Shown here one piece after another: positions 1 through 58,443 of a stretch of DNA of 58,443 bases. The DNA comes from an uncultured Candidatus Saccharibacteria bacterium. Lineage in GTDB: Bacteria; Patescibacteriota; Saccharimonadia; Saccharimonadales; JALRHH01. Below the pieces are notes generated by a model that was given only the letters and a program-made list of their open reading frames with translations, was not told the DNA's origin and did not search any database. Location: positions 1 to 58,443 of the forward strand of contig CAYYUY010000006.1 in NCBI GenBank assembly GCA_964474995.1, written 5' to 3'. The translations under genes were made by a program, and so were the position numbers. Within the stretch, counting starts at the first letter, position 1; every line of letters starts with the position of its first letter.

Positions 1-381
1 GACGTTGGACTTTATCGGTTAGATCAGCAGGTCGCTTGTCAGCGTATAGACAAACCTACAATAGATGCAAAAACACCTATTAGTAACGCTAAAGAAGCTG
101 TAGCAAACTTGTTTGCTCTCAGTAACCTACGCGTTGCACCAGCTCTAGTTTAATTACTTTAGCCGTGTAGAGCATGACTTCAGATAGCGCTCTTCACGCC
201 ACTTTATCTGAATGCTTGAATGTTGCTGTCCACAGCATTTACTAAGACTTAGGACTGGAAATTGCGGCTTTTTGGCCGTTTACCGGTCGTGATTTCGAGA
301 CAATCTAAATGGCATAAACCTGTAGGATAGACTGATCAGATAAACTAGCGGACGTGGGGGCAGTACCCACCAGCTCCACCA
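1..381 (+). ncRNA. ssrA: tmRNA (SsrA), 5' end cut by the window edge (about 20 nt missing)
   Basis: 3' end GGACGTGGG-GGCAGTA-CCCAC-CAGCTCCACCA (351-381) parallels the tRNA-like end of E. coli tmRNA (GGACGCGGGTTCAACTCCCGCCAGCTCCACCA). The window starts GACG, as in the conserved 5' TTCGACG. Short tag ORF 67-153 has a GCA resume candidate and encodes AKTPISNAKEAVANLFALSNLRVAPALV*. Its stop lies in the loop of hairpin 143-172. Confidence 0.75.
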
Positions 382-383
382 AA
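363..383 (+). repeat. 21-nt direct repeat, copy 1 (GTACCCACCAGCTCCACCAAA), covering the tmRNA T-stem, acceptor strand and CCA
   Basis: Perfect identity with 540-560, 177 nt downstream. Confidence 0.9.
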
Positions 384-384
384 A

Positions 385-416
385 CAAGACCCCATCTTCG
401 GATGGGTTTTTGTTTT
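385..416 (+). terminator. Rho-independent terminator after tmRNA copy-1 end
   Basis: Stem CCCATC / GATGGG with TTCG loop, followed by TTTTTGTTTT. Confidence 0.65.
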
Positions 417-539
417 GGTTAACTTTGTGCGGGTACTGCCCGTGAGGGCGAAAATGCCCAGTGGGCATTTGAGTTTTCTATGCTTGTCCTGCGAGCATTT
501 TGCTAGAGCAAAATGTTGCCGAGCAGTTAATAAGAGTTC

Positions 540-560
540 GTACCCACCAGCTCCACCAAA
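540..560 (+). repeat. 21-nt direct repeat, copy 2 (displaced or second tmRNA 3' end)
   Basis: Identical to 363-383. It is preceded by GTTC, so it reads GTTCGTACCCACCAGCTCCACCA, closer to a canonical TTCG T-loop. Confidence 0.9.
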
Positions 561-564
561 GTAA

Positions 565-591
565 GAACCCGAACATGTGTCGGGTTTTTTC
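565..591 (+). terminator. Rho-independent terminator after repeat copy 2
   Basis: Stem CCCGA / TCGGG followed by TTTTTT, same layout as the copy-1 terminator. Confidence 0.6.
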
Positions 592-665
592 TTTGGTATA
601 AATTCGTTGTAAATTAGAATAAGCGGCGCTACACTGAGACCAAACTTAGAGGGGGAGGCTACCAC

Positions 666-2594
666 GTGGATTTAACTGACAAGCAAACGCCGGGCGCACC
701 GGAAATGCCCGAGTTAGACGTATTACCCGAAGATATGAAGCACGAAGACGTAGTTACTGATGCCCAGGAACCGTCGGAAATAGTAGACACGCCAACTCCT
801 CAAGTAGTGAGTACCCCAATCGTGACTGAGGTCAATCACACAGTGTTGGTTAAGACAAAAGAAGTCACAAAGAAGCCTCGGCGGAAACTATCCAAGCGCG
901 GTTGGCTGATTCTATTAGCTGTCATCTTAACCGTAGCTGCCGGCGCTGGCGTATGGTTTTGGAAGCATAACCAAAAACCCCAAGTGACTGATTCAAAAGC
1001 TCCCGTAACAACCACAAAAAAAACTGAAACGAAGCAAGATAACGGACCAGTAATCTCGGCCGAAGATAAGGCATTACTCGAGAAGATGATCCACCCAACA
1101 ACCGGTGAGACATGGTACGCGTCACCGATTACACTGGCTGATCAGAAGTTTATGGCTCCTTTGACGCAAGATGCAATTAATAATGGCGTTACGCAGCCAA
1201 TTTATAAAGAAGTTGGCAAGCGAGCTGGCAACAAAATTGTGTTGGTGCAAGCTGCAGCCGATGGGCCCGGGGGCGATAGCTACTATCTGTTTGAAGTTGC
1301 ACCAAACAATACAACACGTCTTATCTCGCACCCTGATGGCATAGCCAAATACGATGATACATATGGTCCTACTGCTGATATGTTCACCAAGGGAATTATC
1401 ATCGACACCTCGACGCACTATGATTCGCTGACCATACCTGGTGCGATCGATTTGGGTAACGGATATGCCGTGAAGAGCACGGGAAACGGCTCGATCGCTG
1501 ACTCATTCTATAGTTCACAAGGTAGTACGAGCGTGAAGCAGATCGGTGACTCAGCAATCGTCAAGATAGCTCGCAGCGACACGGCTACCGGTCTGACGTC
1601 ATATGGCTATATGATGCAGTTCCCTTTCAAAACAACCGTACTGCTCAAATATGAGCCACTCGAAACAACACTCAAGGATTACAAATGGCAGAACGGTGTT
1701 AGCACAAGTGACACAATTGCTGCAATCGCGCGTGGGTGTGGTGGTCTGTCGGCAGCCGTAACCGTGGCAAACAATGCAAAAGATGCAGACTTCGTATTTG
1801 CTGGTACCTCTTCATCTGGCCAAAAGGTGTATGACGCTAAAGACGCCAACTACATCCTCGTCAATAAGGCTTACGATGAATTCCATACGTTTTATAATGG
1901 TTCAACAGATGCAGCTGGCAAACAGAAGCTTGCAATGACAAAAGCAGACTTTATCAAACAGCACGGTGTTGTCTTTTACAAAGATAAGTCCGGTGCATGG
2001 TTGGTTTATGCTCGTCAGGATTTTGCAGCAGTTGGTGGCTGTGCCAAGCCAGTGGTATATCTGTATCCAACACAAGCAGAGCAGGTGAATGTCCGTGTTG
2101 GCGCTGATGTGAAGGTTTCTATCCCACTGTACAACACCACAACTGGTTGGAGTGTATGGGCGCAACCAAATGGTCAATTGACCGCCAACGGTACTGCATA
2201 CGACTCACTATTCTGGGAGGGTCCAGGACAGGGCGCATACCCAAGTATCACGAGTGGTAGTGTTGTAGCTCGCAGTGCAGCGGTGGATACAATTCGTCAG
2301 CAATTGGCGCAGCAGGGTTTAAATACCAAGGAGTCCAACGACTTCATGGCTTACTGGGAAAACAAGGTCCCCAACAAGCCATATATCCGTCTGACGTGGT
2401 TCAGCACCGCGCAGCTTAATGAACTGGCACCACTCAAGATTACACCAGCACCTGATACGTTGATTCGCGTCTTCCTGGACATGGATGGACTTGATAAGCC
2501 GATCTCATTGCCAGCGCAGCATCTGTCTACAATACCGCGAAATGGCTTCACGGTCGTGGAGTGGGGCGGACTCTCGCTCACCAAACTCTACTAG
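666..2594 (+). CDS. Membrane-anchored hypothetical protein with large extracytoplasmic domain
   Basis: 642-aa ORF with GTG start 7 nt after GAGGGGGAGG. Acidic/Pro-rich N-terminus, one TM helix (WLILLAVILTVAAGAGVWFW), long C-terminal region. No family recognised by eye. Confidence 0.8.
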   Translation: MDLTDKQTPGAPEMPELDVLPEDMKHEDVVTDAQEPSEIVDTPTPQVVSTPIVTEVNHTVLVKTKEVTKKPRRKLSKRGWLILLAVILTVAAGAGVWFWKHNQKPQVTDSKAPVTTTKKTETKQDNGPVISAEDKALLEKMIHPTTGETWYASPITLADQKFMAPLTQDAINNGVTQPIYKEVGKRAGNKIVLVQAAADGPGGDSYYLFEVAPNNTTRLISHPDGIAKYDDTYGPTADMFTKGIIIDTSTHYDSLTIPGAIDLGNGYAVKSTGNGSIADSFYSSQGSTSVKQIGDSAIVKIARSDTATGLTSYGYMMQFPFKTTVLLKYEPLETTLKDYKWQNGVSTSDTIAAIARGCGGLSAAVTVANNAKDADFVFAGTSSSGQKVYDAKDANYILVNKAYDEFHTFYNGSTDAAGKQKLAMTKADFIKQHGVVFYKDKSGAWLVYARQDFAAVGGCAKPVVYLYPTQAEQVNVRVGADVKVSIPLYNTTTGWSVWAQPNGQLTANGTAYDSLFWEGPGQGAYPSITSGSVVARSAAVDTIRQQLAQQGLNTKESNDFMAYWENKVPNKPYIRLTWFSTAQLNELAPLKITPAPDTLIRVFLDMDGLDKPISLPAQHLSTIPRNGFTVVEWGGLSLTKLY

Positions 2595-2606
2595 ACTTCC
2601 GCTATA

Positions 2607-3170
2607 ATGGGCAGGATGAATGGGCGGCCACTTGTATTTATAGATATTGAAACCACCGGCATGGGTCCGCAGAATTCGCGGGTGCTCGAAATTGGCGCCT
2701 TACGGGTCGAAGATGGACAAGTGGTCAAAACCTACAAACAACTGATCAATCCCGAAGAACCAGTGCCATCGTTTATCACCGGATTAACCGGTATTAATGG
2801 TAGTGATGTGCATGGTGCACCAACGTTTGGTGAAGTTGCCCATGAGTTGTCTGAGCTGTTCAATGGGGCGATCTTTGTTGCGCATAATGTGTCGTTTGAC
2901 TATGGGTTTATCAAGGCAGAGTTTGCCAGACTGGGCCAATTATTTGCACAAGATCGTATCTGTACCGTTCGATTGTCACGCAAGCTGTATCCGGCGCAGC
3001 GCAGCCATCGACTGGACGAAGTCATTCGTATTCACGGCTATGATGTAGAGAGCCGCCACCGTGCCTACGATGATGCCGAGATTTTGTACAAGTTCTACCA
3101 AGATCACCTGCTCAAGCTGGGCGATGGGCTGCATACCACCATGGGCCAGCTACTACAGCCAGCAGCATAG
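2607..3170 (+). CDS. DnaQ-like 3'-5' exonuclease (DNA pol III epsilon family)
   Basis: DEDDh motifs FIDIETTG, AHNVSFDYGF and HRAYDDA. Confidence 0.85.
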   Translation: MGRMNGRPLVFIDIETTGMGPQNSRVLEIGALRVEDGQVVKTYKQLINPEEPVPSFITGLTGINGSDVHGAPTFGEVAHELSELFNGAIFVAHNVSFDYGFIKAEFARLGQLFAQDRICTVRLSRKLYPAQRSHRLDEVIRIHGYDVESRHRAYDDAEILYKFYQDHLLKLGDGLHTTMGQLLQPAA

Positions 3171-3176
3171 AATCTA

Positions 3177-3205
3177 TTGACTCATAACAGATATCATGCT
3201 AGTAT
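3177..3205 (+). promoter_or_regulatory. Sigma70-like promoter TTGACT-N17-TAGTAT with TGn extension
   Basis: Hexamers at 3177-3182 and 3200-3205. Implies a roughly 250-nt leader before the helicase start. Confidence 0.45.
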
Positions 3206-3461
3206 ATGGGTATTGTTTTACATGAATCCTAGGGTACACGGTCTATTACTTTGGTTTCATACGACAATCACAAGTAATAACCCGGTAATCTACCCGGCTC
3301 ATGCTCTCTTGGTCCCAGACCGCCCGCTTTTGACGATAGTCGTCTGAAGTTTGTCGATGTAATTATTTACACCGCCTTGCTTCACATGGATGTTGCTCAG
3401 AAACAGACAATTATGACTACGAGACATGAATAGGTAGACCCCAACAAAAGGATTTATTTAT

Positions 3462-4688
3462 ATGCCTTATCAAGGTACTCGACGATCATTTGGTCGTCCA
3501 TCATACGGCGGCGGCACTCGCAGCGGCTCAAGCTTCGGCGGCGGTCAACGTCGTTCAGGTGGTAACAAGCGTGGTCCAAAAAAGGACTACATTCACCCAT
3601 CTCGTTTCGTGCAAGCTGCACGTCCGGTAGAACGTGAAGAATACGTTGCCACAAACCAGTTTGCCGACTTTGCAGTCGCAGACGTTATTAAAGCTAACTT
3701 GCGTGCTAAGGGTTACGTCACACCTTCACCGATTCAGGATCAAACTATCCCGCTAATCCTCGAAGGCCGTGACATCATCGGTATTGCAAATACTGGTACT
3801 GGTAAAACAGCTGCCTTTGCAGTGCCTGCAATTCACAAGCTAATGACCCAAAAGGGTAGCCGTGTCTTGGTCATTGCACCAACACGTGAGCTTGCACAGC
3901 AAATCGAAGACGAATGTCGTCAAATCGGTAAGGGAACTGGCCTTCTTGGTGCGCTTCTTATCGGTGGTTCAGCAATGGGTCCACAGCTTCGTGACCTCCG
4001 TGATAACCCAGAGATCGTTATCGGTACTCCTGGTCGTATCAAGGACCACATCGAACGTGGCACATTGAAGCTTGGTCAGTTCAACACAGTTGTACTCGAC
4101 GAGGTTGACCGTATGCTCGACATGGGCTTTATCAACGATGTGAGCCTTATCCTTAGTAAGCTTGCAACGCAGCGCCAGTCACTGTACTTCTCTGCAACTA
4201 TGGAACCAAAAGTGAAGAGTCTTATCGACAGCTTTGCCAATGATCCAGTGAGTATTTCAGTTAAGCAGGGTGAAACCAGCGAAAACGTTGAACAAGACAT
4301 TGTCCCTTACCAGTCTCACAACGAGAAGATTGATCGTTTGCACGACATTCTCCTCAGCGACAAAACTGAAAAAGTTATCGTATTTGATGACACGCAGCGA
4401 AGTGTTGAACGCTTGAGCGTTGAGCTTATTGCTCGCGGTTTCAAAGCTGATGCAATTCACGGTGGCAAGAGCCAAGGCCAACGCCAACGTGCTCTCAGTC
4501 GATTCAAGAAAAGTGATGTTACCATCCTGGTTGCAACTGATGTTGCTGCTCGTGGTATCGACGTCAAGGACATCACGCACGTGATCAACTACAGTACACC
4601 ACAGTCTTACGAAGACTACGTGCACCGTATCGGTCGTGCTGGTCGTGCTGGTCGTACCGGCTTTGCTTTGACCTTCGTCGAAGCCTAA
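3462..4688 (+). CDS. DEAD-box ATP-dependent RNA helicase
   Basis: Motifs TGTGKTAAF, DEVD (DEAD variant), SAT and HRIGRAGRAG. Arg/Gly/Ser-rich N-terminal tail. Confidence 0.9.
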   Translation: MPYQGTRRSFGRPSYGGGTRSGSSFGGGQRRSGGNKRGPKKDYIHPSRFVQAARPVEREEYVATNQFADFAVADVIKANLRAKGYVTPSPIQDQTIPLILEGRDIIGIANTGTGKTAAFAVPAIHKLMTQKGSRVLVIAPTRELAQQIEDECRQIGKGTGLLGALLIGGSAMGPQLRDLRDNPEIVIGTPGRIKDHIERGTLKLGQFNTVVLDEVDRMLDMGFINDVSLILSKLATQRQSLYFSATMEPKVKSLIDSFANDPVSISVKQGETSENVEQDIVPYQSHNEKIDRLHDILLSDKTEKVIVFDDTQRSVERLSVELIARGFKADAIHGGKSQGQRQRALSRFKKSDVTILVATDVAARGIDVKDITHVINYSTPQSYEDYVHRIGRAGRAGRTGFALTFVEA

Positions 4689-4700
4689 ATATACCTGTAT

Positions 4701-4728
4701 GGCTGAAAGTTCTTGGTAACTTTCAGCC
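4701..4728 (+). terminator. Perfect 11-bp hairpin after the helicase gene
   Basis: GGCTGAAAGTT-cttggt-AACTTTCAGCC, followed by an A-run rather than a T-run, so function is uncertain. Confidence 0.35.
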
Positions 4729-4798
4729 AAAAATCAGGCGTTATGCGCTAGAATAGATAGCAGCGTTTCATTAACTAATGAATTAAGGACTATATCTT

Positions 4799-4957
4799 TT
4801 GCATTTGTTTATTCACTTTGGCTACCTAGACCCTAGTACTGGCAGCTTGCTTGTACAATCAATGGTTGGCGTTATCGCTGGCATTGGTATCTTTGGTCGC
4901 CGTTTGATCGCTAATATCGGTCATCGCATCACGTCACTATTTGGTAAGAAAGACTAA
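4799..4957 (+). CDS. Small membrane protein (52 aa) with a G-Y-L-D-P-S-T-G-S motif; below the ORF-track length cut-off
   Basis: TTG start 9 nt after AAGGA. Sequence LHLFIHFGYLDPSTGSLLVQSMVGVIAGIGIFGRRLIANIGHRITSLFGKKD has one TM helix and a basic tail. The stop lies 10 nt before the next gene. Confidence 0.5.
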   Translation: MHLFIHFGYLDPSTGSLLVQSMVGVIAGIGIFGRRLIANIGHRITSLFGKKD

Positions 4958-4966
4958 TTCTCGTAT

Positions 4967-6355
4967 ATGAGCCTTGAGTCACAGAGTGGATCATTTCGCG
5001 ACCCAGCCGGGTTTGTGTTTGAGCATGATGGTACGTTGTATCGTCAAATCAACCAATCTGGCAAAGTTGACTATGATCTACTCATGAACTCAGGTCTTTA
5101 TGAAGCCCTTCAAAAAGAAGGACTTATGGTAGCTCACGAAGAAGTTACCCTCAAAGCAGCCAAGGGTGCGTACAAGGTTATTCGTCCTGAGCGCGTGCCG
5201 TTTGTATCGTATCCGTACGAGTGGACTTTTGTGCAGCTGCAACAAGCTGCGTTATTAACACTTCAGGTACTCAACCTTGGTATTAAGCACGGCATGATTC
5301 TCAAGGATTCGAGCGCCTACAACATTCAGTTTGTTGGCAACAAGCCAGTATTTATCGATACATTGTCATTTACGGCATATGAAACAGGCAAGCCATGGGA
5401 AGGTTACAAACAGTTCTGCGAGCACTTCATTGCGCCGCTGGCTCTGGCACATTACACTTCACAAGATATTCTCAAGACACTTCGGGTCTATATCGATGGT
5501 CTGCCACTACAAACAGTTTGTAGCTTGCTGCCGCGTCGTGCTAAGTTCCGTCCTGGCCTGCTCGCTCACTTGTATATTCACGGCAGTGCGCAAAAGAAGC
5601 ACAAACAAGGTGGTGAAGCAGTTGGCGCCAAAACCAAGGAGCGCAAAGTTTCTGCGCTGGCTATGGAAGGTTTGCAGTCAAGCCTCAAAAGCACCGTTAC
5701 CAAACTTCGCCCGCCAAGGATTGATAGCGAATGGGGCGAATATTACACGTTTACCAACTACTCTGACGACTCATTTACGCATAAGCGAAAAACAGTCGCT
5801 GCATTATTGGCACAAGTCACACCGAAGCCTGAAATGGTTTGGGACATTGGTGCAAATAATGGTGAGTTTAGCGAGCTGGCTGCCGAAGCCGGTGCATATA
5901 CAGTGGCATTTGATATCGATGCCAATGCAGTAGCTTACAACTATGCCGCCAAACGTAAGCCTGAGATCGAAGGCCGCATGTTGCCACTCGTTCAGGATCT
6001 TACAAACCCAAGTACTGCACTTGGTTGGGCGCACACCGAGCGCATGTCACTAACTGGTCGTGGCCCAGCAGATGTCGTCATGGCGCTGGCCTTGATCCAT
6101 CACCTGGCAATTGGTAATAATCTGCCACTTGATAAAGTTGCTTCATTTTTGCGACAAATTGGCAAAAATATCATTATTGAATTTGTACCAAAAGAGGACT
6201 CCAAGGTGCAGCACCTGCTTGCTTCACGTGAAGACATCTTTGATCAGTATGATTATGAGCATTTCGAGCAGGCAATGGGTGAACATTTTACGCAAATTGC
6301 CAAAAAACCAGTCAAAGGCTCGCATCGTAGCATATACTTATACCAAGCTAAGTAG
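4967..6355 (+). CDS. Class I SAM-dependent methyltransferase with a long N-terminal domain
   Basis: Rossmann SAM motif VWDIGANNGEFS...AFDID in the C-terminal third. N-terminal GSFRDPAGFVF block. Confidence 0.7.
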   Translation: MSLESQSGSFRDPAGFVFEHDGTLYRQINQSGKVDYDLLMNSGLYEALQKEGLMVAHEEVTLKAAKGAYKVIRPERVPFVSYPYEWTFVQLQQAALLTLQVLNLGIKHGMILKDSSAYNIQFVGNKPVFIDTLSFTAYETGKPWEGYKQFCEHFIAPLALAHYTSQDILKTLRVYIDGLPLQTVCSLLPRRAKFRPGLLAHLYIHGSAQKKHKQGGEAVGAKTKERKVSALAMEGLQSSLKSTVTKLRPPRIDSEWGEYYTFTNYSDDSFTHKRKTVAALLAQVTPKPEMVWDIGANNGEFSELAAEAGAYTVAFDIDANAVAYNYAAKRKPEIEGRMLPLVQDLTNPSTALGWAHTERMSLTGRGPADVVMALALIHHLAIGNNLPLDKVASFLRQIGKNIIIEFVPKEDSKVQHLLASREDIFDQYDYEHFEQAMGEHFTQIAKKPVKGSHRSIYLYQAK

Positions 6356-6363
6356 TAGGCACC

Positions 6364-8106
6364 ATGAAGCGACTCATCAAACAAACACTGAAAACCAAGA
6401 AAAAAACACTACTCCGTAATATTGCCATTCGACTCTATGGTTCAAGTTTGCTTGAGACGATGATGTTGGCCACATTCGTTTTGTCGCGCTACTACCAGAA
6501 CATCGATTTCAGTTATCCATCAGATATAGTGCTGCCAACGCTGTTATTTGCAATACTTTCAGCAGTTATATATTACCCATTTCGGCTGTTGCTTGGCCGG
6601 GCAACACCAGCCCACATCAGCAGCTTACTGCTCGGTTATTTGCTATACAGTTTCGGTCAACAATCATTACTTGCGCCACTCGCAAAAATGCTTTTGCCAA
6701 AGAGTTTTGAAACTAGTTTTTCAACCGCATTACTTCGCACGATATTCCTTGCAATCATGTGTGGAGTAATTGGCTATGCGATCAAGCTAGCATTGAAACG
6801 AAAAGAACTCCGGCAGCTCCCGCTTGGCAAGATCATGGCCTTTGCTGTTAGTTTTTTGTTTGTAACACAGGTCGCAAAGGTCGGGCTCAAGATTGTGCAG
6901 ATCTGGCCAGAACTGACTTATCACTACAACTATGTCCAACCGAAACAAGATAAGAGCAAAGCCACGACCAAGCCAAATATTTACTACGTGGTATTTGACC
7001 GTTATGGAAACAGTGAGCAGCTTGCCACACACTTTGACATCGACAACGCACCGCTCAATAGCTTTCTTGAGAGTGAGGGCTTTGTGAACCGTCCCGGAGC
7101 GTATGCCAACTATCCATTCACGATGTCCTCAATCACTTCGACGCTTGATATGAATTATCATACTGATCTTGGGGCTAAGTTTGGCAAGGATGGCTATCAA
7201 ACAGCATTTCCGTATCGAGCCATATTCAATAATCCAGGAGTCGCGCAAACACTCAGACAAGATGGCTACACGTACAACCAGCTCAGCTCATGGTGGGACT
7301 TTACGCGTGTTGGTATTCAGGCAGACACGAGCCCCACGCAGTCATTTAGGCTTCGTACATTTGGTATGACTATTTTTGTGAGTGATCTCAATAGAGACAT
7401 CATTAACAAGAGTATTTTTTCACCACTGCTCAAAAAAGGCGTAACGGTTGGTAATACCGCACTCGTCAAATACGACCGCGACAACAACCCACACCAAAAC
7501 CTTGACCTACAGATGGATACGCTCAAGACAATTGCGTCTAATAAGACTGATGGCCCACAATTTACCTTCACGCACATACTCGTGCCGCATCCACCATATG
7601 TTTTTGGTCCAGACGGCAGTGACACGACCTATGATCATGAATCAAATGACAATAATGTAGACGAAACGGTTAAGTACAAAAATTCTGTCACCTATATCAA
7701 CACTCGTATGCAGGAAATGGTGAAAGACATTCGAACGAATGATCCGTCTGCGGTCGTTGTCATTCAGTCTGATGAAGGACCATATCCAAAAGAGTTTAGG
7801 GGCAGTATCACGCCACAGCACTACTATGATCCCGCTACGCTACCAATCACTGATATGCAGCAAAAGTTTGGTGTTCTCGCCAGTTATTACATGCCAGGTG
7901 TATCAAAGGAAGTAGTGGCAGCCAACATCACTGCGTCGGTCAACCCACTACGATTTGTATTGTCGAATTATCTTGGCTACGATCTGCCGATGCTGCCAAA
8001 CTGCCAATTTAGCACTGGCAATAAGTTCCAAGTTTATAACTATCAATTAGTTACTGAAAAGTTGACCGGCAAGCCAGCACCAGCCGAATGTAAACAGTAT
8101 CAATAA
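6364..8106 (+). CDS. Polytopic membrane protein with sulfatase-like (alkaline phosphatase superfamily, LTA-synthase/phosphotransferase-like) ectodomain
   Basis: About 5 N-terminal TM helices, then YYVVFDRYG, HILVPHPPYVF and VVIQSDEGP blocks typical of sulfatase-like transferases. Confidence 0.7.
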   Translation: MKRLIKQTLKTKKKTLLRNIAIRLYGSSLLETMMLATFVLSRYYQNIDFSYPSDIVLPTLLFAILSAVIYYPFRLLLGRATPAHISSLLLGYLLYSFGQQSLLAPLAKMLLPKSFETSFSTALLRTIFLAIMCGVIGYAIKLALKRKELRQLPLGKIMAFAVSFLFVTQVAKVGLKIVQIWPELTYHYNYVQPKQDKSKATTKPNIYYVVFDRYGNSEQLATHFDIDNAPLNSFLESEGFVNRPGAYANYPFTMSSITSTLDMNYHTDLGAKFGKDGYQTAFPYRAIFNNPGVAQTLRQDGYTYNQLSSWWDFTRVGIQADTSPTQSFRLRTFGMTIFVSDLNRDIINKSIFSPLLKKGVTVGNTALVKYDRDNNPHQNLDLQMDTLKTIASNKTDGPQFTFTHILVPHPPYVFGPDGSDTTYDHESNDNNVDETVKYKNSVTYINTRMQEMVKDIRTNDPSAVVVIQSDEGPYPKEFRGSITPQHYYDPATLPITDMQQKFGVLASYYMPGVSKEVVAANITASVNPLRFVLSNYLGYDLPMLPNCQFSTGNKFQVYNYQLVTEKLTGKPAPAECKQYQ

Positions 8107-8128
8107 GCTTGTGTGATACCGTATAGCT

Positions 8129-9418
8129 ATGGCCGAAGATTCACTACTACTTACTATCCAAAACGCTACTAAATCACTTGGTGCCAAGCTACTGCCAAAG
8201 CGCAGTGAAGTACTGTCTGTTGATGATGTACGTGCTGCTCGTGAATACATCGCAGGTTACTGGGAAAACCTTGAACGATTTCACCCAAAGGATGACGAAA
8301 GTCTACTTGGCTTGCCAAAGCCATATCTCGTTCCAGCATTTGAGGTCGGGCACGACTTTGACTTCAATGAAATGTACTACTGGGACAGTTACTTTATGGT
8401 ACAGGGTCTACTCGACGAAGCGCACAAAGAACTTGTCATGGGAATCCTTGAAAACTTATTGAGTCTTCAAAAGCGGTTCGGTGCTATTCCCAACGCTTCG
8501 CGAACTTACCTAACGGGCCGCTCGCAGCCACCGTTCCTGACGAGCTTTATTTTTGATGTCTACGATGCATACGATTTGCCCGAAAAGTGGCTGCAGGAAT
8601 CTATAGCTATTGCCAAACAAGAGTACCAGACTGTTTGGTTGGGTACGACCAAGCCAAACGCCCGGCTGGTCCACCAAGGTTTATCACGCTACTACGACGT
8701 GAATTATTTGCACGATCTTGCCGAAGCAGAAAGTGGCTGGGACATGACAACTCGTTTTGGCCGTAAGGCACTCAATTATTTGCCAATCGATCTCAATGCA
8801 TTGCTGTACAAGTACGAAGCTGATTTTGCACGTGCTGCCCGAATTGCTGGTGATGCGCGTGAGGCCGCCAAATGGGAAGTAGATGCTCGTCACCGCAAAG
8901 AAACCATAGACAAGCTGATGTGGAGTAATTTACGCGGATTGTATTACGATTACAATTTTGCCAAAGATAAACGCGGCGGTGTTGCATCGTTAGCTGCCTT
9001 TTACCCAATGTGGGCTGGGATGGTCGACGAGAAACAAGCCAAACAAATGGTCAAGGCGCTCGGTCGCTTTGAGGCGCGCGGAGGACTGACAACCACGGAC
9101 ACAGCACCGCTTAACCGCATGGTTCCGGGTGCTATGCCAACGCAGTGGGCCTACCCCAACGGCTGGGCGCCATTACAATATTTGGTCATCCGCGGGCTTG
9201 AACGCTATGGCTATCATGCTGATGCCAGTCGCTTGGCTCGTAAATGGCTCAAGACAAACCTCGACTGGTTCAATCGTAATGGTGTCTTCCTCGAAAAATA
9301 TAATGTCGTACAGCCGGATAAGCCGCCAATGAAAGGCGTCTATCCTTCGCAGACTGGCTTTGGTTGGACTAATGCGGTGTTTGAACGACTTTGCCAAGAA
9401 TACATCGACAAAAAATGA
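8129..9418 (+). CDS. Alpha,alpha-trehalase (GH37), cytoplasmic
   Basis: Signature blocks YYWDSYF, QPPF, SGWDMTTRF, LEKYNV and GFGWTNAVF. No signal peptide. Confidence 0.85.
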   Translation: MAEDSLLLTIQNATKSLGAKLLPKRSEVLSVDDVRAAREYIAGYWENLERFHPKDDESLLGLPKPYLVPAFEVGHDFDFNEMYYWDSYFMVQGLLDEAHKELVMGILENLLSLQKRFGAIPNASRTYLTGRSQPPFLTSFIFDVYDAYDLPEKWLQESIAIAKQEYQTVWLGTTKPNARLVHQGLSRYYDVNYLHDLAEAESGWDMTTRFGRKALNYLPIDLNALLYKYEADFARAARIAGDAREAAKWEVDARHRKETIDKLMWSNLRGLYYDYNFAKDKRGGVASLAAFYPMWAGMVDEKQAKQMVKALGRFEARGGLTTTDTAPLNRMVPGAMPTQWAYPNGWAPLQYLVIRGLERYGYHADASRLARKWLKTNLDWFNRNGVFLEKYNVVQPDKPPMKGVYPSQTGFGWTNAVFERLCQEYIDKK

Positions 9419-9573
9419 GTGACGAAGTGGTACTGCCGTGTGCAGATAAGATGGTTTTTGATTCTAAGGAAGAAGCAGAAGCCATTAGCGTGACGCTCGA
9501 ATGGCAACACGGCAGCACACTACGGGCATATCTTTGTCGGCACTGTGGCCTATGGCATTTATCGAGTCGCTAG
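9415..9573 (+). CDS. Small Cys-containing protein (52 aa), possible zinc ribbon
   Basis: ATG overlaps the trehalase stop (ATGA). Cys at position 8 plus CRHCGLWHL near the C-terminus. Confidence 0.5.
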   Translation: MSDEVVLPCADKMVFDSKEEAEAISVTLEWQHGSTLRAYLCRHCGLWHLSSR

Positions 9574-9780
9574 TGGCTGTGAAGATATGTCTTGCAGGGT
9601 ACCCCGCATAGAGCGAGAAAATTCATCATTTCCCTGGAACTGAGCAGGGTCATAGGTTATCTGGAAGAGACTCGTGACGGTTGTTTGGGCGACGCTGTAA
9701 CCATGCAGTGCAATGAGCGTTCCGCCAACGATAAAAGTGCTTAACATGCACGCCCTTAGTATTTGTTGCACCCAGTCCAT
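9559..9780 (-). CDS. Hypothetical small protein with one hydrophobic segment
   Basis: 73-aa ORF. AAGGA abuts the ATG, which is poor spacing. Weak call. Confidence 0.3.
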   Translation of the reverse strand: MDWVQQILRACMLSTFIVGGTLIALHGYSVAQTTVTSLFQITYDPAQFQGNDEFSRSMRGTLQDISSQPLATR

Positions 9781-9896
9781 TCCTTAATTTTGTATAGCGT
9801 ATCATGGGACTGCGTTCCAAATACAGCATAAGCATTTTAAATATTTCACAGATGTGACTGGTGTGACCCAGGGGTCTGAGGTAGACTACTAGATAT

Positions 9897-11354
9897 ATGA
9901 ATTACTTTGTCACAACTTCTATTCCCTATGTTAATGGTGAGCCGCATATTGGCCACGCGTTAGAATTTGTCATGGCTGATGTCTTGGCACGTGCTGCTCG
10001 CTCTAAGGGCACACCAGTTATTTTTTCGACTGGGTCCGATGAGCACGGTGGCAAGATTGCCGAAAAAGCCGAGGAGCTTGGCATTGATCCAAAGGCTTAC
10101 ACCGACAAAATGAGCGACAATTTCCGCGTCCTTGCCAAGACGCTGAACATCAGCAATGACCGCTTCATCCGCACGACTGACGCAGGTCACGAGCAGCGTG
10201 CGCAGCTGATTTGGCAGGCACTCAAAGACGACATCTACAAGGGTAAATACACCGGCTGGTACTGTACTGGCGACGAAGCGTTTTTCCCAGAAGCAACCGT
10301 CAAAGAAAACAACGGTATCTGTCCAAACCACAATCGTCCATATGACAAAATCGAAGAAGAGAATTACTTCTTCAAGCTGAGTAAGTACGCAGATCAGATT
10401 TTGGAAGCAATCGAAACCAACACATTCCAGATTATTCCTGCTACACGCCGCAACGAAATCTTGTCAGTTATCAAAAGTGGACTCGATGACATCAGCATCT
10501 CCCGTCCAAAAGAAAAGATTGGCTGGGGTATCCCCGTTCCTGGCGATGACGAACAGGTCATGTATGTTTGGTTTGAGGCGCTGATGAACTACATCACCGT
10601 TCTTGGCTACCCAGAACACGATGACTTCAAGAAATATTGGCCCGCAAATGTCCAGGTGATTGGCAAAGATATTTTGCGCTTCCACGCTGCTATCTGGCCG
10701 GGCATGTTGCTTGCGCTCGGACTACCGTTGCCGCAGAAGCTCTACGTCCATGGCTTCATCAACGCCGAAGGCGGACTCAAAATGGGTAAAAGTCTTGGCA
10801 ACGTGGTTGATCCAAATGAGATCATCAAAGAATATGGTACCGATGTATTTCGCTACTACATCCTGCGACATATTCCGTCATACACCGATGGTGAGTTCAG
10901 CTGGACGTTGCTCCACAACGCCTACAATAATGAATTGGCAAACGAGCTCGGTAACGCTGTGCAGCGCACGGCTGCCATGATTACGCAGTACCAAAATGGC
11001 CTGATTGGCGATATTCCACCGGCCGAGCACGATGTTGCGCAGTATTGGCAGGCAATCGAAGACTGTAAGTTTGACCGGGCACTCGATGAGGTCTGGGAAC
11101 AAGTTCGTGGTCTCAATCAGTATATCGATGAAGAAAAGCCATGGATGGTCCACAAAACCGGTGATGCCGATCACCTCCGTGAAGTACTCGCCTATCAGGC
11201 AAGTTGCTTGCTCGAAATCGCTGACTTGTTGCTACCATTCATGCCTGAAACAGCACTCAAAATTCGCCACGTATTTGAAGACGGCATTGTTCGTTCGATT
11301 GAGGGGACGCTATTCCCTCGTAAAGATGCTGCCGCAGCGCCAGTAAAGGCTTAG
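9897..11354 (+). CDS. metG: Methionyl-tRNA synthetase
   Basis: HIGH motif (PHIGHALE) and KMSKS variant (KMGKS). Class I MetRS layout without a C-terminal tRNA-binding appendage. Confidence 0.92.
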   Translation: MNYFVTTSIPYVNGEPHIGHALEFVMADVLARAARSKGTPVIFSTGSDEHGGKIAEKAEELGIDPKAYTDKMSDNFRVLAKTLNISNDRFIRTTDAGHEQRAQLIWQALKDDIYKGKYTGWYCTGDEAFFPEATVKENNGICPNHNRPYDKIEEENYFFKLSKYADQILEAIETNTFQIIPATRRNEILSVIKSGLDDISISRPKEKIGWGIPVPGDDEQVMYVWFEALMNYITVLGYPEHDDFKKYWPANVQVIGKDILRFHAAIWPGMLLALGLPLPQKLYVHGFINAEGGLKMGKSLGNVVDPNEIIKEYGTDVFRYYILRHIPSYTDGEFSWTLLHNAYNNELANELGNAVQRTAAMITQYQNGLIGDIPPAEHDVAQYWQAIEDCKFDRALDEVWEQVRGLNQYIDEEKPWMVHKTGDADHLREVLAYQASCLLEIADLLLPFMPETALKIRHVFEDGIVRSIEGTLFPRKDAAAAPVKA

Positions 11355-11359
11355 CCTTC

Positions 11360-12172
11360 ATGCAGTTTGTAGACACCCATTGTCATATTCAGTCTGTTGG
11401 TCAGTCGGCTGGCGAGCGCGCCACGCGTGAACTCTGGGCCAAGGCAGGTGATAGTTCACTCGACGAAGTCATCAAGCGTGCTCATGATGCAAGCGTTCAG
11501 CAGATGGTCTGTGTTGGCTGTGACCTTGCCGACAGTCAGCTGGCCGTCGAAGTCGTGCAGCAGTATGAAGGAATGTATGCCAGTATTGGTATCCATCCAC
11601 ACGAAGCCCAACACTACGTTGAAGATGCTGAGGCATTGGCAACATTTGCCGCACTAGCCACACAGCCAAAGGTCGTCGCAGTTGGCGAATGTGGCCTCGA
11701 TTATTTCTACGAACACTCCCCACGAGTCGCACAGATTAAGATCCTGGAATTCCAACTAGAACTAGCTCGTAGCAACAATTTGCCAGCTATTTTCCATACA
11801 CGACAGGCATTTGATGACTTTTGGCCCGTTTTTGATAACTTTAGTGGTGTTCGAGGCGTGTTGCATAGTTTCACTGACAGCCTGGCAAATATGCACAAAG
11901 CAGTTGAAAAGGGCTTGTTTATAGGGGTGAACGGCATTGCAACGTTTGCAAAAGGTGATTGGCAGCAGGCCATGTACCGGGCAATTCCACTAGAAAATCT
12001 GGTCCTGGAAACTGACGCCCCTTTCTTGACACCGATGCCCCATCGTGGTAAGGTATGTGAACCAAAGCATGTAATTAACACTGCGGAGTTTTTGAGTCGG
12101 CTGCGAGGGGAATCACTCGATACCTTGGCCCAAGAGACCACCAAGAACGCTCGCAGTTTGTTTGGTTTTTAA
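11360..12172 (+). CDS. tatD: TatD-family metal-dependent hydrolase
   Basis: N-terminal DTHCH motif and GECGLDY block, 270 aa. Confidence 0.85.
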   Translation: MQFVDTHCHIQSVGQSAGERATRELWAKAGDSSLDEVIKRAHDASVQQMVCVGCDLADSQLAVEVVQQYEGMYASIGIHPHEAQHYVEDAEALATFAALATQPKVVAVGECGLDYFYEHSPRVAQIKILEFQLELARSNNLPAIFHTRQAFDDFWPVFDNFSGVRGVLHSFTDSLANMHKAVEKGLFIGVNGIATFAKGDWQQAMYRAIPLENLVLETDAPFLTPMPHRGKVCEPKHVINTAEFLSRLRGESLDTLAQETTKNARSLFGF

Positions 12173-12178
12173 GCTGTT

Positions 12179-12433
12179 ATGAACAACTCACACAATAACC
12201 CTGAATTTGAGCGCCAGCACGCCCCAGAAGAGATGGTGATGCGCAAGCACACCGTCTACGAAGCAGCTGCAGTTGCACGTGTCGTGATTGGCAATGCATT
12301 GCAGCCAGTTGAAGCTGTGGCCCCTGTTCAAGCTCCCCTCGAAAATCCGTTTTTTGCAGAACAGCCAGCCAATACGATTGATGCAATACAACAACAAGTA
12401 GAGCGAGCGTATGATTTTCCAGAAGCTGCTTAG
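12179..12433 (+). CDS. Hypothetical protein (84 aa)
   Basis: ORF only. Overlaps the next ORF by 23 nt. Confidence 0.45.
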   Translation: MNNSHNNPEFERQHAPEEMVMRKHTVYEAAAVARVVIGNALQPVEAVAPVQAPLENPFFAEQPANTIDAIQQQVERAYDFPEAA

Positions 12434-12782
12434 CGGTCTGACCGAACAGAAACGTGCAGAACGCAAAGCCGAACTGTATCGCAACCTCATCCGTCACGAA
12501 GCTCGTATTGGTGGCCAGCTATTTGGTCCCGTACCCAAGGGTACCCGTCGTGAGTTCTTTTGCCTCGACAAGCACACCTGGGTTTGGCACGAAGAATGGA
12601 CCGATGAAAAAGGTACGCCACAAGTGCGTACTACCCGTTACGATGTACGTCCCAGCGGTGTATTAAAGGCCCAGCATGGTCACTACCAGGCTGTCAGCCC
12701 AGCCGAATCACTTCGACTCCTCGAAGCTATCAACCAGTACGAACAGCGCGTCAACAACGAACTCTACGCAGCCGTTGCCTAG
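12411..12782 (+). CDS. Hypothetical protein (123 aa)
   Basis: ORF only, basic and Trp-rich core (HTWVWHEEW). Confidence 0.55.
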   Translation: MIFQKLLSGLTEQKRAERKAELYRNLIRHEARIGGQLFGPVPKGTRREFFCLDKHTWVWHEEWTDEKGTPQVRTTRYDVRPSGVLKAQHGHYQAVSPAESLRLLEAINQYEQRVNNELYAAVA

Positions 12783-12794
12783 AATCACGGTACA

Positions 12795-13943
12795 ATGAAA
12801 TCCATGGACGAGCTTATCTATCTCGATCACGCTGCAACCACACCGCTCGACGAGCGGGTGTTTGCTACCATGCAACCGTACCTGACTACACAATTCTATA
12901 ACCCTTCAGCCACTTATTTGGCAGCCAAGTCAGTCAAACGAGATATTGAGTCTGCTCGCGCACGAGTAGCCCACTGGTTTGGCGCTCGTCCAAGCGAAGT
13001 TGTCTTTACGGCTGGTGGTACCGAAGCTAATAACTTGGCAATTCATGGTGTTATGGGGCAATACCCAGACGCCAATATGGTGGTCAGTAGTATTGAACAC
13101 GATGCGGTACTGCACCCAGCTGCTCAATATAGTGTCAAACTTGCGCCTGTCATGCCTGACGGGCTTATTGACGTTAAAGCGCTAATTGGGCTCATCGATG
13201 ACAAAACAGCTCTGGTGAGCGTTATGTACGTCAACAACGAAATTGGCACCATTCAGCCACTCAAACAGATTGCAGCCGCACTTGAACTCATTCGCAAACA
13301 ACGACATGCTGACGGCAACATGCACCCGTTACTGTTCCATACCGATGCCTGTCAGGCATCACTGTATCTTGATTTGCATGCCTCACGGCTCGGCGTCGAC
13401 CTTATGACCATCAACGCCAGTAAAATGTATGGACCAAAGCAGGTTGGTGCACTGTATGTTCGCGCCGGCATTGTGCTATCACCACAAATAGAAGGTGGCG
13501 GGCAAGAACGCGGCCTTCGCAGCGGTACCGAGAATGTAGCTGGCATCATTGGTCTCGCGGCAGCACTCGACCGCGCACAGACCGATCGTCACACCGAGGG
13601 CAAGCGATTGCAGCAGCTTCAGCAGCTCGCCTACAAACTTATAGCTGAGCAGCTACCAGCAGCAATATTGAACGGCTCGCTCAAGCACCGTTCACCAAAC
13701 AATATTCACCTGACAGTTCCTGGCGCAGATAACGAGCGGTTGATGATGGCCCTCGATGAGCAGGGAGTTCTGGTGGCCGTGGGGTCTGCCTGTAGCGCAA
13801 GCAGCGAAGAGCCTTCACATGTACTGCAAGCAATTGGTCTGACTGACGCCGATGCCCGCGCGAGCTTGCGACTCACCATGGGCCGATCGACCACCGAAGC
13901 AGCGATTCGTCGTACTATTTCTGGGCTAGCCAGCCTCGTTTAG
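12795..13943 (+). CDS. Cysteine desulfurase (class V aminotransferase, NifS/IscS-like)
   Basis: PLP-lysine context NASKMYGPK and C-terminal catalytic loop GSACSA. Confidence 0.85.
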   Translation: MKSMDELIYLDHAATTPLDERVFATMQPYLTTQFYNPSATYLAAKSVKRDIESARARVAHWFGARPSEVVFTAGGTEANNLAIHGVMGQYPDANMVVSSIEHDAVLHPAAQYSVKLAPVMPDGLIDVKALIGLIDDKTALVSVMYVNNEIGTIQPLKQIAAALELIRKQRHADGNMHPLLFHTDACQASLYLDLHASRLGVDLMTINASKMYGPKQVGALYVRAGIVLSPQIEGGGQERGLRSGTENVAGIIGLAAALDRAQTDRHTEGKRLQQLQQLAYKLIAEQLPAAILNGSLKHRSPNNIHLTVPGADNERLMMALDEQGVLVAVGSACSASSEEPSHVLQAIGLTDADARASLRLTMGRSTTEAAIRRTISGLASLV

Positions 13944-13991
13944 CCATAGCTACCCCTGTTACAACTGAGATAATTTCGTAGCTCGCATTTG

Positions 13992-14020
13992 TTGCAACTA
14001 CCACTGGTGGTAGGTATACT
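13992..14020 (+). promoter_or_regulatory. Near-consensus promoter TTGCAA-N17-TATACT upstream of the ATPase operon
   Basis: Hexamers at 13992-13997 and 14015-14020. Argues against the 13989 start in the ORF track. Confidence 0.55.
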
Positions 14021-14066
14021 GATAATGGTTAAAATTATCATGATTAACACAAAAATTAGACATTAC

Positions 14067-14888
14067 ATGAGATTGCCGCGTTTGCTGGCGTTATCAGCGC
14101 TGGCGCTACTCATTGTGGTGAGTCTCCGTCATCCTCTCAGCGCACAGACTGTGACGCAGGGTTACAACACTGACCAGACAATCCAGCGTGGACTGATTGT
14201 CAACCTTAAGAAAAACGACGGTACAAAGGTCGAGCTGAGTACCACAAACTCAATCGATCATATTTTGGGTGTAGCCGTTGATGCTAATGATGCGCCGGTT
14301 ACGTTGTCGAGCGATGCCGCCAAGGTATTTGTGGCCACGACTGGCCATTTTGATGTGATCGTCAGCACCCAAGGGGGCGCTATCAATACAGGTGATTATA
14401 TTACGGTGTCTGGGCTTGATGGCATTGGCATGAAAGCCGGCACCAAAGAACCAATAGTTGTTGGTCGAGCACTAGCATCATTTGACGGGAAGGCAGGTGC
14501 TATCAGTACCACCAGTGTCAAAGATAGCACTGGAGCCCAACACCCGGTGAGTATTGGTCGCATTCAAGTTGATTTGAGTGTTGCCCGTAATCCTCATCTC
14601 AAAGCTCCAGAAGCCAATATCCCTGAGTTCTTGCAAAAAGCAGCCACCGCAATTGCTGGAAAACCGGTAAATGCGGTTCGTATTTACCTTGGTTTGACGA
14701 TTTTTCTCATCAGCACGATTGTGGCGACGAGCTTGCTGTATGGTGGTGTTCGCAGTGGTATTATCTCTATCGGTCGTAACCCGCTGAGCAAGAAATCGAT
14801 CATCAGAGGCATGATGCAGGTAGTGGTCGTTGGATTAACTATTTTCATAAGCGGTATTTTTGCGGTATATTTACTATTAAAGATTTAG
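14067..14888 (+). CDS. Secreted beta-rich ectodomain fused to a C-terminal ATP-synthase c-subunit-like two-helix hairpin; first gene of the ATPase operon
   Basis: Signal peptide MRLPRLLALSALALLIVVSLRHPLSA|Q. C-terminus is TM1-GRNPLSKK-TM2, resembling the c-subunit loop (ARQPD in E. coli, ARNPSLK in mitochondria). Stop lies 22 nt before the b-like gene. Start could be 14025 or 13989. Confidence 0.75.
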   Translation: MRLPRLLALSALALLIVVSLRHPLSAQTVTQGYNTDQTIQRGLIVNLKKNDGTKVELSTTNSIDHILGVAVDANDAPVTLSSDAAKVFVATTGHFDVIVSTQGGAINTGDYITVSGLDGIGMKAGTKEPIVVGRALASFDGKAGAISTTSVKDSTGAQHPVSIGRIQVDLSVARNPHLKAPEANIPEFLQKAATAIAGKPVNAVRIYLGLTIFLISTIVATSLLYGGVRSGIISIGRNPLSKKSIIRGMMQVVVVGLTIFISGIFAVYLLLKI

Positions 14889-14910
14889 CAAACGAAGAGG
14901 TGGGCACCAC

Positions 14911-15594
14911 GTGAGCTTAGAGGTATTAATCGGCGTACTAGCAGCAATCGGTCTTATGACCGGTCTGTTCATCTGGGCTGTCATCCGTAAAAGCGCTGAA
15001 CCTTCGACGCCAAAAACTCCAAAAGTACCTAAAGTGCAGGCCGTATCGACTCACGATAAAGGCAATACGACAGGTAGCGCCGTCGATGATGCCAATACCA
15101 AGCTTGCCAACGATAATGTCGAACATATTTTCAACGATGAATTCCGCGAAGAACTCCGTAACCGTGGGCGCCTTCACTTCGAGAAAATCATCGGTGAAAA
15201 TGCCATGTTCCTACAGCAGGACTTGCGACTCACGACTTCTCAACTTAATGAATACATGAAGACTGAGATCACCAACAAGCTCGAAGAAGAATTCGCTAAA
15301 TACGAAGAATCAATCACTGATGCCAAACAAATGGCACTCGATTCAATCAACAAAACCCAAGAAGCTATCGAACAGCAACGTCAACTGATGAGTCAACAGA
15401 TTCAAACAGAGCTGGCGACCGAAAAATCACGTCTCGTGAAGCGCTTCGAAGACAATATGGCTGATATCGTCAACCACTACGTGTTGGCAGCTATTGGCGA
15501 CCAGATTGACCTTAATGACCAGCTCGAATACATTCTGAGTGACCTGGAGTCTAACAAGGCGGCCATAATTAGGGACATTACCGATGGATCATAA
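14911..15594 (+). CDS. atpF: F-type ATPase peripheral-stalk subunit b-like protein
   Basis: GTG start after GAGGTGG. Single N-terminal TM helix, Pro/Lys-rich linker, then long coiled-coil. Operon position matches b. Confidence 0.6.
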   Translation: MSLEVLIGVLAAIGLMTGLFIWAVIRKSAEPSTPKTPKVPKVQAVSTHDKGNTTGSAVDDANTKLANDNVEHIFNDEFREELRNRGRLHFEKIIGENAMFLQQDLRLTTSQLNEYMKTEITNKLEEEFAKYEESITDAKQMALDSINKTQEAIEQQRQLMSQQIQTELATEKSRLVKRFEDNMADIVNHYVLAAIGDQIDLNDQLEYILSDLESNKAAIIRDITDGS

Positions 15595-16135
15595 GACTGA
15601 TAGCTATTTGCAGCTACCAATTATGGTAATCGGTCGCATTGATGTCGGCCGATTGCTGCGTGAAATAGAAGCTCTCAATAACTTCATGGCTGCGGCAGCA
15701 ATTCGCGAGCCAGGTACTTCTATCAAGCCACCAAAAACCAGTAGGCTCTTTGATGAAATCATCGAGATCAACAGTCTCAATGTTTTACTCGAAACTGACC
15801 GCGCTCGACTACTGGACTTCTTGCAGACCGTCTACAAAGAAGCTCCACTCATGCATATTAGTTTTGGTGCCGACCCTTCGCCGTTGTTTATGCAGCGTCT
15901 GATGACATGGATGCGTCAAAATATTCATACCTTAGTACTCGTGCAAATCGGCCTCCAGCCAAACATTGGCGCTGGCTGCGTGATTCGCACCAACAACAAG
16001 TACTTTGATTTGAGTCTTCGTACCAGGTTCCTCGAAAGCCGAGACAAGCTAGCAGTCGCACTACGGGGCGAATCCAAGCCTGACGTACCTGAAACGTCTG
16101 TCACTGCAGTACCAACAGCCGGAGCGGCCGCGTGA
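15584..16135 (+). CDS. atpH: F-type ATPase delta (OSCP)-like subunit
   Basis: C-terminal block [28 protein letters not shown] parallels the delta motif (IGG..I..G....D.S). Overlaps the b-like gene by 11 nt. Confidence 0.6.
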
Positions 16136-17648
16136 AAAGTGGCAACCAACACTTCGACAAACTCATTGCGAGTGGCAACCCAATTGGTGAAGTCATCGCT
16201 GTCGATAAGTTCCTTGTCCAGGTTCATGGCATGCAACCATGTGCTATCCATGCACTCGTAATGTTTGAAGACGGCAGTAAGGGCTTTGTCCACCAAGTCG
16301 CAACTGATCATGTGGTGATTTTGCACCTTGGCTCCGACACGCTCAGTGTTGGTATGGTTGCTGTGCTCCAGCACCAGGAACTTGTCTGTAAAGTCGGCAA
16401 AGACTTCATTGGCCGCGTGGTGACCGTCACCGGTGAACCACTTGATGGCAAAGGTCCGATTGCTGCTGATGCCGTATGGCCCGTTTTCAATCAAGCACCA
16501 CCGCTCTATGAGCGTAAACTGCTCAGTGATCAGCTTGAGAGTGGCGTAACCGCCATTGACTCACTGTTTCCAATCGTCCGTGGCCAGCGTATGGCGCTAC
16601 TGGGTGATGGTAAGTCTGGTAAAAGTACATTGGTTACCCAGATGGTTATCAACCAGAAAAATACCGACCAAGTTGTTGTCTATTGTTTGATTGCCAAGCG
16701 TCGTACCGATGTTGACCAGTTGCTCACTCGCCTCCAAGAAAATGGTGGTATGGAAAAGGCAATTGTAGTGGTGAGTACCATGTTCGAGTCGCTCATTATG
16801 AGCTATATCGCGCCGTATGTTGCGTGTGCGATGGCCGAATATCTTTGGCAAAAACTCAATCAAGACACGATCATTATCTACGATGACCTTACCAGTCACG
16901 CACATGCCTACCGTGAAGTTGCCCTGATGTCTGGTGTGAGCCCAGGACGTGACTCATACCCAGGTGATATGTTCTATGCCCACTCGAGCCTACTTGAACG
17001 CGCCGGACGTCTCGACAGCACCGGTGCACACCTGACGAGTATCCCTGTAGTTAACGCTGCCGGTGGCGATATCACGGCTTATCTCCCAACGAACATTATG
17101 TCTATTACTGATGGTCAGTGGATCTTGGATATGGATATTTTCCGTAATGGTATCCGCCCAGCCCTAAACATTGGTCTATCGGTGACTCGTGCCGGTGGTA
17201 TCGGTCACAACAAGCGCCAAAAGGCCTTGGCGGCCGAAACACTAAAGTTACTGGCCGATTTCCGTACTGCAGAAGAGTTTTCACACTTTGGTTCCGAACT
17301 TGCAGCTGAGGCAAAACGCGCACTCGAGACAGGCCATCGTTTGTTTGAGCTTATGACCCAAAGCCCCGGCGATACATATTCGCTGGTAGCTCAGCAGCTA
17401 ATGATGGATATCGTACTGCACATCGAGGCGGGTGCTAGCCTAGATATTAGCGCTATGAAGCTCAACATTGTCGAGATTGCCGCCACCGTCAAAGAAGAGG
17501 CAGACTATCAACAAGCTCATGATGCGCTCAAGGCCAAAGCAGTGACCGGTATACCAGCACCTGCGCCACCGAAGCCCGCAGAACCAGCCGCTGATGCTGC
17601 CCAAACGGATGACAAAGACAAGAAAGACGACAAAAAAGAAGGCAAGAA

Positions 17649-17652
<4 letters not shown>
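16132..17652 (+). CDS. atpA: F1 ATPase alpha subunit (divergent)
   Basis: P-loop [30 protein letters not shown] and ITDGQWIL blocks. Lys/Asp/Pro-rich C-terminal tail. GTG overlaps the delta-like stop. Confidence 0.85.
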
Positions 17653-19816
<2,164 letters not shown>

Positions 19817-19818
19817 CC

Positions 19819-20124
19819 ATGGCAAATGAGAGCGGCGAGCCAGTACTAGAAAAGACCGATTCCAGGATCGAAGATGGCATAAATATGCACGTCAAAGTCT
19901 ATGCGCCGTTCAAGACGTACTTTGATGGTATGGCGCTCAGCATCTCGGCTATCAACGATACGGGCGCGTTTGACATCTTGCCAAAGCACCACAACTTTAT
20001 GACACTGATTTCTCCGTGCGACATTATTGTTCGTACCGGCGGAGACAAAGAAGAAAAGATCAAGATCAACCGTGGCATTATGCATGTAAAGGCAGACGAG
20101 GTCATCGTCTTTCTAGACGTCTAA
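19819..20124 (+). CDS. atpC: F1 ATPase epsilon subunit, beta-sandwich domain only
   Basis: GAFDILPKHHNFMTL matches the epsilon G.lGILp.H motif. At 101 aa there is no C-terminal helical hairpin. Confidence 0.75.
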   Translation: MANESGEPVLEKTDSRIEDGINMHVKVYAPFKTYFDGMALSISAINDTGAFDILPKHHNFMTLISPCDIIVRTGGDKEEKIKINRGIMHVKADEVIVFLDV

Positions 20125-20305
20125 CGATTCGCAACAGCTTTAGCCTGCTCACGAGCGGAGCTCGCAACCCGCTAAAGCCTCTTGGCCATTTTGAATCTTT
20201 GTCTTTACGGTACGCGGTCGACGTATTTAGATACGTCTCCCTTACGTTCCGCAGTCAAAAATCCAAACTGACTCAAGCGCGAAACGTTAGATTATAGGAT
20301 GTATA

Positions 20306-21301
20306 TTAGTCGATTGCGACGTAGTCAAAGCTGAAGCTTTGGCCGGCAGGTGCTGGGTTGGTACTGCAAATACTGAAGTTACTACTACTGCGGTTGATGT
20401 AGTAGTTCAGACCACCCGCTGCGGAGCCAACAGGACTTAGGGCGATATGTGGAGTGCCATTGAAACGATTAGTGAAGTTGACGGTTACAAAACAGCCAGC
20501 ACCAGGGGACCCACCAATATTGATGGTCACCGTACCAGCAGTGTCAGTACCGCTTACCGAGCTTGTACCACCGTTACCCAGGGCACCACCGTCTGATTTG
20601 CCTGGGGTGCCACCACCCGCGTCAATATGACGAATTAGTTGTAAGTCTCCGGCCAAGATAAGGCTTTGAACGTTGAGTACTGGCGCAGAAAGTGGGCCGC
20701 CGAAGGTCGCACCACCAGTACTATTGATACCTTTGACGTTTACTTGACCTTGTATGGTCATATTGCCAGCCACTGAGAGGCTATTGGCGGTAATCTGATC
20801 GAATGTGCTCGTACCTGATACAGAAATACCCGGTAGGCTCAGCGCGCCACCGACTTTGATTGCGCCAGCTACATCCAAGCTGTCACGGATGAGGACTTTA
20901 CCAGAGAATATCGCATTTGATTCAATTGTAAGTGTTTGTTTGGGGTCACCAACTTTGGCATCACTACCCTGCAGCTGTGCAAGCGCTTCTTTGGTTAATG
21001 GTTGGGTTGTAATGGTGGTAGGTGCGTCAGCTTTTTTACCTTTTTGGAATGATATAAACACCACGCCAAGCGCCAGCACGAATATGAATATGAATAGCAA
21101 AAAATAAATATTGAGATGGGTTATCAGACCACGTACGCGCTGGCCGATACTCTGACTCTTTTTGGTCTCGAGCTTTTCTACTGGTTCTGTTACAGAGCCA
21201 GTAGACTCAAGGCTACTTGGATCATAGTCGTTTGACCCGGTAGGGGTCTCAGTTGTCTCAGGACTAGTAGGTTGTTCTTCTTTTGATTTATCGTCGTCCA
21301 T
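20306..21301 (-). CDS. Membrane-anchored protein with extracellular beta-helix-like repeat region
   Basis: Acidic N-terminal tail, one TM (IYFLLFIFIFVLALGVVFISF), Gly/Ser/Val-rich short repeats (GAIKVGGALSLPGISVSGTSTF...) and a C-terminal globular domain. Confidence 0.75.
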   Translation of the reverse strand: MDDDKSKEEQPTSPETTETPTGSNDYDPSSLESTGSVTEPVEKLETKKSQSIGQRVRGLITHLNIYFLLFIFIFVLALGVVFISFQKGKKADAPTTITTQPLTKEALAQLQGSDAKVGDPKQTLTIESNAIFSGKVLIRDSLDVAGAIKVGGALSLPGISVSGTSTFDQITANSLSVAGNMTIQGQVNVKGINSTGGATFGGPLSAPVLNVQSLILAGDLQLIRHIDAGGGTPGKSDGGALGNGGTSSVSGTDTAGTVTINIGGSPGAGCFVTVNFTNRFNGTPHIALSPVGSAAGGLNYYINRSSSNFSICSTNPAPAGQSFSFDYVAID

Positions 21302-21407
21302 ACAAGGCGCTTTTGCTTAGAATAATTACCTTTTATGATACACGACCTCTTGGAAAAAACATAAACAGATTGCAACATTGGTGCAAATCGGGCACAATTG
21401 ATATCAA

Positions 21408-22157
21408 ATGAGGCTCGTGAAACAAACAAGGGTAGTTATGTCGCTAGTAGCTGTTTTGGTACTGTGTTTGCCGTTGCGCGCGCTGGCTGACCAATCTTCC
21501 TCGACAAATTACAAAGTTGATCAGACATTCTTTGGCTCAGGTGGTGATACTGAGAATTCATCAGCAAACTACAAAGCCAAGACAACCGTTGGTGAGCTTG
21601 GTGTTGGTAACTTCTCAAGTGCCAACTATCAAGCATTTGCCGGGTTTAATACTACGGATGAGCCATACCTTGAATTTGTAGTAACTGGTAGCAATATTGA
21701 TCTCGGTTATCTGAGTACTTCACAAGTCGCAACCGCCAACGGTCAGTTCTTTGTTCGAGCATGGCAATCAGGTGGTTATGTCATCCGTACGGAGGCAAAT
21801 CCACCGACAAATACTGGCCCGAGTGGGCATCAATTAACACCTATGACAGGTGGTGGATCGGTCCCAGGTACCGAACAATTCGGAATGAATCTTGTTAAAA
21901 ATACTAACTTTTGTGGTGTGGGTTGTAATCTGGGTGCGGATGAGCAGCAGAATAATCAATTCTCGAGCGGATCGGTAGCAAGCGGATACAATACCCCTGG
22001 AGTATTTAAATATAACAAGGGTGATATTATTGCTGAAGCAAACCAGAGCTCGAGCGTAACAGTCTATACATTATCGTATCTATTTAATATTAGTGGCATC
22101 ACGCAGTCTGGTGAGTATAAATTTAGTCATGTGTTAGTGGCTACGGCTACATTCTAG
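21408..22157 (+). CDS. Secreted pilin-like protein, family member 1 (249 aa)
   Basis: Signal peptide ...LPLRALA|DQ. Three S-x-N-Y-K/Q repeats. Shares EQFGMNL and the C-terminal SGEYKFSHVLVATATF-COOH motif with the next three genes. Confidence 0.8.
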   Translation: MRLVKQTRVVMSLVAVLVLCLPLRALADQSSSTNYKVDQTFFGSGGDTENSSANYKAKTTVGELGVGNFSSANYQAFAGFNTTDEPYLEFVVTGSNIDLGYLSTSQVATANGQFFVRAWQSGGYVIRTEANPPTNTGPSGHQLTPMTGGGSVPGTEQFGMNLVKNTNFCGVGCNLGADEQQNNQFSSGSVASGYNTPGVFKYNKGDIIAEANQSSSVTVYTLSYLFNISGITQSGEYKFSHVLVATATF

Positions 22158-22254
22158 GTAATTTTGGTTCAATTTTTTGCAAAAATAACGGTTATCTGTG
22201 CAGATGTTGTGGAAAAGTAGAGCATAAGCCAAATCAACCCCTGTTGTTGGCAAT

Positions 22255-22283
22255 TTGCTAATTCGGTTATGGTTTGCTACTGT
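22255..22283 (+). promoter_or_regulatory. Promoter ATTTGCTA-N17(TGn)-TACTGT for paralog A
   Basis: Same TTGCTA -35 context and spacing as at 23588. Confidence 0.4.
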
Positions 22284-22342
22284 CAGGGTGTCTTCATAAA
22301 ACAACAAGGCATAAGTAAGTAAAAACAATCAGGAGGCCTCAC

Positions 22343-23491
22343 ATGTTCCACCTTCGTCAAACGAAGCGGCTTGTCTATCCATTGACCGCCGTTTCCTTAA
22401 TCGTAGCGACCGTTCTGCCGGTACTGCAGTCTTCGACTGCCAATGCCGCGCAAGTACAATCGCGTAGCATTCAGATTAGTGAATCAGCGGCCAGCGCTAC
22501 GAGCGTGAAATATCACGTCTCATTCAAGACGGCCACCACAGGTTCAGTTGGCGGTTACGTCCTCGAATTCTGTGATAACAGTCCAATTATCGGCGACACG
22601 ACGTGTGGCGCGATTGCTGGGTTTAATATTGGCGCTCCAACAGTGACAAACCAGTCGGTCGGCGGGGCTGGTATAGAAGATCTTTCGACCTTCACAACGG
22701 CCTCAGCGCTAACAACGCATACACTTGCGTTGTCTGCAGGTTCCGCTGTCGCAATGACAAGTGGTAACGTCGCCTCATTTGACCTAACGTCAGTTACGAA
22801 CCCATCTACGGTGAACCACACCTACTATGCTCGTGTATACACTTACGGTAGCGCTGGTGGTGCAACTGGCTACTTGCTAGCGAACCCAAGTGCAGGTGCA
22901 GCAGTTGTAGATTCAGGTGGTTTTGCACTCAGTACTGCTCAGCAAGTTACCGTTACTGCCAAGGTCCAGGAACAATTAAGTTTCTGTGTCTACACTGGTG
23001 CTAACTGTGCTGCGGGTGGTAGTACTGTGAACCTCGGTGACACAAACGGCGTTCTAGCTCAGTACAACACGTCATATCAAGACGCTTCAACCAAGTTTGA
23101 TATAGCAACGAACGCTCAAACAGGTGCGATTGTGAACCTCAAAATGGACACTCTCAAATCTGGCGCAAATTCAATTGCTGCTCAGGGTGTAGCCTGTACG
23201 GCTGACTCTATTGCAACGAATGTTGCACAGTTCGGAGTCCGTGTTAGTAATGTGGGTGCTGCACCATTGGTTGCTACGTCACCGTACGACTGTGCTGCGA
23301 CCAATCACACGCTCGATACCAACAACACAACTGGTACCACCTCTCCATACGGCCAAACAGTTGCCAATACGACCTCACAGCCATTGGCTACCACAACTGG
23401 TACTGTCGAATTCTCAGCCAAGGCTGCTTTGACAACCCCAGCTGGTATTTACACAACGACCGCGAACTTCATCGCGACAGGTACGTTCTAG
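22343..23491 (+). CDS. Secreted pilin-like protein, paralog A (382 aa)
   Basis: SD AATCAGGAG and signal peptide ending ANA|AQ. Two conserved Cys pairs, QFG motif, C-terminus PAGIYTTTANFIATGTF-COOH. Confidence 0.85.
   Translation: MFHLRQTKRLVYPLTAVSLIVATVLPVLQSSTANAAQVQSRSIQISESAASATSVKYHVSFKTATTGSVGGYVLEFCDNSPIIGDTTCGAIAGFNIGAPTVTNQSVGGAGIEDLSTFTTASALTTHTLALSAGSAVAMTSGNVASFDLTSVTNPSTVNHTYYARVYTYGSAGGATGYLLANPSAGAAVVDSGGFALSTAQQVTVTAKVQEQLSFCVYTGANCAAGGSTVNLGDTNGVLAQYNTSYQDASTKFDIATNAQTGAIVNLKMDTLKSGANSIAAQGVACTADSIATNVAQFGVRVSNVGAAPLVATSPYDCAATNHTLDTNNTTGTTSPYGQTVANTTSQPLATTTGTVEFSAKAALTTPAGIYTTTANFIATGTF
23369..23490 (+). repeat. 122-nt block identical to 24713-24834 (3' ends of paralogs A and B)
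   Basis: Perfect identity by direct comparison. Further identical blocks of about 40-50 nt lie upstream. Confidence 0.9.
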
Positions 23492-23517
23492 TAAATAAAC
23501 GTTAAACGTTTTAGCGT

Positions 23518-23552
23518 AGAAAGAACCGCCCACAAGGTGGTTCTTTCTATTT
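23518..23552 (+). terminator. Rho-independent terminator between paralogs A and B
   Basis: 13-bp stem AGAAAGAACCGCC / GGTGGTTCTTTCT with loop CACAA, then ATTT. Confidence 0.65.
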
Positions 23553-23587
23553 AGCTTAAGCGCATTATTATTCCTGTGGATAACTAT

Positions 23588-23616
23588 TTGCTACATAATC
23601 ATAAGCGTGGTAAGAT
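23588..23616 (+). promoter_or_regulatory. Promoter ATTTGCTA-N17(TGn)-TAAGAT for paralog B
   Basis: Hexamers at 23588-23593 and 23611-23616. Parallels the paralog A promoter. Confidence 0.4.
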
Positions 23617-23677
23617 TCCGGCATTAGGTCACTAATATAAAAACGTAAACAAAAATAAAAATCAGGAGAATATTAAG

Positions 23678-24835
23678 ATGAAAAAGCTCAAGCAGCTTGC
23701 AAGACGCAGCGCGAGTATAACCAACGCGTTGGTTTTGATCGTAGCTACGCTGTTGCCAATCCTTGCATTGCAGGGTACAGCAACAGCAGCGCAAGTGACG
23801 ACGCGTTCCATACAGATGAGTAATTCATCAGGTGGCGCCACGGGTGTGACATACCATGTTTCATTTAAGATGGCATCGGTAGCATCACAAAACATACAAG
23901 GTATTGTGGTTGATTTCTGTGATAACAGTCCAATTATTGGCGACACCACTTGTTCTGCACTTCCAGGTTCGTTTAGTACCGGGACAACTGTTGCTAACCA
24001 ATCAAGCCTCGCTGGTGCTGATATATCAACCTTCACCACCGTTACAGCCCTTAGTCATGGAATCTCTTTGACGGCAGCAGCACCAGTTAGTATGACATCG
24101 TCAGCTAATGCCGTATCGTTTGATATTACAGCTGCGACAAACCCATCGACCAACAACCACACCTTCTACGCTCGTATTTACACATACGCAACAGCTGCGG
24201 CTGCAAACGGCTACACCGTAGCTAACCCAAGTGTTGTAGGCGCATATGTTGATGCAGGCGGTGTTGCACTCAGTACAGCACAGCAAATTACCGTTACTGC
24301 AAAGGTCCAGGAACAGTTAACCTTCTGTGTCTACACTGGTGCTAACTGTGCCGCGGGTGGTAGTACAGTAGCTCTTGGTGACGCAAACGGTGTTCTTGCA
24401 AACTACGCAAGTGCCTATCAAGACGCTTCAACCAAGTTTGATATAGCAACGAACGCTCAAACAGGTGCAGTGGTAAATCTCAAGATGGACACTTTGAAAT
24501 CTGGTGGTAACTCAATTGCCCAACAGGGTGTAGCTTGTGCTGCAGACTCCACAACGACCAGCGTTGCACAATTCGGTTTACGTGTCAGTAACGTTGGCGC
24601 TGCTCCACTCGAGACGATCACTGGCGCTTACGACTGTGGCTCTGGTAATCACATGCTTGATACCAACAACACAACTGGTACCACCTCTCCATACGGCCAA
24701 ACGATCGCTGACACGACCTCACAGCCATTGGCTACCACAACTGGTACTGTCGAATTCTCAGCCAAGGCTGCTTTGACAACCCCAGCTGGTATTTACACAA
24801 CGACCGCGAACTTCATCGCGACAGGTACGTTCTAA
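23678..24835 (+). CDS. Secreted pilin-like protein, paralog B (385 aa)
   Basis: SD AATCAGGAG and signal peptide ending ATA|AQ. C-terminal half nearly identical to paralog A, N-terminal third divergent. Confidence 0.85.
   Translation: MKKLKQLARRSASITNALVLIVATLLPILALQGTATAAQVTTRSIQMSNSSGGATGVTYHVSFKMASVASQNIQGIVVDFCDNSPIIGDTTCSALPGSFSTGTTVANQSSLAGADISTFTTVTALSHGISLTAAAPVSMTSSANAVSFDITAATNPSTNNHTFYARIYTYATAAAANGYTVANPSVVGAYVDAGGVALSTAQQITVTAKVQEQLTFCVYTGANCAAGGSTVALGDANGVLANYASAYQDASTKFDIATNAQTGAVVNLKMDTLKSGGNSIAQQGVACAADSTTTSVAQFGLRVSNVGAAPLETITGAYDCGSGNHMLDTNNTTGTTSPYGQTIADTTSQPLATTTGTVEFSAKAALTTPAGIYTTTANFIATGTF
24713..24834 (+). repeat. 122-nt block identical to 23369-23490
   Basis: Direct comparison. 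Confidence 0.9.
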
Positions 24836-24853
24836 GCGTATACAATATGAAGT

Positions 24854-25912
24854 ATGCAAATTTTGGGAAAGACTGACCGCTCTCTAAAACTTGTAAGCAT
24901 ACTTACAGCAATGGCACTCCTATTCTCGGGAGTGCCATTTGCGCGTCTTGCATCTGCAGCCCAGCTGATTAATAGGTATGATAAGTTATCTAGTTCTGAG
25001 GCTTCTGCTGTCGCAACGCATGAAGTTGGCTTTACTTTCGGTAATCTTGCTGTTCCTGTTGGTTCGATAAGTTTAGAATTTTGCGGCAACGATCCCTTGC
25101 CAAATACACCTTGCACACCGCCGAGTGGTTTTGATGCAACAGGTGTTAGTCTGGATGATCAGGCAGGAGAAATTGGGTTTAGTGTTGACCCAAGCTCAAG
25201 TGTAAACAAGATAATTTTGACAAGGCCAGCTGCGTTGCCGACAAGTACCCCATCAACGTATACCCTAGGGAATATTATCAATCCAGATACCATCGGAACA
25301 TTTTATATACGATTACAAACGTTTACGAGTACTGATGGCACAGGTGTTGATATTGAGGCGGCAGGACTTGCTCTTTCGACAAGTGCGAAATTCACTGTCA
25401 GCACTGAGGTCCCACCGTATCTTACATTTTGTTCAAGTGTCACTATATCTGGAGATGACTGCACGTCCGCTACAAGCTTTCTTATAGATATGGGTGAATT
25501 TGTGGCCACGAAATCAAGTAGTGCAACTTCTGAGTTTGTGGTCCAAACAAATGCACAGTCAGGCTATAGCGTTACACTCTCGGGCAGCACGCTAACATCT
25601 GGTAATAACACCATAACTGCATTAGCAGTACCTACCACGCCACAGAAGGGGACACCCCAGTTTGGTATGAACTTACGAGCTAATTCCAACCCATCCATCG
25701 GTGCTGATCCATCAGGACTCGGGCTTGGTATCGTGGGTGCATCTTATGGGGTGCCGAATAAGTTCACGTTCAGGAATGGCGATATTATTGCTTCAGCAGG
25801 GGCGCCTGACTATGAAAAGTACACAGTGACCTACATTGCCAATGTTAACTCAACCCAAGCTCCAGGCTTTTACGCAACCACTATCTCCTTCATATGTTTG
25901 GCAAACTTTTAA
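24854..25912 (+). CDS. Secreted pilin-like protein, family member 4 (352 aa)
   Basis: Signal peptide ...RLASA|AQ. Shares the AAQ..R...S.S.AS N-terminal motif, LEFC-x10-C, TNAQSGYSVTLSG, PQFGMNL and C-terminal APGFYATTISFICLANF-COOH. Confidence 0.8.
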   Translation: MQILGKTDRSLKLVSILTAMALLFSGVPFARLASAAQLINRYDKLSSSEASAVATHEVGFTFGNLAVPVGSISLEFCGNDPLPNTPCTPPSGFDATGVSLDDQAGEIGFSVDPSSSVNKIILTRPAALPTSTPSTYTLGNIINPDTIGTFYIRLQTFTSTDGTGVDIEAAGLALSTSAKFTVSTEVPPYLTFCSSVTISGDDCTSATSFLIDMGEFVATKSSSATSEFVVQTNAQSGYSVTLSGSTLTSGNNTITALAVPTTPQKGTPQFGMNLRANSNPSIGADPSGLGLGIVGASYGVPNKFTFRNGDIIASAGAPDYEKYTVTYIANVNSTQAPGFYATTISFICLANF

Positions 25913-25971
25913 ACGCCATGCTACCATAAGCGCATACAAAATTTGTTTAATAAACAAGAGGAACGGGAAGA

Positions 25972-26949
25972 ATGAAAAAACACATCAGACAGTTGATGGT
26001 TGGCTTGGTGAGTGCCACCTTTATGGCAGTCGCGCTTGTAGTTTCACCTGCAAAGGCAGCAACACAAAATCAGAGTGCTAATGGTTTTCGAATCTCGCCA
26101 ATTCGCAGTGAGCTAACTATTGAAAAAGGTAAAAGAACTACACTGACTATCAGTGTAGAAAACCCAACTAACGCGGCGACTACGGTGCGTGCTGACGTGC
26201 TTGATTTTGTTGCTGGTTCAGATGAGTCAGGGCAACCTCGATTGATCCTTGATAACAAAACACCAGCACCAAAGAACGACTTCAAAAAGCTTGTTGGCTC
26301 TGTGCCTGACTTAGAACTCAAGGCTAACGAACGAAAATCAGTAAATATTACCATTGCAGTACCTTCAGACGCCTCGTCTGGCGGCTACTATGGTGCTATT
26401 CGTTTCGTACCCGCAAGCGCCAGTGACCAATCTACTGTTGGTGTGGTTGCTAGTGTCGGTTCACTTGTTCTAGTAACCGTACCAGGTAACTTAAATGAAC
26501 AGCTTAACCTTGTTCAGCTTAGTGCAGGCCAAAACGATAAAACAAAAAGCTTTATCACTAAAGGCAAAGTTGATGTTGTTACAAGACTTAAAAACACGGG
26601 GGACATTCATGTTAAGCCTTTTGGCCGTGTAGATGTAAAGAACATGTTTGGTAAAACAGTTGCTACGTTTGAACTCAACAATACCGAGCCACGAGCCAAT
26701 GTTCTGCCTGATACCACTCGCAAATTTACGAATAATTTGTCAAACAAAAAATGGTTTGGTCGTTACACAATTGAAGCCAACATTGGTTATCAGCAGGGTA
26801 GTGGAAATATTTTGAGCGCTAAGTCTACTTTCTGGTATGTACCTACTTGGGCATTAATAATCTTAGGTGTACTACTCGTCATCATCGGTTTGGGTATCTA
26901 CCTACTCTTCCGCAAATATGGCAAAAAAGGCCATCGTTCACGGAAATAG
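25972..26949 (+). CDS. Signal peptide plus two Ig-like modules plus C-terminal TM anchor; DUF916/DUF3324-like (Csc/WxL-cluster type) or PapD-like protein
   Basis: FRISPIRSELTIEKGKRTTLTISVENPTN and VPSDASSGGYYGAIRF blocks. Second module has RLKNTGDIHVKPFGRVDV. C-terminal TM followed by KYGKKGHRSRK. Confidence 0.8.
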   Translation: MKKHIRQLMVGLVSATFMAVALVVSPAKAATQNQSANGFRISPIRSELTIEKGKRTTLTISVENPTNAATTVRADVLDFVAGSDESGQPRLILDNKTPAPKNDFKKLVGSVPDLELKANERKSVNITIAVPSDASSGGYYGAIRFVPASASDQSTVGVVASVGSLVLVTVPGNLNEQLNLVQLSAGQNDKTKSFITKGKVDVVTRLKNTGDIHVKPFGRVDVKNMFGKTVATFELNNTEPRANVLPDTTRKFTNNLSNKKWFGRYTIEANIGYQQGSGNILSAKSTFWYVPTWALIILGVLLVIIGLGIYLLFRKYGKKGHRSRK

Positions 26950-26977
26950 ATAGGTTCTGAAGAACTAAACAACTAAA

Positions 26978-27008
26978 CAAGGGCTACTGAGGTAGCCCTT
27001 GTTTTTTA
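26978..27008 (+). terminator. Rho-independent terminator
   Basis: CAAGGGCTAC-tgag-GTAGCCCTTG followed by TTTTTT. Confidence 0.8.
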
Positions 27009-27065
27009 TCCCTGTTACGTTATGATTGATGTAAGTAAAGCATAACAAGTTAAAGCAAAATAAAT

Positions 27066-27995
27066 ATGCGACTCAAGCGACTACTAGGCACACATAAATA
27101 CATATCCGGACTGGTCTCTATACTTGTGCTAGTGATAAGTTTTGTCGGTGTACAGGCAGCATTTGCTGCAGCCCCGCCACCCGAAAACCCACAAAGCGGG
27201 TCAACTGGCGTGCAGGGCAAGATCTCGAGCCCGCCACCATCAGTTGCAGCCACAATCTCTTTGCCTCGTGATGGTCAGAGCTTTAGTACGCTCCCCGTCA
27301 CTGTGACTGGTCTGTGTCCAAAGGATACACTTGTAAAGATCTTCAAAAACAATGTGTTTTCTGGATCAGTACAGTGTACAAATGGTAGTTTTAGTATTCA
27401 AATTGATCTGTTTGATGGTAGGAACGAACTTATTGCACGCGTCTACGATGCGCTTGATCAGGCAGGGCCAGATTCTAGCACGGTGACCGTAAACTTTGAT
27501 GACAATAAAGCCGGTACTGCATCACGCGTCAGTCTTACCAGTAATTACGCCAAGCGCGGCGCCAATCCTGGGTCAATCCTAACATGGCCGATCGTCTTAT
27601 CAGGTGGTATTGGTCCGTATGCATTGAGTATCGACTGGGGCGACGGCAAGTCACCTGATCTTAAAAGCCAAGCCTTTCCAGGTGCATTGGATATCACCCA
27701 TACTTATGACAGCCCAGGTGTATACAACATCGTGATTAAAGCCACCGATAGTAATGGTGGGGTGGCATATCTGCAGCTTGTTGGCATTGCGAATGGTCCG
27801 TTGAGCCAAGATAGCACCAATGGTACTAATAAAAACGGTGGCAGCAACAGTGATTCATCGACTACCAAGACAAAGGTGTTATGGCAGCCGGCAGCAATTC
27901 TCCTTCCGTTGATTGGTGCAGGATTCTGGTTGGGTGGTCGGCATCAGATGCATACTTTACGCAAGAAGATTGAGCGTGGCGATCGACCTTTCTAA
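27066..27995 (+). CDS. Anchored surface protein with Ig-like and PKD domains
   Basis: N-terminal signal/anchor, Pro-rich linker, PKD signature IDWGDG...THTYDSPGVYNIVIKATDSNG, C-terminal TM plus basic tail. Confidence 0.8.
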   Translation: MRLKRLLGTHKYISGLVSILVLVISFVGVQAAFAAAPPPENPQSGSTGVQGKISSPPPSVAATISLPRDGQSFSTLPVTVTGLCPKDTLVKIFKNNVFSGSVQCTNGSFSIQIDLFDGRNELIARVYDALDQAGPDSSTVTVNFDDNKAGTASRVSLTSNYAKRGANPGSILTWPIVLSGGIGPYALSIDWGDGKSPDLKSQAFPGALDITHTYDSPGVYNIVIKATDSNGGVAYLQLVGIANGPLSQDSTNGTNKNGGSNSDSSTTKTKVLWQPAAILLPLIGAGFWLGGRHQMHTLRKKIERGDRPF

Positions 27996-28050
27996 GGCAC
28001 CCATTACTTTGCCTGCTTATTAGGCCACTATCTGTTAAAATAGACAAGTT

Positions 28051-29094
28051 ATGAATCAAGTTGTATACGTCGGACTCAGTGGTGGAGTTGATAGCTCTGT
28101 GACCGCAGCCCTCCTAAAGGAGCAGGGCTATACCGTGGTGGGCGTTTACATGAAGAACTGGACCCAAGATCTACCAGGGTTTACCTGCCCGTGGATGGAA
28201 GATTACCAAGACGCCAAGCGCGTGGCTGTGCAGCTGGGCATCGAGTTCAAGATGTATGATTTCGAAACCGAATATCGTCAGCAAGTGGTTGACTACATGA
28301 TCGATGAATACCAGGCTGGGCGCACGCCAAACCCAGACATCATGTGTAACCAAGAAGTGAAATTCAAATTATTCCTCAATACCGCACTCGCCGATGGTGC
28401 CGACATGATCGCAACTGGCCACTATTCACGTATCAAAGATGGTCAATTGCTAACCGCAAAGAATGTGGCAAAAGATCAATCATACTTCCTTTACAGAGTT
28501 ACTGAAGAAGCATTGACCAAGAGTCTCATGCCCCTCGGAGATTTCACTGACAAAGCCGAAGTCCGGGCGCTTGCCAAGAAGTTTGGTCTGGTCACAGCCG
28601 ATAAAAAAGACAGTCAAGGAATTTGTTTTGTTGGAAAAGTCGGCATCAAGGAATTCCTGGAGCAATTTGTCGAAACAAAACCAGGCGCAATTCTCACACA
28701 AGATGGCCAGGTAATTGGTGAGCACGAAGGCGCTATATTCTATACGATTGGCCAGCGTCATGGCCTGAATGTTGGCGGTGGCTTGCCGTACTACGTGATT
28801 GGCAAAGATATGACCAAGAATGAAGTCTACGTGACCACCAAGCTCGATGATGAAAAACTATGGCTCGATACTATCAATCTGACGGATGCACACTGGATTA
28901 ATGGTGCCCCGGACGTAGACAAGAAATACCAAGTACGCACCAGATACCGAGCCGACTTAGTTGATTGCACATTGAGCGAGGCTGACGGCGTATGGCACAT
29001 TGCGCTTGATGATCAGGTTAGAGCCATTACGCCCGGCCAGTCAGCCGTCATTTACGAAGCAGACCGCGTAGTTGGCGGCGGCATCGTTATTTAG
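28051..29094 (+). CDS. mnmA: tRNA-specific 2-thiouridylase MnmA
   Basis: PP-loop GLSGGVDSS and a conserved catalytic Cys context. Confidence 0.92.
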   Translation: MNQVVYVGLSGGVDSSVTAALLKEQGYTVVGVYMKNWTQDLPGFTCPWMEDYQDAKRVAVQLGIEFKMYDFETEYRQQVVDYMIDEYQAGRTPNPDIMCNQEVKFKLFLNTALADGADMIATGHYSRIKDGQLLTAKNVAKDQSYFLYRVTEEALTKSLMPLGDFTDKAEVRALAKKFGLVTADKKDSQGICFVGKVGIKEFLEQFVETKPGAILTQDGQVIGEHEGAIFYTIGQRHGLNVGGGLPYYVIGKDMTKNEVYVTTKLDDEKLWLDTINLTDAHWINGAPDVDKKYQVRTRYRADLVDCTLSEADGVWHIALDDQVRAITPGQSAVIYEADRVVGGGIVI

Positions 29095-29139
29095 TTACAC
29101 TCGTCAATCAGAGTTACCTCTGTTAAAATAAACCAATAT

Positions 29140-31029
29140 ATGACAGCTCAAGAAATCCGAAACAAGTACATTCAGTTTTTTGCTGATCGCGGCCATGCGG
29201 TGATTCCACGTGCTCCGATTGCACTCAAAGACGACCCAACAACCTTATTCACGGGCTCTGGTATGCAACCAATGATTCCGTTCTTGCTGGGCGAGACGCA
29301 TCCTAAAGGCAACCGAATCGTAAATAGCCAGACGTGTCTCCGTGCACAAGATATTGAAGACATCGGTGACAACCGCCATACGACGTTTTTCGAAATGCTC
29401 GGTAACTGGAGTATGGGCGATTACTTCAAAAAGCAACAAGTGGAGTGGATGTTTGAATTTTTGGACACAGTCGTAGAGCTTGATATGAGCAAACTATATG
29501 TCACGTGTTTTATTGGTGCGCCCGAATATGACATCCCAAAAGACACCGAGGCTGCCGCTGTTTGGAAAGATTTGTTTACCGCTAAGGGTCTGTCGACTGG
29601 CGAAGCCGATATGGGCTCAGAAGCCAATGGTTACGCCCGTGGCATGAAAGACGGCGAACGTATTTTCTACTATGACGGCAGCAAAAACTGGTGGAGTCGT
29701 AATGGCGGCCCCGAAACAACGCCAGTTGGTGATCCATGTGGTCCTGATAGTGAAATGTTCTATGACTTTGAAACGCCACATGATACAAGCTTTGGTGAAC
29801 ACTGTCATCCGAACTGTGACTGTGGTCGCTTCATGGAAATCGGCAACAACGTCTTCATGGCCTACAAGAAAGTCAGTGAAGGCAAGTTCGAAGCCCTCGA
29901 AAAGCCAAACATTGACCATGGTTCTGGACTTGAACGCATTGCTGCTGCCAAGATCAATAACCCCGACGTCTTCAAGATCAGCCTGATGTGGCCAATTATT
30001 GAACAGTTACAGACTATCTCTGGCAAAAAGTACGAAAGCCACACCGAAAGTATGCGTGTGATCGCTGATCACCTTCGTGCGGCAACTTTCTTGGCTGTCG
30101 ACGGCGTAATCCCAAACAACAAAGAGCAGGGCTACGTCATGCGACGACTTTTGCGCCGTGCAATTCGGTACGCCTTTGACCTCGGGGTTGAGCAGAACTT
30201 TTTGGAGCAAGTAGTGCCAGTGATCGCTGATTTGTACGCAGATGATTACCCAGAAGTCGTGAAAAGTCGTGAAAAGATCATCGAAATCTTGGTCAAAGAA
30301 GAGAAAGCCTTCCGCCAGACTATCCGAAAGGGAATCAAGGAACTCGAGAAGCTTAAATCAGAAACTCTGAGTGGTGAAACATTATTCAAACTTTACGATA
30401 CATTTGGCTTTCCAGTAGAGCTGAGCATCGAGGAGGCCTACAAACAAGACATTCCAGTTCCAGCTGATTGGCGTGAAAAGTTTGATCAGCATATGGCTGA
30501 GCAACGGGCTCGCAGCCAAACTGCCGCCAAAGGTACCTTCAAGGGTGGCCTCGGTGGTCAGACGCTCCAACACAAGAAATACCACACTGCCACGCACTTG
30601 ATGTATCAGGCACTCCGTACGGTGCTCGGTGATCACGTTGTCCAGCACGGTAGCAATATTACCGAGGAACGACTGCGTTTTGACTTCAGCCACCCAGAAA
30701 AAGTAACACCTGAGCAACTCAAGCAAGTCGAAGACATCGTCAATGAGCAAATTAGCAAAGATCTCAAAGTTAGCTACGCTGAATACCCAACACAAGTAGC
30801 CCGAGAAGACATGGGTGCACTCGGCGCCTTCGGTGATCGTTATGGCGATACCGTCAAAGTCTACAAAATGATTGCGGACGGCACCGATAAGCCATTTAGT
30901 TTCGAAATATGTGGTGGCCCACACGTTGACCACACCCTAGAACTGTTTGATGACAACAAGCGCTTCAAGATTCTCAAGGAAGAGTCCTCAAGCGCAGGCA
31001 TTCGACGTATAAAAGCCGTTTTGCAGTAA
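29140..31029 (+). CDS. alaS: Alanyl-tRNA synthetase, short form (629 aa) ending after the editing domain
   Basis: N-terminal IRNKYIQFFADRGH and HTTFFEMLGNWSMGDYFK. Editing-domain HTATHL and CGGPHV. No C-Ala domain. Confidence 0.9.
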   Translation: MTAQEIRNKYIQFFADRGHAVIPRAPIALKDDPTTLFTGSGMQPMIPFLLGETHPKGNRIVNSQTCLRAQDIEDIGDNRHTTFFEMLGNWSMGDYFKKQQVEWMFEFLDTVVELDMSKLYVTCFIGAPEYDIPKDTEAAAVWKDLFTAKGLSTGEADMGSEANGYARGMKDGERIFYYDGSKNWWSRNGGPETTPVGDPCGPDSEMFYDFETPHDTSFGEHCHPNCDCGRFMEIGNNVFMAYKKVSEGKFEALEKPNIDHGSGLERIAAAKINNPDVFKISLMWPIIEQLQTISGKKYESHTESMRVIADHLRAATFLAVDGVIPNNKEQGYVMRRLLRRAIRYAFDLGVEQNFLEQVVPVIADLYADDYPEVVKSREKIIEILVKEEKAFRQTIRKGIKELEKLKSETLSGETLFKLYDTFGFPVELSIEEAYKQDIPVPADWREKFDQHMAEQRARSQTAAKGTFKGGLGGQTLQHKKYHTATHLMYQALRTVLGDHVVQHGSNITEERLRFDFSHPEKVTPEQLKQVEDIVNEQISKDLKVSYAEYPTQVAREDMGALGAFGDRYGDTVKVYKMIADGTDKPFSFEICGGPHVDHTLELFDDNKRFKILKEESSSAGIRRIKAVLQ

Positions 31030-31174
31030 AACTCCACCCCTGTAGCCACACCTTACAAAAAATATCCTTCAAAATTGTAAGAAATTCCGCTTGAAATAAT
31101 CTGACATTGGCTTTAAGATTACGCTAATTAAAGATATAAGTGTTTAAAACACACATACGAAAAAAGGAACTGAA

Positions 31175-31411
31175 ATGACGTACTCGATATTCGAGGGCGA
31201 ACGACCCGTATTGGTAATTAACCCTGACTGCCCAGATGCTGAGACTAAGAAGCGTGCCGTGTTTGCGGGAAGGCTTTTGACAACAGAAATGGACACACCG
31301 GCCTCATTTGAGCCACATAACTTTGAGCCAGTTGAGATTCCACTTGCTGCTGGGACAACTCCGGATGCTGTTGCGCATATTATGAATCTCGCAGGAGTTG
31401 AGCGTCTCTAA
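31175..31411 (+). CDS. Hypothetical protein (78 aa)
   Basis: ORF with AAGGA 7 nt upstream. Confidence 0.5.
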   Translation: MTYSIFEGERPVLVINPDCPDAETKKRAVFAGRLLTTEMDTPASFEPHNFEPVEIPLAAGTTPDAVAHIMNLAGVERL

Positions 31412-31462
31412 CGCTTTTTCATCGGTGGTGAGCCAAGGTAGCTGTGCTAAAATAAAGCGTAT

Positions 31463-32743
31463 ATGCTTGATAAATTAAAAGGCCTCACGACGCTTAAGGG
31501 TAAGCGTGACACCGACCAATATATTGTCGGTCTTGATATTGGTACCGAAAACGTCAAAGCACTGGTTGCTCGTATTGCCGGTGATGAACTCGAGATCGTT
31601 GGCGTTGGCCGTGCGCACCAGTCACTCAGCGACATGCAGGCTGGTGCTATCTCTGATATATCCGGTGTCGTCAAGAACTGTGATGCTGCCCTAGCGCAGG
31701 CCGAAACACAAGCTGGCGTCAGTGTCAGAACCGCAATCATCGGTATTGCCGGTGAGCTAGTTAAGGGCACGACTACCACCGTTCGTTGTTCTCGTAAAAA
31801 CCCAAGCAAGCCACTTGATCTGGCTGAAGTCGAAAAGATCATTGGACTCGTACAGGCCAGGGCAGAAGACCGCGCACGCAAACAGCTAGCATGGGAAATG
31901 GGCGGCAAAGAAGTTCAGATACGACTAGTCAACAGTGCACTTGTTGGTATTGAGATTGATGGTTATGCAGTTACGAACCCCGTCGGGTTCCAAGGCAAAG
32001 AAGTTCTGGTACAGCTCTATACCGCCTTCGCACCCATGATTCACATCGGAGCACTTGAACGAACAGCGCAGGAGCTCGATCTTGATCTACTGGCTGTTGC
32101 AGCCGAACCATTTGCAGTTTCAAGGTCAGTCATCGGAAACGATAGCAATAATAATCTTAGTGCAATCTTGATGGACGTCGGTGGTGGTACAACAGACATC
32201 GCCGTTATTCATGAAGGTGGCGTTCAAGGTACTAAAATGTTCGGTATTGGTGGTCGCGCCTATACCAAGTCAATCGAAAAAGAACTTGGCATCGACTTTG
32301 ACCGAGCCGAAGAGGTCAAGCTAGCCCTCGGCACCAACCGAATTCCTGCGAACAAAACCGCAACCGTTGAACGTGCCCTTGGAAAAACACTTGATGTGTG
32401 GGCCAGCGGTGTTGAGCTAGCGCTTGCTGAGTTTACACAGCTCGATCACCTCCCAAGTAATGTGTTGCTTTGTGGTGGTGGTTCTAGCCTCGATCTACTG
32501 ACCGAGCGTCTTGAACGGTCTGATTGGTATCGTAAATTACCATTTACACGTCGCCCAACGGTCCATCACATTAAGCCCGGCCAGGTTGCCGGTATTACTG
32601 ACAAAACCGGTGATGTATCCGACCACACCTTTATTACAGCTATGGGGTTACTACGTGTGGGTCTGGACACGATTCAGCAGCAAGATGCTGGCCGTTCATC
32701 AGGCTCCCTTAAGGAACGAATAGATAGGATGCTAAAGATATGA
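31463..32743 (+). CDS. ftsA: Cell division protein FtsA (actin-like ATPase)
   Basis: Phosphate-binding motifs GLDIGTENVK and DVGGGTTDIAV. Confidence 0.85.
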   Translation: MLDKLKGLTTLKGKRDTDQYIVGLDIGTENVKALVARIAGDELEIVGVGRAHQSLSDMQAGAISDISGVVKNCDAALAQAETQAGVSVRTAIIGIAGELVKGTTTTVRCSRKNPSKPLDLAEVEKIIGLVQARAEDRARKQLAWEMGGKEVQIRLVNSALVGIEIDGYAVTNPVGFQGKEVLVQLYTAFAPMIHIGALERTAQELDLDLLAVAAEPFAVSRSVIGNDSNNNLSAILMDVGGGTTDIAVIHEGGVQGTKMFGIGGRAYTKSIEKELGIDFDRAEEVKLALGTNRIPANKTATVERALGKTLDVWASGVELALAEFTQLDHLPSNVLLCGGGSSLDLLTERLERSDWYRKLPFTRRPTVHHIKPGQVAGITDKTGDVSDHTFITAMGLLRVGLDTIQQQDAGRSSGSLKERIDRMLKI

Positions 32744-34443
32744 GTTCCACTACCGGCCAAGCCAAAGACGTTATTTATATTGATGTCGACGAAGATATCA
32801 CTGGCATTATCGGCAAATTACAAGACAGTTCAGGCAAGATTGTTGCATTGGTACTGCCCAAGCGTGCAGCCGTTCTGCAAAGTATTGTCAACTTGAAGCT
32901 TCTCAAGCGGACTGCAGACGAAACCAAAAAGAACTTGGTGCTTATTACATCTGAGTCAGCGCTATTGCCACTTGCGGGTGCTGTTGGTGTGCATGTTGCC
33001 AAGACCTTGCAGTCAAAGCCATCAATTCCTGCTGCACCAAAATCATTTGAAGATACGGTAGAAGTCGATGAATCAGATGCAATCGGTAATGATGACAATG
33101 AAGTCGATGTATCGAAACCGGTTGGTGAGCTCGCTGGGCTGCCACCTAAAGATGATGACGAAACGATCGATATTGATAATGATGACGAAGATTTGCCCGC
33201 TACCACCGTCCCCACAAAAGCCAAAAAACCAAAACTAAATAACAAGCTCAAGGTGCCGAACTTTGATGCATTTCGTACACGTTTAATCATTGGGGTTGCT
33301 GCACTGGTGCTCTTGATTGTTGGTTGGTTCGTTGCATTCCGTGTACTACCAACCGCACATATAGTTATCAAGACTGACAACTCAACCGTTACGAGTGATA
33401 TGACGATTACTGCTTCACCAAAGGCCAAAACGCTCAGCGAGGCTGATCAAACGGTGCCTGCCGAAGCTAAGCAGCTCAAGAAGTCTGACAGCCAAAACGT
33501 CCCAACTACTGGTCAGAAAGATGTTGGCACAAAGGCAACGGGTAACGTAACGTTGACACTGGCTGATTGTGCGCAGCCACAAGTAACAGTTCCAGCCGGA
33601 ACAGCCGTTAGTTCTGGCGGGCTCAACCTAATTACACAAGTTGATGTGACACTGCAGAGTGTTCGCATCGGTACGACCTGTCGCAATAGCGACTTCCCGC
33701 AGGTTTCGACGGGCAAAGTGAAAGTTGAGGCTCAGAACGCAGGAGATCAATATAACTTAAGTGCTCGGAACTACACCGTTACCGGCTTTAGTAATGTTTC
33801 TGCCGCTGGTACTGCCATGGCTGGTGGTACCAGTAAAGTTATTAAGATTGTGAGCCAAGCAGATATAGACGGTGCTAAACAGAAGATGCTCGAAGCCGAC
33901 AATGCCGCCGTCAACCAAGAAATCAGTGACCAGCTGAAAGCGGATGGATATATACCAATTGTTGAAACCATATCAGCTAGTAATACGGTTGTGACTGCGA
34001 CACCAAATGTCGGCGAAGAATCTGACCAAGTAGCTGTATCGGTCACCACAACTTACGAGATGATCGGAGCCAAGAAAGACGACGTCAAAACACTGCTCGA
34101 AGCTGATATTAAGAAGCACATCGATACATCCAAGCAGAACATTCTTGATAACGGACTCGATAAAGCAGTACTCCATGCAACCGAGAACAAGCTGGCCAAT
34201 GGCAACTATAGATTTACCCTCCAGACGACCGCCGAGGTTGGTGTCCAGCAGGACGCAAACGCAATAAAGAAAGCTATTGCTGGCAAAAAGAAGGGTGAGG
34301 TTCAGGCCTATATTTCAGCTCGACCAGGTGTCAAGGACGTACAAGTTAGTTACAGCCCATTCTGGATATACCGTACGACCAAATCGACCAACAAAATAAC
34401 CATCACATTCCAGCAAGCAAATGGCAACACCAGCAATAAATAA
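32740..34443 (+). CDS. Bitopic membrane protein translationally coupled to ftsA
   Basis: ATGA overlap with ftsA. Cytoplasmic N-domain, acidic linker, one TM (LIIGVAALVLLIVGWFVAF), roughly 370-aa ectodomain. Confidence 0.8.
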   Translation: MSSTTGQAKDVIYIDVDEDITGIIGKLQDSSGKIVALVLPKRAAVLQSIVNLKLLKRTADETKKNLVLITSESALLPLAGAVGVHVAKTLQSKPSIPAAPKSFEDTVEVDESDAIGNDDNEVDVSKPVGELAGLPPKDDDETIDIDNDDEDLPATTVPTKAKKPKLNNKLKVPNFDAFRTRLIIGVAALVLLIVGWFVAFRVLPTAHIVIKTDNSTVTSDMTITASPKAKTLSEADQTVPAEAKQLKKSDSQNVPTTGQKDVGTKATGNVTLTLADCAQPQVTVPAGTAVSSGGLNLITQVDVTLQSVRIGTTCRNSDFPQVSTGKVKVEAQNAGDQYNLSARNYTVTGFSNVSAAGTAMAGGTSKVIKIVSQADIDGAKQKMLEADNAAVNQEISDQLKADGYIPIVETISASNTVVTATPNVGEESDQVAVSVTTTYEMIGAKKDDVKTLLEADIKKHIDTSKQNILDNGLDKAVLHATENKLANGNYRFTLQTTAEVGVQQDANAIKKAIAGKKKGEVQAYISARPGVKDVQVSYSPFWIYRTTKSTNKITITFQQANGNTSNK

Positions 34444-34843
34444 CATCCTTAGTCTTGATGTTGGTGAGCGTCGCATCGGTGTGGCTGCTGCCAATACAAT
34501 TGCGCGTTTGCCGCGTCCGGTGGCCACAGTACTCAATGATGAACATCTTTGGGACAACCTGGCAGCCATTATAAAAAATGAGCAGATTGATCATATTGTT
34601 GTAGGCTTACCGCGCAATATGAGTGGTCAACTGACCGCACAGAGCCAATCAATACGGTTGTTTATGGCTGAATTTGGGCAACATTTCGCACTGCCGGTTA
34701 CTGAGCAAGATGAGACACTAACGTCACGCCAGGCAGAAGCGGAGCTCGAAGCTCGCGGCCGTCAGTTCAACAAAGCCGACATTGACGCGCTTGCTGCTGT
34801 CTATATACTTGAAGATTATTTACAGACAAAGGGAAATGCATAA
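34421..34843 (+). CDS. ruvX: Holliday junction resolvase-like protein RuvX/YqgF
   Basis: LSLDVGERRIGVA motif, 140 aa. Confidence 0.88.
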   Translation: MATPAINNILSLDVGERRIGVAAANTIARLPRPVATVLNDEHLWDNLAAIIKNEQIDHIVVGLPRNMSGQLTAQSQSIRLFMAEFGQHFALPVTEQDETLTSRQAEAELEARGRQFNKADIDALAAVYILEDYLQTKGNA

Positions 34844-35892
34844 TGGGACGATACTCGGTACACAAGAATGGCAGCGCACTACGCAGGGTGGTGCTGACGG
34901 GCACGTTAATTGTACTGACTGTCGTAATTGTGGGTGTCGCTTTGGTTCGTCAGCGATATGTAGAGAATATTAAGCCCGTGAGTGATAGCTCCGTGAGCCA
35001 GCTCGTGACCGTAGAAACTGGTACCAGCGCCAAACAAATTGCCGCACAGCTCAAAAAGGCGGAGCTAATACGTGATGCAACAGTCTTTGAATGGTACGTT
35101 CGCAATCATGATGCACGAGATAAATTACAGGCCGGTTCATATTACATCCGCCCCAGCATGACAGTTCCCGAAATTGTGGGTATTTTGACACAAGGTAAGG
35201 TTGCGACTGACCTTTTGACCATTTTGCCAGGCAAGCGCATTGATCAGATTGAAAAAACGTTCATTAATGCCGGCTATTCGAAAGCCGAAGTTGACGCAGC
35301 ATTCAACCCGGATCTATATAAAGATTCACCAGCTCTTTCTGATAAGCCAGCAGGTGCGAGTCTCGAAGGTTATTTGGCACCAGAATCATATCAGATGAAC
35401 AAGAATACCAAGCCCGAAGAAATTGTTCGCGATGCGCTCGAACAAACCCAAAAAAATCTGACGCCGGCCATCCGTGCTGCCTTTGTAAAGCGCGGCCTGA
35501 CCGTACATCAAGGTGTCATATTGGCTTCAGTTGTTGAACGCGAAGTCAGCAAGGAATCAGATAAGCCAACAGTAGCTCAGGTATTTCTGAAGCGTTATGC
35601 CGAAGGCATGCAGTTGGGTTCTGATGTTACCGCTTTCTACGGGGCCATCATAAACGGCCAGGAGCCGACGGTAGGCTACGACACGCCTTACAACACTCGT
35701 ATTCACACCGGACTGCCTGCAGGACCTATCAGTAATGTCACCGCATCATCACTCAAGGCAGTCGCATTTCCAAGCAATACCGACTATGTCTACTTTGTAG
35801 CTGGTGACGACGGTACAACCTATTTCGCCCATACGTTGGCTGAACACGACGCCAATGTGAAAGCCTATTGTCACAAGCTCTGCGGTAATTAG
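34843..35892 (+). CDS. mltG: Endolytic murein transglycosylase MltG (YceG family)
   Basis: N-terminal TM, GSYYIRPSMTVPEI and YNTRIHTGLPAGPISN blocks. Confidence 0.88.
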   Translation: MGRYSVHKNGSALRRVVLTGTLIVLTVVIVGVALVRQRYVENIKPVSDSSVSQLVTVETGTSAKQIAAQLKKAELIRDATVFEWYVRNHDARDKLQAGSYYIRPSMTVPEIVGILTQGKVATDLLTILPGKRIDQIEKTFINAGYSKAEVDAAFNPDLYKDSPALSDKPAGASLEGYLAPESYQMNKNTKPEEIVRDALEQTQKNLTPAIRAAFVKRGLTVHQGVILASVVEREVSKESDKPTVAQVFLKRYAEGMQLGSDVTAFYGAIINGQEPTVGYDTPYNTRIHTGLPAGPISNVTASSLKAVAFPSNTDYVYFVAGDDGTTYFAHTLAEHDANVKAYCHKLCGN

Positions 35893-36101
35893 TTAAAACA
35901 GAGGTGACAACAGGGGTAGATAGGCGCCTAAAGCTTGTCTTTGACCGCCAAAATATGCTACAATTGCGTCCGCAACCTGTTAGGACGTCTATAGAGGTAT
36001 CGACGTACTGCAAGTTGCCATTTTACTGATATGCACTCTATAACTATCAAGATTGGTCGACTTTCTTGAAAATACAAAGTAAGAACCAGTAAATTGCTCG
36101 T

Positions 36102-37256
36102 GTGATCCCGGAAGGGTTTCACCAGGAGATAATCATTCGTACAACCTCGCATGTGCTACCACAACGTGTCGGCACAAAATCCAAGAGTAAATTCACCCGA
36201 CGATATTTTCGTCGCCTTTTCAAAAAATCTCAAAAGCGTATTATCCGATACGGTATTTTGACGGCTAACCTTGTACTACTCGTAGGCGTAGTACTATTTG
36301 TCGTGCAAAACCCAAATGCCAGTACCGCAGCTAGCCAGAATTCCCTATCAGATAATCAAGTTGCAGCTGATCCACTCGACCAGCTATCTTCTGCAGAGAT
36401 TGCCGTACACGTTGCCCAAATAACCAATATGGACGTTGAAGAGACGAGGGCTATCGTCAACGAAGCCGACAGTGCCAATGCGCTGCTATCTATGGCCGCT
36501 AGTAACGGTAATATCATCAGCAAGCCACAGGTTGTGAATACAGCTCTCAAATCTAATAAAGATATCCAGAAGTATACTGTTGCCGAAGGTGACACGCTCG
36601 CAAGCATCGCTGCTAAGTTTAGCGTTACCTCGGACAGCGTAAAGTGGTCGAACGGTATTACTGGTAGTGCCGTGACGCCTGGTAAGCAGCTACTAATATC
36701 ACCTATCAGTAACGGAATCGTGTATATCGTTAAGTCAGGTGACACTGCAGATACACTGGCGCAGAAATTCCACTCTAATAAAGATCAAATTGTTGCATAT
36801 AACGACGCTGAGCTTGCTGGCCTTAAGGTTGGCGAAGCAATTGTGATTCCTGACGGTACTATTGTAACGGCAGCAGTTGCTCGTGCTTCGTCATTCTCAT
36901 ACTCCGGTGGATGGAGTTCAGGCTTTGTACCAACCTATGGCGGCAATACCTACGCACGCGGCTACTGTACCTGGTATGTTGCCAGTGTGATCCAAGTACC
37001 AAACAACTGGGGCAACGCCAACACATGGGCGTATGGTGCGGCACGCAGTGGTTGGACAGTGAGCAAGACACCTATCCCTGGCGCGATTGCACAAACATCT
37101 GCAGGTTATGCAGGTCACGTGGGTGTCGTGAAGCAAGTTTCTGCCGATGGCAGCATGATTATATTCTCTGACATGAACGGTATCGCCGGCTTTGGCCGTG
37201 TCGGTACGAGTGGCTGGGTGCCAGCTTCACAATTTCAGAACTATCTCTACCGCTAA
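36102..37256 (+). CDS. Peptidoglycan hydrolase with two LysM domains and a C-terminal CHAP domain
   Basis: LysM: YTVAEGDTLASIAAKF and YIVKSGDTADTLAQKF. CHAP: GYCTWYVAS...GHVGVV. Basic N-terminus plus TM. The GTG start is uncertain. Confidence 0.85.
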   Translation: MIPEGFHQEIIIRTTSHVLPQRVGTKSKSKFTRRYFRRLFKKSQKRIIRYGILTANLVLLVGVVLFVVQNPNASTAASQNSLSDNQVAADPLDQLSSAEIAVHVAQITNMDVEETRAIVNEADSANALLSMAASNGNIISKPQVVNTALKSNKDIQKYTVAEGDTLASIAAKFSVTSDSVKWSNGITGSAVTPGKQLLISPISNGIVYIVKSGDTADTLAQKFHSNKDQIVAYNDAELAGLKVGEAIVIPDGTIVTAAVARASSFSYSGGWSSGFVPTYGGNTYARGYCTWYVASVIQVPNNWGNANTWAYGAARSGWTVSKTPIPGAIAQTSAGYAGHVGVVKQVSADGSMIIFSDMNGIAGFGRVGTSGWVPASQFQNYLYR

Positions 37257-37407
37257 CTTCAGATTTTCCGATACAGTGCAGTACTCGGTAGATCAATACG
37301 AGCATTGATCTACCTCTGTTCTTCTGTCATAGCTTCGCTTAAGACGTTTTTCTCGGAATGTTGAAGCGAGCTTCACATTCCTCCGTAAAACTGTTATAAT
37401 ATAAACA

Positions 37408-38682
37408 ATGTTTGTCGATAAAGTAACAGTGAGCGTGAAAGCCGGTGACGGCGGAAACGGCTATGTCAGCTTTCGAACCGAAAAATTCATTGATCATGGC
37501 GGCCCAGATGGTGGTGATGGTGGTGATGGTGGTTCGATTGTGTTTGTGGCAAGCCGAAATCAGAACACGCTTGCAGCGTTTCGCTACCAAAAAGAGCTGA
37601 CCGCTGAGCCAGGAAAAGCCGGCTTTAGTCAAAAGAAGCACGGCCGCAGTGCCCCTGATAAAATCATCAATGTTCCTGTTGGTACCATTGTGTATATGGA
37701 GGATGGCAGCCCTCTCGCAGATCTTTCCGAAGATGGTCAGCGGGCAATGATTGCTCGTGGCGGTAAAGGTGGCTTCGGCAATGCTCACTTTGTGTCATCT
37801 GTCCGTCAAGTACCTCGCGTCGCCGAAAAAGGTGAAGAGGGTGTGGCCTTTGAAGCAACTCTCGAACTTAAAATGATTGCTGACGTTGGCCTGGTTGGTC
37901 TTCCAAATGCTGGTAAATCGACGCTCCTTGCAAGTATCAGCAATGCTCGTCCAGAAATTGCCAACTATCCGTTCACGACACTCAAACCAAATCTTGGAAT
38001 GGTCAATATCGATAAAGAATCGGCACTATTATTCGCGGATATCCCAGGACTTATCGAAGGTGCGAGCCAGGGTAAAGGCCTTGGTGATGAGTTCTTGCGC
38101 CATGTTGAACGAACGCTGGTGCTACTGCACCTGATTGATATTTATGGTAATGACGTTGCTGCTGATTACAAAACGATTCACGGCGAACTCCAAGCTTACA
38201 AACTAGACCTCACCAAACGCCCCCAAATCATCGTGCTCAACAAAATCGACGGCTTGGACGATGATATCATCGCCGATAAGGTCAAAGACCTCCAAAAAGT
38301 GGTCCCTAAGGGCACCCATATCTTTACGATTTCGGCCAACTCCAAGTCTGGCGTCAAAGAGTTACTGTATGCCGTCCGAAAAATTGTCGACGGTGAACGT
38401 ACGCGTATCGCTGAAGCTGAACCAGATGAAGCACCCATTCCTGTTATTACGCTCAATAAGCCTGATAGCTGGCGCGTTTCGCAGCCCAAGAAGGGCACAT
38501 GGCTTGTCACTGGTACAAAAATTGAACGCTTTGCTGGCAAGACAGACTTTGAGAATCCACATGGTGTCGCACGTTTACGCGATATTATGCGCAAAATGGG
38601 AATCATGCATGAACTCGTTCGTCAGGGTATTGAGCCAAATGACACCATTCATATCGGGTCACGAGGCAGTCTCGAATATTGA
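37408..38682 (+). CDS. obg: GTPase Obg/CgtA
   Basis: MFVDKVTVSVKAGDGGNG Obg fold, G1 GLPNAGKST, G3 DIPG. Confidence 0.93.
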   Translation: MFVDKVTVSVKAGDGGNGYVSFRTEKFIDHGGPDGGDGGDGGSIVFVASRNQNTLAAFRYQKELTAEPGKAGFSQKKHGRSAPDKIINVPVGTIVYMEDGSPLADLSEDGQRAMIARGGKGGFGNAHFVSSVRQVPRVAEKGEEGVAFEATLELKMIADVGLVGLPNAGKSTLLASISNARPEIANYPFTTLKPNLGMVNIDKESALLFADIPGLIEGASQGKGLGDEFLRHVERTLVLLHLIDIYGNDVAADYKTIHGELQAYKLDLTKRPQIIVLNKIDGLDDDIIADKVKDLQKVVPKGTHIFTISANSKSGVKELLYAVRKIVDGERTRIAEAEPDEAPIPVITLNKPDSWRVSQPKKGTWLVTGTKIERFAGKTDFENPHGVARLRDIMRKMGIMHELVRQGIEPNDTIHIGSRGSLEY

Positions 38683-38714
38683 CATAACACACTACTTATG
38701 CTATTATAGTATTC

Positions 38715-39278
38715 ATGAATCCTACAGACACGATTGCCATTCATGAATTACTATCACAGCCTGAGATAGTAGCTGAGCAACTCAATGCTCTCGATGCATT
38801 GGCACCAATGTTTGATCAGCTAGTAAAATCTGGCCATACCAATCCTTCGGGTGCGGAGTTGACCATGGAACTCGAAGGTCAGCGTATGTTTGTAAGCCCT
38901 TTTTATAGGCAACATGAGCATATCTCAGTGCCTCAATTCTTGAAAGTCGTATCTGAGTCACCCCTCAACAACCCAGGTGAGAAGAGTACATTCTTCCTCG
39001 TTGGTAAGTCATTTGATGATAATGGTGAAACGTTGCCAGTGCGACACTGGGAGCTTACTGCAAAGCCTGGTGATAGCATAGCGCTTGATCCTGACAAGCA
39101 GGCTCGTGCAGAGCAACACTTTGCGCCATTTGCAGCACAGTGGCACAATCTTGATACACGCAAGCAGCAGGAATACCTTAGTAGTATGGCCAACCGTCAT
39201 GAAGTGCAGGTACCAAAGCGTACGCAGCTCAAAAGGATAGCAGCTCATCTTATCTCAAGGTCTGATAAACCTCGCTAG
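38715..39278 (+). CDS. Hypothetical protein (187 aa)
   Basis: ORF only. Confidence 0.6.
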   Translation: MNPTDTIAIHELLSQPEIVAEQLNALDALAPMFDQLVKSGHTNPSGAELTMELEGQRMFVSPFYRQHEHISVPQFLKVVSESPLNNPGEKSTFFLVGKSFDDNGETLPVRHWELTAKPGDSIALDPDKQARAEQHFAPFAAQWHNLDTRKQQEYLSSMANRHEVQVPKRTQLKRIAAHLISRSDKPR

Positions 39279-39318
39279 GACTAATTGGTTTTGAACAATG
39301 ATAGACTGGTAGTTACAT

Positions 39319-40758
39319 ATGACTACCAGTTTTTTTTATTACGACCTCGAGACGACAGGTATCAACCCACGGGATGCCCGAATTATGCAGTTTGCCGGTC
39401 AACGGACTGATATGAACATGAATCCAATTGGTGACCCGGTAAATATTCTCATCAAAATCACTGATGAAGTTGTGCCCGAGCCTGATGCGATTATGATTAC
39501 CGGTATCACGCCGCAAGCAACAATTGCCGACGGTATTACAGAGGCTGAGTTTTTGAAGTTATTTTATGATGAGATTGCGACACCTGGAACAACCTTTGTT
39601 GGTTACAACTCGGTACGATTTGACGATGAGTTTATGCGGTATCTCAATTACCGAAATTTCTATGATGCCTACGAGTGGCAGTACCAAGATGGCAAATCCA
39701 GATGGGATCTACTCGATGTTGTGCGGATGACCCGCGCACTTCGTCCAGATGGCATAGAATGGCCAGTTGATGATAAAGGTCAGCCGACCAACCGACTGGA
39801 GCTGCTTACGGTTGCGAATGGTATCGAACACACCAGCGCTCATGATGCGCTCAGTGATGTCTATGCGGTCATTGCCATCGCCAAGCTGATTCAGACTAAA
39901 CAACCCAAACTGTTTAGCTATCTTTTAAAAATGCGTGGCAAAAAAGAAGTTGACCAGCTTGTGGGTGGTGGTGAGCCGTTTCTGTATAGTTCAGGTAAAT
40001 ATGCTAGTGAATTCCAAAAGACGAGCCCAGTTGTGGCTGTCGCCAAACATCCAAAACGACAAGGAAGCCTGGTGTTTGATCTTCGGAATGATCCAGACGA
40101 GTTCATGAAGTTAACAGTACCTGAACTTGTTGAGGCATGGCGTCGTCGCCGAGACGAGCCAGGGTTACGGCTGCCAGTCAAAACGCTTCAATACAACAAA
40201 TGCCCAGCCGTAGCACCGCTTGGTGTGCTTGACGCAGATAGTGCGAAAAGGTTACAGATTGATCTCGAGAATGTCCAAAAGAACCTTACTAAGTTGCGAG
40301 TAGCTAATTTTGGACCAAAGCTACTAGAAGCACTTGATGTTCTCGAAAAGACACAAGAACTCAAGTACATCAATGAAGAAAAAGAAGTTGATGCACAATT
40401 GTATGATGGATTTTTTGGTGATCAAGATCGTACTAAGATGCGCGTAGTACGTGTGGCGGATGCAAGTGGTCTGGCTGATTTAGATATGACCTTCAAAGAT
40501 GGACGGCTCAAACAGCTATTGCCGCTGTATAAAGCACGAAACTTCCGTAATTCACTTAGTGCTGAAGAGCGGGCGGCTTGGGAAAAATTCCGTGAAGACA
40601 GACTGCTTGGCGGCAAAGATACCAGTCGACTTGCCAAGTTTTTTAATCGACTTGCCGAGCTTGCCAAAGAACCCGATCTATCAGCTGATAAGCGCTTTTT
40701 ACTTGAGGAATTACAGCTTTACGGTCAAAGCATTATGCCCGTAATTGACGAAGCCTAG
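39319..40758 (+). CDS. sbcB: Exodeoxyribonuclease I
   Basis: DEDDh motifs YDLETTG, YNSVRFDDEF and HDALSDV, plus the long ExoI-type C-terminal domains (479 aa). Confidence 0.85.
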   Translation: MTTSFFYYDLETTGINPRDARIMQFAGQRTDMNMNPIGDPVNILIKITDEVVPEPDAIMITGITPQATIADGITEAEFLKLFYDEIATPGTTFVGYNSVRFDDEFMRYLNYRNFYDAYEWQYQDGKSRWDLLDVVRMTRALRPDGIEWPVDDKGQPTNRLELLTVANGIEHTSAHDALSDVYAVIAIAKLIQTKQPKLFSYLLKMRGKKEVDQLVGGGEPFLYSSGKYASEFQKTSPVVAVAKHPKRQGSLVFDLRNDPDEFMKLTVPELVEAWRRRRDEPGLRLPVKTLQYNKCPAVAPLGVLDADSAKRLQIDLENVQKNLTKLRVANFGPKLLEALDVLEKTQELKYINEEKEVDAQLYDGFFGDQDRTKMRVVRVADASGLADLDMTFKDGRLKQLLPLYKARNFRNSLSAEERAAWEKFREDRLLGGKDTSRLAKFFNRLAELAKEPDLSADKRFLLEELQLYGQSIMPVIDEA

Positions 40759-40928
40759 AAGTCGGGGCTAATGGTTGGCAGCATAGGCTGTTCAGGGTGT
40801 TTGAGACGAATATCAAGCGACCAGAAGAACCAGCTAGCTAGTATCACGCAGACGACAACGGCAAAGCCACCGAATGTGATTTGAATATTAGTGAAGGGGA
40901 TGTACCCCGCAATGATGATTTGCTCCAT
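40755..40928 (-). CDS. Small membrane protein (57 aa); below the ORF-track length cut-off
   Basis: ATG 7 nt after GAGGT. One TM helix (ITFGGFAVVVCVILASWFFW). Confidence 0.4.
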   Translation of the reverse strand: MEQIIIAGYIPFTNIQITFGGFAVVVCVILASWFFWSLDIRLKHPEQPMLPTISPDF

Positions 40929-40999
40929 AGTAGAAACCTCAATGAATTTGAGCTAATTATACATAAAGTTGCAAATAAAGCAACTAAGTTGTATGAAGC

Positions 41000-41413
41000 T
41001 TACGCTTTACGGGAGAGCTTGGATTTGATGCGCTGGTAACGCTTCCGGTTACCGAGGAACAGCACAAGTCCAGTGATGACGAGCGATATGGCAACGGTCT
41101 TGGTGAGACTGCGAGTGGCAAGGACTAAAATAAGTACCGCTGCGGTTATAAACAGGATTCCAATAAGATCAACGAGCCATTTTACATGTGGGCTATCGCC
41201 GAATATCTTATCGCCAAGTAATTGGCCTTTGGCGCGGACGCGTTCAAGTAATCGCTCGGCCCATTCGTGATTTGTCGCGAGTAAACTGAGGCCAAGAATA
41301 AGTACGGGAATGCCGCCAGGACCCGGGAGCCAACCGATAGGTATGGCAGCTAAAATCAACAAAAATCCGAGTACATCGATGGCAATCCGTTTGAATAATG
41401 GTCGTTGTTTCAC
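41000..41413 (-). CDS. PGPGW-family small membrane protein
   Basis: WLPGPGGIPVLILGL motif and 4 hydrophobic segments. Confidence 0.7.
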   Translation of the reverse strand: MKQRPLFKRIAIDVLGFLLILAAIPIGWLPGPGGIPVLILGLSLLATNHEWAERLLERVRAKGQLLGDKIFGDSPHVKWLVDLIGILFITAAVLILVLATRSLTKTVAISLVITGLVLFLGNRKRYQRIKSKLSRKA

Positions 41414-41613
41414 AGCTGTAGTATACAGTTTCTGTCTATGAGTGCAGAATGTGGGTAACTTATTGCATTCCGCTTATGGGGGGCGTACACTTCGGTTATA
41501 GCAGAGGGCTATAAAAGCAAACATTGTGGTGGAGAAACATTGGGGCGATATGCGGTCTATTGTTTTGAATTATAGAGTTACTATAGCTGGCCAAGAATGG
41601 CAGGGGGTTTACG

Positions 41614-42321
41614 GTGCTTACTAAGCCGTACCTCGTACCCAAAGCGCCCCAGAAGTCACCGTCAGTCCACTATGAATGCCACATCGCACGAAGCGTTGAG
41701 CCGAATCAGTCAGAATTTGTGCACGCCCTCCAGGTACTAGAACAAAACACTGCCGACTTTGTGCAGTATCAACCCATCGGCCGTCTCGGTGTAAGGCTGG
41801 TGATGCTCGAATCGGCACTCAAGCAAATCATCGGCGTCGATAAAAAAGGTATTATTACCGAAGCCGCCCGCCGTGACTTTGAAACCGAACTAAATCAAAA
41901 TCTCGCTCGCCATCCACATGGCGAGTTTTTGATTGCGGATCCGCGTGAGCCATTTGTACTGCAAGGCAGGGATGATCAAGAGTTGGCAATTCAACTTGCT
42001 AAGGATGATTATCGTTTGCACGGTGATAGGGCCGTTGCCGAGGAGTATATTCGCGACACATATCCCGGCATTAGCGCTGGCAGAGAAAACGTGGTGCGGA
42101 TGGAAGCACGAGTTGCGATTGGCGAAGTGCAGCCTCAATATCTCAGTCCTGATGATCGTGGGTTACTTGCAGAAAACCCATCTGATTTTATGCTCAATAC
42201 GGTAATGGAACGACAACGCTCAGATGCAGATATGTTTGGGCTTTCGGGTGGTGTTGACCCGGTTGTATTTCCTGACGCAATAATACTTGGAGGTTTACAT
42301 GTTGTTTGTCAAAAATCATAA
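41614..42321 (+). CDS. Hypothetical protein (235 aa)
   Basis: GTG start after AGGGGG. Soluble, no recognisable motif. Confidence 0.6.
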   Translation: MLTKPYLVPKAPQKSPSVHYECHIARSVEPNQSEFVHALQVLEQNTADFVQYQPIGRLGVRLVMLESALKQIIGVDKKGIITEAARRDFETELNQNLARHPHGEFLIADPREPFVLQGRDDQELAIQLAKDDYRLHGDRAVAEEYIRDTYPGISAGRENVVRMEARVAIGEVQPQYLSPDDRGLLAENPSDFMLNTVMERQRSDADMFGLSGGVDPVVFPDAIILGGLHVVCQKS

Positions 42322-42342
42322 AACGAGTAGAGTGGTAGGATT

Positions 42343-43071
42343 ATGAGATCAGGCCGTATACGAGGTGATTTAATCTGCAACAAGGAAGACAGACCGAGCT
42401 ATAAAAGGCGCGTTGGCAAGGAAGTCTTTGGTATTTATCGCCCACTGACTGATGAAAGCGAATCAGAAATTCGTGAAGTATTACGCGGGGCTCAGAAAGA
42501 TATTACTGGGTTCTTGGGCCAAACACGAAAAGAGTCAGCGGAAGTTATGATTGCCGATGATATGGGCGTAACATTCGTGCAGCGTACGCACGTACGACGA
42601 GCGCTTAATTTGGGGCTTGTGGCCCGTGGATTTGAGCTCGGGCGTCTTGTGGAACGATTTGAACACCAACGAGATACACAGCCAGATTCACTCGAAGTGC
42701 CATTTGGTGATTTTGCATGGTTTGGCAACCGCTGGAGCGGTGGGCGGTATGCTGGCCGCAAGCTCGTGGGTCGGCTGGCAGTCTCTGAAGCTACCAGTAC
42801 ACTCATGGATCAATCCGAGCTTGTAGAGGATGTACTCGGTGCCGTGCATGCAGCAGAACTGAATGTAGAACGTCCAGACCATGTAAGCTTTCTTCGCTAT
42901 GGTAGGAGCGGTGATTTACTCGACCTTGGTGCGGCACATCGAAATGGAGTACTTGATATCGTTGAAGATCACTTTAGGGCTGCGGGCGTGACGACGCTGA
43001 CGCTCGGAGAATTGGTCGTTGGCAATAGCTATAGTCAGCCATTTGTTCCTGCAAATGGCATCCCACACTAG
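42343..43071 (+). CDS. Hypothetical protein (242 aa)
   Basis: ORF. C-terminal half loosely resembles a 2H-phosphoesterase half-site (RPDHVSFLRY). Unverified. Confidence 0.6.
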   Translation: MRSGRIRGDLICNKEDRPSYKRRVGKEVFGIYRPLTDESESEIREVLRGAQKDITGFLGQTRKESAEVMIADDMGVTFVQRTHVRRALNLGLVARGFELGRLVERFEHQRDTQPDSLEVPFGDFAWFGNRWSGGRYAGRKLVGRLAVSEATSTLMDQSELVEDVLGAVHAAELNVERPDHVSFLRYGRSGDLLDLGAAHRNGVLDIVEDHFRAAGVTTLTLGELVVGNSYSQPFVPANGIPH

Positions 43072-43108
43072 AAAAATACTCTGTTATCGGGTATACTAGT
43101 GCAGCTTT

Positions 43109-45919
43109 ATGAGTGAGAATATTGTCGTACAGGGTGCCCGGGAGCACAACCTAAAAAACATCAATGTGACGCTGCCGCGGAACAAGCTGGTGGTCATCAC
43201 TGGCCTCAGTGGTTCTGGCAAATCGTCGCTAGCCTTTGACACTATCTATGCCGAAGGTCAGCGTCGCTATGTCGAATCCCTGAGCTCATATGCTCGTCAG
43301 TTCCTGGGACTTATGGAGAAGCCTGATGTTGATCAGATCGATGGCCTTTCTCCGGCAATTAGCATCGATCAAAAATCAACCAGCCGTAACCCACGATCAA
43401 CTGTTGCAACGGTAACCGAGATTTATGACTACCTCCGTCTATTGTTTGCTCGTATCGGCACGCCGCATTGTCCTGTTTGTGGCAAACCAGTGACGCGTCA
43501 GACTACTCAGGCGATTGTTGACCAAGTTGCAAGTCATGGAGCAGGCACTCGCTTGATGATTTTGGCACCGATTGTCATCGACAAAAAGGGCGCATTCGAA
43601 CACGTGCCCGAACAGTACTTGCGTGCTGGGTTTGCTCGTGTACGTGTTGATGGCGTCGTCTATTCACTCGATGAATTCCCCGAGCTCGATAAAAACTACA
43701 AACACACTATCGACGTTGTGGTTGACCGTTTGGTTAACGACGAAGCCAGCCTTGGCCGCCTGAGCCAGAGTATTGAACAAGCACTGGAAATTGCTGATGG
43801 CAAATTGAAAGTTGTTAACGCTGATGATGAAGCAGAGCACGCCTACAGTTTGCGGTACGCATGTATTGATCACCCTGATGTGGTAATTCCTGAGCTCGAA
43901 CCACGAACCTTTAGTTTCAACAGCCCACATGGTGCGTGTCCGGTCTGTACGGGCCTCGGTTCGCGGCTTGAGGTTGATCCTGAGTTGGTGATACCTAATG
44001 GTCGCCTGACAATTGCTGAGGGGGCTATTCGTCCGTTCAATCGTATCAATGCTGACGCCTGGTATACCAAGAAGATGCAAGCCGTAGCTGAAAAGTACGG
44101 CTTTAGCTTGCAGGTCCCAACCGCACAGCTCAAACCAGAAGACCTAAATCGTATTCTGTATGGAACTGGCAACGATGTGTATAGCGTCAATCTTGGCTCT
44201 GGCCGTGCATTTGATACCACTTACGAAGGTGTGATTCCGAACCTCGAACGACGTCACAAGGAAACCGAAAGTGACTTCATGCGTCGTGATATTGAGCGTT
44301 TCATGCGAGAGCGTCCTTGCAATACTTGTAATGGTCGTCGTTTGAAGCCAGAGGTGCTGGCGATTACGGTCAACGACTTTTCTATCATGGATATTTGTGA
44401 ACTTTCGATTACTGAGGCTATCGACTATTTCAACAAGCTCGACCTTAACGCCAAAGATACCAAAATTGCCGTGCAGGTTATCAAAGAAGTATCTGCTCGT
44501 CTGAAATTCATGGATGATGTTGGTCTGAGCTACCTGAACTTGCTCCGTAGTGCGGTGACATTATCTGGTGGTGAGGCACAGCGTATTCGCTTGGCGACAC
44601 AAATTGGTTCTGGCTTGCAGGGTGTGTTATATGTGCTGGACGAGCCAAGCATTGGTTTGCATCAGCGCGACAATGAACGTCTGATTGCAACACTCAAGCA
44701 CCTTCGTGACCTTGGTAACACCGTTCTAGTGGTTGAACACGACGAAGATACGATTCGCACGGCGGACTACCTGGTAGATATTGGTCCAGGTGCTGGTGTA
44801 CACGGTGGTGAAATTATTGCCGAAGGTACACCTGATGAAGTTGCGTATAATCCAAAGAGTATTACCGGGCAATACCTACTTGGTAAAAAGGAAATCCCGA
44901 CACCAAAGAAGCGTCGTAAGGGTAATGGCAAATCGCTCGTCATCAAAGGTGCCAAGGAAAACAACCTCAAGAATGTAACCGTAGAAATTCCACTGGGTGA
45001 GCTCGTTGTCGTGAGTGGTGTATCTGGCTCTGGCAAATCAAGTCTGATCAACGACATTCTTGCCAAGGAACTATCTGCTCGCCTGATGCGTAGTAGTTCA
45101 GTTCCTGGTAGGCATGATGACATCGAGGGTATTGAACATCTCGACAAGGCAGTGATCATTGATCAGTCACCAATTGGCCGTACGCCACGGTCTAACCCGG
45201 CAACGTACACAGGACTATTTACGCCAATTCGTGAACTGTTTGCATCAACTCCTGAAGCCAAACTTCGTGGTTATAACCCTGGTCGTTTCAGTTTCAACGT
45301 CAAGGGCGGACGCTGTGAAAACTGTGCAGGTGATGGCATTATAAAAATTGAAATGCACTTTTTGCCAGACGTCTACGTACCGTGTGAAGTTTGTCACGGC
45401 AAACGCTACAACCGCGAAGCACTCGAGATTCATTTCAAGGGCAAGACGATTAGTGATGTACTCGAAATGACGACTGAAGATGCACTTACTTTCTTTGAAA
45501 ACATCCCAGGCATTGCCCGTAAACTGCAGACGATGGTTGAAGTCGGTCTGGGCTATATCAAGCTTGGCCAGCCAGCCACAACACTATCTGGTGGTGAGGC
45601 ACAGCGCATCAAACTTGCCACCGAGCTTTCTCGACGACCAACTGGCCGTACGTTGTATATCCTTGACGAACCAACTACCGGGCTCCACATGGAAGATGTC
45701 AACAAATTATTGGGTGTATTGCACGCACTTGTTGATACAGGCAATAGTATGGTCGTGATCGAACACAACCTGGATGTTATCAAGAACGCTGACTGGATTA
45801 TCGATATGGGACCCGAAGGCGGCGCTAAGGGCGGTTACGTGATTGCCGAGGGTACGCCAGAACACATTGCAAAATCCAAAGAGTCCTCCACTGGTCATTT
45901 CCTAAAACGGATGCTATGA
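43109..45919 (+). CDS. uvrA: Excinuclease ABC subunit A
   Basis: Two ABC modules (GLSGSGKSS and GVSGSGKSS), two LSGGEAQRI signatures, zinc-finger Cys clusters. Confidence 0.95.
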
Positions 45920-46464
45920 ACAGTCCAGGCACCAACATCCATTTGGGTGGGGGTATAGATTCACGTGTCAATGTATCAGGCATGGCATATGAGACATATG
46001 TTTGGCTTGGGCATAGTGTATTTCATCCTGATTCGTATCGTGAAGTGCTCGAAGTGTTTCATGATGAACCAGCCGATATTGTAAGCGAGTATGAACGGTG
46101 GACTGAGAAAATGCGCTATGACCCAGCATATTTCGTGGGTCGGCTTGAGTTTATCTTGTACGCGGCTCGTCAAGAGATTGGTACTGCAAACCGACCGGTT
46201 TCAGAATCTGGGGCTGTAAATAGAACACAGCAATACTTGCTAGGGCAGGTCGGAGTATTTGGTATGCGGCTGGCGCAGAAAGCTGAATATATTTCGAAAG
46301 ATCCAACTATCAAAACGCTTGAGAACCCATTCAAAAATCACGACCTGTTAGAGGCACTGTGGCTTCACCAATCCGATCGACGGCTAAAAGCCGAACTACA
46401 CAAGCTTGGAACTATGCCAACACTGTTGCCTGGCTACTGGCAGCGCAAGACAACAAATAAATAA
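45916..46464 (+). CDS. Hypothetical protein (182 aa) coupled to uvrA
   Basis: ATGA overlap with the uvrA stop. Confidence 0.6.
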
Positions 46465-46466
46465 TA

Positions 46467-47099
46467 TTATCTACGAAACGGCTGTTTGATCTTTTGGATC
46501 AGTGCCGCGCGGATTTTTTGATCACTGAGAATGTGGTACAGCGTTGGTCCAAAGCTAAAGACGGTTGCCGCCAAAACAACCGGCAAAATATATTGATCAA
46601 TGTTATGGACATGCTCACCGAGTTTGTAGCCGAGGAGTGTTATGGCGCTGACCCAAATAGCACCACCAATTATGTTATAGAGCCAGAAGGTCTTGAGCGG
46701 CATCTTGGCAACACCGGCCAGAACGGGTGCAATAGTGCGTACGATTGGGACAAATCGTGCAAACATGGTGGCTTTACCACCATGTTTGTTGAAAAATATC
46801 TCTGCGCGTTCGACGTATTCATGACGAAAGAACAAGCCATCTTTCTTGAAGAGACGCGGACCAAGATGCTGGCCAATCTTGTAGCCAACGTAGTACCCAA
46901 GGATGGCGGCAGTGATCAAACAGACGAGCAGTATAGGCAAAGATAATTTACCCTGAGATGCAAAAAACCCAGCCGCAAAAAGCAGTGTGTCACCAGGAAG
47001 GAAGAAACCAACTAATAACCCTGATTCGCTGAAAATAATGGCTGTAATGAGCAGTAAACCACCGGTAGAAATAATCTGTGCTGGATCAAGCATACTCAT
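46467..47099 (-). CDS. DedA-family membrane protein
   Basis: FLPGDTLLFAAGFFA and FARFVPIVRT motifs. Confidence 0.85.
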   Translation of the reverse strand: MSMLDPAQIISTGGLLLITAIIFSESGLLVGFFLPGDTLLFAAGFFASQGKLSLPILLVCLITAAILGYYVGYKIGQHLGPRLFKKDGLFFRHEYVERAEIFFNKHGGKATMFARFVPIVRTIAPVLAGVAKMPLKTFWLYNIIGGAIWVSAITLLGYKLGEHVHNIDQYILPVVLAATVFSFGPTLYHILSDQKIRAALIQKIKQPFRR

Positions 47100-47185
47100 A
47101 GGGTAGCTGGTTTACTGTCATCGGTCCACACCAGTTTGCTATAATAGGTAGGTACAGAGCCAACTTATACCGAAGGGGACGTGAA

Positions 47186-47857
47186 ATGACGAGTCAGGAA
47201 ATATCTTTGACACTAGAAGAACGAACAGTAATCGGTAAGGGCCTCACCCACTTACGCGGCAGCGGTCGAGTACCAGCCGTTATTCATGATCATGGTAAGG
47301 CCTCAATCCATGTATCTGGTGACTTCATTGCAATTAGTAAGGCTTTTGCGAGCGCGGGCAAGCACCACCCAGTTGATTTAACTGTTGGTGGCAAGAAGCA
47401 TCTCACGCTTATTAAGGATGTTGATTTTGAGCCAAAGAAGCACACGGTTCGACACGTAGTCTTCCAGGCGATCAAGCAAAACGAAAAAGTAACCGCAGAA
47501 ATTCCTGTTGTGTTAGTGGGTGAAGTTCCAGCTGAGAAGCTCAGCCTGCTTGTGTTGCAGCAGATCGATGTCGTAGAAGTTGAAGCACTGCCACGTGATT
47601 TGCCTGATCAGCTTGAAGCCGATGCAACCACACTTGCGCAGGTAGGCGACAAGCTACATGTATCAGACCTCAAGGCGCCAAGTGGTGTGACAATTTTAAC
47701 TGATGCAGAAGCACAGATTGCATTTGTTGAAATGCCAAAAGACCAAATCGCAGAAGCTGATGCGTCAGCTGCTGACCTAGCTGCTGATGCTGGTACTCCT
47801 GAGATTGAAGAATCTACTGATGCTGAAGCTCCAAAGGCTAAGGACGAAGAAGAGTAG
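47186..47857 (+). CDS. rplY: Ribosomal protein bL25 (Ctc form)
   Basis: RGSGRVPAVIHDHGK N-terminal domain and acidic C-terminal extension. Confidence 0.85.
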   Translation: MTSQEISLTLEERTVIGKGLTHLRGSGRVPAVIHDHGKASIHVSGDFIAISKAFASAGKHHPVDLTVGGKKHLTLIKDVDFEPKKHTVRHVVFQAIKQNEKVTAEIPVVLVGEVPAEKLSLLVLQQIDVVEVEALPRDLPDQLEADATTLAQVGDKLHVSDLKAPSGVTILTDAEAQIAFVEMPKDQIAEADASAADLAADAGTPEIEESTDAEAPKAKDEEE

Positions 47858-47876
47858 ACTTTCTCTTACATACATA

Positions 47877-47908
47877 TAAAAAACGGCTCTATCACGAGCC
47901 GTTTTTTT
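47877..47908. terminator. Bidirectional terminator between rplY and the convergent ABC gene
   Basis: AAAAAAA-CGGCTC-tatcac-GAGCCG-TTTTTTT. Confidence 0.75.
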
Positions 47909-49664
47909 ATTCTTCCATGAATCCACCGGATTGCTTGGTCCACAGTCTGGCGTAGGCACCATTTTGGCGAATTAATTCGCTGTGGCTGCCTTCTTCGATA
48001 ATGGATCCATCATGCATAACGATGATGCGGTCCATTTTTTGAATAGTGCTGAGACGGTGGGCGATCACAATTGCCGTGCGACCCTCCATAAGTGTCCATA
48101 GCGCGTCCTGGATAAGCTCCTCGCTTTCACTATCAAGTGCGCTGGTAGCTTCGTCGAGCAAAAGAATTGGCGCGTTCTTGATCATTGCTCGTGCAATGGC
48201 CACACGTTGGCGCTGTCCGCCAGATAGTTTTACGCCACGCTCACCAACCATTGTTTTGTACTTTTCTGGGAGCTTCTCAATAAATTCTGCTGCGTTCGCC
48301 ATTTTTGCGATATTTTTGACGATCTTTGCGGTCGCAGTTGGTTCGCCATATCGGATGTTCTCAAGGATGCTACGGTGAAAGAGTAACGGCTCCTGAGGGA
48401 CATAAGAAATATGCGACCGTAGCTCAGCCTGCGTAATTGCGGTGATATTTTGGCCGTCAATTTGGATACTGCCTGATCGAATATCGTTGAAGCGCATAAG
48501 GAGTGTTGTGAGGGTGGTTTTGCCTGAACCGGAATGACCAACCAGGCCAACTTTTTCGCCTGGTTTGATACGAATGTTGAGGCTATTGAACAGTGGCTTC
48601 TGTCCATCATGTGCAAAGGTGACGTTATCGAAGACGATGCCACCGCGAACGATTCGCGACTTTTCTGGGCGTTCAGGATCCTTAATCTCTGGTTCAAGAT
48701 CAAGAATCTCAACCATATCGTATGAGTCACCCATGATGCGGTTGAAGTTACGCCCGACGTTGTTCATTTCCCATAATTGGCGCGTGACGGTAAAGGTATA
48801 GGCAATACATAGATAGACAACACCAGCGTTAATTACGTGTTGCTGAACGGCGATGAGCGACATGATAATCGCGAGGCTGTTGAGCGTTGCGATGAGGGTT
48901 GAATATCCAGCGCTGAGCCCCAAGAAGCTACGCATAGTATCAAGTGCTCGACCGCGCCAAACAGATAACTTTTCGTTGTAACCTGCAAGCTCATCGTCTT
49001 CACGGGCGTAGCTTTTGACGGCCAGCATGTTGGTAACGACGTCTGCCAGGCGACCGGTCAGTGCCGTACTTGCTTGTGATTCCAGTACGTTACGCTTTGA
49101 CATGCGCTTGGTACCATAGATGACGAATACTAAGAAGATCAAACAGACAACCAGCAACGCAACTGCATATTGCCAGAAGATAAACAGCAAGATGCTGACA
49201 GCAGCCACGATGCTGGTAATAATCGGAATTACCTGGAATACCATAGTATCGGTGAAGCGCTCATAGCCCCCAAAGAGCTTTTGGGTCTGTGAGACGATTG
49301 AGCCGCCAAAACGGTTGTTATGAAATGACATACTCTGGTCGGTCAGATTTTTGAAAATCTTGCGCAGCAGGTCACGCTGAGCTGCAGTCTCAACTGTCCA
49401 GGTGCAAAGTAGTACGATACGCCAGCCAAGCACGTCACCGTAAATCTGGGTAGCAATGTAGGCAATCAGTAACGGAAGTGCGTCTGATATGTCAATTGTC
49501 TGGCCGGACTGCAGCAGGCTGAAAAAGTGGGCAATGATGTAGGGTCCAACAAAGGCTCCGGCTATTACCGTGGTAATGGGTAGCAGGAGCATGAGTGTGA
49601 AGCGCACCGGGTATGCTGCACTGAATCGCCAAAAAAGGCGCATAGTTTGCATGTTTTTATTCAT
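47907..49664 (-). CDS. ABC exporter, fused permease and ATPase (MsbA-like)
   Basis: 6-TM domain, Walker A GHSGSGKTT, LSGGQRQRVAIARA, LLLDEATSALD. Start moved to the ATG 8 nt after GGAGG (MNKNMQ...). Confidence 0.9.
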   Translation of the reverse strand: MNKNMQTMRLFWRFSAAYPVRFTLMLLLPITTVIAGAFVGPYIIAHFFSLLQSGQTIDISDALPLLIAYIATQIYGDVLGWRIVLLCTWTVETAAQRDLLRKIFKNLTDQSMSFHNNRFGGSIVSQTQKLFGGYERFTDTMVFQVIPIITSIVAAVSILLFIFWQYAVALLVVCLIFLVFVIYGTKRMSKRNVLESQASTALTGRLADVVTNMLAVKSYAREDDELAGYNEKLSVWRGRALDTMRSFLGLSAGYSTLIATLNSLAIIMSLIAVQQHVINAGVVYLCIAYTFTVTRQLWEMNNVGRNFNRIMGDSYDMVEILDLEPEIKDPERPEKSRIVRGGIVFDNVTFAHDGQKPLFNSLNIRIKPGEKVGLVGHSGSGKTTLTTLLMRFNDIRSGSIQIDGQNITAITQAELRSHISYVPQEPLLFHRSILENIRYGEPTATAKIVKNIAKMANAAEFIEKLPEKYKTMVGERGVKLSGGQRQRVAIARAMIKNAPILLLDEATSALDSESEELIQDALWTLMEGRTAIVIAHRLSTIQKMDRIIVMHDGSIIEEGSHSELIRQNGAYARLWTKQSGGFMEE

Positions 49665-49885
49665 GACACAGCCCTCCAATGAACTGTGCGTGGGGTTAGA
49701 TTATTTTTGTTACTTTAGGTTTAGTGCACCTGGGGACGTCCCAGTTTGGTACAAGTACGTGTGAAGAGTTATAGGGAACGAGCGAACGGTGGAAGCTCGG
49801 TATATAGCTGCATAATCATGTGTCGCCCTTTCCATTAGTTAAAGTAGTATCGACAACTATACCACCCCTGTAATATACTGTCTAG

Positions 49886-50785
49886 GTGCAAAAAATAATC
49901 CTCTACTACAAATTCGCACCACTCAGCGATCCTGAAGCGATTCGTTTGTGGCAGCGTAATCTCTGTGAACGACTCAATCTCAAAGGTCGTATTCTGATAT
50001 CCAAACATGGTATCAATGGTACTGTCGGTGGGGATATTGATGCTGTCAAAGCGTATGTCAAGGAGACAAAAGCCTACCCAGCATTTAAGGGAACTGGCTT
50101 TAAGTGGTCTGACGGGACGGGTAATGATTTTCCGCGTTTGAGCATCAAAGTCCGTGACGAGATTGTTACTTTTGGCGCGCCTGATGAACTTGAAGTTGAT
50201 GAAAAAGGTGTGATAGGTGGTGGTAAGCATCTGAAGCCTGCGCAGGTTCACCAGCTCATAAAAGAGCGCGGTGATGATGTCGTGTTTTTTGATGGCCGCA
50301 ATGCCTATGAGGCAAAAGTGGGTAAGTTCAAGAACGCGATTGTCCCTGACGTGCGAACAACACGTGACTTTGCGGCCGAGCTTGATAGCGGCAAATATGA
50401 TGATATTAAAAACAAACCAATCGTGACGTATTGTACGGGTGGTGTTCGCTGCGAAGTGCTGAGCTCACTCATGAAAAAACGTGGCTTTGGTGAGGTCTAT
50501 CAGATAGACGGCGGCATTGTAAAATACGGTGAAACGTATAAGGATGACGGTTTATGGGAAGGTTCTCTGTACGTCTTTGATGATCGTATGGGTATGAAAT
50601 TTTCTGACAAAGCAGTTGATATCGGTGAATGTATTCACTGTCAGGCAAAGACGAGCAGTTACGAAAATTGCGCCCTCAAGAGCTGTAACGACCTGGTGCT
50701 TATTTGTGATAATTGCAAGCAAGACCCAGCGCTTTTGTACCACACGGATGCCTGTCGTATTCAGGCAGTAGCAGTAGCCGCGTAG
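49886..50785 (+). CDS. trhO: Rhodanese-domain tRNA uridine(34) hydroxylase TrhO (UPF0176/YceA)
   Basis: ILYYKF N-terminus, rhodanese loop [10 protein letters not shown]-terminal Cys cluster. GTG start. Confidence 0.8.
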
Positions 50786-50821
50786 CTCCTACTGCGCTTT
50801 TTGAGCTATCATAGAGTAGTT

Positions 50822-52342
50822 ATGAATGATGTTTTGGCTCAGAAGCTAAAGGAGCTCCCCAAAGAACCAGGCGTGTATTTTCACAAGGATGCTGCCGGGC
50901 ATATTATCTATGTCGGTAAAGCCGCGGTACTAAATAACCGTGTACGTCAGTATTTCCAGAAGTCACGTACACGGGACCCAAAGACCGATGCGTTGGTGGC
51001 TGAGATCGCCGACACGGACTGGATGGTGGTCGAGAGCGAGCTAGAGGCTCTATTCCTTGAGGCGGAAATGATACGTCGTTACATGCCTCGGTATAATATT
51101 TTGCTTCGTGACGATAAGTCAATGAGCTATGTGCGGATTGATTATGATGCTGACCACCCGACGGTCACTACAACACGGCGGCCGCTTGATGATGGCGCCC
51201 GCTATTTTGGTCCATACCTGAGTACGGCTGGCGTACGAACGGCCCTCAAGTATCTACGGCGTATCTTCCCATACTCTGTGAGCCGTATGCCTAGCCAAAA
51301 ACGTGCCACGTTGTATTACCATCTCGGCCTTGACCCTGGGCTTGAAGAGGGTAGAACAAGCTTGGAAGATTACCGTGCAAATTTGCGTAAGCTTATCGCC
51401 GTCATTGAAGGCAAGCGGACCAGTATTCTCAGAGATTTGGAGCGTGAAATGAAACAATTTGCGAAATTGTCGCAATTTGAAGAAGCAGCTCAACGACGCA
51501 ATCAAGTAATGGCGCTGCAGAATCTTGGCAAACAAATTATCTTTAGCGATAAAGAGTTTATGGATATCAGTAAAGATCATGCGTTGACTGAACTCGTCGA
51601 TCTGTTGCAATTAAAAGAATATCCGCGACGTATTGAAGGGTATGACATCTCTCATATGCAAGGTACCGATGTAGTGGCCAGTATGGTGGTGTTTACGAAT
51701 GGAGTCAGCAACAAGGGCGAATATCGTAAGTTCAAGACCAAGCTCGATCACAACAACGATTTTTATAATATGAATGAAACTATCAAACGACGTTTGTCCG
51801 AGCAAAACCTCAAAAAGTGGGGCAAACCAAGTTTGATGCTCATTGACGGCGGCAAGGGCCAGCTGGATGCAGCGCTCAAAGCTCGCGATGAGCTTGGCCA
51901 GCAATCAATACCGTTCATTGGACTCGCCAAGCGCGAAGAGCAGGTAGTGGTGGAACTACACCGCTCGGGAGTGATTGTTGATACACAAATACTGCATAAA
52001 ATGGACGGTTATAGTACCGAGACGGAAGATTTTGTACTACTGAACTTGCCGCACACTACCAACCTCGTGAAGTTATTACAGCGTATTCGCGATGAATCAC
52101 ACCGTTTTGCCGTGAGCTATCATTCAGTCTTGAAGATGAAACGACAGACGGCAAGTATGCTTGATGACGTGCCAACTATTGGCCCGGCGACACGCAAAAA
52201 ACTGCTCAAGACTTATGGAAGCGTTCGTGGGATTGCAGCCGCCAGTGAAGCCCAGCTTGCTGAGACAGTTGGTGCCAAGAAAGCAGCTTTACTCAAAAAA
52301 TACGTAGTACTTGATGGTCCGGCCCCACACACTGCCGCGTGA
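50822..52342 (+). CDS. uvrC: Excinuclease ABC subunit C (short form)
   Basis: GIY-YIG (GVYFHKD...IIYVGKA), UvrBC motif region, RNase H-like endonuclease domain and C-terminal HhH. The ATG at 50822 is preferred over the TTG at 50801. Confidence 0.88.
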   Translation: MNDVLAQKLKELPKEPGVYFHKDAAGHIIYVGKAAVLNNRVRQYFQKSRTRDPKTDALVAEIADTDWMVVESELEALFLEAEMIRRYMPRYNILLRDDKSMSYVRIDYDADHPTVTTTRRPLDDGARYFGPYLSTAGVRTALKYLRRIFPYSVSRMPSQKRATLYYHLGLDPGLEEGRTSLEDYRANLRKLIAVIEGKRTSILRDLEREMKQFAKLSQFEEAAQRRNQVMALQNLGKQIIFSDKEFMDISKDHALTELVDLLQLKEYPRRIEGYDISHMQGTDVVASMVVFTNGVSNKGEYRKFKTKLDHNNDFYNMNETIKRRLSEQNLKKWGKPSLMLIDGGKGQLDAALKARDELGQQSIPFIGLAKREEQVVVELHRSGVIVDTQILHKMDGYSTETEDFVLLNLPHTTNLVKLLQRIRDESHRFAVSYHSVLKMKRQTASMLDDVPTIGPATRKKLLKTYGSVRGIAAASEAQLAETVGAKKAALLKKYVVLDGPAPHTAA

Positions 52343-52375
52343 ACATATTTTGGGGTGCTATACTAATAGGCTGTA

Positions 52376-53605
52376 ATGAGTAACAACTTGTTTGATGCAT
52401 CCTTCTTTAAGGGAAATCGTGAACGGCTACGGAGCCTTTTTACTGGTACCGCGCCGATTGTGTTGACTGCCAATGGTCTACTGCAGCGCAATAGCGACTC
52501 AACCTTTCCGTTTCGCCAAGATAGCAATTTTTGGTATTTGACTGGTCTCGAAGATCCAGATCTTATTTTGGTGATAGATAAACACAAAGAGTACTTGATT
52601 GTTCCTGGTCGCAGTGACAGCCGTGAGGCGTTTGATGGTCAGCTTGATGTCGAAGCGTTTCGGGAATGCTCGGGCATTGAAGATATTCTAGACGAAAAGA
52701 CTGGCTGGAAGCAGCTCGATTCAAGGCTCAAAAAAGTGCATCACGTGGCGGTGCTCGCAGCGCCAACAGAGTATGTTGAAACTCATGGTATGTACACCAA
52801 TCCATCACGCCGGCGACTAGCTACGCGGATACAGAAAAGTAACGATAGCCTCGAGTTACTTGATCTCAGGCCGCACCTGACACGGATGCGTAGCATCAAG
52901 CAACCGCAAGAGCTGGCCGCAATCAAAACCGCAATTCAAGTCACTGCAACCACGCTCAAGAAATTGCACCGAAAAGGATTTGATAAGTTTGATTATGAGT
53001 ATGAAGTCGAAGCGGCTATTTCTGCGGGTTTTCGGAAATCCAATGCGCAGCACGCATATGCGCCAATCGTGGCTGCTGGCGCCAACGCATGTACACTACA
53101 CTACGTTACGAATAATGCAGCTATGACTACAGGTGATTTGGTACTGCTTGATGTTGGCGCTGAAATCTCAAACTATGCTGCTGATATCACGCGTACCTAT
53201 GCAGCCTCCGAGCCAACAAAACGTCAGCTGCAAGTATGGGAAGCGGTCATTGATGTGCAGAAATATGCCACTGAACTGCTAAAACCTGGTGTGATCATGC
53301 ACGATTATGAGAAGCAAATAGAACATTATATGGGTGAGAAGCTACGAGAACTCGGGCTTATCAAGGTGATAGAGCACGACGCGGTGAGGACGTATTATCC
53401 ACATGCAACTTCACACTTCCTCGGCCTTGATGTACATGACATTGGTGATTATGACCGACCGCTTGAGGCTGGTATGGTGCTAACAGTTGAGCCTGGTATC
53501 TACATCCCAGAAGAGGGGATTGGTATTCGTATAGAGGATGATATTCTCATCACCGAGCAGGGAGCCGAAGTGCTATCAGCGGGGCTACCAAGGGAGCTAT
53601 ACTAG
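52376..53605 (+). CDS. Xaa-Pro aminopeptidase (M24B)
   Basis: Metal ligand blocks DVGAEISNYAADITR, HATSHFLGLDVHD and EPGIYIPE...GIRIED. Confidence 0.85.
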   Translation: MSNNLFDASFFKGNRERLRSLFTGTAPIVLTANGLLQRNSDSTFPFRQDSNFWYLTGLEDPDLILVIDKHKEYLIVPGRSDSREAFDGQLDVEAFRECSGIEDILDEKTGWKQLDSRLKKVHHVAVLAAPTEYVETHGMYTNPSRRRLATRIQKSNDSLELLDLRPHLTRMRSIKQPQELAAIKTAIQVTATTLKKLHRKGFDKFDYEYEVEAAISAGFRKSNAQHAYAPIVAAGANACTLHYVTNNAAMTTGDLVLLDVGAEISNYAADITRTYAASEPTKRQLQVWEAVIDVQKYATELLKPGVIMHDYEKQIEHYMGEKLRELGLIKVIEHDAVRTYYPHATSHFLGLDVHDIGDYDRPLEAGMVLTVEPGIYIPEEGIGIRIEDDILITEQGAEVLSAGLPRELY

Positions 53606-53656
53606 GTATGATAGTTGTTTTCGACACTCAGATTAATGTAAGGTAAGCTTTAAGTA

Positions 53657-54022
53657 ATGAAATATGGTCCAATTGCACGTTTTTTGATTCGCTGGTTCGT
53701 TTGTGGACTTGGCCTCTGGGTTGCCGCCGGCCTACTTGGTGACAGCGTTAGCTACAATAGCCGTATTGGTGTGATTGTTATTGCTGGTTTGATACTGGCA
53801 ATCGTTAACGGCGTTATCAAGCCAATTGTGATCATATTGTCGCTACCAGCCCTGTTATTTAGCCTTGGCTTGTTCATGATTGTGATCAATGGACTCATGA
53901 TTGTATTGGCCAGTAAGCTCTATCCAGCACTTCATGTGACCAATTTTGGCGCTGCAATGCTTGCCGGTATGATCATTGGCTTGGTAAACTATCTAGTAAC
54001 GACCATTTTGGAGGATCGATGA
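53657..54022 (+). CDS. Four-TM membrane protein of the DUF360 / phage holin superfamily IV type
   Basis: 121 aa with GVIKPIVIILSLPALLFSLGLFMIVINGLM. Confidence 0.7.
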   Translation: MKYGPIARFLIRWFVCGLGLWVAAGLLGDSVSYNSRIGVIVIAGLILAIVNGVIKPIVIILSLPALLFSLGLFMIVINGLMIVLASKLYPALHVTNFGAAMLAGMIIGLVNYLVTTILEDR

Positions 54023-54231
54023 GCATCTATAACTACATTACTATTGGATCAATGTTACTGCTGACACTACTTGTCTTGGTACAAACCCGTGGCGCAAGCC
54101 TTGGTGCTGGACTTGGTGGTGGCGGTGAAGTAAACACAGTACGTCGCGGTTCGGACAAGACACTGCACCAAATAACAATTATTGTTGCCTTTGTGTTCGT
54201 AGCATCGATTGCAATTGGCATTGTTGCCTAG
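54019..54231 (+). CDS. secG: Preprotein translocase subunit SecG
   Basis: 70 aa, two TM helices flanking a Gly-rich loop (GASLGAGLGGGGE). Confidence 0.75.
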   Translation: MSIYNYITIGSMLLLTLLVLVQTRGASLGAGLGGGGEVNTVRRGSDKTLHQITIIVAFVFVASIAIGIVA

Positions 54232-54246
54232 GTACCGAAAGACTAC

Positions 54247-56028
54247 ATGATAAGCAGAACCACTCGCCTTCGGTGGCGGCGAAAGGTCAGACAGCGGAAA
54301 CGACAGGTCGAAGATCTGGGTATTCAGGCTGAAGAGACACTTGAGCAGCATTTCTTTAAACGGCTCAGCCGGTTAACTGAGGTTCGCCGGTTCGTTTTTG
54401 GTTGGATACTGCTGTTTGCGCTACTTATCGGCGGCGTGATTTACCAATTTACCACTATGAGCCAGTACTATCAGACGCTCCGTCCTGTCCCTGGAGGGAT
54501 CTTTACTGAGGGCGTTGTCGGTGCATTTACCGACGCAAACCCGTTGTATGCCACTGGTCCAGTCGATGGTGCGGTGTCACGGCTCATATTTGCTGGGCTG
54601 CTAAAATATGACCAATCAAACAAGTTGGTTGGTGATTTAGCACAAAGCTGGACGCTGGATGACAAGAGCACAACGTATACCGTCACACTCCGTCCTAATC
54701 TTGTTTGGCAAGATGGACAGCCACTTACCGCACAAGACGTAGTATTTACTTATGAGACGATTCAAAATCCCGATGCCAAATCCCCGCTATTTGCGAGCTG
54801 GCAGGGTATCAAGGTCGTCGCCACGGATGATCGGACGATCACCTTTACGCTACCAAACGTATTAGCGTCGTTCCCGTACTCGCTGACGAATGGCCTGATA
54901 CCAAAGCATTTGCTAGCCTCTACGCCTGTTTCACAGCTTCGTGCGTCACGATTTAACACAGTCTTCCCAGTGGGTGCAGGTCCGTTCTCGTGGGATCAGA
55001 TAGAGATCTCGGGTGATACGCCGGAAACCCGAGAGGGCACAATCGCACTCGTACCAAATAGTCACTATCATGACGGTGTCCCGAGGCTGCAGCGCTTTGT
55101 CATTCGTTCGTTCCTCGACGAATCTCGTATGATTCAGAGCTTTGACCGACACGAGTTAACAGCTATGAGTGGCCTTGAAGCCTTACCAGATACATTTGCT
55201 AAGGATACATCGGTTCACGAACATAGCGTGCCGATAGCTGGTGAAGTGATGGTCTTTTTCAAGACGTCACAAGCTCCACTTGACGATGCAAAAGTTCGCC
55301 AAGCGCTCGTGCAATCGGTGAATCAAGCAGCCTTGATCAAGGGGCTTGGGTACCCTGTTGTGGCAGCCAAAGAACCACTTCTGTCGATTCATATTGGTTT
55401 TGACAAAACGGCCGCTGAGTTACCATTTGATATCACAGCCGCCAACAAATCACTTGATGATGACGGCTGGGTTAAGGATAAGGATGGTGTGAGGGTCAAG
55501 AACGGTAAGATCTTGCAATTTGGCCTTAGCTCTCAGAGCGGCAGTGAGTATGCGTATGTTACCCAGCGTTTACAGGCTGCGTGGGCTGCAATTGGCGTAA
55601 AGGTGAGTGTACAACTCCAATCAGATGAAGATCTGCAGGCAACAGTTGCTACGCACTCGTATGATGCATTACTCTATGGAATCTCAATTGGTCCAGACCC
55701 AGACGTGTTCGCATACTGGCACAGTTCACAGGCTGATCTCCGTGCTGCTAATCGCGTAAACTTTTCTGAATATAAATCAGCTGTTGCAGACAAGGCACTT
55801 GAGGCAGGACGCACTCGTACTGATCCAATGCTTCGAGCAGTCAAGTACAAGCCATTCCTTGATGCATGGCGTGCCGATGCACCCGCACTGGCTCTATATG
55901 AACCACGCTACTTATATGTGACACGTGGCATCCTAGCTGGTTTTGATCCACTGACTATTAATACAGTCGACGATCGTTATAACAATGTCCAGAATTGGAT
56001 GATTCGCCAGGCAAGAGTCTCAAATTAG
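54247..56028 (+). CDS. ABC transporter substrate-binding protein, family 5 (peptide/nickel type), TM-anchored
   Basis: N-terminal basic region plus TM. Typical SBP5 blocks (LVWQDGQPLTAQDVVFTYE, YDALLYG). No permease or ATPase genes adjacent. Confidence 0.8.
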   Translation: MISRTTRLRWRRKVRQRKRQVEDLGIQAEETLEQHFFKRLSRLTEVRRFVFGWILLFALLIGGVIYQFTTMSQYYQTLRPVPGGIFTEGVVGAFTDANPLYATGPVDGAVSRLIFAGLLKYDQSNKLVGDLAQSWTLDDKSTTYTVTLRPNLVWQDGQPLTAQDVVFTYETIQNPDAKSPLFASWQGIKVVATDDRTITFTLPNVLASFPYSLTNGLIPKHLLASTPVSQLRASRFNTVFPVGAGPFSWDQIEISGDTPETREGTIALVPNSHYHDGVPRLQRFVIRSFLDESRMIQSFDRHELTAMSGLEALPDTFAKDTSVHEHSVPIAGEVMVFFKTSQAPLDDAKVRQALVQSVNQAALIKGLGYPVVAAKEPLLSIHIGFDKTAAELPFDITAANKSLDDDGWVKDKDGVRVKNGKILQFGLSSQSGSEYAYVTQRLQAAWAAIGVKVSVQLQSDEDLQATVATHSYDALLYGISIGPDPDVFAYWHSSQADLRAANRVNFSEYKSAVADKALEAGRTRTDPMLRAVKYKPFLDAWRADAPALALYEPRYLYVTRGILAGFDPLTINTVDDRYNNVQNWMIRQARVSN

Positions 56029-56084
56029 CCCACTTCCTGTTTTATCTCTAAAGTGATACGATATTTTAGTTCAAATGGTGATAC

Positions 56085-56170
56085 GCGCGAGTGGCGGAAT
56101 GGTAGACGCGCTGGCTTCAGGTGCCAGTGTCCGCAAGGACGTGGAGGTTCAAGTCCTCTCTCGCGTACCA
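56085..56170 (+). tRNA. tRNA-Leu (anticodon CAG), CCA encoded
   Basis: Cloverleaf read by eye: acceptor GCGCGAG, D-arm GGCGGAATGGTAGACGC, anticodon loop TTCAGGT, long variable arm, T-arm GGAGGTTCAAGTCCTCT. Pair 1:72 is G:T. Confidence 0.9.
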
Positions 56171-56205
56171 AATAAAGAAGGTTCCACGGGGCCTTTTTTA
56201 TTTGG
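56168..56205 (+). terminator. Hairpin and T-run after tRNA-Leu
   Basis: CCAAATAAAGAAGG / CCTTTTTTATTTGG 14-bp stem (one G:U). AT-rich, so function is uncertain. Confidence 0.4.
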
Positions 56206-56317
56206 TTTAGCGCTCGGTGCAATTTCATCTGTAGCGCGTGTCATACCAAGCAATTTTTGTGCTATCATATCCCCTAGACCACGCTAATGCTTTTGTAATC
56301 AGGAACAGACCACATCG

Positions 56318-57955
56318 ATGAATAAAGTCGCACATTATCTGCAAGAACACCTTATGGGCGAAGTCATGACTGGAATAGACGCTCGTCGCTATTTCTCGAC
56401 TGATGGTAGCATCTTTAGTATCCCGCCAGCGATGGTGGTATACCCTCGTAATGAAAATGATGTCCGCAAAACTGCTCGGTTTTGTTGGCAGCTCGCTGAA
56501 CGCGGCCGTGTCATTCCGATAACTGCTCGTGGTGCTGGTACTGATCAGAGTGGTGCCGCAATCGGTACCGGTGTAATAATGGTATTTCCTGCGCACATGA
56601 ACCGCATCCTTGAGCTTGATGGAAAAACAGGTGATGTGACGATTGAACCAGGCATCAACTATGGCAAGCTGCAACAGGCGCTTTATACGCATAATCGTTT
56701 CTTGCCACCGTTCCCGGCTTCTCTTGAGTACAGTACAGTCGGTGGGGCGATAGCCAACAATGCCGCTGGCGAGAAGACGATTAAGTACGGGGCGACCCGC
56801 GATTTCGTAAAGAGTCTGCGTATTGTACTCGCCAACGGGGAAATCATTGAAACACATCGCTTGTCTAAGCGTGAACTAAGCAAAAAGCTTGGCCTGGCAA
56901 CCTTTGAGGGAGAAGTTTATCGGAGTCTCGATACGCTCATAGAAGAGAGCAATGATCTGATAAAATCCGCCAATCTTGATGTTACCAAAAACTCTGCTGG
57001 CTATGCACTCGGTGACGTGAAGCGCAAAGATGGCTCGTTTGATCTGACACCACTCCTGGTTGGCTCACAAGGTACACTTGGTATTGTCACAGAGGCAATT
57101 CTCGAGACAGAAGCACACAATCCGAACAGTACACTGATTGCGGCATTTGTTGATAGTATCCAACTTGCCGAAGAGGTGGTCCAAGAACTCCGCAAACTAC
57201 CCGAAGTGCCATCGGCGATTGAGATGGTTGACGATCACTTGCTGAACTTTGTACAAGACCACAATCCTAATCAACTCAAAGGTGTCATAGATAGTCCATT
57301 CCCAAAGATAGTATTGCTCATTGAATTTGACACACCATCTGAACGGACACAGAAGCGTCTTGTCAAAAAGACCACCAAAATGCTAGGTAAACTCGAGATT
57401 CCGTACCAAATCGAATCTGACCAAGCCAAGAAGGATGAACTTTGGAAGATTCGCCATGCTGCCGCATCGATATTGGCCCATTCTGAAGGTTCTGCAAAAC
57501 CACTTCCGATCATAGAAGACGGCGTAGTACCAGTTGGCCGATTTAGTGAATATCTCGAAAAAGTGTACGAATTATTCAAGAAATATAATCTTCAAGTTGC
57601 AGTGTGGGGACACGCTGGTAACGCCAATTTACACATGCAGCCGTTTCTGGACTTGAGCCAACTTGGTGATCGCCAAAAGGTCTTCCGGTTGATTGACGAA
57701 TACTACGATATGGTCATTGCCATGGGTGGTACAACGACCGGTGAGCATAATGACGGGCGCATGCGCGGTCCATTTCTCGAGAAATTATATGGCCCTGATA
57801 TCTATGAGCTCTTCACAAAGGTCAAGCAGATATTTGACCCATACGGCACGCTGAACACTGGTGTGAAAGTCAACGTACAGATTGATGACATCAAGCCATT
57901 AGTACGTCAAGAATATAATCTTTCTCACTTCTATCAACATATGCCGCGGAGCTAG
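56318..57955 (+). CDS. FAD-binding oxidase (GlcD / D-lactate dehydrogenase-like, PCMH type)
   Basis: FAD-binding N-domain (VVYPRNENDV...ARGAGTDQSG) and C-terminal HAGNANLH / GEHNDGR blocks. Confidence 0.85.
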   Translation: MNKVAHYLQEHLMGEVMTGIDARRYFSTDGSIFSIPPAMVVYPRNENDVRKTARFCWQLAERGRVIPITARGAGTDQSGAAIGTGVIMVFPAHMNRILELDGKTGDVTIEPGINYGKLQQALYTHNRFLPPFPASLEYSTVGGAIANNAAGEKTIKYGATRDFVKSLRIVLANGEIIETHRLSKRELSKKLGLATFEGEVYRSLDTLIEESNDLIKSANLDVTKNSAGYALGDVKRKDGSFDLTPLLVGSQGTLGIVTEAILETEAHNPNSTLIAAFVDSIQLAEEVVQELRKLPEVPSAIEMVDDHLLNFVQDHNPNQLKGVIDSPFPKIVLLIEFDTPSERTQKRLVKKTTKMLGKLEIPYQIESDQAKKDELWKIRHAAASILAHSEGSAKPLPIIEDGVVPVGRFSEYLEKVYELFKKYNLQVAVWGHAGNANLHMQPFLDLSQLGDRQKVFRLIDEYYDMVIAMGGTTTGEHNDGRMRGPFLEKLYGPDIYELFTKVKQIFDPYGTLNTGVKVNVQIDDIKPLVRQEYNLSHFYQHMPRS

Positions 57956-58245
57956 TGGTGACTCAGGATTTAAGCTACAACATAGTTGGTTCAGTTGGCG
58001 CTTTCTTGATTCTACTTGGATTTTATCGCACTAGCATTGGCAAGTGGAAAAATCGTTCAGTTGTCTATGAACTTGATAATCTCGTTGGTGCGATTCTTCT
58101 CGTGGTGTACCAGTTCCATTACCACGCATTTATAAGCGTTGTAGTGAATGTTATATGGGCTGTCGTGGCATTTATAGGCCTGACGTCATTTACGCAGCGC
58201 TATAGGTGGGGTGGTTTTGGTAAAAAACCTCGGCGTAAAGCTTGA
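57955..58245 (+). CDS. Small 3-TM membrane protein
   Basis: 96 aa. GTG start shares one base with the preceding TAG stop. Confidence 0.6.
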   Translation: MVTQDLSYNIVGSVGAFLILLGFYRTSIGKWKNRSVVYELDNLVGAILLVVYQFHYHAFISVVVNVIWAVVAFIGLTSFTQRYRWGGFGKKPRRKA

Positions 58246-58290
58246 GTTTTCTCTGTAAAATGCTACTATAGCAGGGTTCCTTAAATATAT

Positions 58291-58375
58291 GCGCGAGTGG
58301 TGAAATTGGTATACACGCTACCTTGAGGTGGTAGTGCCGCAAGGTGTGGAGGTTCAAGTCCTCTCTCGCGCACCA
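58291..58375 (+). tRNA. tRNA-Leu (anticodon GAG), CCA encoded
   Basis: Acceptor GCGCGAG/CTCGCGC, anticodon loop TTGAGGT, long variable arm. T-arm identical to the Leu-CAG gene. Confidence 0.9.
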
Positions 58376-58382
58376 AAGTTCC

Positions 58383-58443
58383 GGGTGATTAGCTCAGTTG
58401 GCTAGAGCACCTCGTTTACACCGAGGGGGTCGGGGGTTCGAGC
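58383..58443 (+). tRNA. tRNA-Val (anticodon TAC), 3' end cut by the window edge
   Basis: GGGTGATTAGCTCAGTTGGCTAGAGCACCTCGTTTACACCGAGGGGGTCGGGGGTTCGAGC closely follows the bacterial tRNA-Val(UAC) pattern. Confidence 0.88.

What the first reader, a model, noticed from the sequence alone, without database searches (positions are those of the whole stretch)
14067..14888. Ectodomain fused to a c-subunit-like hairpin that lacks the ion-binding carboxylate
The C-terminal 80 aa read TM1 (VRIYLGLTIFLISTIVATSLLYGGVRSGIISIG), loop RNPLSKKS, TM2 (IIRGMMQVVVVGLTIFISGIFAVYLLLKI). The R-N-P loop matches the c-subunit polar loop that contacts gamma/epsilon (ARQPD in E. coli, ARNPSLK in mitochondria). Neither helix contains Asp or Glu. 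Aligned by eye, the position of the essential c-ring carboxylate is Leu/Thr. The cleavable signal peptide plus a roughly 190-aa Gly/Thr/Val-rich domain would lie outside the cell, which fits c-subunit topology (both termini out, loop in). If it oligomerises like c, the result is a ring carrying extracellular domains, coupled to F1 but unable to carry protons.
Basis: partly seen in the sequence, partly recalled or inferred. Interest (0 to 1): 0.8.

Follow-up and report, generated by a model that had tools for sequence, protein, structure and literature searches.

The report
Carboxylate-less c-like rotor subunit with ectodomain
In Saccharibacteria, the first gene of a second, F1-like ATPase operon that has no subunit a encodes a secreted phage-cement-like domain fused to a hairpin shaped like the ATP-synthase c subunit but lacking the proton-binding acid, so the complex probably burns ATP to do mechanical work at the cell surface, not to move ions.

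Summary
ORF 14067-14888 (more likely starting at 14040, 282 aa) encodes four parts: a signal peptide, a beta-rich ectodomain, a short linker helix, and a C-terminal hairpin of two 34-35-residue helices joined by G-R-N-P.

G-R-N-P is invariant or nearly so in 132 representatives of a large Saccharibacteria-only family. The c-ring carboxylate position (18 residues after the Pro) is always aliphatic. The hairpin-only AF2 model hits only F-type c subunits in the top 43 PDB matches (rmsd 1.2-2 A). Sequence-profile support is weak (E 0.02; hhalign P 0.002).

The gene heads a block of c-like, b-like, delta-like, alpha, gamma, beta and epsilon genes. This order is kept in 80 of 80 species loci. The block keeps together when the flanks change, or the gene moves to just after epsilon. 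One lineage has it unlinked. There is no subunit a and no canonical c in the window. The F1 subunits score below NCBI's curated cut-offs but keep their catalytic motifs.

The ectodomain resembles phage cement and minor-capsid proteins.

Best reading: a non-ion-translocating, ATP-hydrolysing derivative of F1Fo whose c-like ring carries an extracellular crown. It is a new variant of the "F1-like X0" or non-respiratory F-type ATPases. Ring formation, rotation and function are untested.

The parts
13992..14020 (+). Promoter-like site (TTGCAA-17-TATACT) upstream of the c-like gene
   Evidence: Consensus scan only; not evidence of function.
14040..14888 (+). Gene for the c-like subunit ('X'). Residue numbers below count from 14067.
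   Evidence: ORF. The N-terminus 'MINTKIRHY' aligns with homologues' 'MQKTKIRQL', and the commonest family length is 282 aa. The family has 2194 hits and 1413 clusters at 50% identity.
14067..14144 (+). Signal peptide (residues 1-26), with cleavage after ...LSA before Q27
   Evidence: Hydropathy. The A|Q..Y motif is conserved in homologues. There is no Cys, so it is not a lipoprotein.
14145..14594 (+). Beta-rich ectodomain (residues 27-176), like phage cement and minor-capsid proteins
   Evidence: AF2 strands at 30-174. Foldseek matches phage capsid decoration chains in the PDB (E 2e-4) and viral models (E 7.6e-9). Pfam PF23982 hits 34 of 111 members (best 8.5e-6); PF22758 and PF09956 also hit.
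14595..14672 (+). Linker with a short helix (residues 177-202; conserved N175-P176, P186, F188-L189, A197-G198-K199-P200-V201)
14673..14777 (+). Helix 1 of the hairpin (residues 203-237). Small residues are conserved at 209, 216, 220, 227, 230/231, 234 and 236.
14772..14783 (+). Invariant G-R-N-P turn (residues 236-239), predicted to face the cytoplasm
   Evidence: Present in 130-132 of 132 representatives. It aligns with the RNP/RQP loop of c subunits. Loop net charge is +4.
14781..14882 (+). Helix 2 of the hairpin (residues 239-272). L257 (14835-14837) occupies the register of the c-ring carboxylate.
14911..15594 (+). b-like subunit: N-terminal TM helix, Pro/Lys linker and a long helix. Its cytoplasmic segment is very highly conserved.
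   Evidence: Architecture and gene position. There are only weak family hits and no PDB hit. Mean column identity is 63%, with 55 invariant columns.
15584..16135 (+). delta/OSCP-like subunit (C-terminal domain recognisable, N-terminal domain reduced)
   Evidence: Pfam OSCP E 0.007. With a profile of 41 orthologues, 15 of the 23 PDB hits are delta/OSCP chains, including the ten best (E 0.015-0.5).
16132..17652 (+). alpha-like subunit
   Evidence: PF00006 4.7e-68. TIGR00962 scores 381 bits against a cut-off of 484. The Walker A motif GDGKSGKS is present.
17649..18512 (+). gamma-like subunit
   Evidence: PF00231 7e-31. TIGR01146 scores 90 bits against a cut-off of 194.
18509..19816 (+). beta-like subunit (435 aa). 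Walker A GGAGVGKT and GERIRE are intact; the DELSEED region reads NELSPSD.
   Evidence: TIGR01039 scores 416 bits against a cut-off of 463, and the protein also hits the Mycoplasma MSC_0618 and MMOB1670 models.
19819..20124 (+). epsilon-like subunit: the beta-sandwich domain only, with no C-terminal helical hairpin
   Evidence: PF02823 covers residues 23-99 of 101.

Best explanation
What it is. The gene encodes the membrane rotor subunit of a non-respiratory, ATP-hydrolysing derivative of F1Fo found in Saccharibacteria. It descends from, or at least has the shape of, the c subunit: a hairpin of two long helices joined by the cytoplasmic R-N-P turn that in real c-rings docks the foot of gamma/epsilon. 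It differs from c in two ways. It has lost the membrane carboxylate. It has gained, at the N-terminus of the inner helix, a Sec-exported domain of about 150 residues that resembles phage cement proteins.

How it probably works.
- Several copies assemble into a c-like ring whose outer face carries a crown of these domains.
- The co-transcribed alpha3beta3 hexamer has intact catalytic motifs. Its epsilon lacks the inhibitory helices, and its DELSEED loop has lost part of its acidic character. It hydrolyses ATP and turns, or twists, gamma/epsilon and the ring against a stator made of the delta-like and b-like proteins.
- With no subunit a and no carboxylate, no ions are moved. The output is mechanical, delivered to the cell surface. 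The likely recipient is the conserved neighbouring set of secreted and wall-associated proteins.

Shown here: the protein's anatomy, conservation and fold; absence of the carboxylate; operon linkage; absence of a and of a canonical c from the operon and the window; intact catalytic motifs.

Inferred: descent from c, ring formation, coupling to gamma/epsilon, rotation, and the surface function.
For: - Fold: the hairpin-only AF2 model (pLDDT 94.1) has only F-type c subunits among its top 43 PDB matches, with rmsd 1.2-2.0 A. The same matches appear with the full-length model.
- Loop: G-R-N-P is invariant or nearly so. The best PDB sequence hit of the hairpin profile is a c subunit in exact RNP register, and hhalign gives the same register. 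The motif is absent from about 449 other hairpin-like segments.
- No carboxylate anywhere in the family at P+16 to P+20.
- Position: the gene sits immediately upstream of the b-like gene, where atpE sits in canonical operons. There are 22 nt to the next gene, and the genes from b to gamma overlap the next gene by 4-11 nt.
- Linkage: the order X-b-delta-alpha-gamma-beta-epsilon is kept in 80 of 80 species loci. It is kept at 32-34% identity (L084, L090). It is kept with unrelated flanks (L091). In L087 and L088 the gene sits just after epsilon.
- The delta-like protein is a real OSCP relative.
- alpha, beta, gamma and epsilon all score below NCBIfam equivalog cut-offs and partly match the Mycoplasma F1-like models.
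- No other R[QN]P hairpin ORF exists in the 58 kb window.
- Literature: some complete Saccharibacteria genomes carry two alpha/beta/gamma sets but one a/b/c set (PMC12592800, Table S5). A non-respiratory F-type ATPase whose beta clusters with Saccharimonadia sequences has been described in Omnitrophota (PMC10066038). Mycoplasma type 2 and type 3 F1-like X0 ATPases include a protein with a signal peptide, a large domain and two C-terminal TM helices.
Against: - Sequence homology to c subunits is not statistically established. There is no PF00137 hit for the window protein at E<=1. Only 2 of 72 hairpins hit it weakly. hhalign probability is 12%. A canonical c profile ranks the protein first among the window's ORFs, but at E 0.13.
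- c subunits are the most abundant free TM hairpins in the PDB, so a top Foldseek rank is partly expected for any hairpin of this length. Individual E-values are 0.06-1.
- Ring formation and contact with gamma/epsilon were not modelled.
- The ectodomain hangs on the helix that forms the inner ring in c-rings, so 8-15 domains of about 16 kDa must fan out through a linker of about 28 residues. This is plausible but unchecked.
- Without subunit a, it is unclear what the b-like stator is braced against.
- One lineage (L085/L086) has the gene away from any ATPase gene.
- I could not check whether the window's own genome has a canonical F1Fo.
Confidence: 0.55

Rival explanations
1. The hairpin is a static membrane anchor. 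It acts as a monomer or small oligomer that tethers the F1-like head or the b/delta stalk, or passes conformational strain to the ectodomain without rotating. Its likeness to c is either convergent or inherited without the ring.
For: Sequence similarity to c is weak. No subunit a is present to give a rotor-stator interface. The b-like protein has an unusually conserved segment near the membrane, which could bind the loop directly. In AF3 models of the Mycoplasma type 3 complex, the subunit with the same architecture was placed away from gamma/epsilon, and a 12-TM protein contacted them instead.
Against: An invariant G-R-N-P turn is exactly the element that contacts gamma/epsilon in c-rings. 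The small-residue face on helix 1 fits tight homo-oligomeric packing. gamma and epsilon are retained, and no other membrane partner is encoded in the operon.
Confidence: 0.22
2. The protein is a minor subunit that joins the canonical c-ring of the organism's ordinary F1Fo, as the carboxylate-poor c1 subunit does in the hybrid Acetobacterium woodii ring. It would lower the ion-to-ATP ratio or add an external handle.
For: The best Foldseek hit is the A. woodii c-ring. Some complete Saccharibacteria genomes have a canonical a/b/c set alongside a second alpha/beta/gamma set.
Against: The gene travels with its own full set of b-like, delta-like, alpha, gamma, beta and epsilon genes, even into new genomic contexts. 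Bins of order CAILAD01 show alpha/beta/gamma without any recognisable a/b/c.
Confidence: 0.07
3. The gene is a surface protein unrelated to the ATPase. It is merely syntenic with the ATPase genes and really belongs to the neighbouring secreted-protein cluster.
For: In L085/L086 it lies away from ATPase genes and next to two paralogues of the window's secreted protein family. The wider region (TatD, cysteine desulfurase-like gene, bactofilin-like gene) is also syntenic in most loci, so adjacency alone is weak evidence.
Against: The seven-gene block stays intact when both flanks change (L091). When the gene moves, it moves to the other end of the same ATPase operon. Spacing to the b-like gene is about 20-60 nt on the same strand. 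The c-like fold and RNP loop would have no explanation.
Confidence: 0.08
4. The operon is a decaying ATP synthase, and the gene is a degenerate c subunit with no function.
For: The carboxylate and subunit a are missing. The F1 subunits score below family cut-offs.
Against: All seven reading frames are intact in 80 species. alpha and beta are 60-85% identical across those species. The loop is invariant, and the Walker and catalytic motifs are intact.
Confidence: 0.03

Closest known systems
F-type ATP synthase subunit c (AtpE, Pfam PF00137)
   Same: A two-helix hairpin of about 70 residues that ends at the end of helix 2. It has a tight cytoplasmic R-(N/Q)-P turn; 'AIGRNP' is identical to the Chloroflexus c loop. 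Helix 1 is rich in small residues. The gene sits just upstream of the b gene. The model superposes on c subunits at 1.2-2 A.
   Different: No membrane carboxylate (Leu/Ile/Val/Phe at the position). A signal peptide and an ectodomain of about 150 residues are fused to the N-terminus. It falls below Pfam detection. No subunit a accompanies it.
Mycoplasma type 2 and type 3 'F1-like X0' ATPases, Protein 5 (MSC_0620 / MMCAP2_0577 / MMOB1650)
   Same: A divergent alpha/beta/gamma/epsilon set without a or c. One subunit has a signal peptide, an external domain and two C-terminal TM helices joined by a short loop. The complex is a non-respiratory ATP hydrolase linked to surface functions: gliding, or antibody cleavage by MIB-MIP (PMC3369863, PMC12994834).
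   Different: The Mycoplasma clusters have a 12-TM protein and a small cytosolic protein, lack b and delta, and have a different gene order. Protein 5 is 85-127 kDa. The window protein has no hit at E<=1 in NCBIfam, including its Mycoplasma F1-like models. Whether Protein 5's hairpin has an RNP loop could not be checked here.
Non-respiratory F-type ATPase of Omnitrophota (Seymour et al. 2023, PMC10066038)
   Same: A divergent F1 set in ultra-small, host-dependent bacteria. Its beta subunit was reported to cluster with Saccharimonadia sequences, and a role in attachment or motility was proposed.
   Different: In Omnitrophota it lies next to type-4a pilus genes. No pilus cluster flanks it here. 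No c-like subunit with an ectodomain is mentioned in the passages I searched.
Carboxylate-deficient rotor subunits: Acetobacterium woodii c1 and V-type proteolipids
   Same: c-type hairpins that have lost the ion-binding carboxylate yet still build a rotor ring.
   Different: Those are duplicated 4-TM subunits that retain at least one carboxylate per protein or per ring, work with a subunit a or I, and have no ectodomain.
Phage cement, decoration and minor-capsid proteins (Pfam PF23982, PF22758, PF09956)
   Same: The ectodomain shares their beta fold.
   Different: Here the domain is a Sec-exported part of a cellular membrane protein. The window's own sequence does not reach E<=1 against these models. 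TM-scores are modest (0.4-0.66).

Membership tests
ATP synthase subunit c (PF00137) | Hairpin of two transmembrane helices, about 70-90 residues | tested here: met
   AF2 helices 203-237 and 239-272. The top 43 Foldseek matches are all c subunits.
ATP synthase subunit c (PF00137) | Conserved polar loop R-(Q/N)-P facing F1 | tested here: met
   GRNP is present in 130-132 of 132 representatives. It aligns in register with c subunits. The orientation is inferred from the signal peptide and the +4 loop charge.
ATP synthase subunit c (PF00137) | Membrane-embedded Asp or Glu in helix 2 that binds H+ or Na+ | tested here: not met
   P+18 is Leu, Ile, Val or Phe in 110 of 130 representatives (Gly or Met in most of the rest). 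There are no acidic residues at P+16 to P+20 in 129 of 130.
ATP synthase subunit c (PF00137) | Scores above the family's profile threshold | tested here: not met
   No hit at E<=1. 2 of 72 members hit weakly. hhalign probability is 12%. The reverse search gives E 0.13.
ATP synthase subunit c (PF00137) | Assembles into a homo-oligomeric ring that contacts gamma/epsilon | not testable with these tools
   No multimer prediction was available. The only indirect sign is the small-residue face on helix 1.
Canonical F1Fo ATP synthase operon | Subunit a (AtpB) present | tested here: not met
   None is present in the operon, in the window, or within +/-10 kb in 80 loci. The rest of the genome could not be searched.
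Canonical F1Fo ATP synthase operon | alpha, beta, gamma and epsilon reach the NCBIfam equivalog cut-offs | tested here: not met
   Scores against cut-offs: alpha 381/484, beta 416/463, gamma 90/194, epsilon 45/67 bits.
Canonical F1Fo ATP synthase operon | Peripheral stalk (b and delta) | tested here: inconclusive
   The delta C-terminal domain is recognised. The b-like protein is assigned only by architecture and position. The N-terminus of alpha is shortened.
Mycoplasma F1-like X0 ATPase (types 2 and 3) | Divergent alpha/beta/gamma/epsilon without canonical a and c | tested here: met
Mycoplasma F1-like X0 ATPase (types 2 and 3) | A 12-TM Protein 1 and a small cytosolic Protein 2; no b or delta | tested here: not met
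   The operon has b-like and delta-like genes and no 12-TM protein. The comparison is with PMC3369863.
Mycoplasma F1-like X0 ATPase (types 2 and 3) | Protein 5: signal peptide, large external domain, two C-terminal TM helices | tested here: inconclusive
   The architecture is the same.
Phage cement / minor capsid protein folds (PF23982, PF22758, PF09956) | Profile or structural match of the ectodomain | tested here: inconclusive
   34, 8 and 7 of 111 family members hit these models, with a best E of 8.5e-6 to 1e-6, but the window's own protein does not. Foldseek gives E 2e-4 against the PDB and 7.6e-9 against BFVD, with TM-scores of 0.4-0.66.

The most novel reading that the evidence does not exclude
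A rotary F-type motor turned inside out in purpose. ATP hydrolysis in the cytoplasm spins a proton-blind c-like ring whose extracellular crown of phage-cement-like domains transmits torque through the membrane to cell-surface proteins. This would power attachment, movement or surface remodelling of an epibiotic bacterium. It would also be the evolutionary intermediate between F1Fo and the Mycoplasma F1-like X0 machines.
Probability: 0.3. Interest if true: 0.9.

Novelty: new variant of a known kind. Interest (0 to 1): 0.75.

Why it matters
Rotary ATPases are known to couple ATP to ion flow. The Mycoplasma F1-like X0 machines showed that the F1 head can be reused for surface tasks, but how force crosses the membrane there is unknown.

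This Saccharibacteria system keeps the canonical gene order, a delta/b-like stalk and a recognisable c-like hairpin, so it is the easiest version to read. It names a concrete candidate for the transmembrane transmission element: a carboxylate-free ring with an external crown.

It also bears on an open question in CPR/Patescibacteria biology, namely why non-respiring epibionts keep F-type ATPases. It warns that 'F-type ATPase present' calls in metagenomic surveys may merge two different machines.

The family is large (at least 196 GTDB species and 1413 clusters at 50% identity) and none of the listed homologues carries a Pfam domain or a meaningful name.

Tried and rejected
- Direct Pfam and NCBIfam scans of the protein gave nothing useful. 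PHROGs gave nothing.
- A phmmer search of the PDB with the full protein gave only noise.
A 10-sequence alignment worked.
- A profile of the b-like protein found no solved relative.
It ranks the protein first among 459 window ORFs, but at E 0.13, so I do not claim sequence-level homology.
- The cluster look-up gave no names or accessions.
- One literature search was mis-specified and useless.
- The four paralogous secreted proteins downstream have no Pfam match even at E<=1.
- Considered and rejected: AtpI/UncI, AtpZ and AtpR-type small Fo accessory proteins (no ectodomain, different TM number, no RNP loop; from my own knowledge); a lipoprotein (no Cys at the cleavage site); a pseudogene or decaying operon (conservation).
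- I could not determine whether the window's genome, or the complete chromosome OY970327.1 (L025), also carries a canonical atpB/atpE.
Full report
**Observation**

Hydropathy shows an N-terminal signal sequence and two C-terminal hydrophobic segments.

AlphaFold2 with 111 homologues gives a confident model (mean pLDDT 94.8). It has a beta-rich domain at residues 30-174, a short helix at 187-197, and two long helices at 203-237 and 239-272 joined at R237-N238-P239.

The more likely start is the ATG at 14040 (282 aa). The extra residues, MINTKIRHY, align with the N-termini of homologues, whose commonest length is 282 aa. A promoter-like site lies at 13992-14020.

**The family**

The protein belongs to a large family in which none of the listed homologues carries a Pfam domain or a meaningful name. 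It has 2194 hits among the 90%-identity clusters and 1413 clusters at 50% identity. Every named source is Saccharibacteria, Saccharimonadales or Patescibacteria. The one exception is L019, labelled Limnocylindria, which looks mis-binned.

In 132 representatives that are 32-62% identical to the query:
- G236, R237, N238 and P239 are present in 131, 132, 130 and 131 sequences, and L240 in 128.
- 114 of 130 have no Asp or Glu in either membrane core.
- The only recurrent acidic residue is Glu at position 251, near the cytoplasmic end (11 sequences).
- The five positions around the c-ring carboxylate register (P+16 to P+20) are never acidic, apart from one Asp.
- The loop region carries a mean net charge of +4. 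Together with the conserved A|Q signal-peptidase site, this puts the loop inside and the large domain outside.

None of about 449 other hairpin-like segments in 1.3 Mb of six-frame ORFs has R-[QN]-P in its loop.

**Is the hairpin c-like?**

By structure, yes. The hairpin-only model (pLDDT 94.1) was searched against 350,542 PDB chains. Its 43 best matches are all F-type c subunits, from bacteria, chloroplasts and mitochondria. TM-scores reach 0.90 and rmsd is 1.2-2.0 A over 67-71 residues. The full-length model recovers the same c subunits.

By sequence, only weakly:
- A profile of 72 hairpins finds the Chloroflexus aurantiacus c subunit as the best of 177,635 PDB sequences, at E 0.022. 'AIGRNP' aligns on 'AIGRNP', and the c-ring Glu aligns on the family's Leu.
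- Pfam PF00137 does not hit the window protein at E<=1 and hits 2 of 72 members weakly.
- The reverse search ranks the protein first in the window, but at E 0.13.

There is also a caveat on the structural result. c subunits dominate the free TM hairpins in the PDB, so a high rank is partly expected.

I therefore call the hairpin c-like in fold, loop, length and gene position. Descent from atpE is probable but not proven.

**Operon**

The gene is followed on the same strand by six others:
- a b-like protein (one TM helix plus a long helix);
- a delta-like protein, for which 15 of the 23 PDB hits of a 41-orthologue profile are delta/OSCP chains, including the ten best;
- alpha, gamma, beta and an epsilon that has only its beta-sandwich domain.

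The genes from b to gamma overlap the next gene by 4-11 nt.

All four F1 proteins score below NCBI's curated equivalog cut-offs and partly match the Mycoplasma F1-like models. The Walker A motifs, the catalytic GER..E and the alpha arginine-finger region are intact. The DELSEED loop reads NELSPSD (the comparison with E. coli is from my own knowledge).

There is no subunit a and no ordinary c in the operon. The 58 kb window holds no other R[QN]P hairpin ORF.

**Linkage**

A scan of one genome per GTDB species found 196 species with the peptide [SA]IGRNPLSK. In the 80 loci kept, the order X-b-delta-alpha-gamma-beta-epsilon is present wherever the contig extends.

The wider neighbourhood is syntenic too, so I looked at divergent members (32-34% identity):
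- L084 and L090 keep the order.
- L091 keeps the seven-gene block between entirely different flanks.
- L087 and L088/L089 have the gene moved to just after epsilon.
- L085/L086 have it away from any ATPase gene. There it lies divergently next to two paralogues of the secreted protein family that sits downstream of the operon in the window.

Linkage is therefore robust but not absolute.

**Ectodomain**

Foldseek matches it to capsid decoration or cement chains of tailed phages in the PDB (E 2e-4, TM-score 0.4-0.58). It also matches viral models in BFVD (best E 7.6e-9).

Scanning all 111 aligned members against Pfam gives PF23982 (XM1 gp53 minor capsid) in 34, PF22758 (phage cement) in 8 and PF09956 in 7. 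The window's own sequence stays below detection.

In phages this fold packs against other proteins on the capsid surface, or sits in long tail-fibre-like proteins (the latter seen). This suggests a docking or lattice-forming role (inference).

**Context in the literature**

- Saccharibacteria are reported to have complete canonical F1Fo clusters with H+-type c subunits (PMC9296517).
- A KEGG table in PMC12592800 shows one a/b/c set but two alpha/beta/gamma sets in Ca. Saccharimonas aalborgensis, GWC2_44_17 and Ca. Mycosynbacter. TM7x and RAAC3 have single sets. Several CAILAD01 bins have alpha/beta/gamma without a/b/c. This fits the window's operon being a second, non-canonical ATPase. I could not verify that for these genomes.
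- Seymour et al. (PMC10066038) described a non-respiratory F-type ATPase in Omnitrophota whose beta clusters with Saccharimonadia sequences, and proposed a role in attachment or motility.
- Mycoplasma type 2 and type 3 F1-like X0 ATPases drive gliding and are required for the MIB-MIP antibody-cleavage system. They contain a subunit with a signal peptide, a large domain and two C-terminal TM helices (PMC3369863, PMC12994834).
- No paper I searched describes a c-like hairpin fused to an ectodomain.

**Mechanism proposed**

The protein forms a c-like ring. Its cytoplasmic GRNP loops dock gamma/epsilon. ATP hydrolysis turns or twists the ring against the delta/b-like stator. With no carboxylate and no subunit a, no ion is carried, and the work is delivered to the external crown and from there to surface proteins.

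Weak points:
- Ring formation was not modelled.
- The ectodomain is attached to what is the inner helix in c-rings.
- What braces the stator is unknown.

Rivals are a static anchor or strain transmitter, a minor subunit of the canonical ring, a merely syntenic surface protein, and a decaying operon. They are ranked in the report sections.

**Verdict**

It is a new variant of the known F1-like, non-respiratory F-type ATPases, not a new kind. It gives a concrete and testable candidate for how such machines reach across the membrane.

Noticed in passing
window 20306-27995; also L084, L085, L087: A conserved surface-protein cluster lies beside the ATPase operon. It holds a bactofilin-like single-TM protein on the minus strand (20306-21301), four paralogous secreted proteins of which the first (21408-22157) ends ...ATATF (21408-22157, 22343-23491, 23678-24835, 24854-25912; no Pfam match), a protein with a WxL-interacting peptidoglycan-binding domain (25972-26949), and a PKD protein (27066-27995). 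The cluster stays next to the operon at 32% identity. In L085 two of the paralogues flank the c-like gene although the ATPase genes are absent there.
   Followed up: partly
window 14911-15594: The b-like protein is far more conserved than b subunits usually are. Mean column identity is 63%, with 55 invariant columns. The stretch DVEHIFNDEFREELRNRGRLHFEKIIGENAMFLQQDLRLTTSQLNEYM, just after the TM helix and linker, is nearly invariant. This suggests a specific partner near the membrane. No solved relative was found.
   Followed up: partly
window 18509-20124: The beta subunit is short (435 aa) and its DELSEED loop reads NELSPSD. Epsilon (101 aa) lacks the C-terminal helical hairpin that inhibits hydrolysis in ordinary enzymes. 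Both fit a dedicated hydrolase.
   Followed up: partly
window 17500-17652 and 16060-16135: The alpha subunit ends in a Pro/Ala-rich and then Lys/Asp-rich low-complexity tail (...[32 protein letters not shown]). The delta-like protein ends in a Pro/Thr/Ala-rich tail. The lengths of these proteins vary between species.
   Followed up: no
L019 (DATHJH010000036.1): This contig belongs to a MAG labelled Candidatus Limnocylindria (Chloroflexota). It carries the full Saccharibacteria-type locus at 55-82% identity, from TatD through the cysteine desulfurase-like gene and the c-like gene to epsilon. The contig is probably mis-binned.
   Followed up: no
P0028: One JGI homologue of the c-like protein is named '6,7-dimethyl-8-ribityllumazine synthase'. 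This looks like an annotation error.
   Followed up: no
window 666-2594, 6364-8106, 32740-34443: Three large ORFs (642, 580 and 567 aa) have no Pfam match. The 580-aa one has several hydrophobic segments at its N-terminus. The 567-aa one follows an FtsA/PilM-like gene at 31463-32743.
   Followed up: no
window 8129-9418: A trehalase gene (PF01204, 5e-92) lies upstream, and its position is conserved in L001. This is a notable sugar-scavenging enzyme for a reduced epibiont genome.
   Followed up: no
L083 2118-2729: In one divergent lineage, an IS200/IS605-type Y1 transposase gene lies immediately upstream of the c-like gene. This is a possible cause of the local rearrangement.
   Followed up: no

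Follow-up and report, generated by a model that had tools for sequence, protein, structure and literature searches.

The six-gene locus described below is, with a probability that we put at about 0.88, a compact operon for the Pam pilus, a system specific to CPR bacteria. It begins with pamT, followed by the genes of two paralogous pilins of PamB size, of a third, conserved pilin and of a single membrane-anchored chaperone, and ends with pamR. The Pam system was first described in Ca. Mycosynbacter amalyticus in a 2026 preprint (bioRxiv 10.64898/2026.03.03.709456), which reported PamA/PamB filaments by cryo-EM (PDB 25PZ/25QA) in which subunits exchange donor strands via the linker between their domains, PapD-like chaperones carrying a TM helix at the C-terminus, an RbmA-like PamR, and the ATP synthase genes plus a conserved tail-fibre-like gene as neighbours. 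As a copy of this recently described system, the locus would be real but already explained. Pam pili are probably used by the ultrasmall CPR bacteria to reach host cells. The features in the window, i.e., the whole stretch of 58,443 nucleotides that was analysed, are the following, with the six plus-strand ORFs having exactly the coordinates and lengths given in the first-pass annotation.

20306-21301, minus strand: divergent gene of a 331-aa membrane protein, adjoining pamT in nearly all related loci
21408-22157, plus strand: ORF1, pamT, 249 aa
22343-23491, plus strand: ORF2, pilin 1, 382 aa
23517-23549, plus strand: strong stem-loop with a 14-15 bp stem, just 3' of pilin gene 1
23678-24835, plus strand: ORF3, pilin 2, 385 aa
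24854-25912, plus strand: ORF4, pilin 3, 352 aa
25972-26949, plus strand: ORF5, chaperone, 325 aa
26975-27009, plus strand: intrinsic-terminator-like hairpin between the chaperone gene and pamR
27066-27995, plus strand: ORF6, pamR, 309 aa

What is established here is the family to which the proteins belong, together with their folds, the synteny of the locus and the way in which conservation is distributed. With the NCBIfam equivalog models, which have curated cutoffs, ORF1 is PamT (NF058579 CPR_pilus_PamT, 253.2 bits versus a cutoff of 240) and ORF6 is PamR (NF058578 CPR_pilus_PamR, 405.7 bits versus 300). All four secreted proteins are matched by NF058581, the model of the Pam pilin C-terminal domain, above its curated cutoff of 55 bits (PamT at 121 bits, pilins 1, 2 and 3 at 79, 69.5 and 152 bits, respectively), and the Pam pilin family holds 1797 clusters at E<=1e-3. 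The first-pass annotation had implied that the four secreted proteins were novel, a reading to be given up if profile searches led to a characterised family; since NF058579 and NF058581 match them above the curated cutoffs, the claim of novelty fails. Its structural reading of pilin-like subunits, a donor strand and a PapD-like chaperone was essentially right.

The similarity among the secreted proteins, as judged from the sequences, is far beyond chance, with hhalign giving 99.9% (E 3e-32) for PamT versus the 352-type C-terminal domain and 99.5% (E 4e-22) for the 352-type versus the 382-type C-terminal domain. In the alignment of the four proteins QFG is invariant within QFG[MVL][NR][LV], while TNAQ[ST]G, intact in the three larger proteins (382, 385 and 352 aa), is degenerate in the 249-aa one, where it reads RAWQSGG, as had been noted before for both blocks apart from the letters of the degenerate one. 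The three terminal strands quoted earlier were correct in every letter, and G-x-Y together with the C-terminal Phe is invariant in the four window proteins, but in 120 homologs the last position is held by an aromatic residue and not by Phe in particular (Y 97, F 21, I 2). The block reported after the signal peptide is present, but its true spacing is AAQ-x3-R-x4-S-x-S, one position away from that proposed, and its final AS is absent in the 385-aa protein. The reported Cys pairs hold in the 382-aa protein (C77/C88 and C215/C222, plus C285/C317) and in the 352-aa protein (C77/C87 and C193/C203). It is also true that all four proteins lack a W-x-L motif. The suggested resemblance to SCPU found no counterpart, no SCPU similarity being detected.

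PamT, with a mature mass of about 23 kDa, has the acceptor domain only, with no N-terminal sandwich domain, and its mature N-terminus carries three S-S-x-N-Y repeats kept in 23 species; it would be a single-domain tip pilin. Pilin 1 (precursor 38.5 kDa) has an AF2 model of two all-beta domains with pLDDT 91.9 and at least 506 homologs; it is a two-domain Pam pilin that resembles PamB in its size and its three Cys pairs. Its identity with the ortholog in the sister genome is 74%, falling to 59% in the N-terminal domain, and it evolves faster than every other component. Pilin 2 (precursor 38.7 kDa), also with three Cys pairs, is a tandem paralog of pilin 1 with 69% identity overall (59% in the N-terminal domain, 85% in the linker plus C-terminal domain), and the two genes have a 122-nt identical 3' stretch in common. 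Pilin 3 is two-domain and single-copy, lies immediately 5' of the chaperone gene in all complete related loci, and has orthologs at 180-350 bits in the 27 loci with a full-length copy; its position suggests a PamE-like pilin, which is likely to be the base or adaptor subunit. The assignments of pilins to PamA, PamB or PamE are suggested by size, Cys pairs and gene position. The pilins are Ser/Thr-rich and acidic, with few charged residues. The stem-loop behind pilin gene 1 has an RNA fold z-score of -3.16, with 2 of 200 shuffles folding equally well, and it is possible that it serves as an attenuator or partial terminator raising pilin 1 relative to the downstream products.

Among 115 pilin homologs, conservation is highest in the last 16 residues, at 0.81, and in the linker, at 0.74, with the N-terminal and C-terminal domains at 0.53 and 0.57, and the preprint (bioRxiv 10.64898/2026.03.03.709456) describes the same pattern. 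It could be argued that the locus encodes separate secreted adhesins of the Ig fold, or S-layer-like envelope proteins, which have a fold in common and are clustered but do not assemble by donor strands. This would fit the composition noted above and the Foldseek matches of the whole pilin model, which are mainly generic tandem-Ig adhesins (FnBPA, SdrG, ClfA) and integrin calf domains with low TM-scores of about 0.2. By contrast, the same matches include CfaE, the two-domain subunit at the tip of a chaperone-usher pilus, and both the linker and the C-terminal strand are invariant. The locus also encodes a protein of chaperone fold dedicated to it, besides a single-domain subunit for capping and an anchored terminator whose N-terminal strand is conserved, and the curated families put the proteins in the Pam system; we consider this explanation very improbable.

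In the chaperone, a signal peptide precedes two Ig-like domains, the first being DUF916/WxLIP_PGBD, and these are followed by a C-terminal TM helix (residues 292-316 by AF2) and a basic tail, which bears out the earlier call of a DUF916/PapD-like protein with a C-terminal membrane anchor: PF06030 scores 35.2 bits versus a Pfam cutoff of 27.3, and exceeds its cutoff in all 121 chaperone homologs. PapD_N/PapD_C membership was not found in these homologs, with weak PapD_C matches in 4 of the 121. The AF2 model (pLDDT 89.5, with a low-confidence loop at residues 151-160) has as its top Foldseek matches the E. faecium WxLIP crystal structures 9i1y/9i25, followed by the chaperone-usher chaperones CfaA, CsuC, EcpB, CupB2 and Caf1M, and hhalign versus WxLIP gives 98.2% (E 5e-14). 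The protein is a PamC/PamD-type chaperone and clearly related, as a full-length homolog, to the Firmicute WxLIP (DUF916-DUF3324-TM), which partners surface proteins in Gram-positive gut bacteria.

The Csc/WxL analogy drawn earlier therefore holds for the chaperone; for the pilins no homology with the WxL domain was established, as hhalign of the pilin C-terminal domain versus the WxL domain was not significant (probability <=5%), with only the last ~20 columns, the terminal strand, aligning. In another explanation, the locus encodes a short cell-bound adhesin complex of the WxL/Csc type rather than a polymer, with the DUF916-type protein as the permanent membrane anchor of the subunits, an arrangement proposed for WxLIP and WxL proteins in enterococci. 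The full-length WxLIP homology, the Csc-like gene logic (a domain-only subunit, larger ones that have further N-terminal domains, and a TM-anchored DUF916 protein) and the crystallised complex of WxLIP with a WxL domain (9i25) speak for it. However, the subunits are Pam pilins, a family with members that are filamentous by cryo-EM, they have neither WxL motifs nor a Pfam WxL match nor significant WxL-domain similarity, and conservation in the pilin is strongest in the linker strand, as it should be for an inter-subunit donor strand. We consider this explanation unlikely. It is noted that the chaperone's closest solved relatives being WxLIPs counts against polymer assembly, as Firmicute WxLIPs are thought to stay partner-bound and not to polymerise their partners.

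PamR carries a signal peptide, an N-terminal strand, SGSVGLEGKIS-PPP, that is kept in 33 species, and two domains of Ig/FnIII type; its C-terminal segment is moderately hydrophobic and is accompanied by a basic tail. The earlier description of ORF6 as an anchored protein stands, with Ig/FnIII-type domains, but its PKD label does not, the Pfam PKD/Glucodextran_B matches being below their cutoffs (25.5 versus 27 and 22.3 versus 23.5); RbmA-like PamR is the better name, and the protein would be an RbmA-like anchor or terminator. The hairpin before its gene has a 13-bp perfect stem, a 4-nt loop and then a U-run (z -3.39; 1 of 200 shuffles folds equally well).

The synteny in relatives is very strong, whereas a lack of it would have refuted the first-pass annotation. 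About 30 Saccharimonadia species have the genes and their flanks arranged as atpD-atpC-(331 aa, minus strand)-pamT-[0-4 large pilins]-352-type pilin-chaperone-pamR-mnmA-alaS, and the sister genome has gene content identical to the window locus. The 331-aa protein, with an N-terminal cytoplasmic tail, one TM at about residues 56-88, an extracellular beta-rich part and a weak Bactofilin-like Pfam match (18.5 bits), corresponds to the 'tail fibre-like' neighbour of the preprint; its being part of the pilus system is uncertain.

For the Pam pilus, we infer the subunit order, the chaperone strand, the PamR role and the role in host-cell contact as follows. All six products would be exported by Sec, and the freshly exported subunits would be held by the single membrane-anchored two-Ig chaperone, which would insert its own conserved strand, V-x-L-T-A-S-V-x-x-L-V-L-V-E-V-P-G, lying after a flexible loop, into the subunit groove, and would pass them to the fibre growing at the membrane with no usher. 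The pilins would polymerise head to tail via donor-strand exchange, with the linker strand of one subunit entering the C-terminal-domain groove of the next. Because it has the acceptor domain only, PamT would cap the distal tip; the shaft would consist of the two variable PamB-sized paralogs, which probably bear the host-facing, fast-evolving surface, and the conserved 352-aa pilin would take the base position. The N-terminal strand of PamR would then enter the last subunit, so that growth stops and the fibre is tied to the membrane.

The chaperone-usher pili of Gram-negatives (Pap/Fim, CFA/I, archaic Csu) are similar in the chaperone fold, in the incomplete Ig-like subunit domain completed by a donated strand and in the tip/shaft/terminator layout. 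The conserved C-terminal strand of Pam, with its Gly, Tyr and terminal aromatic residue, recalls the C-terminal motif of Pap subunits. By contrast, Pam has neither usher nor outer membrane, its chaperone is membrane-anchored, its donor strand is the inter-domain linker rather than an N-terminal extension, and its pilins each have an extra N-terminal sandwich domain.

The Csc/WxL clusters of Firmicutes, where WxLIP is DUF916-DUF3324-TM (PMC10599100, PMC9772566; PDB 9i1y, 9i25), have a chaperone homologous over both Ig domains with the same architecture of signal peptide, two Ig domains and C-terminal TM, and the same gene logic, in which a small subunit consists of the common domain only, larger ones have that domain at their C-terminus, and the anchored DUF916 protein comes at the end. 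The prediction for WxLIP is that it completes the WxL sandwich by a strand, and the C-terminal strands are similar (Pam G-I-Y-T-T-T-L-T-F-I-A, WxL x-x-Y-T-T-x-L-T-W-x-L). The window differs in its subunits without W-x-L motifs or a Pfam WxL match, in having no LPXTG protein, the membrane anchor being on PamR instead, and in its lineage, CPR rather than Bacilli; WxL proteins, moreover, are described as peptidoglycan-bound and not as filaments.

Compared with the Pam system of M. amalyticus, the window locus, from an uncultivated organism, has one chaperone in place of PamC and PamD, no PamA-sized (55 kDa) pilin, and tandem PamB-sized paralogs (38.5 and 38.7 kDa) plus the conserved 352-aa pilin, with 0-4 variable pilin copies in relatives. 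With one chaperone and no PamA-sized pilin, the published assembly order may thus not transfer directly. The two systems are alike in the PamT, PamR and Pam pilin C-terminal domain families, all above curated cutoffs here, in the two-domain pilins with a conserved linker, in the two-Ig TM-anchored chaperone with no usher, in the ATP synthase and 'tail fibre-like' neighbours and in the lineage Saccharimonadia, and the WxLIP kinship of the Pam chaperone is the one new point beyond the preprint.

The locus is a real, well-formed and syntenic pam operon of an uncultivated Saccharibacterium, of a kind that had already been described and curated in 2026, and it has a minimal form, with three two-domain pilins and one each of chaperone, tip and anchor. 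In NCBIfam release 20, the PamT equivalog NF058579 matches the first ORF with 253.2 bits, above its cutoff of 240, covering residues 6-249, the sixth ORF is the RbmA-like PamR by equivalog NF058578 (405.7 bits, cutoff 300), and the Pam pilin C-terminal domain NF058581 (cutoff 55) scores 121, 79, 69.5 and 152 bits in the secreted proteins of 249 aa (PamT), 382 aa (pilin 1), 385 aa (pilin 2) and 352 aa (pilin 3, the 352-type), respectively. These four proteins are clearly paralogous, with hhalign giving 99.9% (E 3e-32) for PamT against the C-terminal domain of the 352-type, 98.2% for PamT against the 382-type and 99.5% for the 352-type against the 382-type. Pfam has no family for them. For 115 pilin homologs searched at E<=10, the sole Pfam signal among the 25 most-matched of 32 families is a weak DUF7151 match on the Cys loop, with SCPU (PF05229), the WxL family and any pilin family absent from those 25; nor does SCPU match any of the window's four secreted proteins at E<=1, so that the likeness to SCPU pilins proposed in the first-pass annotation has no support from these searches. 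With a profile of the four paralogs and 1.84 billion representatives searched, 1797 clusters (at 50% identity) match at E<=1e-3. It is noted that in one protein of 1202 aa (P0338) five separate stretches match the Pam pilin profile; several pilins may be fused in it, or it may be an artefact of assembly or gene calling.

The Pam system was described from cryo-EM of two filaments of Ca. Mycosynbacter amalyticus at 2.8 and 3.6 A, the subunits of which are PamA (55 kDa) and PamB (38.7 kDa), with the linker of the Pam pilin donated to the next subunit (bioRxiv 10.64898/2026.03.03.709456). According to the same preprint, the type operon also encodes PamE as a third pilin of two domains, PamT as a tip of one domain, the anchored PamR, and PamC and PamD, which are PapD-like chaperones each with a TM helix at the C-terminus; genes for ATP synthase and a gene called 'tail fibre-like' are its conserved neighbours. 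The donor-strand-exchange filament is demonstrated there for M. amalyticus PamA/PamB only.

By placing the proteins in this characterised family, NCBIfam refutes the novelty that the first-pass annotation had attributed to the locus, on the criterion which that annotation had itself set; its structural intuition is vindicated. The six plus-strand ORFs stand exactly at the coordinates it had given, and the alignment of the four secreted proteins bears out the invariant QFG block, the TNAQ[ST]G block, which the three larger proteins have and of which the 249-aa protein keeps a degenerate form, the terminal strand G-x-Y...F-COOH and the Cys pairs. The block described after the signal peptide is present, but its spacing had been given wrong by one. 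The C-terminal Phe holds in the four proteins but not as a Phe-specific rule, the last residue over 120 homologs being an aromatic one, with Tyr in 97, Phe in 21 and Ile in 2. The 'PKD' matches of the sixth ORF lie under the Pfam cutoffs. The features to which we refer in the following are listed here.

Features of the locus and its surroundings
20306-21301, minus strand: divergently transcribed gene of a 331-aa protein
21489-21680, plus strand: PamT repeats (residues 28-91), three S-S-x-N-Y-(K/Q/R) units split by Gly-rich turns
22343-24835, plus strand: pilin genes 1 and 2
23517-23549: strong hairpin after pilin gene 1 (z -3.2)
25972-26949, plus strand: chaperone gene (325 aa)
26975-27009: terminator-like hairpin with U-run, downstream of the chaperone gene and upstream of pamR (z -3.4)
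27066-27995, plus strand: pamR (309 aa)

A search with PamR gave 35 Saccharimonadia loci at 41-68% identity. In the synteny survey, made by local phmmer with about 30 complete loci, essentially all of the complete loci have the order atpD, atpC, the 331-aa gene on the minus strand, pamT, zero to four large and very divergent pilins, the 352-type pilin, chaperone, pamR, mnmA and alaS. Variants of this order were also seen: in one locus (L022) the chaperone gene is present twice, and one copy separates the large pilin from the 352-type pilin; in another (L014) the flanking genes are rearranged; in a third (L029) pamT and the 331-aa gene are inverted; and two (L032, L034) have no large variable pilin. 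The 58-kb window contains no further Pam-like ORF, and thus the operon has one chaperone. The sister genome GCA_964428995.1 has the same gene content as the window operon; its contigs break inside the pilin array, with one of them (L068) beginning 26 nt before the chaperone gene. A side observation concerns AlaS (29140-31029 in the window, 3739-5676 in the sister contig), which has only 72% identity and 629 versus 645 aa, beside 88% for MnmA and 96% for AtpD, an unusually strong divergence for a housekeeping enzyme.

[quoted passage not shown] Over 115 homologs the mean conservation is 0.81 for the last 16 residues, 0.74 for the linker, 0.57 for the C-terminal domain and 0.53 for the N-terminal domain. 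That the linker and the terminal strand are the most conserved parts is the pattern expected of a donor strand and its acceptor strand. A PDB sequence search with the 382- and 352-aa pilins returned nothing meaningful, the PamA/PamB entries 25PZ/25QA being apparently outside the copies searched, and with the whole pilin model Foldseek matched nothing but generic tandem-Ig adhesins, at TM of about 0.2, because the domain orientation differs.

The 382- and 385-aa genes are tandem paralogs, with 59% identity in the N-terminal domain and 85% in the linker plus C-terminal domain, and they have in common an identical 3' stretch of 122 nt, which suggests gene conversion. This suggests that in the tandem pilins the assembly-critical part is converted while the exposed part diversifies. 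From the precursor masses of 38.5 and 38.7 kDa and the three Cys pairs in each, we infer that pilins 1 and 2 agree with PamB and not with PamA. Against the sister genome, identity falls from 96% for AtpD through 88% for the chaperone, 85% for pilin 2, 84% for PamT, 78% for PamR and 77% for the 352-type pilin to 74% for pilin 1, the N-terminal domain of which has only 59%. The shaft pilins are therefore the fast-evolving and copy-number-variable part of the system, which fits host recognition by episymbionts.

The PamT repeats lie at the mature N-terminus, upstream of the acceptor domain, and are kept in 23 species; they may form an adhesive tip or self-capping strands. In PamR the N-terminal strand is conserved, and a PPP linker comes after it. 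The signals of sortase-dependent and type IV pili are lacking: the LPXTG motif occurs in none of the seven proteins of the locus, the class III prepilin signal G-F-T-L-I-E is absent from them, and all of the signal peptides resemble type I, the context of cleavage being A-x-A. On folding, only the two listed hairpins stood out, and an equally long gap after pamT is unstructured; a scan for consensus promoters and terminators gave counts not above those of shuffles. Judging from the terminator-like hairpin upstream of it, pamR may have an expression of its own that is weaker, and the two hairpins may set the subunit stoichiometry.

We now turn to the chaperone, where the evidence leads to Firmicute Csc/WxL clusters and, in particular, to WxLIP, the DUF916-DUF3324-TM protein of these clusters (PMC10599100, PMC9772566). 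The AF2 model of the chaperone (pLDDT 89.5) consists of two Ig domains and a C-terminal helix (292-316), with a low-confidence loop (151-160) directly preceding the invariant chaperone strand V-x-L-T-A-S-V-x-x-L-V-L-V-E-V-P-G. The WxLIP_PGBD/DUF916 family (PF06030) matches the window chaperone with 35.2 bits against a cutoff of 27.3 and lies above the Pfam cutoff in all 121 chaperone homologs (best E 9e-12). The top Foldseek matches of the model are E. faecium WxLIP (9i1y) and 'WxLIP bound to long WxL' (9i25), followed by the chaperone-usher chaperones CfaA, CsuC, EcpB, CupB2 and Caf1M (E 1e-7 to 1e-10 for the latter class). Aligned by hhalign, the Pam chaperone family and WxLIP give 98.2% and E 5e-14 over both Ig domains, with 223 columns when realigned and 316 without realignment, the longer alignment spanning also the signal peptide and the TM helix. 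DUF3324 has no Pfam match in the window chaperone or among the top 25 families of the 121 homologs. PapD_N is likewise absent from these 25 families and PapD_C has weak matches in 4 of the 121 homologs (best E 0.006), the likeness of the chaperone to PapD-type chaperones being at the level of the fold only. The homology of the Pam chaperone to WxLIP is therefore solid.

This homology is the one lead worth passing on, and it is outside the scope of the preprint, which mentions neither WxL nor DUF916 nor Csc. We found no link between CPR and WxL in the literature searched, and the Cell 2023 Tn-seq paper has no mention of a chaperone, usher or DUF916 that is assignable to the pam locus. Through the homology, a CPR pilus solved by cryo-EM is connected with the WxL loci for adhesion and virulence in enterococci, lactobacilli and listeriae, which are poorly understood and for which an assembly mechanism is thereby suggested.

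A second relative, outside CPR, was found when tblastn of the chaperone against plasmids, which returned no Firmicute WxL cluster, matched plasmid NZ_CP140100.1 of Deinococcus sp. AB2017081 (module 7851-13536). The secreted two-Ig protein of 272 aa in this module shows clear homology to the Pam chaperone family (hmmsearch 8.6e-24; hhalign 99.1%, E 1e-18, 227 columns) and has no TM helix. Beside it lie two secreted proteins, one of 293 aa with the C-terminal end NFKLTGTF-COOH and one of 181 aa, and an Ig/CarboxypepD_reg protein of 1090 aa. Of the 15 members of the 293-aa family, three have a source name, and these are all from Deinococcus; the family was rejected as a Pam pilin homolog, since the last 16 residues alone align, with an E of 0.18 that is not significant.

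The first-pass annotation had likened the locus to Csc/WxL clusters, which is upheld by the chaperone but not demonstrable for subunit homology; it had also stated that the subunits lack the WxL motif, and there is indeed no W-x-L in the four proteins. A metagenome scan for the WxLIP motif NQIDKxxxYFDLK gave 29 genuine Firmicute WxL clusters (L039-L067), in which a large WxL protein, a small LPXTG protein and two or three small WxL proteins are followed by WxLIP. The WxL family has no match in the window pilin at E<=10, and the 226-residue WxL domain chain included in 9i25 (9i25_A) is outside the top 50 Foldseek matches of the whole pilin model. In hhalign of pilin domains against WxL domains, made with narrow and broad profiles, in local and global modes and with a reversed-sequence null, the probability is at most 5% and only the last ~20 columns align, with P at 0.008-0.08, compared with 0.3-0.55 in the null; as evidence of homology this was rejected. 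The aligned ends are G-I-Y-T-T-T-L-T-F-I-A in Pam and Y-T-T-x-L-T-W-x-L in WxL. Note also that in the 29 clusters the ends of both small and large WxL proteins, Y-T-T-x-L-T-W-x-L-x-D-x-P, resemble Pam Y-T-T-T-L-T-F-I-A-T-G-T-Y, and that the terminal strand is the sole aligning region in every Pam-WxL profile comparison. These comparisons do not link the Pam pilin to the WxL subunit.

Compared with known systems, the window operon has one chaperone, whereas the type operon of M. amalyticus has two. Classical and archaic chaperone-usher pili have an outer-membrane usher in the operon, while no usher-like product is found among the genes of the pam locus or in syntenic loci, and their chaperones belong to the PapD_N/PapD_C families, whereas the Pam chaperone resembles them at the level of the fold. 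Csc/WxL clusters have a small LPXTG (CscD-type) protein, which the pam locus lacks. In the WxL literature, WxLIP is described as inserting a strand that completes the WxL sandwich, and the WxL platform as covered by a loosely tethered N-terminal strand, a picture that reads like donor-strand complementation. We consider, with a probability of roughly 35%, that the Pam pilus and the Csc/WxL clusters could be two branches of an ancient usher-less monoderm system with a membrane-anchored chaperone and donor-strand complementation, having a soluble-chaperone relative in Deinococcus. As parts of this tentative reading, the WxL domain would be the counterpart of the C-terminal acceptor domain of the Pam pilin, and the second W-x-L would be that of Pam F-I-A on the last strand. 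If this proposal is true, strand complementation via WxLIP would assemble, and perhaps also polymerise, the WxL proteins of enterococci, lactobacilli and listeriae, which would then do more than bind peptidoglycan.
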